A DNA stretch of 64,000 nucleotides from a virus (taxonomy: Duplodnaviria; Caudoviricetes). Within the stretch, counting starts at the first letter, position 1; every line of letters starts with the position of its first letter. The DNA is taken from the IMG/VR virus record IMGVR_UViG_3300043812_000026; one strand, written 5' to 3'. This document shows positions 1 through 64,000 of this stretch, in pieces. Both the position numbers and the translations under genes were made by a program. A model generated the notes under the pieces. It saw only the letters and a program-made list of their open reading frames with translations, did no database searches and was not told the DNA's origin.

Positions 1-219
1 CCCAGAACCGTCTCCACCCTGTTCTTGCACAATCGAAACAGTATTAGTTAATTTAAAATCTAATTTACCTTGTTTATAATAAACTTTTGTTACCTTAGCT
101 AAAGTAATAAATGAATTATCATTTGTCCCGTTTAAATTCCGAAAGCTAACGTCTCCACCTAGGGAAGATTGCTTTCTAAACGGTTGATTTTGTGAGGGTA
201 TATTGATCTTTTGACCCAC
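1..219 (-). CDS. N-terminus of putative baseplate central spike/tail-tip protein (runs off window)
   Basis: GTG at 219 after RBS GAAAGGGGG; open to base 1 (MGQKINIPSQNQPFRKQSSLGG...ITLAKVTKVYYKQGKLDFK), resembling the N-terminus of Twort-like central spike proteins; not in ORF track. Confidence 0.6.
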   Translation of the reverse strand, partial: MGQKINIPSQNQPFRKQSSLGGDVSFRNLNGTNDNSFITLAKVTKVYYKQGKLDFKLTNTVSIVQEQGGDGSG

Positions 220-305
220 AAAAAATCCCCCTTTCATTATCCTACATTGTATAACAGAATTACTATCTTCTACCGTTTAATGTAGTTCTGAAAGAGGGAA
301 TTATA

Positions 306-1298
306 TTATTTAAGTTTTACATAATCGTCATTATAATTTTTAACAAACCAGTTAATATTAACTTTCTTATTAAATAGCCCAGTAAAGATACCACGGTAAT
401 AATCTTCTGTAGACTTACGAATCTCAATAGTGTTACTCCATATTTCTGCGTGGTCAATATCTTGCTTAAACTGGTTAAATTTCCGATTGTAGTAGAAATA
501 CTTAGGCTTAATCATAATATCAATTTGATGTTCTAAGTATGACTTTTTAAGTTCCTTTTTAATCTTCTTAGCTAAACCCTTTTGGGTATGAGCATGGATA
601 GACTCTAATCTTTCAACAGTACTCTTTAATCGTTCAGACAAGTAATTAGGATATTCTATAGAGTCATCATCATATTGCATACCCCTAAATAAGGTCAAGC
701 ATTGAATTAAATAGTCACGATCTGTCGATAAAGCAGTTAATAAATCATCATACCAAAACTCATTATCATGCCCATTCGCTGATTGAGCAATGATACCTTT
801 TAGATCCCATTTAAAACGTCCATAGTTAGCCATTGGATTAAAGTACTTTAGAACTAAGTCAATATTAATTTCGTCTACTCTGGATAACTGGTTTAAAGAG
901 TTAACGTCTGCATAATAATTTAACTTAACATTATGGTTGGGGATTAAAGACTCAATTACAATATCATTAGGGTAAGGAGACGGAATATTAAATCCTAATC
1001 TCCAGCCATCCGTGTCTACTCCTACATTATTAATTCCAATACTTTCTAAACGCTTTTTAAATTCAGCACCTAGAGCCTCTCTCATTGCCCTTTCATTATC
1101 ATTAAACAAACCACCATCTAAAGCTAGAGAGTCATGGTTAGGGTCATAAAAAGATAAGTCCTTAGTCAAATTACCTACATATAAGAAATTAAAAAGGTCT
1201 GAGATATTATCAAACTTATTCAATAACTTTTTCTTTCGGGATAATTCCTCTTCTACTTTATCTACATTGTCTAAATAGTTCTTAATTACTTTCTCCAT
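306..1298 (-). CDS. hypothetical protein
   Basis: 330 aa ORF directly after 1301..1915; no recognisable motif. Confidence 0.75.
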   Translation of the reverse strand: MEKVIKNYLDNVDKVEEELSRKKKLLNKFDNISDLFNFLYVGNLTKDLSFYDPNHDSLALDGGLFNDNERAMREALGAEFKKRLESIGINNVGVDTDGWRLGFNIPSPYPNDIVIESLIPNHNVKLNYYADVNSLNQLSRVDEINIDLVLKYFNPMANYGRFKWDLKGIIAQSANGHDNEFWYDDLLTALSTDRDYLIQCLTLFRGMQYDDDSIEYPNYLSERLKSTVERLESIHAHTQKGLAKKIKKELKKSYLEHQIDIMIKPKYFYYNRKFNQFKQDIDHAEIWSNTIEIRKSTEDYYRGIFTGLFNKKVNINWFVKNYNDDYVKLK

Positions 1299-1300
1299 AA

Positions 1301-1915
1301 TTACTTAACCTTTCTAGTAGCGTTAATTGCACATACCGGACATTTGTGTTTACTAAGAAAGAAACTGGCTGGGGTAGTCATCCATACAGTATCACACTTC
1401 TTATGCTTAAAAGTAACACGTTGGTGGTATCCTTTATATTCAGATAGAACTTCGAATTCGTCTCCATGTGGTAAGTTATGAACTCGCTCCTTAAATTCCT
1501 CAGTGGTTAAAGATTGCTTCTTAGAACGAACCTTATTAGCACATACAGGACAACGAACAGATCCAACACTAAAGGTATTAGGAAGAGTCTTAAATACAGT
1601 ACCACATTTCTTGTGCTTATAACGAATTGGTGTCCGATTATTTACAAAGTCATCTAAAACCTCATACCCATCATTAGTCATTCCTTTTACATACTCCCTA
1701 TACTCTGCTGGGGTGTAGCGGGGACGACCACTACAGTAAGGACAAGCAGGTCTTTGTAAAAAAGCCAAAGGATAAACATATAGCACATGACCACATTTAT
1801 TATGCTTAATATGAATCTTTACTGTTCCTTTCTCATAATGATCTAAAGCTGTATACTCGTCACCTACTAAATCATGCAATTCTTGTTTAAATTCTTTATC
1901 AGTTTTTCTTCGCAT
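1301..1915 (-). CDS. zinc-ribbon repeat DNA-binding protein (endonuclease-family paralogue lacking the nuclease domain)
   Basis: Three HxxC(G)...CPxC repeats like those of the EDxHD endonucleases here; no IEYDG motif; TTGACA promoter at ~1938-1969. Confidence 0.75.
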   Translation of the reverse strand: MRRKTDKEFKQELHDLVGDEYTALDHYEKGTVKIHIKHNKCGHVLYVYPLAFLQRPACPYCSGRPRYTPAEYREYVKGMTNDGYEVLDDFVNNRTPIRYKHKKCGTVFKTLPNTFSVGSVRCPVCANKVRSKKQSLTTEEFKERVHNLPHGDEFEVLSEYKGYHQRVTFKHKKCDTVWMTTPASFFLSKHKCPVCAINATRKVK

Positions 1916-2036
1916 ACTTCACAACTCCTTTACAACTATTATAATACAATAGAATAGACAGGTTGTCAATACTTAATTACAAAAAAGAAGAATATTCTCC
2001 AACAGTTCCGTTGTTATTCCCCTTTCTTAATCCCTC

Positions 2037-3884
2037 TTAATCTTTATTTAGATGTTTAGTTAACTCAGACTCTTTCCAAATCTTACCAGTTTCCCGGTCT
2101 CGAATTAATCTTTCTTCTGTATCACCTACTGAATAGTGAATGCTATCTTGTTTAGGATAAGGTTCAACATCAAATTTAAGGGTCTTACGGGCTTGTTTCT
2201 TAAATGTTTTTGACCCTAAGAACATAATATAACGATATTTGATAGGACTAATTATCATATACCTATAGTAATGACCTTTTTCCCATACACCACCATGCTT
2301 ACCATATCCATTCCAAGAATATTCACGATGTTTAGTAGTTCCGCAGTATAAGAAATTAGTAGCTTGGTAAATTGCTCCAGTATGGTGCATACCTTGATCG
2401 GCAAAGGAGATAATAAACCAATTACCATCTTGTTCTTGCTTTAATTGTCTTAAAGTCCATGAGACAAACTTAGACGTAATATTCTTTAAATTTTGACTTA
2501 CTTCGTCTTTAATATATAGTCGAGATAGTTCTAAGGTGTTATCTTTATTAGCTAAAGGTGAGATTGACTGAGCAAGGCTAATTCTAGGTCTTGTATATGT
2601 TACCATTCCTGCCAGACTTCCTCGATAATATAAACCATAACAATAAGAAGTAGTAACTTTACGGTGTAAATAATGATACCTAACCATTAACTCGTTAAGA
2701 TCTGTACTCTCTACCTTTCTAAACTCAATGTCACTAAGCTTATCTACTAAAGGTAAAAGATAATAGTCTAATGTGTCCTTAATACTTTCGTCATATCTAA
2801 TTCTAATTAAATTAATACCTTTTTCCTTACAATAATTATCTTTCATTCTATCATGTTTCTTTTGCAATTCATAACGCTCTTTACCCCCAAACAAATCGAC
2901 AGGATTAAAATGTTGTTGGCCATCATATTCAATAGCAGTATTGAATTGAGACAACCAGAAGTCAAAGTGAAGGTTTTTCTTATCTATTAAATCTGGAATT
3001 AAATAACCATAAGAGTAACTAATCCTGTGTGATACTAAATAATTCATAATCGCCTGCTCACCATTAGAAGAACCACAATTAGGACACAATCCCCTATTAG
3101 CACTAAGTTGCCCCCACGTGGTTTTAAACACAGTACCACATACGTTGTGCCTTACATAGATAGGGCTTTGATTGTTCTTATAATTACCACTTACATATGT
3201 ATAACGACCATCAGCAACCCTTGTAATTCGTTGCTTAACTTCGTCTAAGGATAGCCTACATCTGTCACCTGTTGCTTTATTAGCACAAAATTTACAACGA
3301 TAACCATGTATGAAACTATAGTCACGAACCCAATAATCATTTTCGCACTCTTTATGTAGTAAATGTAGCCACAAGCCTTCTTTTTTAGTCCTTTTAGTTC
3401 CTAATAATTCATACTTGCCTTTTCCTAAATCTTTAACCTCTTTAATTACTTTATTGGATGTTTTAGGGGCATTTCCTGCGCAATTGGGGCATCCTTTACC
3501 TTTTAATAAATTAACTGGCAAGGGAGTCCATTCACCTTTTGAACCATATCCACAGACAAGACACTTCGCTTTTGTTTTCTTAAAAATACCATGTATAGGT
3601 TCGAGCAAAATAATATCATCACTTGGGCGAATTTTATGTAGTCTTTTCTTAAACTCCTCGTCTGTTAACATACGACTATTAGATCTTCCCCTCATACTAC
3701 AGTACTTACATTTTGCCTTACCCCTAAAAATATTATCAGGGATTAAAGTACCGGTAGTACCACAGACTAGGTGTTTATATTTAACAGGTGTTTTCATATC
3801 CTTATAGGGAGGATAAAAAACATATTTAGATCCTAGAATACGTTGTGCCCTATAGCTAAATTCATCAAAAGTTAGTTTCTTCAA
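2037..3884 (-). CDS. zinc-ribbon/EDxHD-type endonuclease fused to C-terminal Mom-like (GNAT) DNA-modification domain
   Basis: 4 Zn repeats; HFDFWL..IEYDGQQH..HDRMKD nuclease; then YHYLHR..LELSRL..ISFADQGMHHTGAIYQATNFLYCG typical of the Mu Mom family. Confidence 0.75.
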   Translation of the reverse strand: MKKLTFDEFSYRAQRILGSKYVFYPPYKDMKTPVKYKHLVCGTTGTLIPDNIFRGKAKCKYCSMRGRSNSRMLTDEEFKKRLHKIRPSDDIILLEPIHGIFKKTKAKCLVCGYGSKGEWTPLPVNLLKGKGCPNCAGNAPKTSNKVIKEVKDLGKGKYELLGTKRTKKEGLWLHLLHKECENDYWVRDYSFIHGYRCKFCANKATGDRCRLSLDEVKQRITRVADGRYTYVSGNYKNNQSPIYVRHNVCGTVFKTTWGQLSANRGLCPNCGSSNGEQAIMNYLVSHRISYSYGYLIPDLIDKKNLHFDFWLSQFNTAIEYDGQQHFNPVDLFGGKERYELQKKHDRMKDNYCKEKGINLIRIRYDESIKDTLDYYLLPLVDKLSDIEFRKVESTDLNELMVRYHYLHRKVTTSYCYGLYYRGSLAGMVTYTRPRISLAQSISPLANKDNTLELSRLYIKDEVSQNLKNITSKFVSWTLRQLKQEQDGNWFIISFADQGMHHTGAIYQATNFLYCGTTKHREYSWNGYGKHGGVWEKGHYYRYMIISPIKYRYIMFLGSKTFKKQARKTLKFDVEPYPKQDSIHYSVGDTEERLIRDRETGKIWKESELTKHLNKD

Positions 3885-4048
3885 TATTATTCCTTCTTTC
3901 TTATATGATTATAATTTCAATCAATTTATTGTTCAAGAGTATATTTTATAAAAAGAAATAAAGTGTATTAAAATAACGTATACCATTCTCCAAAGTAGGT
4001 TAAAGTATACGTTATCATTTTTAACTATTTGATTATTAAAACACCATA

Positions 4049-4094
4049 CTACGCTTGGCTTGATGTTCCAGAACTAAGGTACAAAAACTCGATA
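4049..4094 (-). repeat. orphan duplicate 3' end of tail tube gene
   Basis: 21-nt exact repeat (4074-4094 = 4133-4153); reads IEFLYLSSGTSSQA* vs expressed IEFLYLSSSTGSQS*. Confidence 0.85.
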
Positions 4095-4107
4095 TACTAT
4101 ATAATAA

Positions 4108-5044
4108 TTATGACTGTGAGCCAGTCGAAGAGCTAAGGTACAAAAACTCGATAGACTCACTAACTATCTGATTTGCTCTATAACTTGTGTTATATGACGA
4201 TGCACTGCATCCATAGAAAGCCTCGGCTACCATTTTAGTAACACTATCCATTACAGAAATAGTTAAAACGTCAGCTTGTAGAATATCCTCTCCCAGATGG
4301 GCTATATCCATTTGCTGAGAAGCAAGGTTATCTCGTACCATACGAAATCTTTCTAGTGTAAGAGAACCCGTATATTTGAGGTATACATGTTCACGTGGCA
4401 TACATTATATTAACTACTTATTTCTAAATAGATTAGACTATATCTTCCTCTTTATAAGAGGTTCTACATTACCCTAACTTAATAAGGACTTAATCGTTAG
4501 TCTTTTATTTTAGAACGGTTGGTCAACTCTATCCACTTCTGGATTTAGTCTTTCTTACTAGCTTATTTAATTCAGTTATTCAGCTTTACCCGTTTAGTAG
4601 AATTTTTCAATTAACATTACTGTTAACCTCCACTATGCTAGTTAATGGACCCGATTTCATATACCCCTTCGGTGCCGTAACTTCTATTAGCTGTCAAGCT
4701 TTGCGCACGTGCAATTAAATGGTTCTTTGCCATAATATAAATTCGGTTAGAGGTATTACAAAATTTATATTTATATTTTTATATAATTTTAGACTATATC
4801 TTACTCCAGATCTGGAGTCCTCTCTATTACACCCTAAGGCTTTTATATAATGAAAACATTATAAGTTTAGTCGTTAGTCATTTATCTTAGAACGGTTGGT
4901 CAACTCTACCCCTAGTAGATTACAGGGCTTAGTCTTTCTTACTAGCTTATTCTCTTTTATTACTACTATTTATTCAGCTTTACCCGTTTAAGAGAGGTTT
5001 TAAAACAGCTAATACCTAACCGTTTGATTTGCGACAGTCGCCAA
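4108..5044 (-). CDS. tail tube protein in three exons (5044-5019, 4758-4645, 4402-4108), 144 aa spliced
   Basis: Joined exons give MATVANQTVNTSNRIYIMAKNHLIARAQSLTANRSYGTEGVYEIGSIMPREHVYLKYTG..., matching Twort-like tail tube; RBS AAGGAG before TTG; 435 nt in frame. Confidence 0.9.
4403..4644 (-). mobile_element. ORF-less group I intron 2 of tail tube gene (242 nt)
   Basis: Exon ends in U, intron ends in G; P1 UCCAU/GUGGA; P10 GCAUA/UAUGC; AAGAUAUAGUCU element; core shared with the other two introns. Confidence 0.9.
4759..5018 (-). mobile_element. ORF-less group I intron 1 of tail tube gene (260 nt)
   Basis: P1 AAACGGU/GCUGUUU; P10 AGGUAUUA/UAAUACCU; terminal G; AAGAUAUAGUCU element. Confidence 0.9.
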
Positions 5045-5127
5045 TTAATGACAACTCCTTTCTAATTAGAAACAAATAATATTAAGATATATCTTAGTGG
5101 TCATTAATTAATATAGATAGCCATAAC

Positions 5128-5257
5128 AAAAAGAGTACCTACCCGTAAGATAAGTACTCTTTTAATCGACTAATCTAATATAAAGGAGGTAATGTAGAAC
5201 AATTATCGAGTCTCTGCCAGTCAAACTAAATAATTCATTAACATAACCATGACTCTA
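5128..5257 (-). ncRNA. candidate sRNA (promoter-terminator unit without ORF, with anti-SD tract)
   Basis: TGCTATACT at ~5258-5266, UACCUCCUUU inside, terminator AAAAGAGTAC..GTACTCTTTT. Confidence 0.35.
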
Positions 5258-5427
5258 GTATAGCACACAATAATTAAAATACAATAGCTAAGATAAAAAA
5301 AAAAAACAGGGTAAACCCTGCCAAGGAAAAACAAACAAAGAATTCAGATAAAAGTTTGAAACAGTTTCCTTACTGAATTAAGGAACATTCTTAGTATAGA
5401 ACATAGACCCCTAGTTGTCAACCTTTA

Positions 5428-5961
5428 TTAAAGATTATCTACATTATCTAAAGTTCTGTCTTTATCAAGATAAACAATCCTAGGGCTAATTGATATATCA
5501 GATACCCCAGATGGTAAGTCTTTCAACTTTCTAACAAAATCCTCAGCATCTTCTCTATAAGCAAAAACATCAGAACTAGTATAGGAACCATAGTCATCGT
5601 TATAGGTGTACTCAACAATGAAAACAACCGGACGATTAAAACAATTTACCCGCAGATGTCTACGAGGATCATCTTTATCTAAATCAGTACCTATGCGCTG
5701 TTGTAAACTCATCACCTTCTCCTTGTACTGATCAAAAAATTTTTCACTTTTTCGATCAATACTTGAAAAAGCGTTCCACAGCTTACTTATCTCATTTTTT
5801 ATTGAAGCTATATCATCAGAAGATTGTTTCTCAGGTAATTTAACCTTTTGAGGTTCCAACTCAACCTTAGGTTCTCGATTTATAGCAATCAAGCCTATAA
5901 TAACAGTAATAGAAATGCCAATAAGAATACCAATAACCAAGCTATATCCATTAATAACCAT
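5428..5961 (-). CDS. hypothetical membrane-anchored protein
   Basis: N-terminal hydrophobic helix followed by coiled-coil-like region. Confidence 0.75.
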   Translation of the reverse strand: MVINGYSLVIGILIGISITVIIGLIAINREPKVELEPQKVKLPEKQSSDDIASIKNEISKLWNAFSSIDRKSEKFFDQYKEKVMSLQQRIGTDLDKDDPRRHLRVNCFNRPVVFIVEYTYNDDYGSYTSSDVFAYREDAEDFVRKLKDLPSGVSDISISPRIVYLDKDRTLDNVDNL

Positions 5962-5989
5962 TAATCTTCTCCTTTATTTTAAGATATTC

Positions 5990-6523
5990 TTAATCCTTTA
6001 CTTTATTCTTTGCGTCAATCTCAGCTTGCTTCTGATCATTCTCAGCCTGTGCTTGTTTCTTAGCATTCTGAGCTTCTTGTGCTTTCTTAGCCAATTCATC
6101 ATTAATTGGTCCATTAAAAGTAGCTAAATAAGTAGCTTTATCCTTTAGATAAGCATTAACGTCAAAATCAAGATAGCTAGACATCATTGAAATAAAAGTA
6201 TCTGTTAATGAGCCTAAGTCTTCACCCTTAATAAGATCCTTATTATAAATATCACGGGTAGTATAATAAAGCAGAGAACTAACCTTATTTAACCCCCAAT
6301 TAAGTGAATCTTCAATTGATACAGCCTTATTCCCTAAAGTACCATCAGCCATATTAGCTAGGGTGTTAAAATTCTTTAACTGGTCTGCTGTATAAAGATC
6401 TTTACTAAGAAAAGGAACTTCAGCCAGCATAGCCGTTTCAGAATAAATCTTCGCATTATCAAAAGCAGAAGTACCAATTGATTTTACATAATTACCAGTC
6501 TTTGTATTATAAAGTGCATACAT
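5990..6523 (-). CDS. hypothetical protein
   Basis: 177 aa ORF in operon. Confidence 0.75.
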   Translation of the reverse strand: MYALYNTKTGNYVKSIGTSAFDNAKIYSETAMLAEVPFLSKDLYTADQLKNFNTLANMADGTLGNKAVSIEDSLNWGLNKVSSLLYYTTRDIYNKDLIKGEDLGSLTDTFISMMSSYLDFDVNAYLKDKATYLATFNGPINDELAKKAQEAQNAKKQAQAENDQKQAEIDAKNKVKD

Positions 6524-6525
6524 AA

Positions 6526-7017
6526 TTATTTACCATCCTTAAAAATACTTTCGTCTACATATACTATCAATTCACCATCTTCGGTATAAGAGTTTTTAAT
6601 CTTAATTCCATGAGATTCTAAATCTTTTAAAACTAATTCAGCTTGTTCCAAAATAAGCTTATCAGGAATACCTCCCCATAAAATGGTATCTTTATACCCG
6701 GGAATCAATCCACTACCTGAAAAAGATGCCACACCCTCGTAATTATAGGGAATGTACCATTCAGATATATTAAAATCCTCATAGATGTATTTTAAGATTA
6801 AATTATAAACCATATTATAAGCTAAATACGTAAGATACTTTTGATGATTAGCGTATACATCTTTTAAATAATCTAAACTAACCAATTCACTTGAATTATG
6901 AGCAGGTAAATCAGATAAAGCTTGTCGTAAAGAAGATAAATCGGCTTGGTCTAATTCAAACTTATTAGTAGGAGTATCAACCTCTAAGATATGATCTTTC
7001 CTGTTATATTTAATCAT
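6526..7017 (-). CDS. hypothetical protein
   Basis: 163 aa ORF with RBS GAGGT. Confidence 0.75.
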   Translation of the reverse strand: MIKYNRKDHILEVDTPTNKFELDQADLSSLRQALSDLPAHNSSELVSLDYLKDVYANHQKYLTYLAYNMVYNLILKYIYEDFNISEWYIPYNYEGVASFSGSGLIPGYKDTILWGGIPDKLILEQAELVLKDLESHGIKIKNSYTEDGELIVYVDESIFKDGK

Positions 7018-7194
7018 TTTAGTCTACCTCACTTTAATTAATCCCAATTCATATACTTTTCCACCACATTCATTAGCAACTGCACAAGCTTCTAAATAAT
7101 TATTAAACACACAAATTTGTCCGAATTTAAGAATATCAAATGCAGGCTTGTTGGGTAATCTTTACGTCCCCAACACCTTTTGGTTTTTGATTAC

Positions 7195-7707
7195 TCATGA
7201 CAGTTTCCTCCCACAAAACATACAATAACTAGAGTCAATATCCTGTACCTCTTCGGGTTCAATAGTATCACCCCGATAAACGATCAACCTTATAAGACCA
7301 CCATCAGCCTTATACCTCATATAAGAACCTTCGTCAATTTCTATCTTTTTACCTTCTCCATTAATCATAGAGCAATAAGGACAATTATAATGATTATCTA
7401 ACTTAGAAACAGCCTTAACAGTATCAACTAAACATTGTAAATAACTATAGTATGAGTCAAAAGAAGTATCTAAGTTCAAGATATAATCTTCACCGTGTCG
7501 CTCAGGCGGATATACATAAGGACGATAAACAATTTTTGTTTCATCATCAGATTTAATACTATAAGCCTCATTCTCTACAGAATCAATGATAATCTCCCAA
7601 CCCAATTCTTGCAATTGCTGAAACTTAATCAACGTTTTCTTAATCGTTTCTGGATCATACTTCTTATTAATATCTTCTACTAAATCAGATGTACTACCTT
7701 TCTTCAT
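7195..7707 (-). CDS. hypothetical protein with C-terminal CPYC..CMFCG zinc ribbon
   Basis: Start moved to ATG 7707 after RBS AAGGAAAGGAAG; C-terminus resembles 42040..42318. Confidence 0.7.
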   Translation of the reverse strand: MKKGSTSDLVEDINKKYDPETIKKTLIKFQQLQELGWEIIIDSVENEAYSIKSDDETKIVYRPYVYPPERHGEDYILNLDTSFDSYYSYLQCLVDTVKAVSKLDNHYNCPYCSMINGEGKKIEIDEGSYMRYKADGGLIRLIVYRGDTIEPEEVQDIDSSYCMFCGRKLS

Positions 7708-7714
7708 TGTTATG

Positions 7715-7778
7715 CTTCCTTTCCTTAATTCATGTTTTAAGTATAACACTTTTAGTTGAATTTTCAACTACTTTTGTA
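7715..7778 (-). promoter_or_regulatory. promoter/operator/RBS cassette copy 1
   Basis: 62/64 identical to 27925-27988; TTGAAA..TATACT with palindrome TAGTTGAA-TT-TTCAACTA over the -35. Confidence 0.75.
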
Positions 7779-7849
7779 CAAAAAGTACAAAAATAAAAAA
7801 GAAATAGAGAATCTAATTCCTCTATTTCTTAGTAAAAATCAATCCAACT

Positions 7850-7930
7850 TTACTTCTTTTTTGGCTTATAAAATTTTATTGACCCACCTTTAGCAAAAGC
7901 CATTCCATAGGTATCTTCATTAACATCTAC
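7850..7930 (-). pseudogene. orphan alternative 3' end of hub/tail lysin gene
   Basis: Reads VDVNEDTYGMAFAKGGSIKFYKPKKK*, aligning to expressed end NIAEEPYSQGFGTDTATWWGRPKK*. Confidence 0.55.
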
Positions 7931-8859
7931 TTTAATAACTTCAATTGATCGTCTAAAAATAATTTCACCTTTTTATAAGTATTATAAGTATAAGGTATCC
8001 TAATTAGCTTAATACCACGCTTCTTACAATATAAATTTTTACGCTTATCCCGTTCTTTTCTTACTTCTAAGGCTTCATACTGATCGAAGAAATCAATCTC
8101 CTCATAGTGTTGTCTACCATCGTATTCAATAGCTATTTTTTGTTCCGGTAGCCAAAAATCTAAGTGTAGTTTATTTGGTAAAATATATCCATATTCATAC
8201 TTAAAACCAAGTTTACTCAAGTAAGCATTAATCATAAATTCACCATTGCTCATATTACAGTATTTACAATAAGGGGAATGTAGTAACTTACGAGGTTGTT
8301 TAGTTATAATATGATTGCAAGGAATATGCAGTACATCAACAGGAGTAGACCGATCCTTATAGATTCCCATAACTTTAAATTGTCCGGGATATGTATCATC
8401 TAGCTCTTTTTGGAATTGTTCCTTATCTTTCCTTTCCTTGTCAGCAACGACTTTTCGAGCACATTTATTACACCCATGCCCTGCTAGTAAACTATATCCC
8501 CTTACCCAAAACTCATGATTACATACTAAACATTGAACATGAACTAAGCCTGCTACAGTTGTAAATTGGCTTAAAACTTTATATCTACCAATACCAAAAA
8601 CCTTATTAACAGCCTCTATAAATGAATCTTGATTATAACGAATATGATGAGAACACTGAGGACACCTAGAATGCTTCTTACTCTTACGCAGAAAATCGTG
8701 TGGGGTAGTTGTATCCCATTCATAGTTACATACATTATGACGAAGTGTAATAGGAGTGCGCTCATTCTTATATTCACCTAGAACAGTATACTCATCACCA
8801 ACAAGATCATAAACCTCTTGTTTAAATTCAGCCGTAGTCTTTCTACGCAATATAATCAC
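7927..8859 (-). CDS. free-standing zinc-ribbon/EDxHD-type homing endonuclease
   Basis: 3 Zn repeats + LHLDFWLP..IEYDGRQH..D..K..IKLIRIPY. Confidence 0.8.
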   Translation of the reverse strand: MIILRRKTTAEFKQEVYDLVGDEYTVLGEYKNERTPITLRHNVCNYEWDTTTPHDFLRKSKKHSRCPQCSHHIRYNQDSFIEAVNKVFGIGRYKVLSQFTTVAGLVHVQCLVCNHEFWVRGYSLLAGHGCNKCARKVVADKERKDKEQFQKELDDTYPGQFKVMGIYKDRSTPVDVLHIPCNHIITKQPRKLLHSPYCKYCNMSNGEFMINAYLSKLGFKYEYGYILPNKLHLDFWLPEQKIAIEYDGRQHYEEIDFFDQYEALEVRKERDKRKNLYCKKRGIKLIRIPYTYNTYKKVKLFLDDQLKLLK

Positions 8860-8881
8860 CTCATAATGATTATATCACTTA

Positions 8882-11800
8882 CTATTTCTTAGGCCTACCC
8901 CACCAAGTAGCAGTATCAGTACCGAAACCTTGTGAGTAAGGTTCTTCTGCAATATTTTCTCCAGCATTCATATCAATAACTTTAGTATCTCCACCGTGCC
9001 AATCTTCTTCAAGAATACCCATGTGAGGGTTAGCATCATTAACTACCATATCCCCAGCTTTTGCGTCTTTTGAGTCAATAGGCTCCAAAATAGATTTACA
9101 TGAAAACGTAGTAAATGGTGTATCACCAACCGAATAACCGCATGATTTAGCACAATACCAACTAAAAGAACTACAATCTGCATGACCATTTTCCTTCGGA
9201 CTACCGATAGACCCAAAGTCTGACCTATTAGGTTGCGAATAAGTCCAACCCTTTGTTTTAACCTGTTGAGCAAACTTAACTATATCGTTATTAGATGTTC
9301 CTCCACTATCTCCTCCACTATCTTTACTTGCATTGGAAATAGCAGTAGCAAGATTTTGCTCACCAAAGTAACCCCCAAGAAAACGGGTAAACTTGCCCTT
9401 AAAACTCCAAGGTTCAGTAAATCTACGGTAAAAGTCGCCTGTTTCAGATCTTAAAGGAACACCACGAGTAACATTCAATGTAACCTGTAAACCATTAGCA
9501 TAACTCCAGCTAGTAGTTACACCCTCACAGTAAAATTCCCACCAGACACCAGAAGGGTCATCATAAAACATTACCCGCTCACCAATCCAATCTACCATTG
9601 GTGTAGAAAGCGATCCTAAAGTAATCGTGCCAGAATAGAACTTAGCATTATCTGCGTACCAATCAAATAACTTCTGTGTATACCTAAGGAATAAGAAAGG
9701 TACAGATTGTTGACCACTATCTGGTGATCCATTAATACCATCATGTCCTTGGTCAAAAGGAACTGAATTCATAATCCGGTCATAATCAGCCTCACTAGGC
9801 TTACCGCCATTAGCTAAAGCGGACTGCACAATCTCCCAAGCTTGTTCTGGTCCAATTGTATAACCCATTTCGTCAATCAACTCACCAGCCGCTTTTTCAG
9901 GGTTTTTAGCCATCCGGTCATAACTCTTTAAGTATTTAGAATTCTTAGAGATAGCTGTATTAGTAGGGGTGTAATTGGGCATCATAACACTAAGGTAGCT
10001 AGTACGATTAAAATGATTACGCATCGTCCATAATGTATTAGCGTCTTCTTGACTAATTCCCAAGCCAGCAACCGAACGGGCAAAATCATAAGCATTCCCA
10101 GAAGCTTTAATCGCTTCATTTACAGCATTATACTGAGCAGACCCACCAGCTTCTTTAGGAATAGAAATATCTTCACCATTAGCCTTACGTCCACTTGTGT
10201 AATAAAAAGCGTCAACTACAGATGTGTAATAAGGGGCGTGGAGCATTGCTTCTTCTTGAGTCCAGCCTTTCATAGCTTCACTATCTGCATTGGTAGTTCC
10301 TGCTTGTAACTGTGACAACGGATCCTCTTGTTTATTACCATTAAAGTAATCAACTTGTACATTCATTAACTTATAACCATAACGGTGAATAAGATCTAAA
10401 TTAGTTAAGGGTGCCATATTCCCTGTAAATCCACCGTCATACTGATCTATCCCCATACCTTGTGTAGGCGTAAGCTTAAAAATCGAAGCTTGTTCTTGAT
10501 CATTGTTTTGGATATTAACACTCATAATATCACCGGGAGCAATCTCATTAACAGGTAAGCCCATCCAGTTTTCGGGATCGAACGGTGTAGGACGATAATT
10601 AAAAGTAGCCAATCCCCGATCGTGCGTCCAATACATTTCATTAAAAGGTTTAGCAGAAACGTCTTTAATAAACTGGAGAATAGAACCATTGTAATTTAAG
10701 AATGGATTGCTTGGGCCTGCGTCTGGGTAGGACTCATCTAAGTTTTCATAAATATAGAACTCCATTAAATTCTGGATAGGTAATTCCCCATCTTCTGATA
10801 CCTGCATAGGAATATTTAACCAACTAACTTGATTATTAGTTTCCGGATCATTATTCTTCCCATTCTGGTCTGTATCTGAATTCTGGTCTGAACCATCAGC
10901 AGTATTGCCGTCCTTATCAGGTAAAGAATCAAGATAAGCTTGATAGTCAGCTTGTGTCATTGGTTGTCCCATAAAGTCATTAACTACGCCTGCTTTAACC
11001 GGAGTAGCCCGCTCAGTAATATCTCGACCACCTTGACCATTTAAGTAATCATAGGTATTTACTCCACCTTGATTTTGTAAGACAAACCGATTGATAATCT
11101 GCTTAATAATATTAGCAGACGTATGTTGCTTAAAACCAATCCCTGTCTTTTCATCATCTGGGAGCAGTTGATAACCATTAAGGTTAGACTGTAAATCAGA
11201 AAAAGTAGACAACTGAATATTACTCATAATCTTAGCCATACCTTGACCTACAACCGTATAAGTTTCTTGCGCTCCATTGTAATTAGCATTACGAGTTAAA
11301 TTAGAAACTAAACCAGTATAAATACACTTATCAAATTGACGATACTGTTTGTCTGGTAAGATATAATCTACCCGAATTAAGTCATTAACAGCAAACAGTG
11401 AAGACCAGTCATGACTATTACCTAAAATCATAGTCAAGGTTGGAATATCATTTTGCATATCGTTTTGTACTTGAACTGAAATTAAATCAGCAATTAATTT
11501 ATCTTGTGTGTCATCTGGAATTTGATGAGATACAGAACGGGGAACTAAAGGATAAGTACGTGAAATAGTTGCTACCGTTACCTGTAAATAACCAGACGTT
11601 GAAATAGAACCATATTTAGCTATATCACCCGGCTTATGGTCTATATGCGTAGGATAACGAGGAGTAGGCTTTTGTATTAAATTCAAGGACTCCTGCATTA
11701 TTTGTTTATAGTTTTCATCAGCCTTTGAAATATCTCTATCGTCCCCGCCTTTAGAAGAACCAGACTTATGACCTTTATTCTTATAAGCGTCTGATACTCC

Positions 11801-11947
11801 ACCATAAGCACCTACATCTATATGTGATTTAATTTGTTTATGATCTAATGCTTGCCCAGCAGACTTAGAGTCTACATGGAAAGGTTTCTTCTTTTTACTT
11901 GCTACTTGTCGATAAGCACCAATATCTATTTTTGGCAATATTTTCAC
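8882..11947 (-). CDS. baseplate hub / tail lysin with C-terminal NlpC/P60-type peptidase
   Basis: Follows tape measure; PFNEMYW..RPTPFDPENW as in Twort-like tail lysins; C-terminal DCSSF..HMGI. Confidence 0.8.
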   Translation of the reverse strand: MKILPKIDIGAYRQVASKKKKPFHVDSKSAGQALDHKQIKSHIDVGAYGGVSDAYKNKGHKSGSSKGGDDRDISKADENYKQIMQESLNLIQKPTPRYPTHIDHKPGDIAKYGSISTSGYLQVTVATISRTYPLVPRSVSHQIPDDTQDKLIADLISVQVQNDMQNDIPTLTMILGNSHDWSSLFAVNDLIRVDYILPDKQYRQFDKCIYTGLVSNLTRNANYNGAQETYTVVGQGMAKIMSNIQLSTFSDLQSNLNGYQLLPDDEKTGIGFKQHTSANIIKQIINRFVLQNQGGVNTYDYLNGQGGRDITERATPVKAGVVNDFMGQPMTQADYQAYLDSLPDKDGNTADGSDQNSDTDQNGKNNDPETNNQVSWLNIPMQVSEDGELPIQNLMEFYIYENLDESYPDAGPSNPFLNYNGSILQFIKDVSAKPFNEMYWTHDRGLATFNYRPTPFDPENWMGLPVNEIAPGDIMSVNIQNNDQEQASIFKLTPTQGMGIDQYDGGFTGNMAPLTNLDLIHRYGYKLMNVQVDYFNGNKQEDPLSQLQAGTTNADSEAMKGWTQEEAMLHAPYYTSVVDAFYYTSGRKANGEDISIPKEAGGSAQYNAVNEAIKASGNAYDFARSVAGLGISQEDANTLWTMRNHFNRTSYLSVMMPNYTPTNTAISKNSKYLKSYDRMAKNPEKAAGELIDEMGYTIGPEQAWEIVQSALANGGKPSEADYDRIMNSVPFDQGHDGINGSPDSGQQSVPFLFLRYTQKLFDWYADNAKFYSGTITLGSLSTPMVDWIGERVMFYDDPSGVWWEFYCEGVTTSWSYANGLQVTLNVTRGVPLRSETGDFYRRFTEPWSFKGKFTRFLGGYFGEQNLATAISNASKDSGGDSGGTSNNDIVKFAQQVKTKGWTYSQPNRSDFGSIGSPKENGHADCSSFSWYCAKSCGYSVGDTPFTTFSCKSILEPIDSKDAKAGDMVVNDANPHMGILEEDWHGGDTKVIDMNAGENIAEEPYSQGFGTDTATWWGRPKK

Positions 11948-11973
11948 CTCTTTATTTTCCTTTAATATAAATC

Positions 11974-12010
11974 AAAATCCTCTATGCGCGTCTGAAACAT
12001 AGAGGATTTT
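11974..12010 (-). terminator. intrinsic terminator
   Basis: AAAATCCTCTATG-loop-CATAGAGGATTTT hairpin. Confidence 0.75.
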
Positions 12011-12019
12011 AGGGTGTGT

Positions 12020-12205
12020 ATTAACAAATGTTCAACTAAATTATGGACTACACACCAATTAAAAATTAGTGGTTTCTGGGAACACTTAGTAGTATTTAGG
12101 ATTTTACAAGTGTATTCACTATACCTAACTTACAGAACTAAGCTATCTTACCATGGCTAGTCCCTAACCTTAAATACATTTAGCAACTTTGGTTTTCAGT
12201 TGCTG
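12020..12205 (-). ncRNA. stand-alone TnpB omegaRNA-like locus
   Basis: 12074-12173 is 95/100 identical to the reverse complement of 60253-60352 (3' of tnpB); followed by a right-end-like hairpin, putative guide and terminator; TGGACT-17-TATAAT upstream. Confidence 0.7.
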
Positions 12206-12223
12206 TTTATATTATAACTTCAT

Positions 12224-15200
12224 TTAGACTAGAAGTCCAGAAGTTTCGTTAGCAAAGAATGTTTGCTGATTACTCATTGCTTGTTGGTTATCATATTGAC
12301 TTAGCATTTCTCTTACTTTATTAGCTACTGTTTGAGCTAATGTATCTGGATCATCAGTACCACCATTAATTGTAAGGTTAATATTATAACTTGGATTAAT
12401 AGTAGTTGATTTTCCACCAGACTCAGAAACTCCCGGATTAACTACCTTTTTACCAAAGATACCAGCTAAGTCGTCTAAAATAGAAAGCCCACTAAAGTAA
12501 TGACCAGCATTTAATGGTACATAAGCTTCTGTTCCCGCTTCACCATAAACATCACTACCATTATTAGTAGTTGGGTGGTCTGTGATTAAAGGACTGCCGG
12601 AAGCATATTGACGAATACCACCTACAGCATATTGCTTAGCAAATCTTTCCATTCCTCCAGCATATTCAGCAGGAGAAGCAGTAAAGTAACCTTTACTATG
12701 AAGCTGGTTAGCCCAGTCATTAACAGACTTAATACTACTATTAATACCCATCTTCTGAAGGGTAGAAGCATAAGCATTAGCAAAGTCGTCTAAGCTATCA
12801 AAGTCTGCATAATTACCACTACCGTCTGGCTGATGAGACCCAGCTTTAGCACCTTTCTGACCAGCATAAACAATACCACCATAGTTGTTTTTACCAGCCA
12901 TATGAGTCCCACCACCAGTTTCATGCATCAATTGTGCATAAACTAGTTTAGGATCAACACCAAGCTTCTTACCAATAGCTTTTGCAACGCTCCGAATAGC
13001 CTTTTCTCCCTCACCAGAAGTACCAGATATACCCGAGTCGTCACCATCTTTATTAGAACTAGAATCTCCACCGTTCTTAATAGACTTAGCAGATTGAACT
13101 ACTCGCATAGCATGATCAAGCATTTTATCATAGCCACGTAAAATACGCCATGCTTCTGATTTCTCACTATCCTTCTTTGAGGAAGCTTTAGCTTTACCCC
13201 CAAAGAAATCGTCCATTAAGCCTAAGCCAGCAACGCCAAGAGCAACCCCCGGTAAGAATCGCTTACCATTCTTTAGAATACCTCTTAGTACGCCACCAGA
13301 CTTATTATACTTACTTGCAGTCTTACGAGCGTCTCTAAGTGATTGTCCTTTAGCTTTATTAATAGCTTTATCCTTAGACTTACCTATCTTACCACCAAGG
13401 AAACCACCAAACTTATCACCTAACCAGCCACCAGCTACACTACCAGCAACCGCACCAACCGCAGTACCAGCACCGGGGAAAATTGAACCTATCAGTCCAC
13501 CAACAACCCCACCAGCAACACTACCAGCAGACGACCCTAAGCTAGAACCGACAGCTTTTCTACGAGCTTTAGTACCTTTCTTAGTAGTTGCAACAGAGGT
13601 AGCTAGATCTAAACCACCAAAGACTAAATCACCAATACCCGGCAACCCGGCTTTAGCACCACGAACTAAACCTCTTAACTTACTAGACTTTAAGACACTG
13701 GAAGCGGTAGCTCTAATACCAGAGCGAGAAACTGACTTAGCACCTGTCTTAACAGCTTCTTCTCCAGCTTTAGCAGTTGCTTTTTCAGCTCCCTTTTCTA
13801 CAGGTGATTTACCACCTTTAAAGATACGTCCTAAGATACCAGACCCTCCAGCACCTCCAGAACCACCTTTACCTCTTAGCTTATCAAGAGCATAGATACT
13901 CATAAGATTTCCAGCACCAGCACCAAATGCACTAGCGACACCAGAAACAAATGGAGATAACCCACCACCAGCTTTATAAGCCTTAGCAATAATACCACGT
14001 AAACCGTCTAAAGCTTGACTAGCTTTCATAGCAGAATCAGCTAATGCAGAATTATACTTTTGAAGTTGTGAAGCTCCTGTCTTATCATAGTCCTGATCTG
14101 CTGTCCCGCCTTCTTTACTTGCACTAGATGATTTTTCTAACTTATCTATATGCTTCTTATCTAACTTACCGGAATCTGCTAATTGAATCCACTTTTCAAT
14201 AGTCTCTGCCGGAACACCCGTCGCCTGATATAGATTAGCGGAAGCAACCCTGCGACTACCAAAATCTTTTTCAGCATTTTGGAGAATTCCTTTCATCTTC
14301 CATGGTTTCTTCTGGAACTCTTGCATATCAAAAACCATATTAGCAGAACCCTCTACCCCTGTATAGCGACTAGGATTAGACTGAGCAAAAAGCTGTCGCA
14401 TCATTGGGTTATTAACATTACCTAATCCTTGAGCTAACTGCATAGTATTTTGAGCGCCTTGTGTACCTTGGAATTGTGCCCCACCACTAGCAATTGCACC
14501 TTGGAAGCCCGCTAAGTTCTTCTCATCACGAGCAGTAAGACCCTGATTACTTGCATTCTGGATTAACATAGATAATCCTTGTTGCTGTTCTGTTGCCTTA
14601 GCACTCATACCAGAATTGATGATAGAGTTAGTAATTGCATTACCGACACTACTCATCTGACTAGAATTTAAATTAGCACTATTACCGACAGTCTGTTCTA
14701 GCCCTAAAGTACTCTGTGCATTAGCTCCTGTGATACGAGACTGTCTAGCCCACGTCTGAGCAACACCAGCAACATCTCTAATACTTCCCACATTACCAGT
14801 AGTAGAAGTATAAGCATTGGCAAACTGACCCATTTCTGCGCCATTATAACCATATTTATAACCGTAGTCGCCTAGAGTATTAAGAACTTCACCATCTCTA
14901 CCACCATTAGCATATGCAGTAGACTTAATATCGTCAAAACTAGAAAGTCTTAAACTATTTCCTTGAGCATAAGCACTAGCAATAGAAGCGCCCCCAGCAG
15001 CGATAGCACCACGTAAAATAGTATATTTACGCTTATTAAGCTGACCCATAAAAGAATTAGGGTCATCACCAATAGTTACCCCTTGAGTATCATCAAGGCG
15101 ATCATTAAACGACTCTGAATTCTTTTCGGCAGTTCGTAATTCTTCTTCCTGCTTCTTAAATTGCTCATTAACCTTTTCTAGGTGCTTAACTTGTTCGTCT

Positions 15201-15970
15201 AAAGCTCTAGCATAACGAACCTGCTCAGTAGTTGCGCCCGGTGCAGAAGCAACATTATTAGCTTCTTTTGCTTGAGTTTGTAAATTTTGATAATAACTAG
15301 CAAAACGAGCAATATCACCAGTAGGAGAATTAAACCGATCTCGTTGTTCTTGCAAACGGCTTTGAATAGACTGAGACGAGGCTTTGTACTGGTGATAACG
15401 ATTATATGAAATATAACCAGACTTCCTACCAACTTCTAAGTTACCCATTTCACGTTTAAGCGAACTAGCTAAATTATGAATATCAGATCGGCTTTCTCTA
15501 GCTAAACTTTCATAATGTAAGTTTTGTTGACTAAAGTCTCCCTGTTCACCACGAATAGTAGCACTCCCGTCTATAAAAGCACGAGAAGTAGTTGTACGAG
15601 CATTAAAGATAGAATCAAGCTTAGTACTATTATTACCAGATCTTAACTCTCTTAAGCTACTAACAACTAGATCTAACTTAGGAGCTAAAGTATTAATGCT
15701 TTCTTCTAGCTTAGAACCATTCTGAGTTGCCTTAGCTTGATTAAGAGCATTATCTAAAGCAGATTTAACTTCGTCTAAACGACCAAAGCCATTTTGAACC
15801 CCAGCTAACTGCTTATTACTAATCTGACCGTTATTATCTTGTACAGTACTAAATACCCGATTAATCTTCTGTTGGGTAGAATTAACTAGATCCTCAATTT
15901 CTCGAAGACTCGCTTTGGCGGGGTCAACATCAGCCGTAACCTTAATATTTGTATCTTCTTGCTTGCTCAC
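12224..15970 (-). CDS. tape measure protein with C-terminal glucosaminidase-like (GH73-type) hydrolase
   Basis: 1248 aa, coiled-coil and Gly/Ala-rich segments; AQLMHETG..NNYGGI..YADFDSL..GYFT. Confidence 0.8.
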   Translation of the reverse strand: MSKQEDTNIKVTADVDPAKASLREIEDLVNSTQQKINRVFSTVQDNNGQISNKQLAGVQNGFGRLDEVKSALDNALNQAKATQNGSKLEESINTLAPKLDLVVSSLRELRSGNNSTKLDSIFNARTTTSRAFIDGSATIRGEQGDFSQQNLHYESLARESRSDIHNLASSLKREMGNLEVGRKSGYISYNRYHQYKASSQSIQSRLQEQRDRFNSPTGDIARFASYYQNLQTQAKEANNVASAPGATTEQVRYARALDEQVKHLEKVNEQFKKQEEELRTAEKNSESFNDRLDDTQGVTIGDDPNSFMGQLNKRKYTILRGAIAAGGASIASAYAQGNSLRLSSFDDIKSTAYANGGRDGEVLNTLGDYGYKYGYNGAEMGQFANAYTSTTGNVGSIRDVAGVAQTWARQSRITGANAQSTLGLEQTVGNSANLNSSQMSSVGNAITNSIINSGMSAKATEQQQGLSMLIQNASNQGLTARDEKNLAGFQGAIASGGAQFQGTQGAQNTMQLAQGLGNVNNPMMRQLFAQSNPSRYTGVEGSANMVFDMQEFQKKPWKMKGILQNAEKDFGSRRVASANLYQATGVPAETIEKWIQLADSGKLDKKHIDKLEKSSSASKEGGTADQDYDKTGASQLQKYNSALADSAMKASQALDGLRGIIAKAYKAGGGLSPFVSGVASAFGAGAGNLMSIYALDKLRGKGGSGGAGGSGILGRIFKGGKSPVEKGAEKATAKAGEEAVKTGAKSVSRSGIRATASSVLKSSKLRGLVRGAKAGLPGIGDLVFGGLDLATSVATTKKGTKARRKAVGSSLGSSAGSVAGGVVGGLIGSIFPGAGTAVGAVAGSVAGGWLGDKFGGFLGGKIGKSKDKAINKAKGQSLRDARKTASKYNKSGGVLRGILKNGKRFLPGVALGVAGLGLMDDFFGGKAKASSKKDSEKSEAWRILRGYDKMLDHAMRVVQSAKSIKNGGDSSSNKDGDDSGISGTSGEGEKAIRSVAKAIGKKLGVDPKLVYAQLMHETGGGTHMAGKNNYGGIVYAGQKGAKAGSHQPDGSGNYADFDSLDDFANAYASTLQKMGINSSIKSVNDWANQLHSKGYFTASPAEYAGGMERFAKQYAVGGIRQYASGSPLITDHPTTNNGSDVYGEAGTEAYVPLNAGHYFSGLSILDDLAGIFGKKVVNPGVSESGGKSTTINPSYNINLTINGGTDDPDTLAQTVANKVREMLSQYDNQQAMSNQQTFFANETSGLLV

Positions 15971-15978
15971 TTAATCAC

Positions 15979-18900
15979 CTACCCAACTTCATTACTATAG
16001 AAACTTGCATACTGTTCAGCCTTCTTAGACTGCAACCAAAGGTTAAATTCCTCATTAATTGTTTGGTCTACAACCTGCTGGAACTTAAGAATATTATTAC
16101 GATTAATGTTTACATTAACATTAACTTTTCCACGATTTCTCTGAACTTTAATATAGTTTTGAGACTTCCTAATATTCTGCTTAAAAAGTGTTTGCAATTC
16201 TAATGGATGCTGTAAATTCATATTGAATTGACTAGTAGGAGCTTGAGCTACCCGTGTACTATATATGTTACCTGTAGCATGATAACGAATACCACCAGTA
16301 GCCTGATAATGAGGAGTCCAACCCCTCTTAACTCCTGTAGGAGCTAAATCAGAACGCCAATTCTTATCCGATAAAACAGCTACTAATTGGTCAAGAGCGC
16401 TATGAATATTATTATGACCACTGGGCATATATTTTTGAGCCGAATTCCAAGTAGAAACCTTAAATTGAAATAACCCTATAGGTAAGCCCGTACCATCATG
16501 GTCATCATATCCCCCACCTTGAGATGGATCTACACCAGACTCAAAGAATGCTTGTGAGTACAGTTGATCAATATCAGCATCAGATAGCTTTTGATGAACA
16601 ATCTTAGCGGCCTGTTTAGCAACTTTAGCAAAGTCTTCTTTAGACATCTTACCTTGAGGAGAATCTGCACTTCCACCACTACCAACATCATCACTAGAGC
16701 TACTACCAGATTCTTTAGCTTTACGCAGGAAAATATCCCAATAAGTATTAAGATAATCAATTAAACGCCACTCTGACTTATGAAGTCGCTTATATTTGTT
16801 CTGAACCTGCTTAGCTAACTTACTAACAGTCATACTAGAAGCTTTCTTATTAGACTGTTTATTATTCTTAGAACGAGAATTATCTTCTTTAGGGTTAACT
16901 GTAGAAGCATGGGCTTTATTATCATTCTTATAACTATCATATAAAGCATAAGCACCCATACCAACACCAATTAAAGCACCAGCTTTACCTATCTTTCTAA
17001 CAGGAACTTTAGATCCAGATTTTACAAGTGTCGTAGGATTGATTTTAACCCCCGATTTAGCCCTTTTAATCGTTTTAGTACCAGATACACTAGAACTAGA
17101 TTTATTGCTCTTAGCGTTGCTTACAATCGAAATTACGGTATCTTTTAAGCTACTACCCTTACCTTTAATAGCAGATAGAGTACCTTTAAGTCCTCGATTC
17201 TTAAGACTACCTGCTATCTTTTGATAACCACTCTTAGCATAACCCCCATAAATAAGACCTACTCCTAGATCACCTAGCATAGAAACACCCATAGACGTTC
17301 CTACTCCAGACATAATATTACTAATCCAAAAAGTCTTATTTATCCAATTAAGCTTATGGGTGAAATGATTTAAAGCGTGGGAAGCTTTAACTTCACTTTC
17401 TTGAATAGCCTTTTGCTGTTGCTGAATGGTCTTAGCACCAGTTTTATCATACTTATCTTTATTCCCTTTGCCACTACCCTTAACAATCTTATCAACATTC
17501 TTCTTAGTAAACTTCTTATGCTTATAAAGCTCTACTAAATCTTTAGCTTGTTGAGGTGAAAGATTACCACCGTTCTCTTTTGATAATTGATAAAGGTTAC
17601 CGGACGCAATTGTAACATCACCATTTTTAGTACGGGCTTGTGTCTTAGCATTTCTTAAAAGGTTATCAATAGCAGTTTTGTATTTATATGGATGTTTAGA
17701 AGCGTCCTGCATATCAAAAATAGCTTGAGCATGACCTTCTCTTGTTTGATAGGCTGGATTATTGCCAGTAAATAACCTAAGAGAAGCTATGTTACTAGGC
17801 TGAAAAGCTGAGACTAAACCAGCATAGGCTTGCGCCCCCTGTTGCCCCTGTAATTCAGACTTACCAGTTTGAGCCATAACCCCTTGAAAACCAGCAATTT
17901 CTTTTTGATCTCTAGTTGATAAAGTACTACCAGAAACATTAAAAGCTGTTTGATACATATTAGCTAGGGCTTGTTGTTGCTCATTAGCCTTTGCATTCAT
18001 ACCAGAATTAGTAATCTCATTTTGAATTGCATTCGCTAAGCTACTAAATTCTTTAGTACCAGCTAATGAGGTCATAGCACTTACGTATTCTAAATTTTGA
18101 GTGGTAGAATCATTAGCACCAGAATATCGAGACAATCCAGCCCAAGACCTTGTTACGTCTTTAATTTGATTTTGACTTAAATTAGCATTACCGGTAGCAG
18201 ACGTATAGTTATTAAGATAAGTACTCATCTCGTCTAAACCATAACCCATACTAAATCCAGCGTCTGCTAAAGTATTCTCTACCTTGTTTTCTCCTAAACC
18301 AGAAGCATAAACAGTTGACTTAATATTGTCAAAATTATTTAAAATAAGACTATTTCCTGTATTATAAGCACGTATAGTATTACCAACTGCACCTACAATA
18401 GCAGAACGAGTAAGAATTCGCTTATGGGTACTAAGAAACCCTTTTAGTGAGTCCTTAGCGGGTAAAACAACAGTATCCACAGTCTGTTTATCATGTAGCT
18501 TATCATTAGAGAGATTAATCCGACTTCCAGTATTATTGAGTGTATTAGCTAAATCACTTAAAGTCTGATCTACCTTTCGCATTTTTATGATCTGTTCGTC
18601 TAATGCAGATCGTTTAGTAACATCATTTTGACTACCTTTACCAGACTCAATCCGACTATTTAAAACATTTCGTTCCTTAGTTAATTGTTGTAACTGATCA
18701 TCATATTGCTTTTTTAACTCTTGGTATTGGTTGCTATAAATATCATATTCATTGGCTTGGGTTTGATTTTGGTCTTGATACTTTTGCCATCGTTCATAAG
18801 TAACTGCACCATTAAAAACACCACGATCCCAGCGCCTTTCCAAAATCTTACTACGGTTACTTAACTTACCAATATTATCTTTTAAATCAGTTAAATCATG

Positions 18901-19320
18901 TTGAAAATCAGAATTAAGTTTATCGAAGTCATTAGTTCTAAATGCTCTTGAAGAAGTAACTCGATAATTATTTACTTGATTAAATTTATAAGAAGAAAAG
19001 AGTTGATTAGACTCCTTACCAGCGTCTGTCAACTCTTTTAATTCGTCTAAAAATTTAGCAATCTGGTCTGTATCATTAACAATTCTTGCTTGGTCTAATT
19101 GTTCATTAGTCCGTTGCTTTCTATCATCAATTGCCTGTACAAGACCAGATAAATGACTTTGTAAGTTAGTTAAGTCTTTGTCACTTACAGTATTGTTATT
19201 ATCTTGACCTCGTTGATAGACCCGATCAATTTCTTTATTTAATCTGTTTAACTGACTAGCAAGAGATTTAAAACGACCATCGCCAATATCAAGTTTTACT
19301 GTATATCGTGACACTGACAT
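15979..19320 (-). CDS. second tape-measure-like paralogue with C-terminal lytic transglycosylase-like domain
   Basis: Collinear similarity to 12224..15970 (FDxIKST, ITNSGMxAKAxEQQQ, AGFQG); FESG..GLFQF motif. Confidence 0.75.
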   Translation of the reverse strand: MSVSRYTVKLDIGDGRFKSLASQLNRLNKEIDRVYQRGQDNNNTVSDKDLTNLQSHLSGLVQAIDDRKQRTNEQLDQARIVNDTDQIAKFLDELKELTDAGKESNQLFSSYKFNQVNNYRVTSSRAFRTNDFDKLNSDFQHDLTDLKDNIGKLSNRSKILERRWDRGVFNGAVTYERWQKYQDQNQTQANEYDIYSNQYQELKKQYDDQLQQLTKERNVLNSRIESGKGSQNDVTKRSALDEQIIKMRKVDQTLSDLANTLNNTGSRINLSNDKLHDKQTVDTVVLPAKDSLKGFLSTHKRILTRSAIVGAVGNTIRAYNTGNSLILNNFDNIKSTVYASGLGENKVENTLADAGFSMGYGLDEMSTYLNNYTSATGNANLSQNQIKDVTRSWAGLSRYSGANDSTTQNLEYVSAMTSLAGTKEFSSLANAIQNEITNSGMNAKANEQQQALANMYQTAFNVSGSTLSTRDQKEIAGFQGVMAQTGKSELQGQQGAQAYAGLVSAFQPSNIASLRLFTGNNPAYQTREGHAQAIFDMQDASKHPYKYKTAIDNLLRNAKTQARTKNGDVTIASGNLYQLSKENGGNLSPQQAKDLVELYKHKKFTKKNVDKIVKGSGKGNKDKYDKTGAKTIQQQQKAIQESEVKASHALNHFTHKLNWINKTFWISNIMSGVGTSMGVSMLGDLGVGLIYGGYAKSGYQKIAGSLKNRGLKGTLSAIKGKGSSLKDTVISIVSNAKSNKSSSSVSGTKTIKRAKSGVKINPTTLVKSGSKVPVRKIGKAGALIGVGMGAYALYDSYKNDNKAHASTVNPKEDNSRSKNNKQSNKKASSMTVSKLAKQVQNKYKRLHKSEWRLIDYLNTYWDIFLRKAKESGSSSSDDVGSGGSADSPQGKMSKEDFAKVAKQAAKIVHQKLSDADIDQLYSQAFFESGVDPSQGGGYDDHDGTGLPIGLFQFKVSTWNSAQKYMPSGHNNIHSALDQLVAVLSDKNWRSDLAPTGVKRGWTPHYQATGGIRYHATGNIYSTRVAQAPTSQFNMNLQHPLELQTLFKQNIRKSQNYIKVQRNRGKVNVNVNINRNNILKFQQVVDQTINEEFNLWLQSKKAEQYASFYSNEVG

Positions 19321-19328
19321 TACTTCAC

Positions 19329-19898
19329 CTACTCATCATCAAATTCATAATTATTAGACTTTTCAATTAATTTCTTCCAGTTTTCGTCAACTTGTGCTTC
19401 TGCATTCCGTTGCTTCAATTCGTGTTCTTCAATAGCTTGCTTAATCTTAAAGTCAAGAACTTCATCATAGTTCTCGCTAACACCCTGTCGAGCGTCCTCT
19501 TTAGCCTTAAGTTTAAGTGTTTGCTTATAAATATCGTCCAAGTTATCCCCTTGTTCGAGAAGATCAACATTTTCATTAGAGTAGAACTTCTTTTCAAAGC
19601 TCTTATCCTCAACATGAGAAACTTCTTTCTCACCTTTAGCTTGACGCTCTGCCTCTTTTACGTCCTCATTCATAGACGCAATAATAAACTCCCGTTGAGC
19701 AAAAGTAAGTGACTTTAATAATGGATCATTAGGAAGCACTTTAAAAAACTTCATAATAGCCCACATATTACGACCAGAGGTAGAACGAACTAAAGTTTGA
19801 ATACCCCCAAGACGATTTAAAGCAGGGGATAGATTAATATTCCAATCTGGATGTTCTTTTATATCTTTTCTACTGGAGCTGGTCTTGCAGAAAAAAGT
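19329..19898 (-). CDS. tail assembly chaperone C-terminal (frameshift) ORF
   Basis: Frame open from 19898, upstream of ATG 19766; GGIQTLVRS..RNMWAIMK..VLPNDP resembles Twort-like chaperone. Confidence 0.65.
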   Translation of the reverse strand, partial: TFFCKTSSSRKDIKEHPDWNINLSPALNRLGGIQTLVRSTSGRNMWAIMKFFKVLPNDPLLKSLTFAQREFIIASMNEDVKEAERQAKGEKEVSHVEDKSFEKKFYSNENVDLLEQGDNLDDIYKQTLKLKAKEDARQGVSENYDEVLDFKIKQAIEEHELKQRNAEAQVDENWKKLIEKSNNYEFDDE

Positions 19899-20502
19899 CT
19901 AACCATTCCTCATAGTCACGGAATACGTCTAGTAAAATATCTACCCGATAAGTCTTATCTACATCAGTAAACCAATTAGGTACATTATCCCCAACCACAC
20001 GGAAGTAACCAATCGCCAAATACAAATCTTGTAAACCAGCTAAGAAACCAGCACCTCGACCAGAAGTGAGGTCAACAAACTCCTGTTGAATTTCAGCTTG
20101 TTCCATTACACTAGGAGCGTGCATTTTAACTACAAATTCACGTTTTTGTCCTTTAGCAGTAGAAACTGTATACTTCTTAACAAAATGGTAATCATCATTA
20201 TTTTGAATAACAGAAGACAAAGCTTCCTGTTCTTTTTGATAATTACTTACCTGTTCTTTATTTTCTACTTGGTCTCTTAAATCTGCCTTATCTCGTTTTA
20301 AGGCTTGAACCTTCTCTTCTAGTTGTTTAATTCTTACGTCATCAGAGACTGATTGTTGTTTCTTTTCTTCTTTAGCCTGTTTTTCTTCTACAGGTTGAGC
20401 CTCTCCGCCACGTGGTGCTCTCCCTGTATGTTCTCGCACTTCACGTTGTTGTGCTTGTGCTTTCTTCATTTCAGCTAAGATTTCCTCTTTTGTTTTAGCC
20501 AT
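19870..20502 (-). CDS. tail assembly chaperone
   Basis: Between sheath and tape measure; ends in GAC TTT TTT CTG slippery site. Confidence 0.7.
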   Translation of the reverse strand: MAKTKEEILAEMKKAQAQQREVREHTGRAPRGGEAQPVEEKQAKEEKKQQSVSDDVRIKQLEEKVQALKRDKADLRDQVENKEQVSNYQKEQEALSSVIQNNDDYHFVKKYTVSTAKGQKREFVVKMHAPSVMEQAEIQQEFVDLTSGRGAGFLAGLQDLYLAIGYFRVVGDNVPNWFTDVDKTYRVDILLDVFRDYEEWLDFFLQDQLQ

Positions 20503-20598
20503 TTTATATCCTCGCTTTCAACTATTCTTAATATATGAAAAACCCTATATCAAGTTAATGATACAGGGTTCTAATTTAATTAATTGTTTTATTGTAGT

Positions 20599-22569
20599 CT
20601 ACATATCCGTATAATTGGTATGGACACGATTTTGATTTTCTATCCCAGCCACGGTCTCCGTGTCTGGATTAATTCCATTACCTTCAATTCCATCATAATC
20701 AGAGTTAGAACCACCGTTACCACCAGCACTTGATACAAAGTTAGTATAAGTACCAGCAACATAGATAGTTCGTAACCCACGTGATGGGGCGCAGGAGAAT
20801 GATACATAGGCTTGGTTACCATTAATTACAGTTTGAATTGATGAAGAGTCATAACTAGCTAACATACCATCAGAAACCCGTTGCTTCAAGAATGCTTCAA
20901 TAAAGGTATTAATCAAACCACTTGTAATTTGATGTACCGGCATACCAATGAAGTTGTCTTCAAGGTAGTAACGCAAGTCATCAAATAAGAAGTCTGTAAT
21001 TTCCTGTAATGAAACAACATTCTTAGTAGGTTCATTAGTAGAGTTGTAAGTAGTTACATCTTCTACAATAGTAAATCCACCAGACGCATTTCTACGTACT
21101 TGGTTTTCAATTGCAATAATACCATTAGCGTCTAATTGATCAAGTTCGTCCCCATCGAAGTTTTGATCCAAACTTACTAAGTTAAGGTGCTTATGGGTAA
21201 CTGGAGTACCAATAGGTAGACTAGAAGCAATACCAGCAACATAAGCGGCCATTAAGTAAGCAGGAATATGAACTTCCTTACCGGACAAGTTAGTATAGAT
21301 ACCAGAGTTAGCAACTAAAGCTACACGGTTTGATTGCAAGCCTAATTGACGGTTAATTGCATAGTTAAAGTCTTCGTTATAACCCCCACCAACAAAGGAC
21401 ATATAGTTATAACCTAAGATATTTTCTTCACTAAGGAATTCAGCCAATTCAGCATGAACGTTTTCTTCTGCTGTTAATGGAACAATGTAGTAAACATTCT
21501 TGCCATGTACGCTCTTAAACTTATCAGCCCATGAAATAGGTACTTGACCGTCATCGCCACCAGAAAGGTATTCGTTAGCAAAAATTTGAATATCTTTCTT
21601 AACTGGTGTAGCAGTAATAGTAGCACCATCAGCAGTAGGAGTAGCCTGAACTCCTGTAGGCGCACCTAATGAATTAATGTTTACTGAAATGTAAGGGTCC
21701 ATTCGAGTGGATAACTTCAAGTCACCGTAAACACTAGTAACAGTAGTTGGTTCATCTTCTGTACCAATCATTACATAGTCGTCACCCGGAGTTAAGTCCA
21801 AGTCCGCAGTGCTGATGCGAGCGCAAGTCTTCAAAACTGTTGATTGAAAGCCCGGTGTTGCATTAATAGCAGACAGAAGCTTTTGTACTTCGCTAAATGA
21901 GTCCTTAGTAAGGTCTAATTCACGAACTACTTGCATACTCTTAGGATTATCACCCATAGCTAAGATAAACTTATTAGCACGAGCAACATTACCTACAACC
22001 TTGTAACCATAGTACTTAGCTGTAGCTTGACGACCACCGTGATAAATAGCAAAGATATTACCGATGTTAGTGTAATTCTTAGCATACATTTGTGGTTCGT
22101 ATTCTACCCGTAAAGTATAACCCTGTGATAAAGCGTCCCGAGTAAATGAAACCCCAATCTTATTAGCACTAGCACCAAAAACTTTAGAAGTAATAGTGAT
22201 AGGACCTTCTTCTAGTGAAGCTTGCGTAGCATTTTCAACCCGCATAGCATAAACCTTACCACCATTTTGGTAGTAGTCACCAGTTGGATTCCAAATCAAT
22301 TCCATTGCCTTTACTAAGTCACCAGAACCAAAGATCTTACGAGCGCTGGCAGATGACTTAATTTCATAAACATTATTAGGATTACCTTCTGTTGCTGAAC
22401 CTAGCAAAAAGATATTCTTTTCTGAATCGGAAGATTGATTAGTTAAGGCTGAGTCGTCATAGCTCGTTTCTACATGAGGACGTGAATTATAAAACTTTGG
22501 GTAGATTCGCTTCATAGTATCAGATGAAGGAATTAGTGCCATTTTATCCCGTTCCTTTCTACTTAACAA
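20599..22569 (-). CDS. tail sheath protein
   Basis: SRPHVE, IFGSGDLVKAMELIWNP, SWADKF..YYIVPLT, IVEDVTTYN; likely start ATG 22542. Confidence 0.9.
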   Translation of the reverse strand: MLSRKERDKMALIPSSDTMKRIYPKFYNSRPHVETSYDDSALTNQSSDSEKNIFLLGSATEGNPNNVYEIKSSASARKIFGSGDLVKAMELIWNPTGDYYQNGGKVYAMRVENATQASLEEGPITITSKVFGASANKIGVSFTRDALSQGYTLRVEYEPQMYAKNYTNIGNIFAIYHGGRQATAKYYGYKVVGNVARANKFILAMGDNPKSMQVVRELDLTKDSFSEVQKLLSAINATPGFQSTVLKTCARISTADLDLTPGDDYVMIGTEDEPTTVTSVYGDLKLSTRMDPYISVNINSLGAPTGVQATPTADGATITATPVKKDIQIFANEYLSGGDDGQVPISWADKFKSVHGKNVYYIVPLTAEENVHAELAEFLSEENILGYNYMSFVGGGYNEDFNYAINRQLGLQSNRVALVANSGIYTNLSGKEVHIPAYLMAAYVAGIASSLPIGTPVTHKHLNLVSLDQNFDGDELDQLDANGIIAIENQVRRNASGGFTIVEDVTTYNSTNEPTKNVVSLQEITDFLFDDLRYYLEDNFIGMPVHQITSGLINTFIEAFLKQRVSDGMLASYDSSSIQTVINGNQAYVSFSCAPSRGLRTIYVAGTYTNFVSSAGGNGGSNSDYDGIEGNGINPDTETVAGIENQNRVHTNYTDM

Positions 22570-22571
22570 TA

Positions 22572-22781
22572 TTAACCATTAATATAATGGTCTAATTCTT
22601 CAAGATATACGTGCGGATCGTATACAAAAAGCATATCTTTTGAACGCATTAAGTTACTAAATCCAGCAAGCTGTATATCAGTTAATTTTCGATACTTAGC
22701 CATTCCTTTAACCGTAGTAAGAAACTCGTTTAAAGAATAAAGGGTTAACTTCTGATCTTTTTTCGCCAATCTATTCACCAC
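22572..22781 (-). CDS. small conserved protein upstream of sheath
   Basis: Syntenic ~70 aa ORF typical of Twort-like phages. Confidence 0.65.
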   Translation of the reverse strand: MVNRLAKKDQKLTLYSLNEFLTTVKGMAKYRKLTDIQLAGFSNLMRSKDMLFVYDPHVYLEELDHYING

Positions 22782-23616
22782 CTAAAATAATCTTATCTAA
22801 TGTTTGATTCATGTTCTGTTTAATCGTTTGGGTTACATGATAGTTTACAGTTAATCGGCGATAGTACAATTGTTGACCACCAAGACTATTCTCTGCTGTA
22901 CTTACGTCTTGAACCATATCCATACCATTTAACTCAATACTAGGTAAAAAGACAGCGCCGTTATCCTCTAATGACTTTCGCAAATAGGTTTCAATATAAA
23001 CAAATATTCCAGAAAGACAACGAATAGTATTTGTATTATTGGAGATAAAATCTATTGTTACAGCTTCTATGGTATTTATACCTATTGGATAAGACTGACC
23101 TGTATTTTCTTCCTTAATTATATAGAACAAATCGAACTTAGAATCTTTATTATAGATAGGTAAATAAGGAATATAGACCTTATTATCCTTTACCTCATAC
23201 ACATTAGTTTGTGGAAGAGAATAAACATCTTTAATGGGTTGACTAGGCTGTAAATAAGCCTGCTTACCCTCAACTATTATAGGTAGTTTCTCATGAGTTA
23301 GCTTACCACTATCATTAGAAGTTAAGTCCCCTTGATAGTTACCTAATACTGCATTATCCTCATCTTCCTGTGACCCCTTAAACTGTGCTAATAAGAAAGC
23401 TGTTTTAGGGGGAGTTTGAGGAAAAGCAAAGTAAAGAGGAATTTCAACCCCATGATTACCCTTTCCAATTCCGTATGTATTAATAAAGTTATCTACAATT
23501 TTGTCGGGAAGTTGGCTAAGTATTTCCTGTTTTATAATATAGGGATTGGCAAGTATACCTTTTAAGAGGGAATTAACCTCATCAACTATATGCTGATCTA
23601 CTAATTCAATACTCAT
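22771..23616 (-). CDS. neck/tail terminator protein
   Basis: Synteny; LANPYII motif. Confidence 0.7.
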   Translation of the reverse strand: MSIELVDQHIVDEVNSLLKGILANPYIIKQEILSQLPDKIVDNFINTYGIGKGNHGVEIPLYFAFPQTPPKTAFLLAQFKGSQEDEDNAVLGNYQGDLTSNDSGKLTHEKLPIIVEGKQAYLQPSQPIKDVYSLPQTNVYEVKDNKVYIPYLPIYNKDSKFDLFYIIKEENTGQSYPIGINTIEAVTIDFISNNTNTIRCLSGIFVYIETYLRKSLEDNGAVFLPSIELNGMDMVQDVSTAENSLGGQQLYYRRLTVNYHVTQTIKQNMNQTLDKIILGGE

Positions 23617-24329
23617 TAACTATTTTCACCTGCCTTATTATATCTATCTATGATTTGTCTAATTGCCTGCTGTACAACTTTAGCGACCTCTTGTGCTTGT
23701 TGTTCATTTTCTGTTTCTTGATTAATTTTTGCATTCATACCCGATTTATTGATAATCCAAGAACTAGGATCTGACTTATTAGAAACAGTACGGAATGATA
23801 TATACTGTCCTCTTGTAGCTGAACTACCAAACCGTTCACGAGTAACGCTAGTAGACTTCCACTGATAAGCAATTGGACTACTATTAACTCCTCCAGCATT
23901 AGATAATATCTTTTGAAATCTTGCTATATTCTCATCCGCACTAGAAGTAGTACCAAACTCAGTATGACTAATTGTGTCCCATAACTTACGCCCAAAAGCT
24001 TGACGATATTCTGTTGCACGATTTGAAATTGGTATTCTAATATACCAACCCCCATCTTTAGTAGGCTTAGCCTTAGACGAACGAGCAAACGCCTGCTTTA
24101 AGTCATAAAAGCCAACATTCTCATTATTAGCGTCATTCAAAATTCGATAGGCAACAGATACACTAGATCCATTATCCCTAACTGCAAGATTACCAAAGGT
24201 CTTTTTTAATTCATTAGCTAAACCCTTAGTATACGATTCAGTGATCTGTTTCTCATCTACCTGTCTGTTAAAGAACTCATGGAGACCTCTAATAGACTCA
24301 TTACTAATTAAATCTGATATTTGAGCCAT
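23616..24329 (-). CDS. head-tail completion (neck) protein
   Basis: DLKQAFARSSKAK..GGWYIRIPI, YISFRTVS..S..SSWIIN. Confidence 0.75.
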   Translation of the reverse strand: MAQISDLISNESIRGLHEFFNRQVDEKQITESYTKGLANELKKTFGNLAVRDNGSSVSVAYRILNDANNENVGFYDLKQAFARSSKAKPTKDGGWYIRIPISNRATEYRQAFGRKLWDTISHTEFGTTSSADENIARFQKILSNAGGVNSSPIAYQWKSTSVTRERFGSSATRGQYISFRTVSNKSDPSSWIINKSGMNAKINQETENEQQAQEVAKVVQQAIRQIIDRYNKAGENS

Positions 24330-24332
24330 TAC

Positions 24333-25364
24333 TTAGCCCCCTAGGAAGTCGTCAAACTCATTCAATGTTGGGTTCTTAATTACAGACTGATTCTTACCGT
24401 CTGAGGTTGCCAAGTTAACATTAGAGAAGTAAAGATTTTCCCTTCTAATTAGTAATGTAGGAGGCATCCTAAAAATCTGGTGCTTACCAATTACAATCTG
24501 TGCCCCGTCACGATTTACTACTTGAGGATAAGAACGTAACTGAGCCTGTTTAATATTCTTAGGAACAATACTACTCATATCATTAGGATTAACATATTCA
24601 TTACCTAATTGGTCATCTTCATTAATAACAGTCTCGTCTTCATTAACTGCACGAGTACCATTACCTAAAGCCCATAGTTTTTGATTAAGCTTGTAATATT
24701 GTTGATAACGTAATTCCTTAATCATGGAGACAACATAAAAACGCTTAATAACCTCTAAGGATAAAGTAATAACTTTACCCAATAAATCTTCGTCCTTAAT
24801 CTCTAATTGATTACCTTCATTAATTAGTAAGGAACTATCAACGTCATCAATAGATTTCAATTCTCCATTTTCAATATAATAAGCTTCATTAATAGACGCT
24901 ACATCAAAAGGTAAAAATAGACCATCTTGTAAACGTTCATTAGTCACATTAAATGTATAAGAATCATTAGTCGTCCACCCAGTAACTGTAATTCTGTCGC
25001 CCGGTTTAATCCCCTGTTCAATTCCATTTACAGTAACTTGTGGCGTTGCTTTACTAGTACCTAAATTATCCATACCAGTAGGATTTAAGCTAAAATTCTT
25101 TTCATCACCTTGAATTGCCATATCAATTGTTCTTGGATGTAAATAAATCCAACCTTGACCATGACAAACAGGACAATTAGGCTGAGGCTGACCTGTCTGC
25201 TCATCTAAACAAGGACAATGATAAGCCTGCTCCCAAACAACGTTAACTGCGTGTTGCTGAATTAATTGAACTACCCTATCAATATCAAGAGGATTCATAT
25301 TATTCTTAGCTGGGTAAAACGGATTAGCAGACTCTACTTTTTCATGCAAAGGATTATCAGCCAT
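24333..25364 (-). CDS. head-tail connector/neck protein
   Basis: WEQAYHCPC..CPVCHGQG motif of Twort-like neck proteins. Confidence 0.8.
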   Translation of the reverse strand: MADNPLHEKVESANPFYPAKNNMNPLDIDRVVQLIQQHAVNVVWEQAYHCPCLDEQTGQPQPNCPVCHGQGWIYLHPRTIDMAIQGDEKNFSLNPTGMDNLGTSKATPQVTVNGIEQGIKPGDRITVTGWTTNDSYTFNVTNERLQDGLFLPFDVASINEAYYIENGELKSIDDVDSSLLINEGNQLEIKDEDLLGKVITLSLEVIKRFYVVSMIKELRYQQYYKLNQKLWALGNGTRAVNEDETVINEDDQLGNEYVNPNDMSSIVPKNIKQAQLRSYPQVVNRDGAQIVIGKHQIFRMPPTLLIRRENLYFSNVNLATSDGKNQSVIKNPTLNEFDDFLGG

Positions 25365-25593
25365 TATAATTTCACCTACTTTCTATTTATCCTCTTTAAT
25401 ATAGGTTGAATTTAAAACACAAAAAAGACACCTAAATTAATAGGTGCCTTAAAAACACAAAAGTAGTATATAGGTGTAAATGTATTAAGCCAAAATCGAA
25501 ATGAATTAATGAACCTACATACATTATAATAGCATAATAGTCGTAACTGTCAACACGTTCAACGGATATAATCACCATAATTACAACATAGTA

Positions 25594-26514
25594 TCATCCG
25601 AGAAACGAAACTTCTGGATCACCATAAAATCTATGGAGTCTACTTTCAATATCTTTCATATCGACTTGAAGATTACGTATTTCACCTGCGGTTGCTGAAT
25701 TTTCCGCTGACGAGGTTGTATTAACACCAGTGCTTATACCATCTACCGAAACATTATAAGAAGCTATACCCGGTGATAGTATTACCCGTCCATAGCGCTC
25801 AAGGACCTCAATTGCCCCTAGCTTAGCAATATACCCTAACATATCTGGTTGAATCATCCAGTCATAATTAACTCCGTCTTTACCAGTATGTGGCATCATA
25901 CCAGCAACGTAAGTTACTCCTAACATTTGAGGAGCGAACTCCATTTGAGTAAAAGGACTAGGAGTCATTCCATATGGAGAATTAATTAAAGGATAAACAG
26001 TAGGGTTAATAGTAGTATTAAGTCCCTGCATTAATACAGAAGGAGATACCTGTAATTGACCTGTACGATTAGTTACCTTAATCCACTCGTCTGGAATGTG
26101 CATAATATCTTGATTATTATAATAAAGCAATAAGTCCTTCACACTTAAAATAGGTCTCATTGTTGTATGTAGATAGGAAAAAGCATTAAAATCTGAACGG
26201 TGGTAATCTAAACGATCTACTTGTAAACGAGGGACAATTGCCACGTCAAAAATCTTTTCAGCTTGTGCAACCACCCGATTTAAAATCATCTTATAAAAAC
26301 TGTCTGGATAAGGTTCATTAGTAACAGGATCTACTAAGTCTCTTTCCATACCCATAAGCTCATTTTTAATTAAGTCAATATTAATACCTAAAGAATCTAG
26401 GGTTACGTCTTCATAATCGCTACCTAGAGCATAATCTGGATTACCATTATAGGTCTGGATTGCCCCGGGTTGCTTTTGTATTTGAAAGTAATTTCTTATA
26501 TCTTCCTTAGACAA
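25594..26514 (-). CDS. head-tail adaptor protein
   Basis: FAPQMLGVTYVAGM, PGIAS..SVDGIS motifs; synteny. Confidence 0.8.
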   Translation of the reverse strand: MSKEDIRNYFQIQKQPGAIQTYNGNPDYALGSDYEDVTLDSLGINIDLIKNELMGMERDLVDPVTNEPYPDSFYKMILNRVVAQAEKIFDVAIVPRLQVDRLDYHRSDFNAFSYLHTTMRPILSVKDLLLYYNNQDIMHIPDEWIKVTNRTGQLQVSPSVLMQGLNTTINPTVYPLINSPYGMTPSPFTQMEFAPQMLGVTYVAGMMPHTGKDGVNYDWMIQPDMLGYIAKLGAIEVLERYGRVILSPGIASYNVSVDGISTGVNTTSSAENSATAGEIRNLQVDMKDIESRLHRFYGDPEVSFLG

Positions 26515-26570
26515 AATTTTAACCTTCCTTTCTGTTAAAGGTTTACCTAATTGTAATATAAAAAGACCAC

Positions 26571-26864
26571 TTATCTAAGCAGTCTTTGTTGTTTAATAGC
26601 TAATTCAACATAGCTTTTATAATCTTTAATTGTGTATACGGGCTTGTAAGGAACAAAGAACGGGTCATAAGCCTTTAACTCATCTGGAGTTTTAATATGA
26701 TTATTACCAATAACATGAGAACCACCAAGACCTAGTTCTTTATCTGTTAAACTATTAACCACCCGCTGTTCAAAATCTTGAAACTCTTGAATAGAACTAG
26801 AGTTATGAAACAGCATGATATGCTCATTAGAGAAGTCTAAGACAAATACTGAAATTATATTCAT
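26571..26864 (-). CDS. hypothetical protein
   Basis: 97 aa, translationally coupled to 26864..27589. Confidence 0.7.
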   Translation of the reverse strand: MNIISVFVLDFSNEHIMLFHNSSSIQEFQDFEQRVVNSLTDKELGLGGSHVIGNNHIKTPDELKAYDPFFVPYKPVYTIKDYKSYVELAIKQQRLLR

Positions 26865-27589
26865 TATAATTTACCATCTACAATAGCAAAAGGATCAATT
26901 AAAGAAGTTGGTAAATCATTAGTTACACCCTCACCAATATAATAGCCAACAAAATCTTTAACAGGCTCAACGTCTTCTTTATAATCTGGACGTAAAGCTA
27001 ATAATTCAACATGACGAGGTTTATCACTTTCTACTAACTGATGTTTTACATAATTACTAATAGGATAAATCCGATAAAGTAAGTCTGTTCTAACTTTATT
27101 TTGTGTTAGAAAATTATCAACCCAGAAATTCTTTTGCTTTTTAGTATGTTTATCTTTAGAAAGTAAGTCTTCCTGCAATTCCCTAAAAGTCCACAAGCCA
27201 GTGTCACGACCCTTTAACTCTTCAATAAGAAATCCAAAGAATTGGTCTGTTAAATAACCCTCTGGATCAGCAATCTTAGAATTACGATCTGGATATAGTG
27301 TTTCCTTGTAGTTCTTTTCTGGGTTATAAAGACGGGTAACGGTTTCAGAGTCATAAGTATGGTACTTATGAACATTAACTCGATCTAAGTAAACCTTTGG
27401 ATAAACTCCAATAAACCCACGTTTATAAGCCCGTGACATACAAATATTACAAAGCTTCTCATCTTTATACTCACGTACATCTTCTACTTCTGGATTGGCA
27501 TTATAATTCTCACGACAAAGAGAGTGGTTATGGTCTTCTGGATCAACAATGTGCCATTTCTTTTGTATACCTAAACGAAAAATTTTCAT
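26864..27589 (-). CDS. hypothetical protein (N-terminal H..LC..CxxC zinc-finger-like)
   Basis: 241 aa ORF with RBS GAGG. Confidence 0.7.
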   Translation of the reverse strand: MKIFRLGIQKKWHIVDPEDHNHSLCRENYNANPEVEDVREYKDEKLCNICMSRAYKRGFIGVYPKVYLDRVNVHKYHTYDSETVTRLYNPEKNYKETLYPDRNSKIADPEGYLTDQFFGFLIEELKGRDTGLWTFRELQEDLLSKDKHTKKQKNFWVDNFLTQNKVRTDLLYRIYPISNYVKHQLVESDKPRHVELLALRPDYKEDVEPVKDFVGYYIGEGVTNDLPTSLIDPFAIVDGKL

Positions 27590-27679
27590 AATAGTTTATT
27601 CCTCAACTTTTCAACGTACTTGTTATGCTGTTCAGCCATTTCATTAACATAATCAGTCAACTCCTGATCCAGCAACATT

Positions 27680-27916
27680 CTACTTGTTTTTCAATTCTTC
27701 TCGTGTTTTAGCAGTTTCTTTATCATTTTCAGCATCTTCATTATCCTGTTCATTTGATGAATTATCAAACTCAATATCAGTACCAAAGCAATTAAGTACA
27801 AAAAACGTAAGCACTCCAGAGATAGTTGCCATTAGCATCGAAGACCCGAACAAAGCACCCATTACAAATTGAATTACCGAAATATAACCAGCCGTTGAAG
27901 TTTTAATCATTCTCAT
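27680..27916 (-). CDS. small membrane protein
   Basis: Hydrophobic N-half and acidic tail; downstream of promoter cassette. Confidence 0.7.
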   Translation of the reverse strand: MRMIKTSTAGYISVIQFVMGALFGSSMLMATISGVLTFFVLNCFGTDIEFDNSSNEQDNEDAENDKETAKTREELKNK

Positions 27917-27924
27917 TTTAATAA

Positions 27925-27988
27925 CTTCCTTTCCTTAACTTATGTTTTAAGTATAACACTTTTAGTTGAATTTTCAACTACTTTTGTA
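27925..27988 (-). promoter_or_regulatory. promoter/operator/RBS cassette copy 2
   Basis: 62/64 identical to 7715-7778. Confidence 0.75.
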
Positions 27989-28031
27989 TGAAAAATTAAA
28001 AATAAAAGAGCCTAGATAATAGTCATTTATA

Positions 28032-29540
28032 TTAACTAATTAAATAAGTAACTAGAGGTTGATAAGCAGATTTATAATGCTCAACTATATCCTTAGGACT
28101 AGGAATATCAATTGTATGACCTTTAACTTCTCTACGGTTAACGTCAATTGCCTTATGAATAGAAGAACGACTAGCCCCTACAATTTCTCGAACTTTAGTC
28201 ATTCCCTCTACCCAGTTACCATCAACAATAAAGTCATGATTATACTTAGGACTCTTCCTAGCTTTTTCTACCAATTCCTTAGCAAGTTCTGAGGTGTAAT
28301 CATCTGGTCTACAAAAGACAAAACCACCAAGAGAGCCTTTCTTATCCTCTAAGCAATGCTTAATATTACGTTCACCTACACCTAAAGTTTCTGCACAGGA
28401 GCGAATAGATAAAAAAGAAAATACTTGATTAGTTTTAGTGCTGATTGCATAAACGGGAGCGGTATTACCATTTTTATATTTAGTCATGACTGACTTGCTA
28501 ATATTAGAGCCATAGTGTGTATTATATTTAGCTGTACACCATTCTAAATTAGTAACTTTATTATTCTTCTTATTTTCATCCTTATGATTAACATACGGTA
28601 AGTTATGAGGATTAGGCAAAAATAATTGGGCTACTAGTCTATGGATAGAAAATCTACCTATCACTCCATCTACACTTAATGATACATATGAATAAGCATT
28701 CTTACCGTCTGTAAATGGAATCAAAATACGATCACTAATTGTAGAATAAATCCTACCATAGTTTGAAACTTTATAATCATGAAATTCTTTCCAAACTTCT
28801 TTAAAATCATTATCACCATTCCAATCATAGTTGGGAAAAGCTTTAAGTAATTCAGTCTCTGTATAAACCTTATTCTCTTGGCGATCACGGATTAATCTTT
28901 CTTCTGTATCACCTACTGAATAGTGAACGTTATCTTGTTTAGGATAAGGTTCTATCTCAAATTTAAGGGTCTTTCGAGCTTGCTTCTTAAAAGTCTTTGA
29001 ACCTAAGAACATAATGTAACGATACTTAATTGAACGTAAGATAAAGAAACGGTAATGATGTCCCTTAACCCATTTACCACCTTTCTTATCTGGTCCGTTA
29101 TAACAAAAAATACCAGAATCTGTCGTTCCACAGTATAAAAAGTTAGTAGCTTGATAAATTGATCCTGTATGGTGCATTCCTTGATCAGCAAAAGAGATAA
29201 TAAACCAATTACCATCTTGTTCTTGCTTTAACTGTCTTAAAGTCCATGAGACAAACTTAGAAGTAATGTTCTTTAAGTTTTGAGAAACCTCGTCTTTTAT
29301 GTACAATCGGGATAGTTCTAGGGTGTTATCTTTATTAGCTAGAGGTGAGATTGAAGAAGCTAGGGACTTACGTACATGAGTATAAGTAACCATTCCTACT
29401 AATTGATTTTGGTAGTACATTCCATAAGCATACTTACAAGCTACTACTCGGTGTAAATAATGATACTTAATCATTAATCCATGCAGGTCTAAAGGATTAA
29501 CTTTCTTGAATTCAATTTGTTCTTTATTTATCTTTGTCAT
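28032..29540 (-). CDS. Mom-like (GNAT) DNA-modification domain fused to NUMOD4-HNH homing endonuclease
   Basis: N-terminal ~230 aa nearly identical to the Mom-like domain of 2037..3884; then EVWK..YKVSNYGRI, HRLVA..VNHKDENKKNN..NLEWCT..N. Confidence 0.8.
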   Translation of the reverse strand: MTKINKEQIEFKKVNPLDLHGLMIKYHYLHRVVACKYAYGMYYQNQLVGMVTYTHVRKSLASSISPLANKDNTLELSRLYIKDEVSQNLKNITSKFVSWTLRQLKQEQDGNWFIISFADQGMHHTGSIYQATNFLYCGTTDSGIFCYNGPDKKGGKWVKGHHYRFFILRSIKYRYIMFLGSKTFKKQARKTLKFEIEPYPKQDNVHYSVGDTEERLIRDRQENKVYTETELLKAFPNYDWNGDNDFKEVWKEFHDYKVSNYGRIYSTISDRILIPFTDGKNAYSYVSLSVDGVIGRFSIHRLVAQLFLPNPHNLPYVNHKDENKKNNKVTNLEWCTAKYNTHYGSNISKSVMTKYKNGNTAPVYAISTKTNQVFSFLSIRSCAETLGVGERNIKHCLEDKKGSLGGFVFCRPDDYTSELAKELVEKARKSPKYNHDFIVDGNWVEGMTKVREIVGASRSSIHKAIDVNRREVKGHTIDIPSPKDIVEHYKSAYQPLVTYLIS

Positions 29541-30673
29541 AGTTTTAAACCACCTTTTGTTAAACTTTCCTTTATATCCTTATAATTATCACAAGTATAA
29601 GGGATCTCAATTAAGTTATACCCGTTAGCTTTTGCATAGTCACGCTTTAATTTATCATGATACTGCTGTTTCTTAAATTGTTCTTTTCCACCAAAATGAT
29701 CAATAGGCTCATAGTGTTGCAATCCTTGGTATTCAATTAGTACCCTCTGATCATCTACACAAAAGTCATAATGCAAAGGAAAACCACCAACGCCTAATAA
29801 GTCACTAAACTTCTTAGGATGCTCATAAGATATAGTACTATCATTTAAAATATTATTAATTATAAGTTCTCCATGCGGGGTATTGCACATAGGGCAACCA
29901 CCTTTTTTAGATAGCATCCAATTAGGCTTTGTTCCCCAAACATATCCACACCTATGTTTGAGCATTATTTTCTTTTTTGCTCCACGATAAGGACTGACTA
30001 CTGTATAAACTCCTCTTCCATATATTTCATTCAATTCTCTTTGAAATTCCTTAGTAGTCTTTTTAGGGGTCTTAAAGCAATAAGGACATCTCTGCCCTCT
30101 CATTATATTCATAGGTCTAACTGTATAAGTATGATGACAAATATTGTGTCTAACTAATATAGGTGTATGAGAATTAACATACTCCCCTAAAACAGTATAG
30201 TCATTTCCATATATTTTACTAATCCTATCCTTAAACTCGTCTGTAGTTAATCTTACATTATGTGCACAATATTTACAACGACTACCATTTAGAAAGGAGT
30301 TTGGTTTCATTTGTAATACATGACCACAAACCTTATGTTTAATCAAAATAGGTGTTTGAGAATTAACATAAGGTTCTAATACAGAGTATTCGTCACCAAC
30401 TAAATATTTAACACGTTTTATAAACTCATCATTAGACATACACCTCTTATTTGCTACTTCTTTCCTACGACACTTAGGGCATCTACGACCATTTAAAAAG
30501 CTATCGGGAACAACTCTATACACATTACCACAAACATTATGACGTACTAATAACTTAGTTCTATTATTCTTATAAGGCTCAAGAAAAGTATAATCATCAC
30601 CTACTAATTCTTTAACCTGTTTAACAAATTCTTCATTAGTTTTTCTTCTAGTCATTAATATCAACTCCTTCAT
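29537..30673 (-). CDS. free-standing zinc-ribbon/EDxHD-type endonuclease
   Basis: 4 Zn repeats + LHYDF..IEYQGLQH..HDKLK; ATGA overlap with the Mom-HNH gene. Confidence 0.8.
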   Translation of the reverse strand: MKELILMTRRKTNEEFVKQVKELVGDDYTFLEPYKNNRTKLLVRHNVCGNVYRVVPDSFLNGRRCPKCRRKEVANKRCMSNDEFIKRVKYLVGDEYSVLEPYVNSQTPILIKHKVCGHVLQMKPNSFLNGSRCKYCAHNVRLTTDEFKDRISKIYGNDYTVLGEYVNSHTPILVRHNICHHTYTVRPMNIMRGQRCPYCFKTPKKTTKEFQRELNEIYGRGVYTVVSPYRGAKKKIMLKHRCGYVWGTKPNWMLSKKGGCPMCNTPHGELIINNILNDSTISYEHPKKFSDLLGVGGFPLHYDFCVDDQRVLIEYQGLQHYEPIDHFGGKEQFKKQQYHDKLKRDYAKANGYNLIEIPYTCDNYKDIKESLTKGGLKL

Positions 30674-30774
30674 TTATGATTATAGCACAATTAGTAGAAG
30701 TAGTCATAACAAAATTATAAAAAAAAAATAAGAGCAAGAAATTAATCTTACTCTTACATAAATTATTTTATAGA

Positions 30775-32295
30775 CTAGTCAATTACACTGGAAGGAATTG
30801 ACTTAGCTGTTGAGTTGTATAATGTGTTATGGAGCAAAGCTACCCGCTTAGGGAAGATCAAAGCTAAACTCCCAAACCACAAATATGCCACGTTGGTTGC
30901 CGTTGTAGTAATTGCTAATGGGAACTTAGTGATTGGCGCAAATTCGAGATAACGTAATGTAGTAGGACGATTTTCAATAATGAATACGTCACCAGTACCA
31001 GGAATAGTTTCGTTGTTATCTTCGAATACGATAGTACCATCACCAGCCATCTTAGAAATAGCTACACGACCTACAAGCCAGAATTGGTCATCACCAGGAA
31101 CATCTGACTTACGATAGATTGCAACATAATCGGGAACGTTAGCAACCATACGGTTAAGAGTTGCAGTAATCTTAACAGTATCAGTAGGGTTCGTAACTTT
31201 AACCTTAACTTCATCTGATGGTAATGAATCTTGTTGACCTACAGCAACTACACGGTATGTTAAGTTAACACCAACAGACTTATTAAGAACAACCTTACCG
31301 TCTTTGTCCTTCTTGTCGTCTGCCATAAACATACCATTGTCACCAGTAACAACTTCTGCCTTAACAGTTGGAGCTACTGGAGCGTCTTGGTCTACAGCAC
31401 CGTCCATATCAAGCTTCTTATCAAGGTCCATAATAGTTGAACCATGAAGAGCAATATTACCACGAGCTGAAATGAACCGTTGAATATCAAGACCAACTTG
31501 CATACCAGCACCAGCTGAGTTAGGTTGTAAGATACGTTGTGCACCAAGGTGTTCGTTAACGAAATCAGCCTTAATACCTACCGGCATATAAGCATCAGTT
31601 GGTGTACCATAACCTTGAGCAATCTTAACAGCGGCTAAGTTAAGTGCTTGTGGTGTAAGGGAAGAACCACGCATATCAATCTTGTTGTGTTCGTCCATAA
31701 GCTTTTCAAGACCATCAAATTCAAGACCTTCACCGTCTTGTTGAGCCAAGTCTGAGTCACCATAGAAAGTAGCATATTCAATAGCCTTAGCAATGTTGTT
31801 AATAGCTGAGATTTCCAACAAGATGTTGGTATCAACAGTTGTATTAGCCCATTGCATTGCAAATGAACTACCCTTAGTATCTACAAGGAACTTAACGTTA
31901 ACAGTCTTTTGCCGTGCATGAGGTTCGTTAGAACGAAGCTTAGCAATTTCTGGTTGGAACATTTGGTGTCCTGTACGACCATGTGAGTAGTAAACAGTAT
32001 ACTTTTGAACAGTTTGGTTAACAGGTACCTTAGCGAGATCCTTATAGATTGTATAATCTTCGTCTCCATAAGTAGAGATGTTAAGAGTAGGATCTAATGC
32101 TTCCATACGGTAAGCGGCACCATCTGGTTGTGTTTCTGGCGTAATACCAGTACCAGCAGTAAAGGCTTTAACAACCCGGTCTGCCTTATCATTGTTTAAA
32201 GACTTATTTAACTTGTCTTCTTGATCTTGTTTAAAAACAGACTTTACTACAGTCTTTTCTTTTAGTAATTCTGGCAAAATTTTCATCCTTTCCAT
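30775..32295 (-). CDS. major capsid protein
   Basis: KAFTAGTGITPETQ, IAKAIEYATFYGDSDL..GLEFDGL, GYGTPTDAYMP Twort-like MCP motifs. Confidence 0.95.
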   Translation of the reverse strand: MERMKILPELLKEKTVVKSVFKQDQEDKLNKSLNNDKADRVVKAFTAGTGITPETQPDGAAYRMEALDPTLNISTYGDEDYTIYKDLAKVPVNQTVQKYTVYYSHGRTGHQMFQPEIAKLRSNEPHARQKTVNVKFLVDTKGSSFAMQWANTTVDTNILLEISAINNIAKAIEYATFYGDSDLAQQDGEGLEFDGLEKLMDEHNKIDMRGSSLTPQALNLAAVKIAQGYGTPTDAYMPVGIKADFVNEHLGAQRILQPNSAGAGMQVGLDIQRFISARGNIALHGSTIMDLDKKLDMDGAVDQDAPVAPTVKAEVVTGDNGMFMADDKKDKDGKVVLNKSVGVNLTYRVVAVGQQDSLPSDEVKVKVTNPTDTVKITATLNRMVANVPDYVAIYRKSDVPGDDQFWLVGRVAISKMAGDGTIVFEDNNETIPGTGDVFIIENRPTTLRYLEFAPITKFPLAITTTATNVAYLWFGSLALIFPKRVALLHNTLYNSTAKSIPSSVID

Positions 32296-32317
32296 TTTAC
32301 CATTCGTTGTCTATATC

Positions 32318-32324
32318 TAATATA
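32318..32324 (-). promoter_or_regulatory. late promoter motif TATATTA (representative instance)
   Basis: Same heptamer lies just upstream of 13 structural/lysis gene starts. Confidence 0.7.
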
Positions 32325-32352
32325 GACATAAGTATGGTTTTTTAATTAAAAA

Positions 32353-33426
32353 CTAAATTTCGTTATATCTTTCAATAAAACTATCGGGAACTGTAGTACC
32401 TTTAAGTCCTCGAGTATCAGCTAAAAGACTCTTTAAGGCTTGCTTACGTTCCAAGTTAATACCACTTTGTACACCGTCAAAGCCAAGTAAAGACTTAGCA
32501 ATTACATTTTCAAGGGCTTCCTTAGTAACACCGTCTTCTTGAGGTGCTTCTACAGACTTAGCAACTGTATCGTCCTTAGCTTCTTCTGCACCCGTAGCAA
32601 CTGCCTTACCAGTAGGGATTGACTTTTCAGCCTTATCTTCTTCTGCTGGTTCCTCTACTGACTTTTCAGCTTCATCAGCATTATCAGCAGGTTCTTCTAC
32701 AGACTTCTTAGCCTTGTCTTCCTTATCATCTTTAGCTTCATCATCTGTATCTGGTTCTTGGTCATCATCAGCAGACTTAGCTGTCTTATCCTTTTTATCA
32801 GCAGATTCTTCAACATCAGCACCGTCTCCACACTTTTCAGTTTGAGACTTTTCTACTGACTTTTCAGCTTGATCTTCAATAGGTGCTTGCTTAGCCAAGA
32901 ATGACTTAGCAATTTCCATAGAAGCTTCTGCCAATTCCTTGTAAGACTTTTGCATTTCAGCCATAGTATCAACAGACTTAGTTAAAGCGTCAATAACAGC
33001 TTTAGTATCAAATGACTTAGAAGCTTCTTCATGACCCTTAGGATCATCAACATTAGTTAATTCTTTATGTTGCTTAGCCTTAGCTTCTTCAGTCTTAGCG
33101 TCTGTATTCTTTTCTACAGCAGGTTCGTCTTCTGATTTTTCAGCTTCATCAACAGACTTAGTTGCCTTATCCTTTTTATCAGCAGATTCTTCTACATCAT
33201 CGTCATCGTCAACGTCCTTAGTTACTTTTTCATTATCATCTGAAATAGTAGCTTGGTTAACGTTCTTTTCAGCTTCCTCAGTAGACTTAGTTGCTTCTTC
33301 CTGTGCTTTTACATCTGGATCAGTCTTTTCAACTTCAGCAGACTTTTCTACTGTGTCTTCTGTAGACGCTAATGACTTACGAGCTTTATCAATAGCGTCC
33401 ATAGCATTCTTTAATTTATCAGGCAA
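32353..33426 (-). CDS. scaffold-like acidic protein
   Basis: Between protease and MCP; low complexity, many EKS/TKS motifs. Confidence 0.75.
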   Translation of the reverse strand: MPDKLKNAMDAIDKARKSLASTEDTVEKSAEVEKTDPDVKAQEEATKSTEEAEKNVNQATISDDNEKVTKDVDDDDDVEESADKKDKATKSVDEAEKSEDEPAVEKNTDAKTEEAKAKQHKELTNVDDPKGHEEASKSFDTKAVIDALTKSVDTMAEMQKSYKELAEASMEIAKSFLAKQAPIEDQAEKSVEKSQTEKCGDGADVEESADKKDKTAKSADDDQEPDTDDEAKDDKEDKAKKSVEEPADNADEAEKSVEEPAEEDKAEKSIPTGKAVATGAEEAKDDTVAKSVEAPQEDGVTKEALENVIAKSLLGFDGVQSGINLERKQALKSLLADTRGLKGTTVPDSFIERYNEI

Positions 33427-33438
33427 AATTAATCCTCC

Positions 33439-34350
33439 TTAATCATCAGTGATACCATCTGCACCACTTAAAATTCTTTCCAATCGACTAGTAGTTAGGT
33501 TATTAGTATTAATTGCATGAACCACAGCTTGTGAATCATTATAAGAAAGACCTTCGAACAATTGTAAGAATAAAATCATTACATCGTCCCCAGAATCCTT
33601 ATGAGCTAAAATATCAGCTACTGAATTAGCAACTGGTCTTAACCCAATCTTACGAGCCTGCTTCATGTTTTCAGCTAAACTAACCAATTGACCAGAAAGA
33701 GCTTCTGTTCTAAAGGCTCCACCATCATTCTGGGTACTAGGAGTAATTCCATGACCGGCGGTTAGAGCTTTATTTGTCTTATCTAATTTTACAGTCATAC
33801 TTAACATTGGCTTAGAATCTGTAGTATCTGCCTCTTCAACAGGCTTATCTTCGCCTAAACCAAAAATAGACTTTGAAACCAATTCCCAAGTAGCATGAGT
33901 ATTAGCTGGATTCTTAGTTACAGCTACACCAGTGATTTGAACCTGTCTAATAATAGAATCATCACTAGCGTCCCGTTCTAAAACATTACCCTCAATCGAA
34001 AAGCCAAGTTGTCGATCAATATGGTTATCTTTAATATTATGGTAAAGCTTAATAATATCTTGTACCTGTGGCATATTCTTGAAAAGTTTAGCTTCAAGGA
34101 ACAAACCTTTAGAGTCTACGTATGTATTTTCTGTTGGTACACCAATTACTTGATCACGATCGTGTTCATAATCGATCCAGCCGTCACTTAGTAGATAACT
34201 TGCGTCTATTCCTTGGGGATCTATCTGCTCCTGCTGTAGGTCTCTATCTGATGTGGAAGCCATCCCAGAAATTGTATAAGTAGCTTCGTCACCTTCACCA
34301 GACTTTTCTACTTTATCAATTGGTAAGAATACATCAAAATTCTTTTTCAA
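33439..34350 (-). CDS. prohead protease
   Basis: GMAST..DLQ..GID..GWIDYEH, LGFSIEG, VAVTKNPAN..ATW. Confidence 0.9.
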   Translation of the reverse strand: MKKNFDVFLPIDKVEKSGEGDEATYTISGMASTSDRDLQQEQIDPQGIDASYLLSDGWIDYEHDRDQVIGVPTENTYVDSKGLFLEAKLFKNMPQVQDIIKLYHNIKDNHIDRQLGFSIEGNVLERDASDDSIIRQVQITGVAVTKNPANTHATWELVSKSIFGLGEDKPVEEADTTDSKPMLSMTVKLDKTNKALTAGHGITPSTQNDGGAFRTEALSGQLVSLAENMKQARKIGLRPVANSVADILAHKDSGDDVMILFLQLFEGLSYNDSQAVVHAINTNNLTTSRLERILSGADGITDD

Positions 34351-34417
34351 CTTTAGATCTCACCACCCGTCTACTTAGAATACATAAACTTTTCTGTTTA
34401 ATAATATAGGAAACTAG

Positions 34418-36007
34418 CTAATCTGTATTACCTACATTAGTCTCCTCTGGACTCTTAAGATCTTGTTTATTAGGATCTTCCTTAGCGTCTGGTTTCTTAT
34501 CTAATGACTGCTCATGTCCCGGCTTATAATCATTTTGATGTTGTTGTTCTGCATTAGCTTCTGGATTCATCTTATCTTGAATAGCTAACCATTGAATAAG
34601 GTTATCAGAGTTACCCGGAATATCTGGTATATCAAGCTTAGGTAAATGCATCAATGCTCTCGACTCATTTATGGTTAATCCATTCTTAAGTTTTAATGCT
34701 AACTCATCTTGTAGTTGTTTCTCTTTACCTTGATCGCTTGGACTAAAGACAAACATATAATCGGATTCAACATAGCGTAAGATCTTATCAGTCATTAGAC
34801 GTTCAATGTACTTCATAACAGGTTCTAACCCATTATTACGTGAAGCGTCCATTTTGGTTCTAGTAGTATTACCCTCATTTAAGGTACTACCACCAGTCTT
34901 ACCATTAGCTCCCCCACGATTAGGAAAGTTAATCTCGTCTGGTTGGATATTAAAATCAGCACAAATAATATTATTAAGATAATTAAGAAAATTAACAAAT
35001 TCCATATCCTTAGAGGATTGTGTCATATTGACATACTTTGCATCATGTGCTTGAATAATTGGAATTTTCCACGAACCATTGATTCCTTGTGCTGGAGTTA
35101 AATTACGTCTTAATGCGTCTAAGTTAGACTGAGAAGTACCAGAACCGTCACCCGGATCTAAAAGCAACAGACCACGAGTCATACCACCTTGACTAAAGAA
35201 ACGAGCATTAAATTGCTCAACATTAATATGGTACTGAATATGTTCCATACCTGCTTCAACAGGTGAAAAACCATACCCACCAGAATAAGGCTTATCTTGA
35301 CTCCAATAAGTAGAAAATACTAGCTCCTTACTATTAAAATAAATTCTATCTTTATCACTAGCATTACTGTTAACTACCTGCACAAAGGATTTAGGTTTAT
35401 CAATACTAGTAGGGTATTTATCAATTAAAACCGTAGAAGCGTCTACATGGTTAAAATGATTTAATTTATTAGATCTTTTACTTTCATAAACCCGTTCAAT
35501 ATTAACTTGGTCAAACACATAAAAATCATAAATAATCTTAGCTAAGAAAGTTGGGAAATCATCACGCCAGTCTAATTGGTCCTTACCAGTATAAAAGATA
35601 AAGTCCTCTAGCTTTTTAGCAACATTTTTTTCATGTGTTGTCATATCACTAAGTTGCTTGCCTTTTTTAACAACTCTAAACCCATTACCGTCATTAGATA
35701 AACGGGCAGGAGTAGCAAAGTTTAAGATCTGATTAGTTCTAGTTCTAATAATTGCTTGAACTAATAGATCATCTGCATAAGCTCTTAGTTGGTCTTTCTT
35801 TCTTAAATAATAATCTTGGTTAATCTTTTCTCGCTGGGGGTTTTGGCGATTGTGACTATCTGCACCAATTTGAATATAAGCATTATCAACCCGCTGGTCT
35901 GATCTACCAGCTCTAAAGCTTTTAGCAATTTCTTGCTTATTCAACTGTTCAAGATCAATGTAATCATCAGCATTCTCAGAGCCAAACCAGCGATCTAAAA
36001 AACTCAT
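34418..36007 (-). CDS. portal protein
   Basis: AIIRTRTNQ, FNARFFSQGGMTRGLL, GINGSWKIP, DMEF..LNYL, EINFPNRGG. Confidence 0.95.
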   Translation of the reverse strand: MSFLDRWFGSENADDYIDLEQLNKQEIAKSFRAGRSDQRVDNAYIQIGADSHNRQNPQREKINQDYYLRKKDQLRAYADDLLVQAIIRTRTNQILNFATPARLSNDGNGFRVVKKGKQLSDMTTHEKNVAKKLEDFIFYTGKDQLDWRDDFPTFLAKIIYDFYVFDQVNIERVYESKRSNKLNHFNHVDASTVLIDKYPTSIDKPKSFVQVVNSNASDKDRIYFNSKELVFSTYWSQDKPYSGGYGFSPVEAGMEHIQYHINVEQFNARFFSQGGMTRGLLLLDPGDGSGTSQSNLDALRRNLTPAQGINGSWKIPIIQAHDAKYVNMTQSSKDMEFVNFLNYLNNIICADFNIQPDEINFPNRGGANGKTGGSTLNEGNTTRTKMDASRNNGLEPVMKYIERLMTDKILRYVESDYMFVFSPSDQGKEKQLQDELALKLKNGLTINESRALMHLPKLDIPDIPGNSDNLIQWLAIQDKMNPEANAEQQHQNDYKPGHEQSLDKKPDAKEDPNKQDLKSPEETNVGNTD

Positions 36008-36121
36008 ATAATCTTCACCCCTTTATTTAAAATATACATTAAAGCACCTACAATTCTCTTTATAATATAGCTGAAAAAGACCCCTACTAGCTTTTTACAC
36101 TAGTAGAGGTCTTCTACTTAA

Positions 36122-39100
36122 TTAGAACTCCGTTTCGTTCTTAATCTCATATTCACGTTGTATATCAGTCTGTTCTGGGGTAAAGATGTCATTATCAAGA
36201 TAATCAATCTGTGTAGACTTTCTACGCTTCATAGCGTCCTCTTTCATTAACTTATCAAGCCCCACCATTGCATAAACACTTGCTTGTGCTGAATGATCAC
36301 CATCTTTACGAGTAATAATTTGAACTTGTTGTATAGTGTGGGTTTGCTTATCTTCTCTATCATCAGTACGGATAATAATATTCTTCCAATGAGTAATAAA
36401 TAACTTAATCATTGGGTCATTTTGAGATCCTTGGTAGAAATGAATATCACCCCGTCTCAAATTACCCATCATAATTTCATTTTGTGCTAACTTATCAATT
36501 AAAACAGAATTATCAGAGTCATTAAAATGAGCTACAAAATCCCCCTTAGAAAGAGCAGAATTTACTCGTACCCCATAAACACGTTGAATTCCATAATAAG
36601 CCATTAATTTTTGATTATAGGAACCAGAATCAACTTAGAAATACATTTCTGTACACAACCTAAGCTAGATTATATCTTAATGATACAAAATAGTATCATC
36701 ACTACTATTGTTAATTATCTTAACTATATATGTCTTAATATCCTTATAAGTATTAATTCTATAAGGTATTCTAATAAGTTTTATACCTGCTTTCTCACAA
36801 AAAGAGTCCTTAATTTTATCATGTATTATACCAGTTTTACTATAAAATAAACTTTTATTTTTATAGTGTTGAACACCATCATACTCAATACATAAATTGT
36901 AATCAGGTAAATAAAAGTCAAAAGGTAGCATCCGTTTATCTATACAGCCACTAAAAGTTTTTTGATAATCATACTTAATTCCTAAGGATTCTAATATCTC
37001 TAATATTAGAACTTCACCTCTTGAACTGTTATGACAAAAGTAACAACCTATATGCTTATCAACTATCTGTCTAAGAGATAAATATATAATATGATTACAC
37101 TTTTTATGCTTTATTCTCATTTTAGTATGATCATCTTTATAATTATCTATTCTTATATACGTATTTCCAAGAATATCAAGTATTAGTTGATCTACCTTTT
37201 TATTATCATATGTTTTATGTATCTTTCTTAGATACCTAGCACACTTAGGACATCTTCTACCTTGTATAAATTTTGTAATATTTACTCTATAAGTAAATTT
37301 TCCTCCATCTATACAATGATTATGAGTAATTACAATTTTATGCTTAGTGTCTATTTGTTCAGAATCTATTGTATATTCATCACCAACTAACTTTTGAACC
37401 TTCTGTCTATAGTATTGAGAACCCTTCATACGTCCCTGCCCCTGTCTTCTATGACCACATCTGGGACAACCACAGGAAGAGTTTAATAACTGGTTAGGAG
37501 TAACCTCCCACTCCCCTTTAGAACCATAGTTACAAACTAAACACTGATGTTTTATTTTTACTAAGATACCTTTATAGCTCTCCAGAGGAATAATACTAGG
37601 TTTCTTTTGTTTTAATTCTGAAATATATTGCTTATTAGTACGTTTTGCCAAAGTTTACTTTCACCTCACTTATAGTATAGCAAAGTATAAGTATTCTGAG
37701 GCAAATATAATAGTAAATAATTAAAGCTTAATCGTTAGTCATTTAATTTAGAACGGTTGGTCAACTCTATCCCTAATTACTAGGATTTAGTCTTTCTTAC
37801 TAGCTTATTCTTTATTGTAATTATTATTTAGCTTTACCCGTTTAAGTAGTTTATTTTTCTAAATATTACTATTTAGTGGAGCTATCTGTTAACCCCGAGT
37901 CTGGAAGAATTAAGTCTGGTTGATAAAGATTTAAGTGTCTAACAACTAAATTAAGATCTTCTTCAATATGTTCAACACCTGTAGACTTAGGTACACGGTA
38001 TATATCCATTAAATCAATCCTACCATTAGGACGCATACCTAAAGTAACAATATGATGATAATGTTGTCCCCAGTCAATACCAGAAACCACATACTTATAA
38101 TTATCACGATTATCTGGATGTTTATAATTATTATCTATATGGTAAAGTACATCTTCTTCTCTAAAAGTTGTACCAGAGTCTTGATAAGGCATTCCAAGAT
38201 TGTAATTATAAAAATACTGTTTCGAAGGGCTTCGTAGTTCCTCTTGCTTTAAATGGTCTGCCGTAATCCACGTAGCATTCATTTGTGAAATACTAAAGCC
38301 AGTACGTCTTCCCTTACCCGGCTTCATAGCTACCCATCTACCATTATACCATCTATCAATTGGACGTTTGCATTTTTGGCATACGAACTGAAAAGTACCC
38401 GGTTGAACAACTTTACCTATAGTATCAATACCATCTTTATGGACCTGCTTAATATTTTTATTATAATCCATAACTTGTTCGTAACCACAATGTTGACACT
38501 TATGTACCCAATACCGTTGATCAGACTCCATAAACAATTTGTGAATCCCATACCCTTCAGTTGTTGGGGTAGACCAACGTCTTAAGAGTTTATACTTTGA
38601 AGACTCCATAGACTGAATAGCTGATTGTTCTGCTAAAGGTGATATGCGATCGTACTCATCAAGAGCCGTCACATCAATGTGTAGACCCTCTAGGGAAGCC
38701 CCATTAGAAGCAGTTCTGAATGTTAATTCACTATCCCTAATTTTCATACCCTTCATAGTCATCGTTTTAGGGTCTTTTATTAAAGATCTATAATAACCAT
38801 TTTCAAATTCTGGTCTAATACGTTGTTTATAAAACGTGTCCAACTGACGATACGTAGGAAAGGCATATAAACCAGAAGCACGATCATATGAATGTGTGTC
38901 TAGCCAATAAATCATCATCTCTATACCGACTTCGCTTAGTCCCAGTTGTCGACTTTTTATCACACAAATATCTTGATCATTAGCACTGTTGACTATACCT
39001 ACCTGCCAAGGACGATGACCTAAAGCGTGGGTTGTATCGTAATCTGGTACATTAAAAGTTAATGGCTTACCATTTATCGTATGGTGTTGAAGTAAATAGT

Positions 39101-39212
39101 TACTAGGCTTACTCATACCCAACACATAATTTAATTGGTCAACTGTAATAGAATCTTTAGGACCTAAGTTAAACATCGACCTAGCTAATTTTGTTAATTG
39201 TTTACCATCCAT
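36122..39212 (-). CDS. terL: terminase large subunit, two exons (39212-37892, 36630-36122), 609 aa spliced
   Basis: KSRQLGLSE, LDEYD, WSTPT, SGIDWG; splicing joins PDSG-Y-SGSYNQKLMAYYG in frame. Confidence 0.9.
36631..37891 (-). mobile_element. group I intron in terL carrying a homing endonuclease (1261 nt)
   Basis: Core near-identical to tail tube introns (37730-37850); P1 GGGGU/GCUCC; terminal G; AAGAUAUAAUCU element overlapping the ORF stop. Confidence 0.9.
36677..37651 (-). CDS. intron-encoded zinc-ribbon/EDxHD-type homing endonuclease
   Basis: LPFDFYLP..IEYDGVQH..HDKIKD; 3 Zn repeats. Confidence 0.85.
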   Translation of the reverse strand: MAKRTNKQYISELKQKKPSIIPLESYKGILVKIKHQCLVCNYGSKGEWEVTPNQLLNSSCGCPRCGHRRQGQGRMKGSQYYRQKVQKLVGDEYTIDSEQIDTKHKIVITHNHCIDGGKFTYRVNITKFIQGRRCPKCARYLRKIHKTYDNKKVDQLILDILGNTYIRIDNYKDDHTKMRIKHKKCNHIIYLSLRQIVDKHIGCYFCHNSSRGEVLILEILESLGIKYDYQKTFSGCIDKRMLPFDFYLPDYNLCIEYDGVQHYKNKSLFYSKTGIIHDKIKDSFCEKAGIKLIRIPYRINTYKDIKTYIVKIINNSSDDTILYH

Positions 39213-39225
39213 ACTTTATTCTCCT

Positions 39226-40185
39226 CTATTTAATATCCCACTCTTTTAGAAAATTAACAATTTGTTCATAACTACGGCACAAATAAGGTACACAAACAAG
39301 AGTATAATTGTTATCTACTGCATAATTATATTTCAACATATCATGATATTTTTGCCTCTTAAATCTTTTTTCACCGCCCAGCCAACGAACAGGAAAATAA
39401 TGTTGACCCCCTTGATATTCAATTAAATATTTTAGACTTGGAATATAAAAATCATAGGATAAGGATTGTTTATCTAATAAATCAGAAAAAGTTTTTTGAC
39501 GCTCATAGCCAATACCAATTTTATCTAAATACAAACGAATAAAAGACTCTCCCTTAGGCTCAATATTGCAAAAAGGACATCCGTTATTATAACGAATAAC
39601 ATCATCAAAACGAGCATACCATTTATTACCACAAGTTTTACACTGAACTAAAATCTTCTTATGTGTCCCTTTAAAATCACCTAATATCCTAAGATAGGGA
39701 TTTCTTGAATTTTTAATTCTCTTCTCAGCTTCGTCTTTAGTTAAAACATTACTTTTATGATTCTTATACCAATTTTTGCTTAATACTTTTGACTTACAAT
39801 TAGGACAACGCCTACCTTTTAAAAAATTATTAGGTGTAATCTCCCATACATGACCACACTTATTATGCTTCATCTTTACCTTAACTGAAGCTTTAACATA
39901 TTCACCGATAACTGAATATTCGTCTCCCACCAAAGACTTAACTTGATCCTTAAACCATTTAGTAGTTTTCAGCTTAGTATTAGCTCCACGTTGATGAGAA
40001 CATTTAGGACATCTATGCCCATGATAAAAATTAGCAGGTCTTATTAACCATACATTTCCACATAAATTATGTTGACATTTAATCTTAGTATCAACTCCTT
40101 GGTAAGGATCTAAAAATGTATATTCATTACCTACTAAATTATAAATACGTCGCTTAAATTCATCATTTGTTAATTTTCTACTCAA
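39226..40185 (-). CDS. free-standing zinc-ribbon/EDxHD-type endonuclease
   Basis: LSYDFYIP..IEYQGGQH..HDMLK; immediately upstream of terL. Confidence 0.8.
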   Translation of the reverse strand: MSRKLTNDEFKRRIYNLVGNEYTFLDPYQGVDTKIKCQHNLCGNVWLIRPANFYHGHRCPKCSHQRGANTKLKTTKWFKDQVKSLVGDEYSVIGEYVKASVKVKMKHNKCGHVWEITPNNFLKGRRCPNCKSKVLSKNWYKNHKSNVLTKDEAEKRIKNSRNPYLRILGDFKGTHKKILVQCKTCGNKWYARFDDVIRYNNGCPFCNIEPKGESFIRLYLDKIGIGYERQKTFSDLLDKQSLSYDFYIPSLKYLIEYQGGQHYFPVRWLGGEKRFKRQKYHDMLKYNYAVDNNYTLVCVPYLCRSYEQIVNFLKEWDIK

Positions 40186-40254
40186 TTCAATACACTCCTT
40201 ATATAAGACTATCTTATATAGAGTATATCAAATAAAAGAAAAAGTATCAATAAG

Positions 40255-40473
40255 TTATTTTTCTTCCTCTCTAATTTCTTGTGCTAATCTACTAATCTTT
40301 ACGTCAATAGCAATACTAAGCTGTTCTAAGATCTTCATTTGTTGCTCTTTAGTCAAACCTAAATGCTTATATTTGAGCAAAATCCGATCAATATCGGGCA
40401 AAAACGTCTCAGCACTAGCATTATCAACTACCTTTTGCAATGACTTTTTATAAATTGTTTTTAAACTAATCAG
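40255..40473 (-). CDS. small hypothetical protein
   Basis: Frame extends to CTG 40473 behind RBS AGGTGA; start uncertain. Confidence 0.6.
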   Translation of the reverse strand: MISLKTIYKKSLQKVVDNASAETFLPDIDRILLKYKHLGLTKEQQMKILEQLSIAIDVKISRLAQEIREEEK

Positions 40474-40479
40474 CTATCA

Positions 40480-41938
40480 CCTGCTATATAAAATGTGAAC
40501 AAACATAATCCTATATGCTAAGTAATTATGTTTGAGAAAGAAATATAGCTTTTCCTTTCTTTATTTTATTTACTGTCGTCAACGCTGGTATTCTCATATC
40601 CTAACTAGAGGGTAATGGCATTGACCAACTATTACAGCTTAAGGGCTTAGCCAGCCCCAATTATATTTTTTTCTTCTTTACGCTAAAGCCAAAAGATTTA
40701 AGACTGCATTTTGGTCTCGATCCATTACCACACCGCATTCATAACAAATATATTCATTGTGTTTAGTACCATGTTTTTGATTACCATCGAGACCAATTTT
40801 ATCTTTGCCTTGCTTGATGTGACCACATGCAGAACAGCGTTGTGTTGATGGATAGAATTGATCAGCTAAGATTAATTCTTTACCATACCATTCACACTTA
40901 TAGGTTAATATTTGTCTAAAATAACCAAACAGTGATCTCTGCATACCTTTAGAAGCTACATGAGTCATCTGCATCTGTTTGACTGCTAAATCTTCAATGA
41001 CAGTCTGGTCATAACTATCAACCAGCTTAGTCGTAAACTTCTGCAAAAGATCATGTTGGATATTAACTACTTTACGATAATCACGTTGCAACTTGGCTCT
41101 CGTTTTAACGTAATTATTACTTTGTGTAGCTAACTTACCATTAACCTTTCTCTTACGAGCTAGCATTTTTTGATAATGCCTGATCCGCTTATAAAGCTTT
41201 TGCAATTTAGCAGGTAAGACGTTAAGCTTCCCATCAGTATAGTTAAAGTGACCTACATTTAGATCTACTGCCGTCTTATTACCAGTTTTAGGTTTCTTAG
41301 CTATTTCAACTTCAAAAGGTAGGCTAGCCCAGTATTTACCATTTTCACGATAAATTGAAACAACTTTTAAATCACCATCTAAAGCCTTAGCACCTTTAAA
41401 ACTAATATCATACCAAGTTTTAACTCTGTGTGGTTTATCAAGTCTTAACTTACCATTAACAATCTTAGCTCTATCAGTTTTAAATCCTTGTCTAGGAGCT
41501 TTCTTAGATTTAAATCTAGGCTTTCCCCAATCAGGTAATGCTTTATTAAAGAACTTCTTCCAAGCATTACCTAAATCAGAAATTGCTAAGTATAAACACC
41601 GTGACGATAAACTATATTGCCAGTCAGCTTTATTAGAGGATAACTCCTTACGGACTCTGCTTTCATTAGGGATAGGATTGTCTTTCTTGTTCAAGTTATG
41701 AGCTTCATACATATCATTCCACAGCTCTAACCCTTGATTCCAACAATATCTACGATAATCGCATAGATCATCAAGAACTTTCTTCATTGTTTGGTTGGGA
41801 TAGAGTCTTACCTTTTGAACTCGAATCATTATTTTCACCACCTTGCATTGACATAATATCTACCTCACATTTTATCTTTCTGTAGATATTATATCATAGG
41901 TGATCGTATTTTAATATCCTTTAATTAACAGTTAATCA
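40480..41938 (-). mobile_element. TnpB-only IS607-like element (no tnpA)
   Basis: GGTGAT at both junctions (40476-40481, 41935-41940); structured ~200 nt 3' region ending TATAGCAGG. Confidence 0.6.
40678..41841 (-). CDS. tnpB: RNA-guided endonuclease TnpB
   Basis: RLYPN HTH; RuvC AVDLN, VIEDL, DRDQNA; CSACG/CYECG zinc finger. Confidence 0.9.
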   Translation of the reverse strand: MVKIMIRVQKVRLYPNQTMKKVLDDLCDYRRYCWNQGLELWNDMYEAHNLNKKDNPIPNESRVRKELSSNKADWQYSLSSRCLYLAISDLGNAWKKFFNKALPDWGKPRFKSKKAPRQGFKTDRAKIVNGKLRLDKPHRVKTWYDISFKGAKALDGDLKVVSIYRENGKYWASLPFEVEIAKKPKTGNKTAVDLNVGHFNYTDGKLNVLPAKLQKLYKRIRHYQKMLARKRKVNGKLATQSNNYVKTRAKLQRDYRKVVNIQHDLLQKFTTKLVDSYDQTVIEDLAVKQMQMTHVASKGMQRSLFGYFRQILTYKCEWYGKELILADQFYPSTQRCSACGHIKQGKDKIGLDGNQKHGTKHNEYICYECGVVMDRDQNAVLNLLALA

Positions 41939-42039
41939 CCACCTTTGCACATTCATTATTATAACATAATAAAAAAGCCTAAGAACTTAATCCTAGACTT
42001 TTTCTAACTATTAATCTTCTACCTAACTTAATACGTCAA

Positions 42040-42318
42040 TTACAACTCCCTACCACAAAAAGGACAAAACTTAATCTCAATCTGCTCTACAATATCAGCA
42101 AACACTTCTTCGTCAAAATTACCTGTATGCTCTACAGATAGATAAGGCTGAATTATACCAGAATCGTCACACTCAATAGATACTCCCATTCCACTATCGG
42201 GTAAATAATTTACCTTATGGGGATAATGACAATAAGGACAGCCAGTAGAAACAGCTACCTTAGCTAATTCTTCTTTTTTAGGACTTTCTTTTGTTTGCAT
42301 TAGCCAAACTCTTTTCAC
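42040..42318 (-). CDS. zinc-ribbon hypothetical protein
   Basis: CPYCH..FCPFCGREL. Confidence 0.7.
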   Translation of the reverse strand: MKRVWLMQTKESPKKEELAKVAVSTGCPYCHYPHKVNYLPDSGMGVSIECDDSGIIQPYLSVEHTGNFDEEVFADIVEQIEIKFCPFCGREL

Positions 42319-42486
42319 AATAATTTAATACAATTATAATCTAAAAAAGGCAAAAAGAAAAGCCCACAGTCCATTGGAGATGGAAATACTGTAAGCTTTC
42401 TAATCTATGAGATTCTAAAAAAAAAATAAAGGAGACTTCAATGTTGAAATCTATACTTATTATATTAATATGTTTAATGGTTAATG

Positions 42487-43195
42487 TCAATAGTTTTTAA
42501 TTAAAATTTCATCACTTTTACCAGACTTAGTATGATAGGTTGAATTAGAATAGTCCATATTAAAATGAATAACTTTGAGATCGGGGTTAGCTTTAATAAA
42601 CTCCGCTAAAACTTTATTCTCTTTTCCACGATGTGATAATACATTAGACATCGCAGTCTTAACCCCTGCTTGTGTTAAATCATTAAAGTAATTTACTAAC
42701 TTAACATCATCTTCCTCAGTCCAATTAAGACCCCGCTTACCATCATTAACAGTCTTAATACTCTTAAATTTTCCATAATTTTTTGTCTTATAACCTGTCA
42801 TGCTAGTATAAGGTTTATACCCTATTTCTTTTTGTGGATTATAGAGAGGAAGCTTAGGATAGAAAATCGAAATTGTTTCAACTCTCTTCAAAGGCATCCG
42901 ATTAGCATTTAAAAATCCTGTTGCGTTATTCTTAGTCCAATACCAATCATAACGATACCATTTAGGATTAGATAATCTTAACTTAGACGAAAAAGGTTCG
43001 TCACCAAGCAAAGCAACTACCCCACCAACTTTTAATAACCGTTTATACTGTTCCCAAAGCTGATCCATTGGGATAATATGATCCCACTGATTTTTAGTCG
43101 TCCCAAAAGGTAAGGTCAGATAAAACCATATCTACACTGTGATCCGATAAAGTCGGTAAAATTTTTAAACAATCATTATTATACAACTTAATCAA
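42487..43195 (-). pseudogene. frameshifted, chimeric DNA methyltransferase remnant
   Basis: TTG 43195 MIKLYNNDCL..SVDMVLSD, then an extra base breaks the DLPFG motif; C-terminus MSN..SDEILIKNY resembles a Dam-type MTase end. Confidence 0.7.
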
Positions 43196-43425
43196 CTAAA
43201 ATAACCACCTAATCTAAGATTTATTCCTAGTTTAAGTGGTTTTTCTGATTAATTAAAAATTTTATAGAGGAGTAGCTAAATCTCCTAATTCTAATTTTAA
43301 TCCTTTATATACTGCTTATATAGCAAAAGATAGCTATTGCAGTAGCTACCTCAAAACAAAAAACACCATACATAAGTTTGACCGACTTGTAATTATAATA
43401 ACATAATTATTTAATAAGTCAATAA

Positions 43426-43848
43426 TTAAGCTTCATTAGCTTTATAGTTTAAATCATTTTGTCCCTTAAACTGGTCTGAAACCATCTTATCAATATCCTT
43501 AGATGATAAATTAATTAAATCGTCTTGATCTACCCGTTTCTTATTCTCGTCCTGTGGATCTTTATAAACAGGGATAGAGTCATTAAAAATATCACTCATA
43601 CCAGCAGGAGCTTGTGGGGCACCTGTTTGAGTATCATCGCCAGCAGAGGTCTGCTGTAATAAAGTATAAACAGAAGCTAAGTCCTTTAAGTCTTTAACGT
43701 CAAGTTCAGAAGTTCCACTCATTGCCTGATCTAAAAGCTTCTTAGAAACTAATTCAATTGTTTGTTTAATATTATCTGTTGCTTGTTCCTTATCAGCAGT
43801 TTCTCCCGCTGAAATCATTTGACGAATTGAATCTGTTAAACCAGACAA
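43426..43848 (-). CDS. putative terminase small subunit
   Basis: ~140 aa; LDVKDLKDL; syntenic upstream of terL in Twort-like phages. Confidence 0.55.
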   Translation of the reverse strand: MSGLTDSIRQMISAGETADKEQATDNIKQTIELVSKKLLDQAMSGTSELDVKDLKDLASVYTLLQQTSAGDDTQTGAPQAPAGMSDIFNDSIPVYKDPQDENKKRVDQDDLINLSSKDIDKMVSDQFKGQNDLNYKANEA

Positions 43849-43849
43849 G

Positions 43850-44125
43850 TTATTTCACTTCCTTTCTTAAATGAGAATAACAACTGTGTGGGCTATAGCA
43901 AACAGAACCAGAAAGAAAAGTTCCATTTACATAATAATGAATATGCTTAACCGAGGTAACAAACTCCCCCGTCTTAAATACATAGGACGTAAGAGGACGA
44001 CCACAAACAGCACAATAACGAGTTTCTGTATTATGTGATTTACGTTTAAACACTCTCTTACGATCCATATGCTTAAATAACTTCTTACGTTTAATAAGAA
44101 CATCATCATAAGTCATTCTTATCAC
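43850..44125 (-). CDS. conserved Cys/His-rich hypothetical protein
   Basis: CAVCGRPL..HIHYY..CYS..SCY; late promoter motif upstream. Confidence 0.7.
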   Translation of the reverse strand: MIRMTYDDVLIKRKKLFKHMDRKRVFKRKSHNTETRYCAVCGRPLTSYVFKTGEFVTSVKHIHYYVNGTFLSGSVCYSPHSCYSHLRKEVK

Positions 44126-44325
44126 CTGTTATGTAATATAGGGAATTAAGCCTATATGAAGAAAATAATACAAAAGAGTATAAGAAAAGCCCTAGTAGCA
44201 ATTTCATTTCTGCAACTACCACTAAGGCTAATTTTATTTCTTAAATTGTGCGTCTAGTATTTTACTTCTTTAAGTTCATGCTATCGCATCCAAACTTGGA
44301 AGCAATAGTAGAAAAAGGACGCTAT

Positions 44326-44841
44326 CTATTTTCCTATTGGATTTACTACGATTTTAAAGTTGGTAATCTTTACAGTAGCAGTTGAATTAATCTGATCATA
44401 GGCAGCGCAATATGGAATTAACTTAATTGCTTTCTCTGAAAGATATTGAGTAGTGAATAAGTGGGTACTTCCAGCTTCACTTTGTGGATAATACCAAGGA
44501 CCATTCCAATGGTTACCATTATCGATGTCTGTTGTTTGAAGTTCAAAGCCGATTCGGTTTCCAATATTTTCACCTTTAACATATCCAGACCATTCAATGT
44601 CACAACTAAACGTTACCGTCTTTCCACAAAGGTGTTGATTCCAAATGTCGACTGTTAGCCCTTGAAGATTCTTAGTATTCTCTCCTTTTGTGGTATCAAG
44701 GGATTGGCCTTCATCAAAGAAATTGTGGATCTGTAATCTGGATAAAGCAGTCTTCATATCAGCAAGACTATACTTATCAGTTGTGCCATATAAGCTACGG
44801 AAACCATCTGCTAATTCAGTCATTTTTTCATTCAAACTCAT
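44326..44841 (-). CDS. hypothetical appendage-associated protein
   Basis: Coupled to collagen gene; beta-rich C-terminus. Confidence 0.7.
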   Translation of the reverse strand: MSLNEKMTELADGFRSLYGTTDKYSLADMKTALSRLQIHNFFDEGQSLDTTKGENTKNLQGLTVDIWNQHLCGKTVTFSCDIEWSGYVKGENIGNRIGFELQTTDIDNGNHWNGPWYYPQSEAGSTHLFTTQYLSEKAIKLIPYCAAYDQINSTATVKITNFKIVVNPIGK

Positions 44842-44845
44842 CTAC

Positions 44846-47056
44846 TCACCACTTTCCATTTAAAATTGCGTCATCTACATAGGACTTAATTTCATTTTTA
44901 TCTGCGTCAGTCCAATAATCAGTACCACGAACAGGGGTATGACCTTGCATATTACCAATAACAGCACCGATGTCAAAGGTACCACCACCAGCAGAAGCAT
45001 CTCCATTAGCATTAACAGCAGTTACTTGGGTAATCATACCATTAGTTTGAATAACTAAGTCGCCAACCTGTGGGCCAAAACCAACTTTAGTATTGTAAAG
45101 ATCAGACCACCACTTGCCTTGCAGGTTACCCCCATAAGCCTTCTTATTAAACCAAACACTACTGCCCCTCAGTTGTTGTCTAATCTGTGACATCGGTAAT
45201 GCCCAGAAAGCATGATCATCATCTAGCCCTAGTACCTTTGGATCTGGAGCATCATTAAGTACAGTTATTATAGCACTATTTTGTACAAATGTATCTGTAT
45301 GAGGAATCCAAGTTAACCCAGAAACATCAGAAGCTATGTTGATCCTTAATCCGCCACGAGCGTAGAAAGCATAGTTCAAATTATTATCGCTAGGAATGGC
45401 AAAGGTTAATAAGCGCTTACCATCTGTTGTAAAATTTGATGGTTGATCGTCAAGCACAATCAGCTTACGATCATAAGCACCCCAATTACCTTGACCGTAT
45501 AAAACAGCTTGTCGGGCACAAGCATCTTTACTAGTATCACTAGAATGACCACCATAAGGAACATCTATTCCAATATACAAAGGAGCTTCTAAGCTAAAAT
45601 AACTAAGCCCCCACAAAGAACCTTTACTAGTAGTATTAGCATCTACATAGTACCACTTATTACGATCATACTTAGCATCTGTTAAGTCTACAGTATAATG
45701 GTAAAACCCGGGATCACCTTTTGGTCCTTGAGATCCAGTATCTCCTTTTACACCTTGTGGACCTTGTGGTCCGGTTTCACCCTTATCCCCCTTGGGGCCT
45801 TGACTACCAGTAGCCCCGGTATCTCCTTTATCCCCTTTTGGTCCTTGTGGTCCAGTTAAACCTTGCTTACCTTGAATACCTTGAATACCTTGTGGTCCTT
45901 GTGGTCCTTGAATACCTTGCGCACCAGATAGGTCAGAGATATAAACAAACTTACTACCATCCCAAACATAGAGCTTTGAATTATCTGGATCACTAACATT
46001 ACTTGCAATCATTGTAAAGTCACCGTCAGTAAATCCAGCGCCTTTACTTGCATTCATTGCAGATACAGAGTCAAAAGTTTTTTTAATATTAAAGTTCTTA
46101 CCAGCAGGACCTATAGGACCTTGTGGACCAGTGGCCCCAGTATTACCCTGAATACCTTGAGGACCTTGTAAACCAGTAGCACCACGATCACCTTTTGGAC
46201 CAGCTACACCAGCTAAGTTAGCTAAGTAAGGGCCATAATTAAATGTACCCCCACCGGCTTCGGGAACTCCACCATAGCTAACACCAGTTACTTGCACTAA
46301 GTGACCACTGCTCAAAACAACTAAATCACTAACCTGTGGTCCTCGATCTGGAGCAGAACCTTTTAGATCAGTCCAATATGAGCCACGATAGTTTTCTCCA
46401 TAATCGTGAATATCAAACCAGATGTTATAACCACGATCACCCTTAGGACCAGTAGGACCAACTAGAGTCTTTTCATAGTCCTTAAAGCTACCGGTAAAAC
46501 CAGCATCTCGTGCTAATTCATATAAGGACTTACCAGTCTCACCCTTAGGAATATCAAAATGTAAAACATCATACTGATCTAGGTAAACATTAGCGTTTTT
46601 ATTAGAATCAATTGTCGATACTTTAATATCTTTAATATCAATATCATGAACGTGCAAAACTTGGCGTTCAACAATCTTACTCGTATCGGGAGGAGTAATA
46701 TTAGTAGCTTCGGGAGTAAAGATACTCTTAAAGACTAATCTGTTGTTATTATAAGCCAAAGTAATATACTTCGCTGTATTGCTAGGATAATACTCCATAT
46801 GGTCTGAATAACGCATACTAAGATAAAAAGCATATGTTCCTAGTCCTAATGAAGATAACTGGCTTAGTTTAAAGTAAACACCATCGTCATTAGCATTTAC
46901 TGGAATAGTTAAACGACTATTACCACTAAGATCATAAAAGTGCATATTTAATTCCACGTTAAAGAACTGTAAGCTCTTTTGCGAATTAGTAGGAACTAAA
47001 TAAATTGTTGTATCATTATCACTAGGAATGCTTGAAATAAAACTTAATTTATTCAT
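44846..47056 (-). CDS. collagen-like fibre/appendage protein
   Basis: Gly-X-Y runs; duplicated WF..YG..W.DL..GPQV.DLV..GGGTF domain. Confidence 0.8.
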
Positions 47057-47211
47057 TAGACCCTTGCATTCCCCTTTCTTATCACATGGTTTCGCTAATT
47101 GTAATATAGGGGATTAAACATAAGCAAAATAAAAAACCTTTCCTGCATTATAACAAGAAAGGATGTAAACAAAATTATAAGTATAGTAACAATTAACTAA
47201 AATATCAATAA

Positions 47212-49110
47212 CTATTTTTTAGGAATACCTAAAATAAATCCATAATATCTTAGCGAAGAAATATTAACTACTCCGTCTGCCCCTACATTTAACTTTTGGG
47301 GTCCTAAATTACTTAGATCAAAATAGTACCAGTCATGATTAGTTACGCCTAACTTAAGCGTTACTTTAATATTTTGTGCTGGAGAAATACTACAATTAGC
47401 GTTTGTATCCCGCCAATCAGTATTATCAGTCTTAAGATTAATTAAACTTAAACCTAAATAATCATTCTTATTTCCTCGGCTAATTCCACAAACTTTACCA
47501 CTTTGTAAATAATCTACACTACCACCATCAATAGTAGCCAAACCGTCAACTTGATAGCCTAGGCCAATAATTTCTTTAAAAGCAACAAAAAAGTCATACA
47601 TCTTAGGTAAATAATTATCTTTAAGCGTTGAGGGGAGATTAAGATTACTATTAGGGAAATACTCATTACAGAGCATATGCTCACCCATTTCCAAATGAGT
47701 ACCACCACTAGCCATAATCACTAAGTCAGCTAGAATTATTCCGTCCGTATTAAAATACTTACCAGCATTATTTTTAGCGTAGTTATAGTCCATATAAGCG
47801 GCTATAATTACACCTTTCTTTTGCTTGTTACTATCCCGTGATTCAGTAAGAAATTTAACCAGATTAAACAAGTCATTATAAGTCTTACGATTATCCCATA
47901 CTTCGGTATAAAGATATTTAGGAACTGTTGAATTTCTAATATCATCAAGTCCGTATTCACCAACAGAATTAACACCAGTATCCCAACCTAATTTACCAAC
48001 TTTATTTAGGAAATAATGGATACCATTAGCAAGAGTAGCGCTACTAATTAGATTACCATTGGCCTCATACTTATTACCGGGGTCACCAAACATATCAATA
48101 TGCCAACCATCAAAAGGCATATTATCCTTAACTATCTTCATTTGATTAACAATATAGTCTTGCCAAGGACCATTCATCCAATTCATATTATAAAGATTAT
48201 ACTTACCCCAGCCATTATTCTTATCTAGTGTCTTATAAACATGATCTAAATTCCTAGAATTATCGTCAAACAAAAACATTTCCGCAGAAAGACCGTGTAC
48301 TAATTGGTTAGTATCTGAACCATTCATTGCCATATAGGCTAAAGGCTTCATACCATAGTCTTTAGCTAAATTACAATATTCATCAATAACTTTCTTTCTA
48401 GTCAAACGATTACCAATATCAGTCCAAGTATTTGAAACTTGTAAGCTATCACCAACAGAAGCAACAGGTAGTGGTAATGAATGTAAGTCAAACCAGTCAT
48501 AAAACTGTATTAGATTAATATGCAGACGCTTTAAATAGTCTAAATTATTTTTCCTTTCTACTGAAGAGTCATTATCATACTTAGAAAGAAACCCCATAAT
48601 AGGAAAATTATAAATATCATTACTTACATTAATTGCAATTGTCTCTGTTGATACATTATTACCAACGTGATTTTCAATTACTACAGTATAACCAATATTA
48701 TCATCAGCAGGCAAAAACCAAGACCAACTAAGCTCAGAAGTTCCATAATAAATTTCTTTAGTGGCAACTAAATTATTCAAATGATAATACTTAACTACTA
48801 AATGACCATGACCAGAAACACTAGTAGCATGAAATACTACTTTTTCAGACGGATAATAAACAGCCTTATCTGTATTAAGATCTAACAAAGTAGCTGAGTC
48901 GTCTTGGTCCCTCATACCTACTGAATACTGAGTAGTAATACTACCTATCTTCCAATGACCATTGTCGTCAATCTGTGGGGTAAACCCATCATTACCTTTA
49001 GGTCCAGTGTCACCCCTATCCCCCTTAGGGCCTTGAGGTCCAGTAGCACCAGTCTTTCCTACAGTTCCTTGAGGTAAAGCTCCCAAGTCTATATCAGTCT
49101 GTAAACTCAC
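47212..49110 (-). CDS. GH66 dextranase-like glycoside hydrolase with N-terminal collagen stub
   Basis: TDKAVY.P, HINLIQFYDW, DGWHID..G, YTEVW, AAYM, GGTHLEMGE..NEYFP. Confidence 0.8.
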   Translation of the reverse strand: MSLQTDIDLGALPQGTVGKTGATGPQGPKGDRGDTGPKGNDGFTPQIDDNGHWKIGSITTQYSVGMRDQDDSATLLDLNTDKAVYYPSEKVVFHATSVSGHGHLVVKYYHLNNLVATKEIYYGTSELSWSWFLPADDNIGYTVVIENHVGNNVSTETIAINVSNDIYNFPIMGFLSKYDNDSSVERKNNLDYLKRLHINLIQFYDWFDLHSLPLPVASVGDSLQVSNTWTDIGNRLTRKKVIDEYCNLAKDYGMKPLAYMAMNGSDTNQLVHGLSAEMFLFDDNSRNLDHVYKTLDKNNGWGKYNLYNMNWMNGPWQDYIVNQMKIVKDNMPFDGWHIDMFGDPGNKYEANGNLISSATLANGIHYFLNKVGKLGWDTGVNSVGEYGLDDIRNSTVPKYLYTEVWDNRKTYNDLFNLVKFLTESRDSNKQKKGVIIAAYMDYNYAKNNAGKYFNTDGIILADLVIMASGGTHLEMGEHMLCNEYFPNSNLNLPSTLKDNYLPKMYDFFVAFKEIIGLGYQVDGLATIDGGSVDYLQSGKVCGISRGNKNDYLGLSLINLKTDNTDWRDTNANCSISPAQNIKVTLKLGVTNHDWYYFDLSNLGPQKLNVGADGVVNISSLRYYGFILGIPKK

Positions 49111-49127
49111 CTATAAACATCTCCCCA

Positions 49128-50411
49128 CTAATTTTGATAGTCTGTAACTAATTTCATATGTAAATGACCATCACTAGAAACGTAAGGAACATACACAGGC
49201 CCAGCAGAACCTCTATCTCCTTTAGGACCTTGACTACCTACGTCTCCTTTATCTCCCTTGGGTCCTTGTATTCCTTGCGGCCCTCTATCTCCTGTATTAC
49301 CTTTAGCACCAGTATCACCAGTATCACCTTTAGGACCAGCAGGTCCCATTGGTCCAGTAGGTCCTTCAATTCCCTGCGGGCCACGTTCACCTTGAGGACC
49401 TTGAATACCGGGTTGGCCTTTCATAGCAATAACAAAATCAAGCTCAGAACCTTTATTACCATTGTCTAACCAAGATTGATAAGCTGATTTACCTGCTGAA
49501 CCTTGTTCACCTTTATCTCCTTTAGGTCCTTGTGGACCAACTGGACCTTGACTACCCGTAGCACCGGTTTTACCAGCGGGTCCTTGAGGTCCTGTATCTC
49601 CTTTAGGTCCCTGAACACCTTTAAAACTTTCTACAAACTGAGCCTCTGTTCCTTTATTCCCCACATTTAGCCAAGATTGATAAACTGAATATCCATTATC
49701 ACCCTTATCTCCTTTGGGTCCTTGATCTCCCTTAGGGCCTTGCAAACCACGTGGACCCATAGGACCAGTACTACCAGTATCACCCTTAGGACCAGCAGGT
49801 CCTTGGGGACCTATCTTACCTTGAGGACCCATTGGACCAGCAGGACCTTGACTACCTTTATCTCCTTTAGCTCCTTTTAAAAAGTTGATGAAGTCATTTT
49901 CAGAACCGCTGTGACCATCCTCTAACCATATCTGGTAAGCTGACTTACCTGTATCACCTTTAGGACCAGTTGGACCTTGTAAACCAGTTTTACCCATTGG
50001 TCCTTGAATACCTTGTGGTCCTTGACTACCTGGATCACCTTTATCCCCCTTTGGTCCAATTGGACCTTGTGGACCAGCCGGACCAGTTTCACCACGAGGA
50101 CCTTGTATACCATGGAAAGTTTTTACGAAATCTGCTTCGGTACCTTTGTTACCAGCATTTAACCAAGATTGATAAGCAGAATATCCGGCATCACCCTTAT
50201 CCCCTTTATCTCCTTTAGGACCAATAGGACCTTGTGGACCTGTATTACCCGTGTCTCCTTTAGGTCCTTGTGGGCCAACATTACCTGTAGCTCCTGTATC
50301 ACCTTTATCTCCTTTAGGGCCAACTGGTCCTTGTGGACCACGTTCACCTTGAGGACCCATTGGACCTACAGGTCCTTGAGCTTTAACTTTTAAATTAATA
50401 TCCTTTTCCAT
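49128..50411 (-). CDS. collagen triple-helix repeat protein
   Basis: Gly-X-Y runs interrupted four times by SAYQSWL.AGNKG.E.DF modules. Confidence 0.85.
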   Translation of the reverse strand: MEKDINLKVKAQGPVGPMGPQGERGPQGPVGPKGDKGDTGATGNVGPQGPKGDTGNTGPQGPIGPKGDKGDKGDAGYSAYQSWLNAGNKGTEADFVKTFHGIQGPRGETGPAGPQGPIGPKGDKGDPGSQGPQGIQGPMGKTGLQGPTGPKGDTGKSAYQIWLEDGHSGSENDFINFLKGAKGDKGSQGPAGPMGPQGKIGPQGPAGPKGDTGSTGPMGPRGLQGPKGDQGPKGDKGDNGYSVYQSWLNVGNKGTEAQFVESFKGVQGPKGDTGPQGPAGKTGATGSQGPVGPQGPKGDKGEQGSAGKSAYQSWLDNGNKGSELDFVIAMKGQPGIQGPQGERGPQGIEGPTGPMGPAGPKGDTGDTGAKGNTGDRGPQGIQGPKGDKGDVGSQGPKGDRGSAGPVYVPYVSSDGHLHMKLVTDYQN

Positions 50412-51049
50412 TAACTCAACTCACCTTGATCCATTTCTTTAACGTGCCAATTACCATCTGAACCAATGTAAGGAATATAACTAATCCCATTTCTACCATT
50501 AATACCATCTAAACCTCTAGCACCTATAGGCCCTTGTTCACCTTTATCTCCTTTAGGGCCAACCGGACCTGTCTTACCTTTAGGAATACCTATAATCAAA
50601 GTATTATTAATAATTCTTGAATAGGCTTGCTTGTCTTCGTCCAAAGTAATCACTTGTACAGAATTAAATAGCATCTTATTATTACCATTATCTAAATTCT
50701 TAAAGTAATCAGCCGGAATATCTTTTAAGATAGACAATTTTGCGTCTGTAGTCAAAATCAAATAAAGCACTTCTTGTCCCGGAAAATAATTACGTTCTGT
50801 ACGTGTTCTAATCTCTAAATAAAGCCCGTAAACTTTACCTGCGGATAAACCAACCAAATTAATAGGATCAAAGTAGATTCCGTTACTATCATAATTACCT
50901 GTAATAGTAGTGACTTTATTTCCCTCTAAATCAGTAAGATGAAACGTTAAAAAGGCATTTTCATAGCTTACTATACCCGTAGAGTCTACTGGTAAAAAAT
51001 ACACCTTAGAACGATCACTAATAGAATCCAAAATATTTAAGTAGTTCAA
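50411..51049 (-). CDS. collagen-containing appendage anchor protein
   Basis: N-domain similar to N-domain of 44846..47056; short Gly-X-Y run and PYIGSDGNW. Confidence 0.7.
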
Positions 51050-51109
51050 TTACACTCATCTCTTTTAATTATAATATAAAAAGCCTAGTCAATAGGCTAG
51101 ACTTCTTTT

Positions 51110-52402
51110 TTAGTAACTCAATACCTGTCCGGGGTAAATTAGGTTAGCATTTCTTAAACCATTAGTAGCTACTAAATGATTTACAGAAGTACCTAAATGA
51201 TAAGCAATTGTTGAAAGGTTATCGCCATAACGAACAGTATATGACTTACGTTGTTGTACTTGGGCGTTTCCACTAATCTTTAATACTTGACCGGGGTAAA
51301 TAGTATTGTAAATACTCTTACCATTAATTTGTGCAAGAGTATACATACTCATACCATGATCATTAGCAATCTTCCACCAGCTATCCCCGTAACGAACAGT
51401 GTAGGTTGAAGTTTGTTGAGTATTAGTACTTGGTACTGGTTTTTGCACCTTATTAGAAACAGAATTACCTGCGCCTTTATCAGCTACCCGAAGAACTTGT
51501 CCGGGGTAGATAACAGAATTAATAGTACTTCCATTAAGCTTAGCTAAGGCGTACATATCCATTCCGTGATCATTAGCAATCTTCCACCAGCTATCACCGG
51601 ACTTAACCACATAATTATGGGTATCTTGATGAAGTTGCTTACCTTGTTCCGTTGCTGGAGTTTCTGTCTTAGGCTTCTGAGCATTACCATTAGTATAACC
51701 ATTATCAGTAATACCAGTGAGATCAATATTCCGATCAAGCCCTCCAGCAATTGCTGTTGAAGTATATTGGAACATACCAATATTCTCAAAGCTAGGGAAG
51801 AAGTTATAATTAGGTTCTCTAGTTACGGCGTAGTTTGGATACTCGGCCAACCAGAGTTGGTACTTACTTGCTAAATAATGCAAATCAGTATTGTTTACAA
51901 GGTAATTCTTATAACCATAAACCATTGGAGTATAACCTGCATCTTTAATTCGTTGACAAGCATGGTCAATAGCTTGAGTACTCTGGTAACCTGATTCTAC
52001 GTCTAAAGCAATAATTGAACCTTTAGGTGTTTGTACCTTAGGCAAAAAGTAATTTAATACTTGATCCGCCTGTTGAGTAGTCGTAACATTTTGCCACCAG
52101 ATATAATTATGCGCCCGCTTGCCTTGAGCAATAGCACTTCTTACCTGTGATCCATAAGTCCACTGGTCATAAAGATTCCAACCAGTCGTAGTACCACCCA
52201 TTTGAATAACAGCGAACTTATCATCTGGATAACCAAAGATACCATTAGATCCTTGATACTTGGACCAATCGACACCATGATCCCCCTTGGCCGCCATTAC
52301 AGTTCCAGAGGAAAGAGACATCGTTGCTCCAAGAGTTGCTAAGGCTACTGTTGCAACAGCTAATTTCTTAAAATAATGTTTTCCCATTGCTAGAGTTAGC
52401 AC
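51110..52402 (-). CDS. endolysin: signal peptide + GH25 muramidase + 3 LysM
   Basis: GVDWSKYQG, ALDVESG, WLAEYP, FQYTS; three YxVxxGD LysM repeats; likely start ATG 52387. Confidence 0.92.
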   Translation of the reverse strand: MLTLAMGKHYFKKLAVATVALATLGATMSLSSGTVMAAKGDHGVDWSKYQGSNGIFGYPDDKFAVIQMGGTTTGWNLYDQWTYGSQVRSAIAQGKRAHNYIWWQNVTTTQQADQVLNYFLPKVQTPKGSIIALDVESGYQSTQAIDHACQRIKDAGYTPMVYGYKNYLVNNTDLHYLASKYQLWLAEYPNYAVTREPNYNFFPSFENIGMFQYTSTAIAGGLDRNIDLTGITDNGYTNGNAQKPKTETPATEQGKQLHQDTHNYVVKSGDSWWKIANDHGMDMYALAKLNGSTINSVIYPGQVLRVADKGAGNSVSNKVQKPVPSTNTQQTSTYTVRYGDSWWKIANDHGMSMYTLAQINGKSIYNTIYPGQVLKISGNAQVQQRKSYTVRYGDNLSTIAYHLGTSVNHLVATNGLRNANLIYPGQVLSY

Positions 52403-52649
52403 TAGGAGAAACTAGGTTACGGCTAGACTATCCTAGTCTAACATTCCAACCTCCTTATATTGAATTAAATACAAGAAATAAGATTGTACAATCTTGTATC
52501 AATATTAATATAAGGAAATAAAAGAAAAACACCCTGCGCTGGAGATACCACAGGATGTTTAACAGAAAATAAGAAAAAGAAGTATAATAATGACTAAACA
52601 CCATTATACAAGGCTAAGAAGAATAAAATGAGAAAGACTTCTTAGCCAA

Positions 52650-52830
52650 TAGCAATTGCAGGAGTCGAACCTACCTAGATAGAAAACAAATAAAATAAAG
52701 GAATTGAAAGGACTTAAGCCGTTTTATGAATATAACTTAGTCTTCTATGTATTACAGCAAAATTATTTTGAAATCCAATTTTAATTGGAAGGAGGTGTTT
52801 ATTAAATTCTACCTATACCATTAAATTGCT
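52650..52830 (-). ncRNA. tRNA-like-domain RNA (181 nt)
   Basis: Acceptor AGCAAUU/AAUUGCU-A, T-arm GUAGG-UUCGACU-CCUGC, long stem UAGGUAGAA/UUCUAUCUA enclosing ~120 nt. Confidence 0.6.
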
Positions 52831-52834
52831 ACAA

Positions 52835-52908
52835 TGTCCCGAGAGAGACTTGAACTCCCATCAACCGGATTAGAAGTCCGGTGCCTTATCCAATTAGGCT
52901 ATCGAGAC
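52835..52908 (-). tRNA. tRNA-Arg(UCU)
   Basis: Cloverleaf; anticodon arm CCGGA-CUUCUAA-UCCGG; no encoded CCA. Confidence 0.9.
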
Positions 52909-53044
52909 AAGTGTGCTAATTGCACACAGCTAAACTTACACGTCCGAACAAAAATTACAAACCAAAAGAAGCTACCATTCAACAAATGTCTAACTCTAAG
53001 AAGGCAGGACCTAGCTATCATCACCCAAAGGTAGCTAAGTCCAA

Positions 53045-53117
53045 TTGCGGAGACAGGACTTGAACCTGTGACCTCCAGATAATGAGTCTGGCGAGCTACC
53101 AACTGCTCCACTCCACG
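53045..53117 (-). tRNA. tRNA-Met(CAU), initiator-like C1:A72 mismatch
   Basis: Cloverleaf; anticodon arm CCAGA-CUCAUUA-UCUGG. Confidence 0.88.
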
Positions 53118-53217
53118 ATAAGAAAGGATTGGTCATTTGACTGACATTTAATTAATGTATTTAACCAACAATTATATAATACACCTGTCTTATTAAAAAA
53201 GCAAGAGGAATTGTGAA

Positions 53218-53649
53218 TTAATTTCCAAAATTCATCTGATCTAACTCGCCCATATCAAAACCCTGTCCGAAATCAAGGTCTTCTTTACCTTTAGTGACTT
53301 TTTGTTCCTTTTTAAGCCGACCAATTAAGCGACCAGCGTCTTTCTTCGTTAGATTATCTAAGTCTAAGCTTGCTGGATCCTTATCAGCTTTATTAGCTAA
53401 TTGTCGAATGTAATTAAGTTGGCGAGTAGTAGCAGGTTCTCCTGCACGGTTACGAGGTTTCATTTCTCCTAATTGTTTAGGCTGATAACCCTGATTAGTG
53501 GCTGGCGCTTTAGTTAAGCAAAGAAGCATATTGTCTTCGTTAAATGGAACAATGTTAGCTACTCGGTATTCATTACCAGCAGTAATCTCTTTAACTTTTT
53601 CTTCTACCTTATCTTTTTCAACAGTATAAGCTAGATCAATATAATTCAT
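53218..53649 (-). CDS. hypothetical protein
   Basis: PATTRQLNYI..LTKKDAGRLI small helical motif. Confidence 0.75.
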   Translation of the reverse strand: MNYIDLAYTVEKDKVEEKVKEITAGNEYRVANIVPFNEDNMLLCLTKAPATNQGYQPKQLGEMKPRNRAGEPATTRQLNYIRQLANKADKDPASLDLDNLTKKDAGRLIGRLKKEQKVTKGKEDLDFGQGFDMGELDQMNFGN

Positions 53650-53650
53650 G

Positions 53651-53995
53651 TTAATCGTCCTCCTCTTCCCTAGCTCCTGCTAATTGTGTTTCTAAATCAG
53701 CTAATCTATCTTCGTATTGAGCACGAATGTCATCAACATAGTTATCCCATTCATCATCTTTTTGGTCTAATTCGTCATCAAGATTAGTGATTTGTGTAGT
53801 AGCTTCTCCAAGAAGCTCAATTAAGCTAAAAGCTAAATCGCTGAAACGATCCTGTTGACTATCATAATATTTTGGATCTATATCTCGAATGGTAGCATTA
53901 ACATAATCAAGCCAACGGGTATGACTATTAACACTAGCGTCTACATCAATGTTTTCTTCTGCATGAGCAATAAGCTCTTTAGTAGTAATTGCCAC
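53651..53995 (-). CDS. hypothetical acidic coiled-coil protein
   Basis: 114 aa with RBS GAGGA. Confidence 0.75.
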   Translation of the reverse strand: MAITTKELIAHAEENIDVDASVNSHTRWLDYVNATIRDIDPKYYDSQQDRFSDLAFSLIELLGEATTQITNLDDELDQKDDEWDNYVDDIRAQYEDRLADLETQLAGAREEEDD

Positions 53996-54109
53996 AATAC
54001 GTAATCCTCACATTCAACCAAAATTGGACTAATTAAGATAAAATAAAAAGCCCTATGTATACCTTAAGTATAACATAAGACTAATTGATGTCAACTGTTT
54101 ATTACTGTT

Positions 54110-54736
54110 TTACCAACCACCAGTTTTTGGCGTATTTTGCCAGCCACCATAGCGACTATTAGCATAATAGTTGGCGAATGCGTCTTGGGTAGCAGGATCC
54201 ATTGACCACTTCATACCAGTTGCACTTTCAATTCCAGCGATAGTTTGTGGTGCAAATTGGTATGCGCCAATGTAACCGTTACCAGTATTAGTATTGTAGT
54301 TACCACCAGATTCGATAGAACGCCGAAGGGCGGCCATTGAATTACCAGCAAGTGAGCTGTTAGTAGTATCCTTAGCTGGTTGACTTTGAACTGGGGTAGT
54401 TGATTGTTGTACAGGTGCTTGTGATTGCACTGGTTGGTTCTGTACAGGTTGAGTATTAACAGTAGCTTGACTAGCTGGTTGAGCTTGGCTAACTACTGGA
54501 GCCTGTACATTGTTAGTAGTTGATTGTTGTGCTTCTGGAGTAAGCACTAAAATATCACCAACGAAGATCTTGTTAGCATCGCTAAGGTTACTAGCGGATG
54601 CAATTGTTGATACGTCAGTACCGTACTTGTTAGCAATACTAGAAACAGTGTCTCCAGCTTCTACCCGTACATGAGTATCATCAATCTTAGTGTCAGCATT
54701 AGCTGTAGTAGCACCAAGTAAAGCACCTGCCATCAC
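54110..54736 (-). CDS. secreted LysM + lysozyme-like/transglycosylase protein (aggregation-promoting-factor-like)
   Basis: Signal peptide, VEAGDTVS LysM, Q/P/T linker, IESGGNY..GAYQF..RYGGW; true start probably upstream. Confidence 0.8.
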   Translation of the reverse strand: MMAGALLGATTANADTKIDDTHVRVEAGDTVSSIANKYGTDVSTIASASNLSDANKIFVGDILVLTPEAQQSTTNNVQAPVVSQAQPASQATVNTQPVQNQPVQSQAPVQQSTTPVQSQPAKDTTNSSLAGNSMAALRRSIESGGNYNTNTGNGYIGAYQFAPQTIAGIESATGMKWSMDPATQDAFANYYANSRYGGWQNTPKTGGW

Positions 54737-54960
54737 AGCACCAGCTAAAGCGAATTTAACATTTTTGTTCTTAGATAATAAAATAAACCATCTATCCTTT
54801 CATTTACATACGAATTCTTTGTTTGTTCATATAAAATTCATATTTGATTACACTCTTACTATAGCACGCACCAGTTACAGAACAACTACAGAAATATTAC
54901 AACAATATTACAAAATTAAGACAAAATAAAAAGACCTGTCAATTAGACAAGTCCTAATTA

Positions 54961-55293
54961 TTAATTATTATCTTTTTTACTAAGCAAATGTTTGAGAAAT
55001 TCAAGGCTATCGTCTTCGTCTAAGGTGATAACTTCCATATGGTCTTCGTCCTCATCAGTTACTTCACTTTCCGTACTATCGTCATCGGTAAGCGTGATGC
55101 TGATAATATCATTGGCTAATTCTTGTGGGAAATCAGTAGTTGTACAAAGATCGTCAACCGCTACACCAATTGAGAAGATAATGTCTTCAAGTTCAGCTCC
55201 GTCCCAAGTATCACCCATTTTTTCAATTAGTTCTTGTGCCATATCCATAGAGCGTTCGTATTTTGCTTGGTCTTCATTACTAAGTTTAGTCAT
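54961..55293 (-). CDS. very acidic hypothetical protein
   Basis: 110 aa, D/E-rich, RBS AAGGAAAGGAAG. Confidence 0.75.
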   Translation of the reverse strand: MTKLSNEDQAKYERSMDMAQELIEKMGDTWDGAELEDIIFSIGVAVDDLCTTTDFPQELANDIISITLTDDDSTESEVTDEDEDHMEVITLDEDDSLEFLKHLLSKKDNN

Positions 55294-55354
55294 TATTGTA
55301 ACTTCCTTTCCTTTAATATGTTTTAATTCTAACTTCGATGTTTTTAGAAGTCAA

Positions 55355-55789
55355 TCAGTTTTCAACCTTTTCTTCAATAAAAGAAATATTGCTAAATCCC
55401 TCTAATTTTCTTGCAATTACCTTTAGTAAGTCAACATTTTTAAGTTTATTGCCTTCATTATCAACAAACCCGTTACGTCCTCGCTTAGCTAATAACTTCT
55501 TAGTAGTGAAAGTTTTAATTAAATACTGATTATCAGTTCTAATTAGTATCGACTTATTTTTAGAATGATCATAAGCTTTGAGAACCTGAAAGAAGGATTT
55601 TAGGGATAAACGATCTAAGTCAGAATTATCATCTGCCTTACTAAAATGATCCACAGTCTTACCATGCTTACAAGTATAAGAATAAACACCTCGGTTATTC
55701 TTATTAAAGATTGAAACATCGTATTTTGATGTAGGAACATTACCTGTAAGTAGGGGTAATGTTGAGAATGTGAACTTTTGTCTTGGCAT
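55355..55789 (-). CDS. degenerate RNase H-like protein
   Basis: IRTDNQYLI..GNKLKNVDL parallels RNase HI, first catalytic motifs lost. Confidence 0.55.
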   Translation of the reverse strand: MPRQKFTFSTLPLLTGNVPTSKYDVSIFNKNNRGVYSYTCKHGKTVDHFSKADDNSDLDRLSLKSFFQVLKAYDHSKNKSILIRTDNQYLIKTFTTKKLLAKRGRNGFVDNEGNKLKNVDLLKVIARKLEGFSNISFIEEKVEN

Positions 55790-56886
55790 TATAAATTAAT
55801 TCCTTTCTTTTCTTGGTATTCGTCCATAGCTTGATTAACAAGACTATCAACAAAATTATTCCCTTTATTATCTTGATGACTTTCGACTTTATATAAGAAA
55901 ACGTTACTAAATTTCTTTAAATGCTTTAACATACTCAGCCAAAGATCAGCATTCTTAATTTTTTCACCGTTAGGTTTCTTCAAATCATTCTTCGCCCAAG
56001 TGTATAACCAGCTATCGTTAGTCAGAGCTTTAATTACATACTGAGAATCAGTAACAATAATAATTGGTTTATCGTGTAAGTAATGAGCATCTCTTAAAGC
56101 TTGCAAAACCGCTTTTAACTCCATTCGCTGGTTAGTAGTGTTTTGAACCGCCTTATTAAAATTGATAGCGGGACGGTCTGGAATTTGAATCGAATAAGCA
56201 TAAGCGCCAATCTTAGTCTTATTTCTTTTACCACCATCAGTGTAAATTTTAATAGCTTTCTTAGGCAAAAAATCAAGCTGTGATAAAGGAGTAAATCCAT
56301 AGTCAATATGTTTCTTACCTTTTTGGATAATGATAGGATTACCAGATTTACGTTCAACCTTATTTCTAGTAAATTTCTTTCTTAATCTTGCACTAATATG
56401 AGGTCTAATTGTTTTAAGAATTTTCATTAATTCTTGATACACCCTAGGACTAGGATCAACTTCTTTAATAAGAAATCCTTTCTTAAATTGAGAAAGTAAT
56501 TCCCCAACCCTAATTAACATCTTTCTTTCCTTAGGAGTTAATCTAATATCATCTGGGTTAACCTTACCAGTAATCAAGTCTCTTAATTTAGGGTCTTGGA
56601 TTTCAATACAAATAACCTGTCTTTTCTTCATCGTTTGAAGAGCAATAATCAAAGCTCTCATATTAAGGATAAACTGATTAAGATTTTTAACAGCTTTATA
56701 ACCTCGATCAGTCTTACTATTTCCCATAATAAGATAGCCATAGGACACTAATTGAATTGGACCCAAGTCACAGTTTTGATTGTGATAGCTTGTGACTACA
56801 ATTTTATAACTGAAATCACCTTGCTTTAACAACTTAAGATTATTAAGTGATTTAACTGTATTAGATTTTGTTCTCATTTTATTCAT
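55789..56886 (-). CDS. rnhA: ribonuclease HI (C-terminal) with degenerate N-terminal RNase H-like domain
   Basis: IYTDGG, TNQRMEL, TDSQY, KNADLW, H..GNNFVD. Confidence 0.85.
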   Translation of the reverse strand: MNKMRTKSNTVKSLNNLKLLKQGDFSYKIVVTSYHNQNCDLGPIQLVSYGYLIMGNSKTDRGYKAVKNLNQFILNMRALIIALQTMKKRQVICIEIQDPKLRDLITGKVNPDDIRLTPKERKMLIRVGELLSQFKKGFLIKEVDPSPRVYQELMKILKTIRPHISARLRKKFTRNKVERKSGNPIIIQKGKKHIDYGFTPLSQLDFLPKKAIKIYTDGGKRNKTKIGAYAYSIQIPDRPAINFNKAVQNTTNQRMELKAVLQALRDAHYLHDKPIIIVTDSQYVIKALTNDSWLYTWAKNDLKKPNGEKIKNADLWLSMLKHLKKFSNVFLYKVESHQDNKGNNFVDSLVNQAMDEYQEKKGINL

Positions 56887-57339
56887 CTCTTCATAGTTTT
56901 ATTCATATGTATTAGCTAACTTGTATTAAGTAACGCTATGTATGAATTATAACTTCATCTTGCTTAGAAGTAAATCCTTATTTCAAACTTTCTTACTACC
57001 CTATCTTTTTCTTCTCTTCTTTATCCTTACTCTATATCTAGTCTTTATCTCTATCTTATGTCTTACTTATTATTACTCTATCTTATTACCTTATACCTTA
57101 CTTACTTACTTCCTAAGTTTAAATACTAGATAATAAGATAAGATTAATAAGAACTAACTTTAACTCAGACTATCTAACCCTAGCTTATTACACTTAAAAG
57201 AAACAACAAAACAAAACAGCACCCCCTAATATGCAGTCAATTCTCTAGTAATAAATCTACTCTAGTTATTGATATTACAGTATTAGAGAGGTATGTCATA
57301 TGATTTGTTAAGTTTTAATTCTAATATAATTAGATCAAG

Positions 57340-57822
57340 TAAGGCTATCACTAATTAGCGAGAATAAAGACAGAGTAATAATTACTCCGCAAGACATCAG
57401 TACTTATTTACGTTTTACGGCTTATTCGTACTGTTCCATTTTTAACCTCAGCGCACCCTTGGTCCTACTTATCACATCCTAGTTTTAGCATCCGGGAATC
57501 AGAGCTTTTTATTGTTTACCCTCAGGGACCTCCCTGAGCATAGTTGATAAGTTAGGATTGGAACCCCAATACGCGGTCCAAGCAACAATTAGCAGAACTA
57601 ATTGTTACCACCCTGTTACGTTTCGTCTTCCCTACAAAGGGAGGGAATTAATGACAGGCACGTACAAGAGCCTTTAACGTTACCTACTGGTAGCGAGTCT
57701 ACTGAGTCATACCACGACTATTGGGAGACTAAACCCTACCGACTACCAAGGCTTAGGCAGTTATATACATACCAAGGTCGCTGTCGGTTTACACTATTCA
57801 ATTAGGTAACGTTAATTACCCG
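57340..57822 (-). ncRNA. candidate large structured ncRNA (ROOL-like?)
   Basis: ~480 nt without a credible ORF, visibly GC-richer than flanks, many hairpins, TGATATACT extended -10 at 57829-57837; ends approximate. Confidence 0.55.
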
Positions 57823-57968
57823 AATACTAGTATATCACACTTTCTCCCATTAAAACCATTTTATAGTGAAAAAAAATAAAAATTTTCTTGCTATAAGATC
57901 ATCACTTAGGATTGGATTAAGGAGTATAATTAAACTATTAAATCTGAACAACGAAAAGAGAATATTGA

Positions 57969-58229
57969 ATGTACCATGCAATTATCTTTCATACACCTAA
58001 TTGTATGAAGTGTAAGTTAACAGAAAAGCAATTGTCCCAGTTGATGTCAACAAAGATGGTTTTGATTGATCGGCTGGCTGAGACTCGAATGGATATTATC
58101 AATTACATGGAAAGTCACGGAATGGCTTCCTCACCTTTGGTTAGAATTTATCAAGGAGACAAGTTAGTGGACGAATGGAATGACTTTCAAGTATCAAAAA
58201 TTAAACAGTGGAAAGGTAGAGTTGGTTAA
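57969..58229 (+). CDS. glutaredoxin/NrdH-like redoxin
   Basis: CMKC active site, SSPLV, W.DF. Confidence 0.75.
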   Translation: MYHAIIFHTPNCMKCKLTEKQLSQLMSTKMVLIDRLAETRMDIINYMESHGMASSPLVRIYQGDKLVDEWNDFQVSKIKQWKGRVG

Positions 58230-58258
58230 TCAAAACTTATTATGTAAAACTGTATTAC

Positions 58259-58579
58259 TTGTTCAAATACATCGGCTATTCTAATTATGAAATGGTCAAT
58301 ATGATTGAAAATTTGATTAGTAATCCTTATTCAGATGTTTATAAGCTACGAGATCAGTTAGACGAGTTTGAATTAGTTAAATTTAGACAACTTTCTGAGG
58401 GTCCAGTTGCTTATACCGTCTGTAAAGCTCCAGAATGCGCTGTGAGCCGTTTTAAGGAAGTTCTAGTACCATTAGCCGAAACAGGGGTAAAACACAACGT
58501 AGATACCTCTCTGTTAAAATTACAGCTTGATACAAATGTTCATGTAGCTGAGGATCGAATGTTGTTGCTTTTGAAGTAA
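58259..58579 (+). CDS. hypothetical protein
   Basis: 106 aa ORF in operon. Confidence 0.65.
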   Translation: MFKYIGYSNYEMVNMIENLISNPYSDVYKLRDQLDEFELVKFRQLSEGPVAYTVCKAPECAVSRFKEVLVPLAETGVKHNVDTSLLKLQLDTNVHVAEDRMLLLLK

Positions 58580-58588
58580 GGTGGTAAG

Positions 58589-58924
58589 ATGGAATTTGAA
58601 ATTATTTCTCCACACCCGTTAGTTGATAATCTAAAGGGTGAATTGTTAAGAATGGAGAAACAAGTAAAGGAAATTATTAAAGACCCGAATTTTGATGGTC
58701 TGTATTTCACAGATGGTTACCAAGGTGAAATTTTAGTTAATGCGATGCACAAAAAAGTAATTGGTAAGAAGTTAACAGGTTATTTTCCTATGAAATCAGA
58801 CCTATCCAATATGGATCAAGTTATCAATAACGTTGTTAGTGCTTGGAAACAGCAGGCAACCGAACGTGGCATTAGAGACTTCAATAATTTCCTAAAATCA
58901 ATGTATGTAGAAGGTGTAAAATAA
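58589..58924 (+). CDS. hypothetical protein
   Basis: 111 aa with RBS AAGGTGG. Confidence 0.75.
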   Translation: MEFEIISPHPLVDNLKGELLRMEKQVKEIIKDPNFDGLYFTDGYQGEILVNAMHKKVIGKKLTGYFPMKSDLSNMDQVINNVVSAWKQQATERGIRDFNNFLKSMYVEGVK

Positions 58925-58941
58925 TCGAAAAGACGCTTTAT

Positions 58942-60403
58942 CAAGGATAATTGGCGAGAATACCCCCACTTTGATAAGTGGGAGATGAATCGCCTTTTTG
59001 TTATAATAAAGAGTTTGCAAATCTTGCCTTGACTTCTTCTAAGTTTTGAAGTTATACTTCGCTTATAGAAGAAAAGAGGTGAAATGAATGTTAAAGGGAG
59101 TAAAATTACGCTTATATCCTAATGCTAAGCAACGGGATCAGTTAACTCAAATGTTTGGTAATGCTAGATTCATCTGGAACATTATGCTAGACATGGCTAA
59201 AGCTAGATATAAGAATAATCCTAGTAGTCAATTTGTAAATGAATATGGAATGAATTACTTGGTAAAGCAATTAAAACAAGAATATCCATTCTTGAAAGAA
59301 AGTGAGGCTAGAAGTTTACAAATATCTAATCATTACTTAAACCAATCCTTTAAGATGTTATTTAAACACCAAGGTGGCTATCCTAGGTTTAAAAGTCGTA
59401 AAGCTACTAAACAATCTTATACTGGTGATGGTAGTCGTGGTGGTTGTCATATTATAGCTAAACGTTATATAAGACTACCTAAACTAGGTTCTATCAAGAC
59501 TAGTAAGACTAGCCAATTAGAAGGACTAAAGATTAAAAGATATACAGTTACCTTAGATCCCACTGGTAGATATTATTTATCTTTAATGGTTGATGATCCT
59601 AATATCCAACCTTTAGAACCTACTGGAGCTGTTGTAGGGATAGATATGGGAGTAGCTGATCTAGCTATTACCAGTGATGGTTATAAATACCCTAAGTTCA
59701 ATACTCCTTACTTAGATCATAAGGTAGTAGAAGCTCAATCTAAGTTTAGTAAACGTAAACAAAGAGCTTTAGTTAGAGTAAGACAATGGAATCATAATCA
59801 TAAAGATACTAAGATGGAGTTAGAAGATTATTCTAATTGGCAGAAAGCACAAAAACAGAAAGCCAGATACCAAGCTAAAATAGCTAATAAGCGTAAAGAC
59901 TACTTACATAAGATAACAACTGAATTAGTAAAAAGTTATGATGTGATTGTAATAGAGGATTTGAAAACCAAAAATCTTTTAAAGAATCATCATTTAGCTA
60001 AATCAATTACTAATAACAGTTGGTACTTATTTAGAGAAATGTTGGAGTATAAGTGCAAATGGTATGGTAAACAATTAGTAGTTGTTAAGCCCAATTACAC
60101 TTCACAGATATGCTCTAATTGTGGTTACCACTCTGGTAAGAAACCACTAGATGTTAGAGAGTGGACTTGTCCTAATTGTGGTACTCACCATGATCGAGAT
60201 ATTAATGCTTCAATTAACATTCTAAATAGGGGATTAAAAGAGTTAAAGAAAATTAAGGCTAGGGACTAGCCATGGTAAAAGAGCTTAGTTCTGTAAGTTA
60301 GGTTTAGTGAATACACTTGTAAGATCCTAAATACTACTAAGTGTTCCCAGAATCCCCACTTCAAGTATTAAACTAAAAGTTTAGCTAAGTGGGAGAAGTT
60401 CAA
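58942..60403 (+). mobile_element. IS200/IS605-family TnpB-only element (IS1341-like)
   Basis: Subterminal CCCACTT..AAGTGGG hairpins at both ends; TTTAT 5' of left end; right end GTTCAA. Confidence 0.8.
59088..60269 (+). CDS. tnpB: RNA-guided endonuclease TnpB
   Basis: KLRLYPN; RuvC GIDMG, VIEDL, DRDINA; CSNCG/CPNCG. Confidence 0.92.
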   Translation: MLKGVKLRLYPNAKQRDQLTQMFGNARFIWNIMLDMAKARYKNNPSSQFVNEYGMNYLVKQLKQEYPFLKESEARSLQISNHYLNQSFKMLFKHQGGYPRFKSRKATKQSYTGDGSRGGCHIIAKRYIRLPKLGSIKTSKTSQLEGLKIKRYTVTLDPTGRYYLSLMVDDPNIQPLEPTGAVVGIDMGVADLAITSDGYKYPKFNTPYLDHKVVEAQSKFSKRKQRALVRVRQWNHNHKDTKMELEDYSNWQKAQKQKARYQAKIANKRKDYLHKITTELVKSYDVIVIEDLKTKNLLKNHHLAKSITNNSWYLFREMLEYKCKWYGKQLVVVKPNYTSQICSNCGYHSGKKPLDVREWTCPNCGTHHDRDINASINILNRGLKELKKIKARD

Positions 60404-60438
60404 GGGCGTGTATCAAGAATTTGAAGGGAGAAATTAAT

Positions 60439-60579
60439 ATGGCTGGAATGAAAGCACAAGTTAAGCATCAATTGCGTTCTAAGGGTATTAGAACGATTAC
60501 AACTGATACGGGTAAGGTTCTTAAGCTTCAACAAGCTAAGACCTCTGAATTGATCAAAGTAGCAAGTAAATTAGCTTAG
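60439..60579 (+). CDS. small basic protein (46 aa)
   Basis: RBS AAGGGAG; MAGMKAQVKHQLRSKGIRT..KLQQAKTSELIK; below ORF-track cutoff. Confidence 0.7.
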   Translation: MAGMKAQVKHQLRSKGIRTITTDTGKVLKLQQAKTSELIKVASKLA

Positions 60580-60588
60580 GGGGATTTT

Positions 60589-61131
60589 ATGAAAAGTTTA
60601 GTTAGTCCATATTTTGCCGAATACCAAGATAAAGAAGTCAAGTTTTCTACTAAGAAATTAGTTCAATTAATGGCTCAATGTTTTTATTTTAATGTTTTAC
60701 ACAGTGATAAGGAGAATGTTAAGCCTACATTTGAACGTTTTATTGATAAAGATACTAAGACTGGTTATGTTCGTTTAACATTTTCTAGTTGTAGAGTAGA
60801 TAGTGATTATGCAGTTAACGGTTATGTTGACTACACTATTAAGGAAACGATGTTAGGTCTATTAGGTGATTTTAACTTAGAAAATAGTGTCCTTGACCTT
60901 ACTCCAGAGGATTTCCAAAAGTGGTTCTTAGAAGAACTTAAATCCCTTGTTGACCAAGAAGAAGGGGTTACCTTAGTTGCAGAAGAATCTGTGGTTCAAA
61001 GTCCTTATGATAATAGCGATGACGAAAACTATACAATTCAATTAACCTTGGACGTAGATTTACCTAACTTGGAAGTAGAAAAGGAACCAGAAGGAGAAGA
61101 AGAACAAGATGGTGAAGAGACGGTTGAATAA
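60589..61131 (+). CDS. acidic hypothetical protein
   Basis: 180 aa with RBS. Confidence 0.75.
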   Translation: MKSLVSPYFAEYQDKEVKFSTKKLVQLMAQCFYFNVLHSDKENVKPTFERFIDKDTKTGYVRLTFSSCRVDSDYAVNGYVDYTIKETMLGLLGDFNLENSVLDLTPEDFQKWFLEELKSLVDQEEGVTLVAEESVVQSPYDNSDDENYTIQLTLDVDLPNLEVEKEPEGEEEQDGEETVE

Positions 61132-61630
61132 CAATCGTCAACGTGTTTATCAAGTTCTCTATGATATTGGAGTTAAGTATCCCGGTATGTTAGTAATTAA
61201 CTGCCGGGATATTTCTGATAAGCAGTTGGAACGGTTGGAAAAACAAAATAAGATCTATCGTAATGACAGACGAACTGAGCTTGACTTTGGTTTTACTGAG
61301 CATACTTATCGCTTTGCTGGAATTACCGATCAATACTTAATGATTGATGACTTAGTTAGTCAAATGATTGTGATGTCCTTAGAAACAGTACAAAAAGGGA
61401 TTAGTGTTAAAGACTATCAAGCTCATCCAGACTTACTTAAAGCAGTAGACCAGACTAAGTGTTATTTACCAGAAGGTTTTATTCCTACTACAGAAATCAA
61501 TAAAATGTTTGCTACTGGTGGTAAGATATGTTATTATAATAAAGAACTGACAAATATTGGTCGTTTAGGCAATATCTTGAAAGCAGGGGACTTCACATTA
61601 ACTTCTGATTTAAATGATTTAGAACTTTAA
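61109..61630 (+). CDS. hypothetical protein
   Basis: 173 aa, overlapping the previous gene. Confidence 0.75.
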   Translation: MVKRRLNNNRQRVYQVLYDIGVKYPGMLVINCRDISDKQLERLEKQNKIYRNDRRTELDFGFTEHTYRFAGITDQYLMIDDLVSQMIVMSLETVQKGISVKDYQAHPDLLKAVDQTKCYLPEGFIPTTEINKMFATGGKICYYNKELTNIGRLGNILKAGDFTLTSDLNDLEL

Positions 61631-61646
61631 AATTTGGCTTATCAAG

Positions 61647-62237
61647 ATGTTTCTGAAAAGGATCGAAAGGATTAGAATAATGGCAACTATTAAAAAAGCA
61701 ACGGTCAAGCCGTATAAAGTAGTGTTGGCTGGTAAGGAATACTATGATTTGCATCGTATTAATCATTCAGGGGTTTCTGCTTATATTCAGTGCTCATGGT
61801 TTAGTGATAATCAAATGCGCTTTATGGAGAAAGGGTTAGAAGCCCTAGCAGGAAATTTAACCTTTAATCTTGCTAACAGTCATCATCCACTAAGCCACCA
61901 GTACAATGATATTAATGTTAATGACCATCCAGAGGTCATGGACGACTTTGAATGGCAAGAATGTACAGTTAATATGGACTTAGAGGCAATGAAATCTAAT
62001 CCGATTGGCGTTGCTCTTTATATGCCTAGTGAACCAGATGAAGGTATTGCTTGGGAATCTGGTTGGCTATATGCTTCTCATAAACCTAATTTAGTAGTTA
62101 TTCCAGATGATGAAATAACTACTCCGCTTAACCTAATGATGATTAAAAACACTCGAATTATTAAATTAAGTGAATTACAATCGTTCGATTTCAATCATGA
62201 TTTAATCTACAAACCTTATCGTGGTAAAGTATTCTAA
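61647..62237 (+). CDS. nucleoside 2-deoxyribosyltransferase
   Basis: SWFSDNQ, PLSHQY, D.G.AWESG..A..KP, PLNLM; likely start 61680. Confidence 0.8.
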   Translation: MFLKRIERIRIMATIKKATVKPYKVVLAGKEYYDLHRINHSGVSAYIQCSWFSDNQMRFMEKGLEALAGNLTFNLANSHHPLSHQYNDINVNDHPEVMDDFEWQECTVNMDLEAMKSNPIGVALYMPSEPDEGIAWESGWLYASHKPNLVVIPDDEITTPLNLMMIKNTRIIKLSELQSFDFNHDLIYKPYRGKVF

Positions 62238-62441
62238 TAGATAGCAAAAATAAAAGGCTACATAAAAGAGTCAAGAGTCTATATTTTATTCATAATCGGT
62301 ATAAAGTACGTGACTAAAGTAATATATTTTAATTAAAGTATGTTATAATTTAAATAACAACTAAAAATAATAGTTGCTAAATACTACTAAGGTAGTTTAT
62401 AGAATCTAAGCTATTCATGACTGAGTAGTTCACCTTAGTTG

Positions 62442-62518
62442 CAGGAATTAGTTCAATCGGTAGAACCTCGGAGCGTTTTCTCGTTCCACCAACATCAGTT
62501 CAATTCTGATATTCCTGC
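62442..62518 (+). tRNA. atypical tRNA-like RNA with distorted anticodon arm
   Basis: CAGGAAU/AUUCCUG acceptor, GUUC/GAAC D-arm, AUCAG-UUCAAUU-CUGAU T-arm; GGAGCG-UUUUCU-CGUUCC arm. Confidence 0.6.
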
Positions 62519-62643
62519 TTATAGCCCACATACCATTTACAAAATTACCTAAACGTATGTTCAATGTGGGCTAGAAGTGCTGGAAGTTTAGTGACACTTT
62601 TCGTGGGGCACTATAATATTACTGGCTGGAAATAAGTGTTAAT

Positions 62644-62730
62644 TGGGTAATACTTCAGTGGCAGAATGATTGGGATAGCTATGTTAAATAATTAAGCCCA
62701 AGACGAAGGTTCGATTCCTTTCTTACCCAC
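62644..62730 (+). tRNA. atypical tRNA-like RNA with expanded anticodon loop
   Basis: UGGGUAA/UUACCCA acceptor, GAAGG-UUCGAUU-CCUUU T-arm, UUGGG/CCCAA stem with >20 nt loop. Confidence 0.55.
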
Positions 62731-63050
62731 TAGCTTGATAAGGTAGCTCCTTGTTAATCTAAATCAGTAACTAGTTGCTGATATTAATGGCGTAGAGTAA
62801 GCAGTTGATGACTGTAGGCTCATGCGAACAGTACAGTAAACACGCCGGGAACATGAATTAGTTGAGGCTAAGTGTGGGATCGGCGAAAAGGTAGCCCAGT
62901 TAATCGAGGGTAAAAGTGTGCGACTTTGCATAGTGTCTGGCACGAATACCTCATCCAGACGTTAAAAAGACAGTAAGAGTAGGCTTGGCAACCTATTACC
63001 TAGTGAGCAATGCGGAAATGCTAAGTACGATGCAAAACCTAGGGGAAGTT
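62731..63050 (+). ncRNA. candidate structured ncRNA (GOLLD/ROOL-like?)
   Basis: Purine/GC-richer, ORF-less, nested hairpins and an apparent pseudoknot, between tRNA-like elements. Confidence 0.5.
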
Positions 63051-63052
63051 AA

Positions 63053-63106
63053 GGTCTCGAACGATGGTCTCCCGTGAGATTGAGAGTTCGAGTCTCTCTA
63101 GGACCG
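63053..63106 (+). ncRNA. minimal tRNA-like element
   Basis: T-arm GAGAG-UUCGAGU-CUCUC, imperfect acceptor GGUCU/GGACC, no D-arm. Confidence 0.4.
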
Positions 63107-63257
63107 TACCCCGTGTTCATTAGGGCGCTTTATTTTCGTCTTCGGACTCCTTCTAGTTACAGGTCTAGTAGGTAAAAGATATACACAATAGGAAGTCAAC
63201 CTGTATGAGTGTTATATCTGTAAGTAAAGTATTAGGGTGCAAGTCCCTACGGGGTGG
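63107..63257 (+). ncRNA. tRNA-like-domain RNA (~150 nt)
   Basis: UACCCCG/CGGGGUG acceptor, UAGGG-UGCAAGU-CCCUA T-arm, stem GCUUUAUUU/AAGUAAAGU enclosing an insert. Confidence 0.5.
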
Positions 63258-63465
63258 TAGGAGTGTATCTTCCGTCCTACCATTATGGTATATGTAAACA
63301 AGAACCGTGTTTAGGCTTTTATTACGAGAATTAAAAGCCCTTTTCTTCTCAGTTCTTGAAGTAAGAACGAGATAGGGGTTAGTTAACTGTTACTCACCCT
63401 ATCTAAAATAATAACGAGTATAAATGCAATTGCTGGGATATACTGTGAATGTTCTAAGCAGTATA

Positions 63466-63524
63466 AGGGTAGTAGTTCAATGGTAGATCATGCAAGGACG
63501 GGGGTTCGATTCCTTCCTACCCTA
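63466..63524 (+). ncRNA. tRNA mimic lacking the anticodon arm (59 nt)
   Basis: AGGGUAG/CUACCCU acceptor, D-arm, 10-nt linker, GGGGG-UUCGAUU-CCUUC T-arm. Confidence 0.65.
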
Positions 63525-63598
63525 TTTTCTTTATTACGTATTTAGTTCTCCCCTAACTATGGTATAATTAATACATATCAAAGTTAGGGGAGTTTTAA

Positions 63599-64000
63599 TT
63601 GATCAAAGTTTTTGCAATTATTTTACTGCTAGTTTGGCTGATTAGTTTTGGTTTATATGATTTAAAGTCGCTTTTTAAAAGAATTGCTTATCCATTTAAA
63701 CAGCTTGATGAAGAAGATCATGATAATTTCGGTATCTTAGATGATACTTACAATTTATCGACTTTCAAGGGTCGAGTATACTTGTTATTAACTAGCTGGG
63801 TACTTGAAATTATAGTGTTCTTTCTCTTATGGGGTTTAGCTCATGTAGCAGGAATCGGACAAGAATTAAAAGGTACTTTGTTATTATTCTTAACAGTTGG
63901 ATGCCTTTCAGATCTGAATACTAATTATTATCGAGTTAATTACTATTTAAATGGTACTAAAGATTATATAGGTTGTTATCTAGGAATTATAATCGGCTTA
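63599..64000 (+). CDS. multi-pass membrane protein (partial)
   Basis: TTG after RBS AGGGGAG; open to window end; several hydrophobic segments. Confidence 0.7.
   Translation, partial: MIKVFAIILLLVWLISFGLYDLKSLFKRIAYPFKQLDEEDHDNFGILDDTYNLSTFKGRVYLLLTSWVLEIIVFFLLWGLAHVAGIGQELKGTLLLFLTVGCLSDLNTNYYRVNYYLNGTKDYIGCYLGIIIGL

Follow-up and report, generated by a model that had tools for sequence, protein, structure and literature searches.

The window analysed here, a 64-kb stretch of DNA, belongs to a Herelleviridae-like phage of ~150 kb that resembles LfeInf of Lactobacillus fermentum in type. It carries, on the minus strand, a gene that joins Zn-ribbon repeats, a nuclease and a Mom-family GNAT domain, with a tail tube gene just upstream and a Zn-ribbon-only gene directly downstream:

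2037..3884, minus strand: whole fusion gene (P0001), a single 615-aa ORF with TTG start and TAA stop (2037..2039)
3069..3884, minus strand: four Zn-ribbon/treble-clef repeats, residues 1-272 (H..C...C..C pattern four times, PHROG 559/681)
2745..3068, minus strand: Vsr-like/EDxHD nuclease domain, residues 273-380 (alignment, PHROG, AlphaFold model)
2040..2729, minus strand: Mom-family GNAT domain and 37-aa tail, residues 386-615, with a Pfam span of 386-578 (Pfam, PHROG, fold)
3885..3936, minus strand: the fusion gene's own expression signals, promoter-like site and ribosome-binding site (RBS; consensus matches)
3900..3891, minus strand: strong RBS, GAAAGAAGGA, 6 nt upstream of the TTG start
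3936..3908, minus strand: promoter-like TTGAAC-17-TATAAT of the fusion gene (consensus match only)
3973..4015, minus strand: 11-bp hairpin and T run, located between tail tube and fusion genes
4108..5044, minus strand: Phi812-type tail tube gene just upstream of the fusion gene, in three exons (about 5044-5018, 4760-4644 and 4401-4111)
1301..1915, minus strand: 204-aa Zn-ribbon-only gene directly downstream of the fusion gene, with its own TTGACA-17-TATTAT promoter

The preliminary description had placed Zn-ribbon repeats, an EDxHD/Vsr-like nuclease and a Mom-like GNAT in a single reading frame, and it was right in this: the minus-strand ORF runs exactly from 2037 to 3884, encodes 615 aa and holds all three. 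No in-frame start codon was found at the nuclease/Mom junction before Met400, hence the protein is a true translational fusion. The promoter-like site and RBS are conserved in the three relatives with the fusion. Megablast of window positions 1-9000 against isolate phages gave zero matches, as did tblastn with the 330-aa neighbour protein, and none of the isolate-phage records spans ≥80% of the fusion protein. The fusion gene is real and, judging by sequence, both of its halves look active.

The four repeats, each of ~60 aa, occupy residues of about 4-63, 73-136, 143-202 and 212-272. PHROG 559/681 (‘endonuclease’) spans this part of the protein and its paralogs match Pfam DUF4379 and CapR; the repeats are presumed to be the DNA-binding array of the endonuclease. 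The nuclease domain that follows contains the motifs LHFDF, IEYDGQQH and KHD..K, and belongs to PHROG 9084/7140/3339 (‘homing / intron-encoded endonuclease’). The best fold match of its AlphaFold model (pLDDT 88) is I-Bth0305I (3r3p_A, Z 11.0, rmsd 2.6, 92 of 97 residues aligned); Vsr (1cw0) scores Z 10.2, with a Foldseek probability of 1.00 for the Vsr-like fold, in agreement with the class proposed earlier from IEYDGQQH. Residues E276, D308, E319, D321, Q324, H325, H344, D345 and K348 are conserved in the alignment, with E276, D308, E319, Q324, H325, D345 and K348 invariant in 35 of 35 fused relatives spanning 37-95% identity. The EDxHD composite motif is present as E319, D321, H325 and H344-D345, together with D308 and K348; its match to D196/H213/D222 of I-Bth0305I is one of motif and fold, not of residue-level superposition. 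Fold comparison and motif are also what links the domain to I-Bth0305I and Vsr, as neither was retrieved by HMMER from PDB sequences with the single protein or a 20-sequence nuclease profile.

Endonucleases of the Hef type are members of the EDxHD family (Taylor et al. 2011, PMC3239194). The fusion protein shares with I-Bth0305I (3R3P) and Hef of phage U5 the Vsr-like catalytic fold, the E, D, H and D residues and the order of N-terminal DNA-binding modules and C-terminal nuclease, and its gene, like those of Hef-type enzymes, is free-standing, has its own promoter and lies beside a conserved virion gene. I-Bth0305I differs in having NUMOD/HTH motifs instead of Zn-ribbon repeats, and no GNAT. 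The intron-encoded ‘Hef-like’ endonucleases of AR9/PBS1 (gp145-type) are direct sequence relatives of the nuclease. Lactococcus AM1 and Bacillus AR9, where matches reach residues ~452-456, were considered as sources of fused relatives and rejected, since Pfam Mom was absent from AM1 gp155 and AR9 gp145. Dickeya phage LIMEstone1, which has Hef-like endonucleases, was considered as a further Mom carrier; searching its genome in six frames with PF25680 and with P0001 gave zero matches, and Mom goes unmentioned in the LIMEstone paper.

The GNAT half matches Pfam Mom (PF25680) over profile positions 2-202 of 202 (E 1.3e-30, 107 bits; cut-off 27.1 bits) and PHROG 1384 (E 7.8e-42), and finds Mom of phage Mu (8bv8) by sequence among PDB sequences (E 1.2e-9). 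The motifs LELSRL, ISFAD and H.G.IYQATNF.Y.G, from which a Mom-like domain had been proposed, are all present, and the Foldseek comparison with Mu Mom suggested at that stage was positive: the model of this half (pLDDT 93) ranks 8bv8 first (E 8.6e-12, TM 0.63-0.73), with the next GNAT (1.9e-6) five orders of magnitude behind. Identity to Mu Mom is about 21%; Pfam family, fold and the equivalents of H58, Y59, R111, S124, D149 and Y159 are shared, whereas the Mu enzyme is stand-alone, the product of a tightly regulated late gene of a temperate phage, and has no attached nuclease. Mu Mom was reportedly also the subject of a 2020 study by Karambelkar and colleagues.

Mu Mom takes glycine from Gly-tRNA(Gly) and attaches it to the N6 position of adenines in double-stranded DNA, and it forms a tight dimer with a DNA-binding cleft; among its essential residues, R111 and S124 are catalytic and R151 is likewise essential (Silva et al. 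2026, Nat Commun 17:4787, PMC13219725). Mom had puzzled biochemists until recently; its Gly-tRNA-dependent mechanism has been known only since 2026, and solely from the stand-alone Mu enzyme. Biochemically, membership of the family would show as Gly-tRNA-dependent formation of 6-NcmdA in dsDNA. In the fusion protein, R455 corresponds to Mu R111, S471 to S124 (after a one-residue shift of the phmmer gap), D496 to D149, Y506 to Y159, and H404/Y405 to H58/Y59. H404, Y405, R408, E452, R455, S471, S493, D496, H501, G503 and Y506 are invariant in 36 of 36 fused relatives, and the equivalents of Mu R111, S124, D149, Y159 and H58/Y59 in 58 clade members, fused or unfused. The position of Mu R151 is occupied by Gly498 (G/S across the family) and that of R154 by His501, invariant in the family, so that donor or target specificity may differ from that of Mu. 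The segment from YQATNF to KYRYI, covering the region of Mu's ~35-residue HTH-like insertion, comprises 38 residues versus about 49 in Mu (about 12 shorter), as in many stand-alone homologs. The idea that this short insertion makes the clade dependent on borrowed DNA-binding domains was rejected, stand-alone members being equally short.

The tail tube gene was recognised by PHROG 985, by Pfam Phi812_tail_tube in relatives and by tblastn with the intact 144-aa gene of locus L020. Rfam at gathering thresholds detected no group I intron in it. The hairpin behind the gene probably acts as its terminator; its pairing is kept in relatives despite changes in both arms (alignment judged by eye). At 4052-4093, 14 codons of the tail tube 3′ end are duplicated; this duplicate was considered as a cassette boundary and rejected, as it is private to the window. 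On the other side, the 204-aa gene encodes a nuclease-less relative of the same endonuclease family, 82-98% conserved in L011, L013 and L021. The site of the fusion gene, behind the intron-split tail tube gene, is a hot spot of homing endonucleases.

Relatives of the carrier phage show different occupants of this site. In L020 and L022, a member of the fusion's nuclease clade (60-62% identity) follows the tail tube gene without any Mom. In L021, another endonuclease (43%) fills the same site, with the same genes on either side. In L017, a second, stand-alone Mom gene and a Dam methylase lie right behind the fusion, an arrangement resembling an anti-restriction island. The tail tube gene of LfeInf has no adjoining endonuclease or Mom gene, and the next gene there is on the opposite strand; no strictly empty allele of the exact site was found among the relatives examined. 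In L013, the fusion protein is 92% identical, versus 64-83% for flanking genes, a modest excess of the cassette over its flanks. Whole-genome copy counts, taken from relatives' genomes, are equally uneven, with two copies in G002 (a complete genome), one in G003 and none in G004 and LfeInf. Patchy presence, alternative occupants of the site, multiple copies and conserved-gene neighbours show the fusion gene behaving like a mobile gene, and the tail tube gene region is its likely homing target.

A second cassette in the window has an EDxHD endonuclease and a Mom domain in separate genes:

28032..30673, minus strand: second cassette, full span
29537..30673, minus strand: 378-aa Zn-ribbon and EDxHD endonuclease gene, behind the major head gene
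28032..29540, minus strand: 502-aa gene encoding Mom, NUMOD4, HNH and I-HmuI-like HTH, its start overlapping the preceding stop (ATGA)

The 378-aa endonuclease shares only 31% identity with the fusion protein's nuclease part and has IEYQG in place of IEYDG; the two Mom domains are 76% (aa) and 78% (nt) identical. In total, the 64 kb hold five full copies of the nuclease family and one nuclease-less copy; three of the full copies have no Mom nearby.

Mom of the fusion's clade stands alone in P0058, P0060-66 and G003, and elsewhere carries HTH or NUMOD4-HNH tails. Within one Mom clade, Mom domains are 94-98% identical, while the nuclease cores ahead of them are only 37-65% identical. Fused and unfused labels are intermixed on both the Mom and the nuclease trees, and well-supported branches force at least four to five changes. 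At the junction of P0018, the stretch EAMTKIDQEQ is retained, which equals the start of a separate Mom gene. All this suggests that the nuclease and Mom halves are modules that can be separated, and that fusion and splitting go both ways. Constant co-occurrence of a nuclease with a modifier of shared specificity was not what we found, as each module occurs without the other even within one clade and at one locus.

At the same time, all Mom genes observed in the carrier's phage group adjoin or are fused with an endonuclease (two in the window, one in G001, two in G002, two in L017 and one in L028). Elsewhere, Mom is fused to three unrelated endonuclease classes: EDxHD, HNH (P0096, P0037) and GIY-YIG (P0165). 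This pairing is too regular for mere chance adjacency. A 538-aa ORF of Pseudomonas phage PA5oct is collinear with fusion residues 238-463, across the nuclease-to-GNAT junction (E 1e-6), and the recurrent nuclease-then-GNAT order, including this distant phage, could reflect a biochemical partnership.

Such a gene design is not new. The preliminary description knew no described example of the fusion; Iyer, Anantharaman, Krishnan, Burroughs and Aravind (2021, Viruses 13:63, PMC7824862) had already described jumbo-phage proteins in which Mom domains are joined to restriction-fold nucleases, proposing that momylation shields the DNA of the phage and that the nuclease attacks DNA of the host or of superinfecting phages. 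Both the design and the cut-and-protect idea are thus in print (PMC7824862), as a computational prediction without locus or population analysis. The jumbo-phage fusions (PA5oct) resemble ours in the order of Zn ribbon, Vsr-like nuclease and Mom-like GNAT and in being multi-copy within genomes; they differ in their carriers, the one here being a ~150-kb Herelleviridae-like phage of lactobacilli and not a jumbo phage, and in the PF25680 score, 21.9 bits for the PA5oct ORF against 107 bits for the fusion protein.

On balance, we favour the view that the fusion gene is a mobile Hef-like/EDxHD homing endonuclease carrying a Mom anti-restriction module, the two being linked by evolution and not as a nuclease with its matching antidote. 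The Zn-ribbon array and nuclease would cut a cassette-free related genome near the tail tube gene during co-infection, and recombinational repair of the cut genome would then copy in the whole fusion gene; this step is suggested by family membership and by polymorphism of the locus. The Mom half would momylate phage DNA and guard it against host restriction, as its conserved catalytic residues and the example of Mu Mom suggest, and as a useful passenger it might prevent decay of the selfish gene. What links the halves would then be that an anti-defence gene travels together with a mobility gene, and their translational fusion could arise easily from an ATGA stop/start overlap of neighbour genes, being repeatedly made and undone. 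The preliminary description had preferred a restriction-modification-like unit and offered a modification gene hitchhiking on a homing enzyme as an alternative; the latter fits better, whereas an obligately matched pair does not agree with modules found apart, swapped partners and interconverting fused and split forms. A loose analogy is provided by SegB of T-even phages, through which anti-defence genes next to it are amplified (Chihara et al. 2026, PMC13096335): there too, a free-standing homing endonuclease benefits the phage via a neighbouring counter-defence gene, and duplicated Mom copies beside endonuclease genes (two in the window, a tandem in L017) may be the parallel here. SegB itself is of the GIY-YIG class and unfused to its cargo, which consists of tRNA or other genes.

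Next comes cut-and-protect within a single chain, which we consider possible and yet rather unlikely. Mom would mark adenines of the carrier, perhaps exactly where the Zn-ribbon array binds, and the nuclease would spare the carrier and cut unmodified DNA of the host or a co-infecting phage, much as a restriction-modification system does, or as a homing endonuclease with epigenetic immunity would. In its favour, nuclease-Mom association recurs over three endonuclease classes and distant phages, neither active site varies in any fused member, and the idea has been published for jumbo phages (PMC7824862). Insertion of a free-standing homing endonuclease leaves its target intact, so some self-immunity is needed, and a Mom tethered to the same DNA-binding array would match its specificity automatically, without co-evolution. 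Against it, nucleases of the same family occur without Mom elsewhere in this genome and, in relatives, at this very locus, same-clade Mom is found without nuclease, near-identical Mom domains follow nucleases that differ strongly, and splitting removes the tether; the stand-alone Mom and Dam methylase of L017 look like anti-restriction genes. Less probable again is the specific proposal that the Mom half confers epigenetic self-immunity by placing a glycine-derived adduct on adenine inside the enzyme's own recognition site, to which the Zn-ribbon array tethers it. If true, the gene would be a single-polypeptide, long-site ‘restriction-modification gene drive’ that spares carriers and cuts naive genomes, and independent joining of Mom to EDxHD, HNH and GIY-YIG endonucleases would also be explained.

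It is improbable that the Mom half is non-protective, serving the endonuclease as a dimerisation or DNA/tRNA-binding module or acylating another substrate. Mu Mom dimerises tightly and has a cleft that binds DNA (PMC13219725), and EDxHD enzymes must pair for double-strand cuts (PMC3239194), and several features of the domain depart from Mu: the R151 position is unconserved, the sequence has no Trp ten residues before the HY motif to match the dimer residue W48, and the HTH-like insertion is shorter. A mere scaffold, however, would not require the Mu-essential residues that are invariant in the 58 clade members, and the short insertion is shared by stand-alone members. Decay of a selfish gene, in which the nuclease would have lost its activity and a frameshift between neighbours would have left the fusion as a neutral relic, is highly improbable: homing endonuclease genes commonly degenerate once fixed, a nuclease-less Zn-ribbon gene adjoins at 1301..1915 and fusions arise trivially at ATGA overlaps, but the conserved nuclease residues are all intact here and in 35 fused relatives at 37-95% identity, the 615-aa frame is unbroken in three other phages at 92-95% identity, and the gene has a promoter and strong RBS of its own, as far as consensus matches tell.

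Nuclease-Mom fusions are widespread in phage metagenomes, where they are annotated simply as ‘HNH endonuclease’. The carrier's phage group offers a natural allelic series at a single locus: an endonuclease alone, an endonuclease-Mom fusion, the fusion with a second Mom and a Dam methylase, a different endonuclease, and nothing. This series makes the choice between passenger and self-immunity experimentally tractable, and either answer would inform how selfish nucleases and anti-restriction genes spread jointly between phages.

The fusion gene joins zinc-ribbon repeats, an EDxHD nuclease and a Mom-like GNAT domain in one ORF, as the preliminary description had claimed. It immediately follows a Phi812-type tail tube gene, by which the closest isolate is the Lactobacillus fermentum phage LfeInf (Herelleviridae, 77% identity); a relative's complete genome is 152.7 kb. 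The locus comprises:

1301-1915, minus strand: 204-aa Zn-ribbon-only protein, three repeats of the endonuclease family; own strong promoter TTGACA-17-TATTAT, AAGGAG
2037..3884, minus strand: fusion gene, a single uninterrupted ORF of 615 codons
3973-4015, minus strand: hairpin (11 bp, 21-nt loop, then T run) separating the tail tube gene from the fusion gene
4052-4093, minus strand: 14-codon duplicate of the tail tube 3' end (IEFLYLSSGTSSQA*), immediately past the real stop
4108-5044, minus strand: Phi812-type tail tube gene, three exons (about 5044-5018, 4760-4644, 4401-4111)

The fusion gene starts with TTG, preceded at 6 nt by GAAAGAAGGA, and a promoter-like site, TTGAAC-17-TATAAT, lies 5' of it. 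The hairpin and T run are probably the terminator of the preceding gene; these and the promoter-like site are kept in three relatives with the gene. Pairing of the hairpin is retained in the relatives' loci L011, L014 and L021 despite changes in both arms (A-T to G-C). The two intervening sequences of the tail tube gene, ~250 nt each, share a 138-nt repeat (5004-4867 and 4610-4490, 70-76% alike); no Rfam group I intron match was found there at gathering score. The gene is intact in L020 (144 aa) and has a single interruption in L013, L018, L021 and L022. The 14-codon duplicate is part of a ~51-nt tandem duplication and is not present in L011, L013 and L014; the L020 C-terminus is closer to this displaced copy than to the working one.

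Residues 1-272 of the fusion form four repeats of ~60 residues, each with an H..C...C..C zinc-ribbon pattern, and residues ~273-380 contain the motifs LHFDF, IEYDGQQH and KHD..K; both parts are covered by PHROG families whose annotation is homing or intron-encoded endonuclease. Residues 229-385 were modelled by AlphaFold (pLDDT 88), and the best structural match of the nuclease model was the catalytic domain of I-Bth0305I (Z 11.0, rmsd 2.6, 92/97 residues), followed by Vsr (Z 10.2) and the Neisseria protein NGO0050 (Z 10.0). Sequence-only PDB searches missed the link to I-Bth0305I and Vsr. The EDxHD family takes I-Bth0305I as its prototype and, according to the I-Bth0305I authors, also includes the phage Hef-type endonucleases (PMC3239194).

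Residues 386-578 match the entire Pfam Mom profile (E 1.3e-30). The comparison with Mu Mom (8bv8) was positive: it was detected by sequence search (E 1.2e-9) and is by far the top structural match of the Mom-domain model (pLDDT 93; E 8.6e-12). Mu Mom uses Gly-tRNA(Gly) as the donor of a glycine that it attaches to adenine N6, with H58, Y59, R111, S124, D149, R151 and Y159 as important residues (2026 study, PMC13219725). All except R151 have equivalents in the fusion (H404, Y405, R455, S471, D496 and Y506); the R151 position is Gly in the fusion and variable across the family, whereas that of Mu R154 is an invariant His. No start codon was found at the nuclease/Mom junction, so the described architecture is borne out in every respect.

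The gene design is not new, contrary to the initial claim that no such fusion had been described. Iyer et al. (PMC7824862) published Mom-nuclease fusions, proposed the cut-and-protect logic for them and cited PA5oct among the phages; a 538-aa ORF of PA5oct is collinear with fusion residues 238-463 (last Zn ribbon, nuclease and GNAT start; E 1e-6). The 607-position profile of PHROG 559 ('HNH endonuclease') aligns through residue 518, well inside the Mom domain, so that phage databases probably already contain fused members, misleadingly named. Searches of metagenomes found ~35 protein clusters with Zn-ribbon, nuclease and Mom in the same order (39-95% identity). A six-frame search of the phage LIMEstone1 genome for the Mom profile and for the fusion protein gave no match. 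The fusion is a new example of a gene kind earlier described by computation.

Relatives differ at the tail tube locus. Behind the tail tube gene, L011, L013 and L014 carry the same 615-aa fusion (92-95% identity), and L020 and L022 an endonuclease of the same clade (60-62%) without Mom. Two further arrangements are:

L017 (ENA ERZ8899206 contig) 1205-5261: 684-aa endonuclease-Mom fusion, then a stand-alone 229-aa Mom, an 80-aa ORF and a Dam-type N6-adenine methyltransferase
L021 5371-5859: 162-aa ORF, no Pfam match, after a 455-aa endonuclease, in the place taken by the Mom domain in the window

The L017 region, whose stand-alone Mom is 67% identical to that of the fusion, looks like a small DNA-modification island. 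The L021 endonuclease, between the same flanking genes, is a different one (43%). On the upstream side of the tail tube gene, L028 has a stand-alone Mom gene and, after it, an endonuclease gene, and L030 has just an endonuclease gene; the surroundings of the LfeInf gene contain neither. Whole records of relatives hold two, one or no Mom domains. In L013 the fusion protein is 92% identical, versus 64-83% for flanking genes; the nucleotide profile follows the same trend, but modestly.

Five complete members of this endonuclease family are encoded in the window, together with one copy that lacks the nuclease. The elements away from the tail tube gene are:

7927-8859, 36677-37651 and 39226-40185, minus strand: full-length Zn-ribbon and EDxHD endonuclease genes (310, 324 and 319 aa), no Mom nearby
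28032-30673, minus strand: second Mom cassette, which follows the major head gene; EDxHD endonuclease (378 aa) and Mom-NUMOD4-HNH-HTH (502 aa)
40579-40637, minus strand: Transposase-1 RNA (Rfam RF03014, 62 bits), beside a 387-aa ORF (40678..41841)

The three Mom-less endonucleases are 27-35% identical to the N-terminal part of the fusion, and the relative's record G001 has at least five such genes within 42 kb. The 204-aa Zn-ribbon protein may be a domesticated DNA-binding remnant; it is 82-98% conserved in relatives, including where another endonuclease fills the adjacent site.

In the second cassette the stop of the 378-aa gene overlaps the start of the 502-aa gene, and one Mom domain is flanked by two nucleases. 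The two Mom domains of the window are 76% identical (DNA 78%, ~90-95% in a central stretch), the EDxHD nucleases preceding them only 31%. Where the fusion has IEYDG, the second EDxHD copy and 11 of 35 fused relatives have IEYQG; that copy may therefore lack the metal-binding Asp. A deletion in G001 has removed the HNH part, leaving a 405-aa Mom-HTH, and in the record G002 the entire unit is in one 801-aa open frame.

Stand-alone, tailed, split and fused forms are interspersed in the Mom-domain tree, and Mom-less and fused forms are mixed in the nuclease tree, each requiring at least 4-5 architecture changes on well-supported branches. In the second-cassette clade, Mom domains are 94-98% identical and the preceding nuclease cores belong to several lineages (37-65%). 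One triple fusion retains the Met-Thr-Lys-Ile... start of a separate Mom gene at the junction. Among the best 150 representatives of ~1,500 clusters, most Mom-family proteins stand alone (200-260 aa), and longer ones include NUMOD4-HNH-Mom, Mom-GIY-YIG-HTH, ParB_N-Mom, YunG-Mom and Mom-RNase T, which indicates that Mom genes generally tend to associate with homing-endonuclease modules, of three unrelated nuclease classes.

The account that we somewhat favour is a mobile endonuclease gene with an anti-restriction passenger, which agrees with the separability of the modules, the swapping of partners and the patchy distribution. Such a gene would carry a useful anti-restriction gene, or repeatedly land beside one, and the fusion would be a by-product of overlapping genes, readily made and readily undone. 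SegB illustrates that a homing endonuclease can serve the phage via neighbouring anti-defence genes (PMC13096335). Of the earlier interpretation, the passenger modification gene thus fits, but the same three features speak against a nuclease and antidote that are obligately paired and matched in specificity. Cut-and-protect, in which the Mom half would protect own DNA and the nuclease half cut unmarked DNA, is a less likely reading; still, the regular association leaves room for a biochemical link, and a Mom tethered by the DNA-binding array of the endonuclease would match the nuclease site without co-evolution. A non-modifying, accessory role of the Mom-like half appears improbable. A decaying relic is the least credible reading, as all 35-36 fused proteins retain every conserved nuclease and Mom residue, which places both halves under selection.

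The interest of the fusion is moderate and lies mainly in the series of locus variants, which makes a widespread gene design of predicted function approachable by experiment.

Follow-up and report, generated by a model that had tools for sequence, protein, structure and literature searches.

Positions 12043 to 12213 (minus strand) of the 64,000-nt stretch of DNA from a Lactobacillus-type phage that was analysed, referred to here as the window, are occupied by a protein-less mini-element of 171 nt. The reading that we favour, with moderate confidence, is that this is a non-autonomous stand-alone omegaRNA element, PATE-like in kind, that uses the TnpB of its phage in trans to cut, or to home into, the empty alleles of co-infecting relatives. 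The element holds no open reading frame and comprises a short 5' end with one hairpin and the complete omegaRNA scaffold of the phage's ISDra2-like (IS1341-type, tnpB-only) family. The orphan guide scaffold is probably used in trans.

Evidence for the origin of the scaffold came from a long inverted repeat. A sequence-only reading of this DNA had reported that 12074-12173 matches the reverse complement of 60253-60352 at 95 of 100 positions; a direct count returned the same figure and the repeat is real, while a repeat search of the whole window delimited the arms as 12071-12182 and 60244-60355 (112 nt, 91% identical). Positions 60253-60352, within the distal arm, represent the omegaRNA scaffold in which an intact ISDra2-like tnpB gene (59088-60269) ends on its 3' side. 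The spacer that holds the 12.1-kb copy measures 276 nt and separates two large minus-strand structural genes, 12224-15970, a lysin-like gene with a glucosaminidase domain, and 8882-11947. The earlier description of this copy as having neither a tnpB nor an IS left end beside it was right about the gene, the neighbours being the two structural genes, but not about the left end, as the mini-element brings its own short 5' end, 42 nt in length, with a hairpin at 12182-12204.

On the minus strand the mini-element reads AATATAAACAGC...GTGTAGTCCAT. Its boundaries are ambiguous by 5 nt because ATAAT flanks both ends, and the register 12043-12213 was set by right-end homology to the unambiguous right end at 60403. 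AGTAA is found likewise at both junctions of the full-length element of a related contig (G003), and these repeats may represent microhomology or a target duplication. The 5' (left-end) hairpin, AGCAACT-GAAAACCAA-AGTTGCT (12182-12204, minus strand), folds with its flanks at -8.9 kcal/mol. It is unique in the window, with no counterpart in the window's full-length tnpB element. The 129-nt scaffold (12043-12171, minus strand) ends in ...GTAGTCCAT and keeps every consensus pair of the family. Close to its right end, at 12053-12071 on the minus strand, alignments to relatives define a guide-adjacent terminal hairpin, CACTAATT-TTT-AATTGGTG, the sequence of which is unlike that of the window's full-length copy and close to that of tnpB elements at G002:94955 and in G005. 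Compatibility of the mini-element with the TnpB of the window is therefore an assumption of the favoured reading, given this difference in the terminal hairpin. The stem AGCAACT/AGTTGCT of the 5' hairpin has no likeness to the hairpin at the 3' end, so that the matching ends of PATE-like elements are not found here. There is a single copy at the 12.1-kb locus with no repeat-spacer array, and the guide is native spacer of the empty alleles, which does not resemble a CRISPR-like or domesticated multi-guide system of the TranC/Cas12 type.

The insertion is polymorphic. It is absent from all four related contigs with this spacer (G001, G002, G004 and 3300043781_000007), the flanks of which are 91-97% identical to those of the window. 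In G001, the nearest phage record, both flanks align at 95-96% with the repeat skipped, and the alignment reads ...CTAAATGAAGTTATAATTTAGTTGAACATTTG... where the window carries 171 extra bases. Set against the same 171 bases, the empty alleles of the four contigs read ...GAAGTTAT|AATTTAGTTG...; the flanks are 97% identical in G004 and 91% in G002, a complete genome of 152,691 bp with terminal repeats. Since four relatives are empty at this spacer, the 12.1-kb copy is a discrete insertion. The surrounding region is full of selfish insertions of homing-endonuclease-like behaviour.

The empty alleles also show which of the sequences around the scaffold belong to the element. The sequence-only reading had credited the orphan with a promoter, a new guide and a terminator that belonged to it; each of these occurs in the empty spacers of related phages and is thus native intergenic phage sequence and no part of the element. 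The promoter-like site TGGACT-17-TATAAT (12239-12211, minus strand) does match the consensus at 10 of 12 positions. It overlaps the last codons of the gene 12224-15970, and its -10 box overlaps the inferred TAM. In this AT-rich region three such matches were found where 2.6 are expected by chance, so that the motif alone is not significant, and its noted likeness to the tnpB promoter (TGAAGTTATA) resides in native DNA outside the mini-element. An intrinsic-terminator-like hairpin at 11974-12010 (minus strand, -18.3 kcal/mol, followed by the U-rich tail UUUUGAUUU) stands between the two structural genes and is conserved in relatives, with a wobble pair at one position in G001 and G002; a simple terminator scan overlooked it owing to its loop of 9-11 nt. 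The predicted guide, AATTTAGTTGAACATTTGTT (12023-12042, minus strand), consists of the native bases that follow the right end on its 3' side, and it adjoins GTTAT in the empty alleles. This guide was not selected and is whichever sequence happened to lie 3' of the insertion.

The candidate trans-acting nuclease is the 393-aa product of the tnpB gene at 59088-60269 (plus strand). It contains the Pfam domains HTH_OrfB_IS605, OrfB_IS605 and Cas12f1-like_TNB, the last a zinc ribbon, and aligns end to end with ISDra2 TnpB (PDB 8bf8/8exa, E 3e-56). The RuvC motifs GIDMG, VIEDL and HDRDINA lie opposite the catalytic D, E and D motifs, in agreement with the earlier statement that the triad is retained, and the protein is apparently intact and active. 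The cognate omegaRNA scaffold of the full-length element occupies 60244-60403 (plus strand) and its guide starts at 60404. The right end at 60403 is unambiguous, reading ..GAAGTTCAA|GGGCGTGTATC (with GGGCGTG directly after the right end), and homology to G002, G003 and G005 resumes exactly at 60404. The left end (58945-59087, plus strand) carries a hairpin, CCCACTT-TGAT-AAGTGGG, with the same stem as the right-end hairpin of this element, and is homologous to left ends at G002:143925, in G006 and in phage LP65. These homologues place the start near 58945, and a candidate left boundary of the full-length element at 59000-59013, GTTAT|AATAAAGAG, was rejected as internal.

The fold of the scaffold was derived from an alignment of 11 copies, six adjoining a tnpB and five orphan. 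The consensus contained 27 pairs, six of them with compensatory double changes. Addition of a long-range helix (5' GGACUA : 3' UAGUCC, represented in G002 and G005 by GAUCUA:UAGAUC) gave a fold of 31 pairs in which 99.1% of cells are paired and seven pairs are changed on both sides; slid alignments reached at most 48% paired, and the observed covariation score was reached by no shuffle. Several of the variant pairs that contribute to the covariation come from orphan copies, and the window copy has no broken pair. A guide-adjacent hairpin is present in each copy and varies in sequence between copies. The single-sequence fold of the scaffold (z = -0.97) is uninformative alone. Neither the orphan nor the parent scaffold matches any family in Rfam. 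A second, unrelated tnpB of the window has a match there to the Transposase-1 RNA.

The mini-element belongs to a family. At least four further protein-less copies are present at other loci in related phage contigs. Two of these, at G003:16830 and G006:7660, are mini-elements that share the 5' end of the window copy with an identical hairpin, as well as the scaffold; another tnpB right end stands 19 nt upstream of the former, and the latter is part of a larger insertion of 284 nt. Two others, at G004:25003 and G003:36165, are scaffold-only insertions of about 133 nt directly behind TTGACA-17-TATACT-AT, although their exact boundaries are uncertain because the empty alleles that serve for comparison, in the window and in G002, differ close to the left junction. 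The window is itself empty at three family loci, those of the G004, G006 and G003:16830 copies. When viral contigs were scanned for scaffold patterns and the records with matches were searched, the scaffold turned up in LP65 and in one small group of phage contigs and nowhere else. Among GenBank phages no close relative of the locus was found, only the tnpB of LP65 at 74-82% and a match to the lysin in LfeInf. In 185,579 bacterial species genomes a 27-nt scaffold pattern had no match and an 18-mer had one, at chance level, in a Pyrinomonadaceae MAG; no host source of the family was found in that collection.

Comparison of filled and empty alleles revealed a common motif at the point of insertion. 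Directly 5' of the window copy, in native phage sequence, stands GTTAT (12214-12218, minus strand), and YTAT precedes all eight junctions of the element family, whereas TYCAN is what the right ends show. Comparison of the G003 full-length tnpB element with the empty window site near 54829 gives GCTAT|AGTAAG, and the G003:36165 orphan, compared with the empty G002, gives TTTAT|TATAATAA. The remaining junctions are GCTAT (G003:16830 orphan), TTTAT (outer end in G006), ACTAT (G004 orphan), ATTAT (G002:143925) and CCTAT, which precedes the sequence at 60404 as it is found in G005 and G002. This pattern suggests that YTAT is the TAM of the element family. The TAM of ISDra2 is TTGAT. The TTTAT proposed by the sequence-only reading was close without being exact, the motif being GTTAT at this locus and YTAT across the family. 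At the element's own locus TCCAT stands in place of the TAM, and the third base from the junction (T in the one, C in the other) would spare that locus.

If the native flank serves as guide, its target can be sought directly. In the empty alleles of G001 and 3300043781_000007, GTTAT is followed by a match to AATTTAGTTGAACATTTGTT at 20 of 20 positions; the match is 17/20 in G004 (mismatches at 5, 7 and 18) and 16/20 in G002 (5, 7, 8 and 18). The three differences in 20 in the target region of G004, against about 5% overall, are suggestive only. Elsewhere in the window the guide was matched only with three mismatches, at chance frequency, and a metagenome scan for the TAM plus guide gave 21 matches to a 19-mer, all attributable to chance as none extended past the 19-mer. 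Host DNA, a competitor phage and the empty allele of this locus had each been proposed as targets. No target in a host or an unrelated competitor emerged from these searches, and the empty allele fits the data, with the motif and an exact flank match held by related phages; on the sequences compared here it is the only predicted target that the data support. The accompanying proposal of a second guide for the same nuclease stands in so far as an intact orphan scaffold lies in the same genome as a presumably compatible TnpB, with the empty allele as its one supported target, and falls in so far as it gave the element a promoter, guide and terminator of its own.

Taken together these data are consistent with the following sequence of events. 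The element would have entered the spacer between two late structural genes immediately 3' of GTTAT. As it is co-oriented with the operon and lies behind a native -10 box, it should be transcribed, either from that promoter or as read-through. By cutting or trimming, the scaffold with about 16-20 nt of flank would then be released from this RNA and taken up by the TnpB from 59088-60269. With the flank acting as guide, the complex would recognise GTTAT followed by AATTTAGTTGAACATTTGTT. Sister phages have this sequence in their uninterrupted spacer; the element's own locus, with TCCAT instead of the TAM, would not be recognised. When both kinds of phage infect together the rival allele would be cut, and either the element would be copied in by recombination (homing) or the genome with that allele would be penalised. 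Each of these steps, from transcription and processing to loading in trans and cleavage, is predicted here from sequence.

How the element reached this spacer is less readily explained. A search for the Y1 transposase (PF01797) found none in G002-G006 and none among 20 window ORFs of 106-210 aa, and the two hairpins of the element are unlike; the element may have arrived by a host TnpA, by recombination or homing from a carrier phage, or by something new. No reverse transcriptase was found in G002-G004, which weakens the idea of an RNA-templated insertion. Some family members have no usable left end, namely the scaffold-only 133-nt insertions and a tnpB copy with a left end of about 30 nt. These still adjoin YTAT, and downstream they continue as in uninserted relatives, exactly at G003:36165 and at the G003 tnpB copy and only approximately at G004:25003. 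Native promoters moreover have -10 boxes (TATAAT, TATACTAT) that share bases with the YTAT motif. One may ask whether the phage elements spread without any transposase, by new insertions that depend on TnpB or omegaRNA and also capture a promoter, as opposed to TnpA peel-and-paste followed by decay; we regard this as a doubtful proposition. At two loci that are filled in relatives the window alleles have the last TAM base changed (CTAA and TTTAG), and the G004 and G002 alleles of the 12.1-kb locus differ from the guide within positions 5-8. On this doubtful reading, such changed alleles could have escaped RNA-guided homing.

The most serious alternative to an active element is an inert one. 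The insertion could be a dead fragment of a tnpB element, left there by recombination or gene conversion, unused by TnpB, neutral and decaying. The mosaic structure of the window copy, with a core like one tnpB copy and a terminal hairpin like another, is what such an origin might produce, and the lack of any transposase in the searches above and a promoter match no better than chance point the same way. The insertion at the 12.1-kb locus is moreover confined to one phage lineage, so that purifying selection on this copy is not demonstrable. Against this, the scaffold is complete with every consensus pair intact, orphan copies elsewhere show compensatory changes that would not be kept under neutral decay, the boundaries coincide exactly with the point where TAM and target meet, and there are at least five protein-less copies at different loci. 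On these grounds we consider an inert fragment unlikely, while giving it more weight than any other alternative.

Two further explanations would grant the insert a function of a different kind. The phage might keep the RNA as a domesticated extra guide that turns TnpB against an unrelated competitor or against the DNA of the host, an idea in keeping with the co-resident intact TnpB and with the published remark that stand-alone omegaRNAs 'provide for targeting additional sites' (PMC10691335). The guide is, however, the unchanged native spacer of the empty allele; the other window matches and the 21 metagenome 19-mer matches are at the level of chance, and the scaffold family is absent from the bacterial species genomes apart from the one 18-mer match, all of which makes domestication highly improbable. 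Least probable of all, in our estimation, is a structured spacer RNA that acts in cis on the late operon independently of TnpB, where it would serve to process, stabilise or attenuate the transcript between the lysin-like gene and the gene that follows. The placement of the insert within a co-oriented operon, between stop codon and terminator, would suit such a role, as would the position of several family members directly behind native promoters; yet close relatives do without the insert at the same spacer, and the conserved features are those of the omegaRNA and not of the flanking genes.

The insert is of value mainly because it offers a natural case, ready for use, in which RNA-guided homing by an element that has no nuclease can be tested. 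Near-identical phages supply the full test set, comprising the nuclease gene, the gene-less guide element, sisters with the exact TAM and target, and sisters mismatched at guide positions 5, 7 and 8. In a phage of lactic acid bacteria this allows a direct test of whether a parasite of a parasite, itself lacking a nuclease, homes under RNA guidance or excludes rival alleles. For an ISDra2-like TnpB the analysis further yields YTAT as candidate TAM and a compact scaffold, the fold of which is supported by covariation.

Elements of this general type have been described before. Stand-alone omegaRNAs that lack both effector and transposase are mobilised, reside in genomes with effector loci and have been shown to act in trans, with their role described as unknown (PMC10691335); the effector-less omegaRNAs of OMEGA systems go back to Altae-Tran et al. 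(2021), as summarised in the same paper. The present element resembles them in being mobilised without effector or transposase, in the presumably compatible TnpB locus in the same genome and in a guide defined by the flank. It differs in its setting, a lytic-type phage where theirs is a bacterial chromosome, in that trans action has been shown for theirs and is predicted here, and in the natural filled and empty alleles with exact TAM and target that the sister phages provide. PATE-like elements 'often encode omegaRNAs' that need TnpB in trans (Meers et al., 2023, bioRxiv 10.1101/2023.03.14.532601). The PATE-like IS200/IS605 elements of Geobacillus stearothermophilus are likewise protein-less, with transposon ends, an omegaRNA dependent on TnpB in trans and insertion 3' of a TAM. 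They share their left and right hairpins with a resident mobilising TnpA, whereas here the hairpins differ, no Y1 TnpA was found in the small ORFs of the window or in the complete related phage genome, and some relatives of the element consist of the scaffold only (133 nt) and have practically no left end.

The relationship to the ISDra2 TnpB-omegaRNA complex (PDB 8bf8, 8exa, 8h1j) and to IS1341-type elements in general lies in the partner nuclease, which can be aligned from end to end (E 3e-56), retains D-E-D and has an omegaRNA that overlaps the 3' end of the gene and stops at the right end, and in a TAM that is T-rich and ends in AT. The mini-element departs from these in having no gene, and the TAM inferred here is YTAT. 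In its predicted behaviour, cutting the empty allele of a co-infecting relative and then being copied in, the element is like the free-standing homing endonuclease genes of phages, the intronless homing and marker exclusion of which have been reviewed (PMC13565253). TnpA-independent 'non-restorative homing' by TnpB into co-resident plasmids or phages has also been discussed (PMC13565253). Unlike the homing endonuclease genes, the present element would rely on recognition by RNA, and the mobile unit contains no nuclease gene. In all features that could be compared, save for ends matched to a transposase, it agrees with the published stand-alone omegaRNAs, and it is a further example of that known kind and not a new kind of system.

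The locus at which the full-length tnpB element resides in the window (58945-60403) differs between related phages. In two of them, G002 (a complete 152,691-bp genome) and G005, a 452-bp coding stretch is found where the window carries the element, and both junctions of the element have YTAT motifs (TTTAT|CAA on the left and CCTAT|GGGCGTG on the right). A third relative, G003, has at this locus a gene of approximately 1.2 kb with repeated zinc-ribbon-like motifs instead, which is probably a homing endonuclease. The locus has the appearance of a hot spot for selfish insertions.

Empty sites for the elements of G004, G006 and G003 were located in the window at 5392-5440 (-), 47198-47205 and 54829-54855. 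At two of these three sites the last base of the TAM is altered in the window allele (TATACTAA for TATACTAT, and TTTAG for TTTAT), and at both of these the start of the target is likewise altered. These two alleles may represent escape or repair-scar alleles.

Several omegaRNA scaffolds of the related phages are preceded at a distance of 8-10 nt by a consensus promoter, TTGACA-17-TATACT or TAATAT (positions 1460-1510 in the excerpts from both G004 and G003, and 1470-1510 in that from G002). The -10 boxes of such promoters are overlapped by the inferred TAM, and in G002 and G005 the promoter is part of the element itself, where it follows the tnpB stop codon and precedes the scaffold. Within the scaffold fold, a 5' GGACUA forms a long-range, pseudoknot-like pairing with a 3' UAGUCC (columns 9-14 with 143-148 of the scaffold alignment A5), which in the orphan element corresponds to window 12158-12163 with 12046-12051. 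This pairing covaries to GAUCUA : UAGAUC in G002 and G005. It competes with the first hairpin, and its 3' partner includes the transposon-end motif.

A tnpB element in G002 and G005 adjoins a tRNA-like sequence (1640-1700 in the G002 excerpt), and its guide may read into a tRNA gene. The 3' flank of this element is homologous to window 63058-63600, some 400 nt upstream of a 59-nt tRNA match called by Rfam at 63466-63524 (+); ARAGORN, unlike Rfam, called no tRNA at 63466-63524.

A repeat of approximately 110 nt (families D13 and D15) is present in three copies in ORF-poor stretches of the window at 4477-4972 and 37715-37830. The window also carries a second tnpB (40678-41841, minus strand, 387 aa) of a lineage other than that of the first, the similarity between the two being limited to one patch of 48 nt (81%). 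Directly downstream of the second tnpB lies a match to the Transposase-1 RNA of Rfam (RF03014; 40579-40637, minus strand, 62 bits), and gene and RNA together span 40579-41841 (-).

What the first reader, a model, noticed from the sequence alone, without database searches (positions are those of the whole stretch)
28032..30673. Second Mom-endonuclease cassette with different architecture behind the capsid gene
Seen: an EDxHD nuclease gene (29537-30673) is coupled by ATGA overlap to a gene whose N-terminal Mom-like domain is near-identical, even in DNA, to that of 2037..3884 but is fused to an unrelated NUMOD4-HNH endonuclease. The order EDxHD then Mom recurs, fused once and split once, and both cassettes follow highly expressed late genes (capsid, tail tube). 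Inference: repeated association with two nuclease families argues for functional coupling, not chance.
Basis: partly seen in the sequence, partly recalled or inferred. Interest (0 to 1): 0.8.

Follow-up and report, generated by a model that had tools for sequence, protein, structure and literature searches.

The report
Homing nucleases joined to Mom DNA-modifier
Behind the capsid gene of a Lactobacillus-type phage sit two selfish DNA-cutting enzymes joined to a relative of phage Mu's DNA-protecting enzyme Mom; this pairing recurs widely and was already predicted in print, but what the Mom part does has never been tested.

Summary
Gene 29537-30673(-) has four zinc-ribbon units and a Vsr/I-Bth0305I-fold (EDxHD) nuclease. 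It overlaps by ATGA a 502-aa gene made of Mom, an I-HmuI-type NUMOD4-HNH nuclease and a DNA-binding tail. The two Mom domains in the window are 76% identical in protein and 52-91% in DNA (dS about 0.6-0.95), so they are old, constrained paralogues, not near-identical.

Close relatives carry the same unit behind the capsid gene as one fused ORF. In them the EDxHD interior is swapped, and the HNH block is replaced by a 57-nt linker. Mom stays tightly constrained (dN/dS 0.05).

Among the 150 nearest Mom clusters, at least 15 are fused to nucleases: EDxHD, HNH, GIY-YIG, EndoVII-like and RNase T, in either order. The linkage is therefore not chance.

Iyer et al. 2021 already predicted nuclease-Mom fusions as cut-and-protect units in jumbo phages, and this scan has met Hef-like-Mom genes on other DNA. 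New here are the I-HmuI-type HNH fusion, the three-enzyme cassette and the natural split/fused and HNH+/HNH- variants.

My reading is a self-protecting homing cassette (0.42). The main rival is homing genes carrying Mom as anti-restriction cargo (0.33).

The parts
29537..30673 (-). EDxHD/Vsr-fold homing-type endonuclease gene (378 aa as listed; the likely true start is ATG 30655). It has a zinc-ribbon array (about 29888-30655) and a nuclease domain (about 29540-29887).
   Evidence: phrog_559 scores 1.5e-139. Foldseek finds 3r3p at prob 0.99. The catalytic residues are invariant.
28842..29540 (-). Mom domain (residues 1-233 of the 502-aa ORF 28032-29540). Its ATG overlaps the EDxHD stop as ATGA, and it has its own SD (AAAGGTGG) 9 nt upstream.
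   Evidence: PF25680 scores 4e-30. The equivalents of Mu H58, Y59, R111, S124, D149 and Y159 are conserved. dN/dS is 0.05-0.06 against relatives.
28461..28811 (-). NUMOD4 plus HNH catalytic block (residues about 244-360), of I-HmuI type. It is present here but replaced in frame by a 57-nt Lys/Pro-rich linker in G001 and L009.
   Evidence: 1u3e at 6.7e-12, HNH motif aligned.
28035..28460 (-). C-terminal I-HmuI NUMOD-like plus helix-turn-helix DNA-binding tail. Relatives that lack the HNH block keep it.
   Evidence: phrog_3855; dN/dS 0.13-0.17.
30728..30757 (-). Intrinsic-terminator-like hairpin (12-bp stem plus T run) after the capsid gene.
30679..30707 (-). Sigma-70-like promoter match with an extended -10 (TGcTATAAT) in front of the EDxHD gene.
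   Evidence: consensus match only.
30775..32295 (-). Major capsid gene, the conserved upstream neighbour. The cassette sits at this position in all four relatives examined (G001, L009, L010, L014).
27925..28007 (-). Promoter plus RBS repeat (TTGAAA-16-TATACT) of the next gene. It bounds the cassette downstream, and a second copy lies at 7715-7797.
2037..3884 (-). Paralogous cassette 1: a single 615-aa ORF with zinc ribbons, an EDxHD nuclease and Mom, behind the tail tube gene.
1301..1915 (-). Zinc-ribbon-only ORF (204 aa, no nuclease domain) directly after cassette 1. It is probably a decayed or domesticated homing-endonuclease remnant.

Best explanation
The region is a compact mobile cut-and-protect cassette of a Herelleviridae-like Lactobacillus phage. 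Two homing-type nucleases are present. One is an EDxHD/Vsr-fold enzyme with a zinc-ribbon DNA-binding array. The other is an I-HmuI-type HNH nickase with a NUMOD/HTH tail. I infer that they cut or nick a conserved site in sibling phages that lack the cassette or are unmodified. Repair from the cassette-bearing genome would then copy the cassette in (intronless homing or marker exclusion). The Mom domain is translationally coupled to one nuclease and covalently joined to the other, and I infer that it adds a glycine-derived group to adenine N6 in the phage's own DNA. It would thereby keep the carrier genome refractory to the linked nucleases and, as a bonus, to host restriction. What is shown: the domain identities, the intact catalytic residues of all three enzymes, purifying selection on all parts, conserved positions behind the capsid and tail tube genes, fused and split forms, and repeated independent Mom-nuclease fusions. 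What is inferred: that the nucleases are active and site-specific, that Mom modifies DNA here, and that the modification blocks the linked nucleases.
For: (1) Mom is fused independently to at least four homing-type nuclease families, on either side. EDxHD is N-terminal in P0009, P0020, P0033, P0037 and P0043. NUMOD4-HNH is C-terminal in P0014 and P0011, and N-terminal in P0050. AP2-HNH is N-terminal in P0178. GIY-YIG is C-terminal in P0154. EndoVII-like modules occur in P0083, P0116, P0136 and P0166. These fusions fall in different parts of the Mom tree. Recurrent fusion points to interplay rather than mere adjacency. (2) The fusion partners are whole nucleases, not just DNA-binding arms. The putative catalytic E, D, E, H and D residues are invariant in all 30-31 EDxHD rows aligned, and most of those rows were picked by Mom similarity only. 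(3) All Mom residues that are invariant across the family or essential in Mu are kept (PMC13219725). dN/dS is 0.05-0.06. (4) Coupling is preserved whichever way the gene is written. It is an ATGA overlap here and in G001, and one ORF in L009 and L010; the difference is a 7-nt indel. (5) In relatives, nuclease, Mom and the DNA-binding tail sit in one chain, the layout of single-chain restriction-modification enzymes. (6) The two Mom paralogues are identical in the catalytic core but diverge in the segment aligned to Mu's DNA-contacting insertion (aa 134-158: dN/dS 0.65, against 0.03-0.13 in the core). That would fit different site preferences for each cassette. (7) Published prediction of the same logic for REase-Mom fusions (PMC7824862).
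Against: The nuclease parts turn over while Mom stays. The EDxHD interior is replaced between the window and L009 (36% against 91-97% identity). The HNH block is missing in G001, L009, P0003, P0007 and P0010. Zinc-ribbon-only and DNA-binding-only remnants exist. That is the ordinary homing-gene life cycle around a resident gene. EDxHD nucleases do well without Mom: three more copies lie in this window, one sits alone behind the capsid gene of phage 3-521, and many are intron-borne. Swapping the EDxHD module without changing Mom argues against matched specificity, unless Mom is broad. Stand-alone Mom genes with no nuclease neighbour occur inside the same clade (P0039 and P0040). The residue equivalent to Mu R151 is Gly, although this holds family-wide. 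The HTH-like insertion is about 12 aa shorter than in Mu. No activity, target site or modification has been measured.
Confidence: 0.42

Rival explanations
1. Hitch-hiking or cargo model. Mom is an ordinary anti-restriction gene that protects phage DNA from host enzymes. Free-standing homing endonuclease genes have repeatedly settled beside and in frame with it. The nucleases spread Mom by co-conversion, and its benefit slows their loss. There is no biochemical interplay between Mom and the nucleases.
For: Nuclease modules are swapped, lost or decayed around a constant Mom. The cassette positions, next to the capsid and tail tube genes, are classic homing sites. An EDxHD gene sits alone behind the capsid gene of phage 3-521, and Hef-like F-LimVIII sits beside the tail tube gene of LIMEstone1 (PMC3296691). 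The tail tube gene beside cassette 1 carries two ORF-less mini group I introns, the usual way of protecting a homing site (collaborative homing, PMC3984707). Most Mom genes are stand-alone. There is a precedent for a homing endonuclease boosting adjacent anti-defence genes (SegB, PMC13096335). The dS of the Mom-DBD segment between the window and G001 (0.39-0.44) is about three times that of the flanks (0.13-0.18), which shows recombinational exchange of this segment.
Against: Hitch-hiking needs adjacency, not fusion. It does not explain why in-frame fusions to several nuclease families recur with Mom in particular. It also does not explain why the nuclease catalytic residues stay invariant in every fused protein sampled.
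Confidence: 0.33
2. Targeting model. The homing-endonuclease-derived DNA-binding modules (zinc ribbons, NUMOD/HTH tail) have been recruited to tether or aim Mom on DNA, which improves modification. The nuclease activities are incidental or on their way out.
For: The I-HmuI-type DNA-binding tail is kept in frame and under constraint (dN/dS 0.13-0.17) in relatives that have lost the HNH block. P0038 is Mom plus this tail only. Mu Mom needs its own HTH-like DNA-contacting insertion (PMC13219725), and that insertion is shorter here.
Against: Fusions to DNA-binding modules alone are rare. Nearly all partners carry an intact nuclease. The HNH-less alleles still have an EDxHD nuclease in the same ORF or operon.
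Confidence: 0.12
3. Chance adjacency in a genome crowded with mobile nuclease genes. The fusions would then be gene-calling or assembly artefacts.
For: The window holds five EDxHD genes. It also carries other mobile elements: a Transposase-1 RNA match, mini group I introns, and TnpB/omegaRNA elements reported by earlier notes of this scan.
Against: Both Mom domains directly follow an EDxHD domain (rough chance 0.004). The same arrangement recurs in independent assemblies from several samples, as intact ORFs, down to 50% identity.
Confidence: 0.03

Closest known systems
REase-fold nuclease-Mom fusions of group 2 jumbo phages (Iyer, Anantharaman, Krishnan, Burroughs and Aravind 2021, Viruses 13:63, PMC7824862). 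Earlier notes of this scan equate these with 'Hef-like' homing endonucleases.
   Same: A restriction-endonuclease-fold nuclease (EDxHD is Vsr-like) is joined to a Mom-family GNAT. There are several copies per genome. The published prediction is that momylation protects the phage while the nuclease attacks host or superinfecting-phage DNA.
   Different: Here the host is a Herelleviridae-like Lactobacillus phage of about 150 kb, not a jumbo phage. The Mom gene also carries an I-HmuI-type HNH nuclease and a DNA-binding tail at its C-terminus, which gives three catalytic modules. The EDxHD part is a separate, overlapping gene. I did not check whether the jumbo-phage or Hef-like proteins have the same zinc-ribbon EDxHD module.
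I-Bth0305I, prototype of the EDxHD homing endonuclease family (PDB 3r3p; PMC3239194)
   Same: The C-terminal Vsr-like catalytic fold and the composite acidic/His motif are shared. It belongs to a Gram-positive phage. Family members are intron-borne or free-standing.
   Different: I-Bth0305I has N-terminal NUMOD2/HTH motifs and no zinc ribbons. It is intron-encoded in recA and has no Mom. No sequence-level match to 3r3p was found.
I-HmuI, HNH nicking homing endonuclease of Bacillus phage SPO1 (PDB 1u3e)
   Same: The order NUMOD4-like N-terminal part, HNH motif, NUMOD-like part and helix-turn-helix is shared, with a sequence match of 6.7e-12 over residues 20-166 of the C-terminal part. Both come from a Herelleviridae-type phage.
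   Different: I-HmuI is encoded in a group I intron of the DNA polymerase gene and stands alone. Here the module is fused behind a Mom domain and is dispensable in close relatives.
Phage Mu Mom (PDB 8bv8; Gly-tRNAGly-dependent adenine N6 modifier, PMC13219725)
   Same: The Pfam family is the same. The best structural match of the modelled cassette 1 domain is 8bv8 (E 2.7e-11, TMt 0.74). The equivalents of the essential H58, Y59, R111, S124, D149 and Y159 are conserved.
   Different: Identity is about 25%. The R151 equivalent is Gly. The HTH-like insertion is shorter. The domain is fused or coupled to nucleases instead of being regulated by Com and Dam.
Single-chain (Type IIG/IIL-like) restriction-modification enzymes. 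This comparison rests on my own knowledge.
   Same: In relatives such as P0001, a nuclease, a modification domain and a DNA-recognition module lie in one polypeptide.
   Different: The modification domain is a tRNA-dependent GNAT, not a SAM methyltransferase. The nucleases and DNA-binding parts are of homing-endonuclease type, with long, rare sites expected. Nothing has been tested.
SegB homing endonuclease and anti-defence loci in T-even phages (PMC13096335)
   Same: A free-standing homing endonuclease is physically associated with genes that counter host defence and promotes their copy number or spread.
   Different: SegB is not fused to its cargo. The cargo there is a tRNA or an anti-defence gene, not a DNA modifier.

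Membership tests
Mom family (Pfam PF25680; Mu Mom) | Profile match above the curated cut-off | tested here: met
   The scores are 105.3 bits (cassette 2) and 107.0 bits (cassette 1), against a cut-off of 27.1. phrog_1384 scores 3e-40 and 8e-42.
Mom family (Pfam PF25680; Mu Mom) | GNAT fold closest to Mu Mom | tested here: met
   The cassette 1 model (pLDDT 85) has 8bv8 as top hit, E 2.7e-11, TMt 0.74. The cassette 2 domain was not modelled, but it matches 8bv8 by sequence at 1.3e-10.
Mom family (Pfam PF25680; Mu Mom) | Residues essential in Mu: H58, Y59, R111, S124, D149, R151, Y159 (PMC13219725) | tested here: inconclusive
   H27, Y28, R78, S94, D119 and Y129 are conserved. The R151 position is G121. 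That position is not Arg in most of the 60 homologues either, and these instead share an invariant H124.
Mom family (Pfam PF25680; Mu Mom) | HTH-like insertion required for activity | tested here: inconclusive
   An insertion is present, but it is about 12 residues shorter than in Mu. It is the most divergent segment between the two paralogues.
Mom family (Pfam PF25680; Mu Mom) | Gly-tRNAGly-dependent modification of adenine N6 in dsDNA | not testable with these tools
   This needs LC-MS or SMRT data on phage DNA or on plasmid DNA from expressing cells.
EDxHD / Vsr-like homing endonucleases (I-Bth0305I) | Vsr-like catalytic fold | tested here: met
   Foldseek gives 3r3p_B prob 0.99 and TMt 0.62, 1vsr prob 0.98, and 1cw0 prob 0.90. 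The whole-protein E-values are weak (0.04-0.15) because the query has several domains.
EDxHD / Vsr-like homing endonucleases (I-Bth0305I) | Composite catalytic motif E..D..x..H..D | tested here: met
   GE, xDF, IEYxGxQH and (H)D..K are invariant in the five window paralogues and in 31 aligned proteins. Residue-by-residue mapping to I-Bth0305I E170, D196, H213 and D222 is by pattern only and was not superposed.
EDxHD / Vsr-like homing endonucleases (I-Bth0305I) | Detectable sequence homology to a characterised member | tested here: not met
   phmmer of the nuclease domain against PDB sequences found no 3r3p match, only spurious hits. PHROG families annotated as homing or intron-encoded nuclease do match (phrog_9084 at 8e-31, phrog_7140). 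tblastn also finds 'Hef-like homing endonuclease' genes of AR9 and PBS1.
EDxHD / Vsr-like homing endonucleases (I-Bth0305I) | Presence/absence polymorphism at a conserved site, and site-specific cleavage of the empty allele | tested here: inconclusive
   The same site behind the capsid gene is occupied in all four relatives examined, and by a distant EDxHD gene alone in phage 3-521. LfeInf lists no nuclease gene right after its capsid gene. No clean empty allele was aligned, and cleavage is not testable here.
I-HmuI-type HNH homing endonucleases | NUMOD4, HNH motif, NUMOD-like part and HTH in order, with sequence homology to I-HmuI | tested here: met
   1u3e matches at 6.7e-12, with VNHKDENKKNN..TNLEW aligned to VDHKDGNKDNN..TNLRW. 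NUMOD4 scores 26.0 against a cut-off of 23.4. HNH_3 (24.3 against 24.8) and I-HmuI_NUMOD-like (25.7 against 27) fall just under their cut-offs. phrog_59 scores 3e-38.
Restriction-modification-like 'cut and protect' unit | Nuclease and modifier are co-inherited and co-expressed | tested here: met
   The two are joined by an ATGA overlap or fused in one ORF in every relative examined.
Restriction-modification-like 'cut and protect' unit | The modification blocks the linked nuclease, and unmodified DNA is cut | not testable with these tools
   This needs biochemical assays.
Hef / Hef-like free-standing homing endonucleases (phage U5, LIMEstone F-Lim, Acj9) | Homology to named Hef proteins that include a Mom-like C-terminal half | not tested
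   This claim comes from earlier notes of this scan. The LIMEstone paper lists Hef-like genes, one beside the tail tube gene, but does not mention Mom. I did not align a named Hef protein.

The most novel reading that the evidence does not exclude
The homing-endonuclease DNA-binding modules aim the Mom domain at the nucleases' own recognition site. The cassette would then be a single-locus, tRNA-dependent cut-or-protect gene drive. Carrier genomes would keep an intact but momylated target, so the nuclease would never run out of targets and would escape the usual decay cycle of homing genes. The two or three cassettes per genome would have different site preferences, set by the variable Mom insertion.
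Probability: 0.15. Interest if true: 0.8.

Novelty: new variant of a known kind. Interest (0 to 1): 0.45.

Why it matters
Homing endonucleases are thought to avoid cutting their own genome because their insertion or a polymorphism destroys the target. A covalently attached DNA modifier would be a different, restriction-modification-like solution, and it would explain why Mom domains keep being captured by unrelated nuclease families. This locus offers natural contrasts in near-identical backgrounds: split versus fused genes, alleles with and without HNH, and a swapped EDxHD module. These make the open question of what Mom does in such fusions directly testable. Mom chemistry (glycyl-tRNA-dependent adenine modification) was solved only recently, so assays now exist.

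Tried and rejected
- A two-domain AlphaFold model (nuclease plus Mom of cassette 1) gave pTM 0.58. That value cannot tell a fixed interface from two independent domains, so I draw nothing from it.
- The window's own assembly is not held, so Mom copies outside the window could not be counted. The records behind L009 and L010 are not held either.
- phmmer of the nuclease domain against PDB sequences gave only spurious de novo TIM-barrel hits.
- Lactococcus phage AM1 gp155, which a tblastn match ran into, is not a convincing Mom fragment (E 0.003 over 47 aa) and was dropped.
- A search for a duplicated capsid 3' end at cassette 2, as an insertion footprint, found none.
- The first maximum-likelihood tree run did not finish, so the tree used is FastTree with SH-like supports only.
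- Literature searches for PA5oct Mom genes and for 'Hef-like' plus Mom gave no paper describing the Mom half of Hef-like genes.
- I rejected the idea that the 83-nt repeat at 27925-28007 is a cassette end. It is a promoter plus RBS shared with another gene.
Full report
**What is there**

The window comes from a large Lactobacillus-type, Herelleviridae-like phage. Its capsid protein is 63% identical to that of phage LfeInf.

ORF 29537-30673 (minus strand) encodes 378 aa. It has four CapR/treble-clef zinc-ribbon units and a C-terminal nuclease domain. An AlphaFold model built on 31 aligned sequences reached pLDDT 87. For the C-terminal domain, the best domain-level Foldseek matches are the I-Bth0305I catalytic domain (3r3p, prob 0.99, TMt 0.62) and Vsr (1vsr, prob 0.98). 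The pattern GE ... xDF ... IEYxGxQH ... (H)D..K is invariant in the five paralogous nuclease domains of the window and in 31 aligned proteins. This fits the composite EDxHD motif defined for I-Bth0305I (PMC3239194). No direct sequence match to 3r3p was found.

The stop codon of this ORF overlaps the start of ORF 28032-29540 as ATGA, and an AAAGGTGG lies 9 nt upstream of that start. The 502-aa product has four parts:
- Residues 12-201 are a Mom domain (PF25680, 4e-30; 1.3e-10 to Mu Mom 8bv8).
- Residues 249-345 are NUMOD4 plus HNH.
- Residues 364-409 are an I-HmuI NUMOD-like part.
- The rest is an HTH tail.

The C-terminal 269 aa match I-HmuI (1u3e) at 6.7e-12, with the HNH motif aligned.

A six-frame HMM scan finds exactly two Mom domains, five EDxHD nuclease domains and one I-HmuI-type HNH domain in the 64 kb. 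Both Mom domains directly follow an EDxHD domain.

**How alike the two Mom copies are**

They are 76% identical over 225 aa. By 25-codon blocks, DNA identity runs from 52% to 91%. The catalytic core (aa 59-133) is 96-100% identical in protein, yet it has dS about 0.6 and dN/dS 0.03-0.13. Overall dS is about 0.95 and dN/dS 0.2.

They are therefore old paralogues, both under purifying selection. They are not near-identical DNA. The most divergent internal stretch is aa 134-158 (dN/dS 0.65). It aligns with the HTH-like insertion that contacts DNA in Mu Mom (PMC13219725).

**Is Mom likely to be active?**

The equivalents of Mu H58, Y59, R111, S124, D149 and Y159 are conserved as H27, Y28, R78, S94, D119 and Y129. 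So is every column that is invariant across 60 homologues. Mu R151 corresponds to Gly here. That position is not Arg in most family members either; they share an invariant His three residues later (H124). The modelled cassette 1 domain has Mu Mom as its top structural match (E 2.7e-11, TMt 0.74).

**Relatives**

- G001 is an IMG/VR fragment 90-95% identical in DNA. It has the same two overlapping genes behind the capsid gene. Its Mom ORF has 405 aa, because the 348-nt NUMOD4-HNH block (28461-28811) is replaced in frame by 57 nt that encode a Lys/Pro-rich linker. The DNA-binding tail is kept.
- Metagenomic proteins P0001, P0003 and P0007 are 94-97% identical in Mom. Each is a single ORF made of EDxHD, Mom, linker and tail. 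In locus L009 the P0001 ORF lies directly after the capsid gene.
- The split and fused states differ by a 7-nt indel just before the shared AAACTATGAC.
- Between the window and L009, DNA homology is 90-92% up to codon 42 of the EDxHD gene. It resumes 75 nt before the Mom ATG. The EDxHD interior does not align, with 36% protein identity there against 91-97% for Mom plus tail.
- A more distant phage (L010, Mom 70% identical) also has a fused gene right after its capsid gene.
- The 92.6-kb contig behind L013/L014 has three Mom-bearing genes between the capsid and tail tube genes and just after the tail tube gene. It also has a lone EDxHD gene and a lone NUMOD DNA-binding ORF.
- L016 and L017 reproduce the context of cassette 1: tail tube gene, a 648-aa EDxHD-Mom gene, then 204-aa and 331-aa genes.

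Between the window and G001, every part is constrained:

| Part | dN/dS | dS |
|---|---|---|
| Capsid | 0.03 | 0.13 |
| EDxHD | 0.15 | 0.18 |
| Mom | 0.06 | 0.44 |
| DNA-binding tail | 0.17 | 0.39 |

The higher dS of the Mom and tail segment shows it has been exchanged by recombination.

**Family-wide survey**

An exhaustive profile-free search found 1352 Mom clusters. Of the best 150, 123 are under 300 aa and therefore stand-alone.

Among the 27 longer ones, at least 15 carry nuclease modules:
- Zinc-ribbon/EDxHD at the N-terminus: P0009, P0020, P0033, P0037, P0043.
- NUMOD4-HNH at the C-terminus: P0014.
- NUMOD4-HNH at the N-terminus: P0050, which lies after recA.
- Two HNH_3 domains plus AP2 at the N-terminus: P0178.
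- GIY-YIG plus HTH at the C-terminus: P0154.
- EndoVII-like, at PHROG level only: P0083, P0116, P0136, P0166.
- RNase T: P0064.

P0038 has only the DNA-binding tail. Other partners are ParB_N and YunG.

On a FastTree of the Mom domains, the EDxHD and C-terminal HNH forms make one clade of 45 rows. The other nuclease fusions are scattered elsewhere, which implies several independent fusion events. This is a quick tree. The clade's make-up is also biased by a length-restricted search.

In the unbiased list, 7 of the 10 nearest complete clusters are fused. The stand-alone ones, P0039 and P0040, have no nuclease neighbour. In cultured Herelleviridae, the A511 and phiSA_BS1 Mom genes have no nuclease neighbour. 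LP65 has a nuclease two genes upstream of its Mom gene.

**Is the nuclease an ordinary homing gene?**

Several facts say yes:
- EDxHD-type genes are annotated as intron-encoded or free-standing homing endonucleases in many Firmicutes phages.
- One sits alone directly behind the major head gene of Lactobacillus phage 3-521.
- Three further copies without Mom lie in this window.
- The tail tube gene next to cassette 1 is split by two ORF-less mini group I introns. This is the setting of collaborative homing (PMC3984707).

**Expression**

A 12-bp-stem terminator follows the capsid gene, and an extended -10 promoter-like site precedes the EDxHD gene. Cassette 1 also has a promoter-like site of its own. 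These are consensus matches only. They caution against assuming that the cassettes ride on late capsid or tail tube transcripts.

**Interpretation**

The linkage is not chance. Three mechanisms remain.

I favour the cut-and-protect reading at 0.42, for four reasons. Recurrent in-frame fusion to whole, catalytically intact nucleases of unrelated families points to interplay. The coupling is kept whether the genes are fused or split. Relatives have nuclease, modifier and DNA-binding tail in one chain. The same logic was predicted in print for REase-Mom fusions of jumbo phages (PMC7824862).

The main rival, at 0.33, is that homing genes repeatedly colonise and mobilise a beneficial anti-restriction gene. 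It is supported by the visible turnover of nuclease modules around a stable Mom, and by the ordinary homing behaviour of the EDxHD family. SegB is a precedent for a partnership between a homing endonuclease and anti-defence genes (PMC13096335).

A third option, at 0.12, is that the endonuclease-derived DNA-binding arms serve Mom itself.

**Novelty**

Nuclease-Mom fusions are published as a computational prediction. This scan has also met Hef-like-Mom, LAGLIDADG-Mom and two-family cases on other DNA. I did not verify those notes, apart from the 2021 paper.

Not seen described elsewhere in what I searched are four things:
- the I-HmuI-type HNH fusion behind Mom;
- the three-enzyme cassette in a Herelleviridae-like phage;
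- the natural variants (split or fused, with or without HNH, swapped EDxHD);
- the breadth of nuclease families fused to Mom.

No function has been tested anywhere.

Noticed in passing
window 4111-5044 (-): The tail tube gene is in three exons: aa 1-9 at 5044-5018, aa 9-47 at 4760-4644, and aa 48-144 at 4401-4111. They are separated by two ORF-less intervening sequences of about 250 nt each. These give sub-threshold group I intron matches (RF00028, E 6e-4 and 0.24) and belong to repeat families D11 and D13. A third copy of the repeat lies at 37715-37830, beside another EDxHD gene.
   Followed up: partly
window 4052-4153 (-): The last 14 codons of the tail tube gene are duplicated just after its stop. 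The copies include a 21-nt perfect repeat (4074-4094 and 4133-4153). The downstream, untranslated copy is closer to the C-terminus seen in relatives. This looks like a recombination footprint between the tail tube gene and cassette 1.
   Followed up: partly
window 1301-1915 (-): A 204-aa ORF is made only of zinc-ribbon repeats of the EDxHD type and has no nuclease domain. An ORF of the same size follows the EDxHD-Mom gene in L016 and L017, so it is conserved and may be a domesticated DNA-binding remnant.
   Followed up: partly
window 7927-8859, 36677-37651, 39226-40185 (-): Three further full-length EDxHD/zinc-ribbon nuclease genes lack Mom, and all keep intact catalytic residues. One of them follows the tail-lysin gene region.
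   Followed up: partly
window 40579-40637 (-): There is an Rfam Transposase-1 RNA (RF03014) match at 62 bits, just upstream of the EDxHD gene 39226-40185. Earlier notes on this genome report TnpB/omegaRNA elements elsewhere.
   Followed up: no
window 27925-28007 and 7715-7797: An 83-nt repeat (89% identical) carries a TTGAAA-16-TATACT promoter-like site and a strong RBS in front of two unrelated small genes.
   Followed up: partly
window 45700-50400 (-): Dense 9-nt-periodic repeats (families D1-D6) lie inside three large ORFs (44846-47056, 47212-49110, 49128-50411). They probably encode collagen-like Gly-X-Y tracts of tail fibre proteins.
   Followed up: no
L016 3046-4026 versus L017: Two near-identical relatives differ by an EcoRI_methylase-family gene between the tail sheath and tail tube genes. 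It is listed in L016 but not in L017, whose gene table has a gap at that position. This may be a second DNA-modification gene in the same neighbourhood.
   Followed up: no
L013 2781-10565: One 92.6-kb phage contig carries three Mom-bearing genes (479, 554 and 542 aa). It also has a lone EDxHD gene and a lone NUMOD DNA-binding ORF, all within 8 kb around the capsid and tail tube genes.
   Followed up: partly
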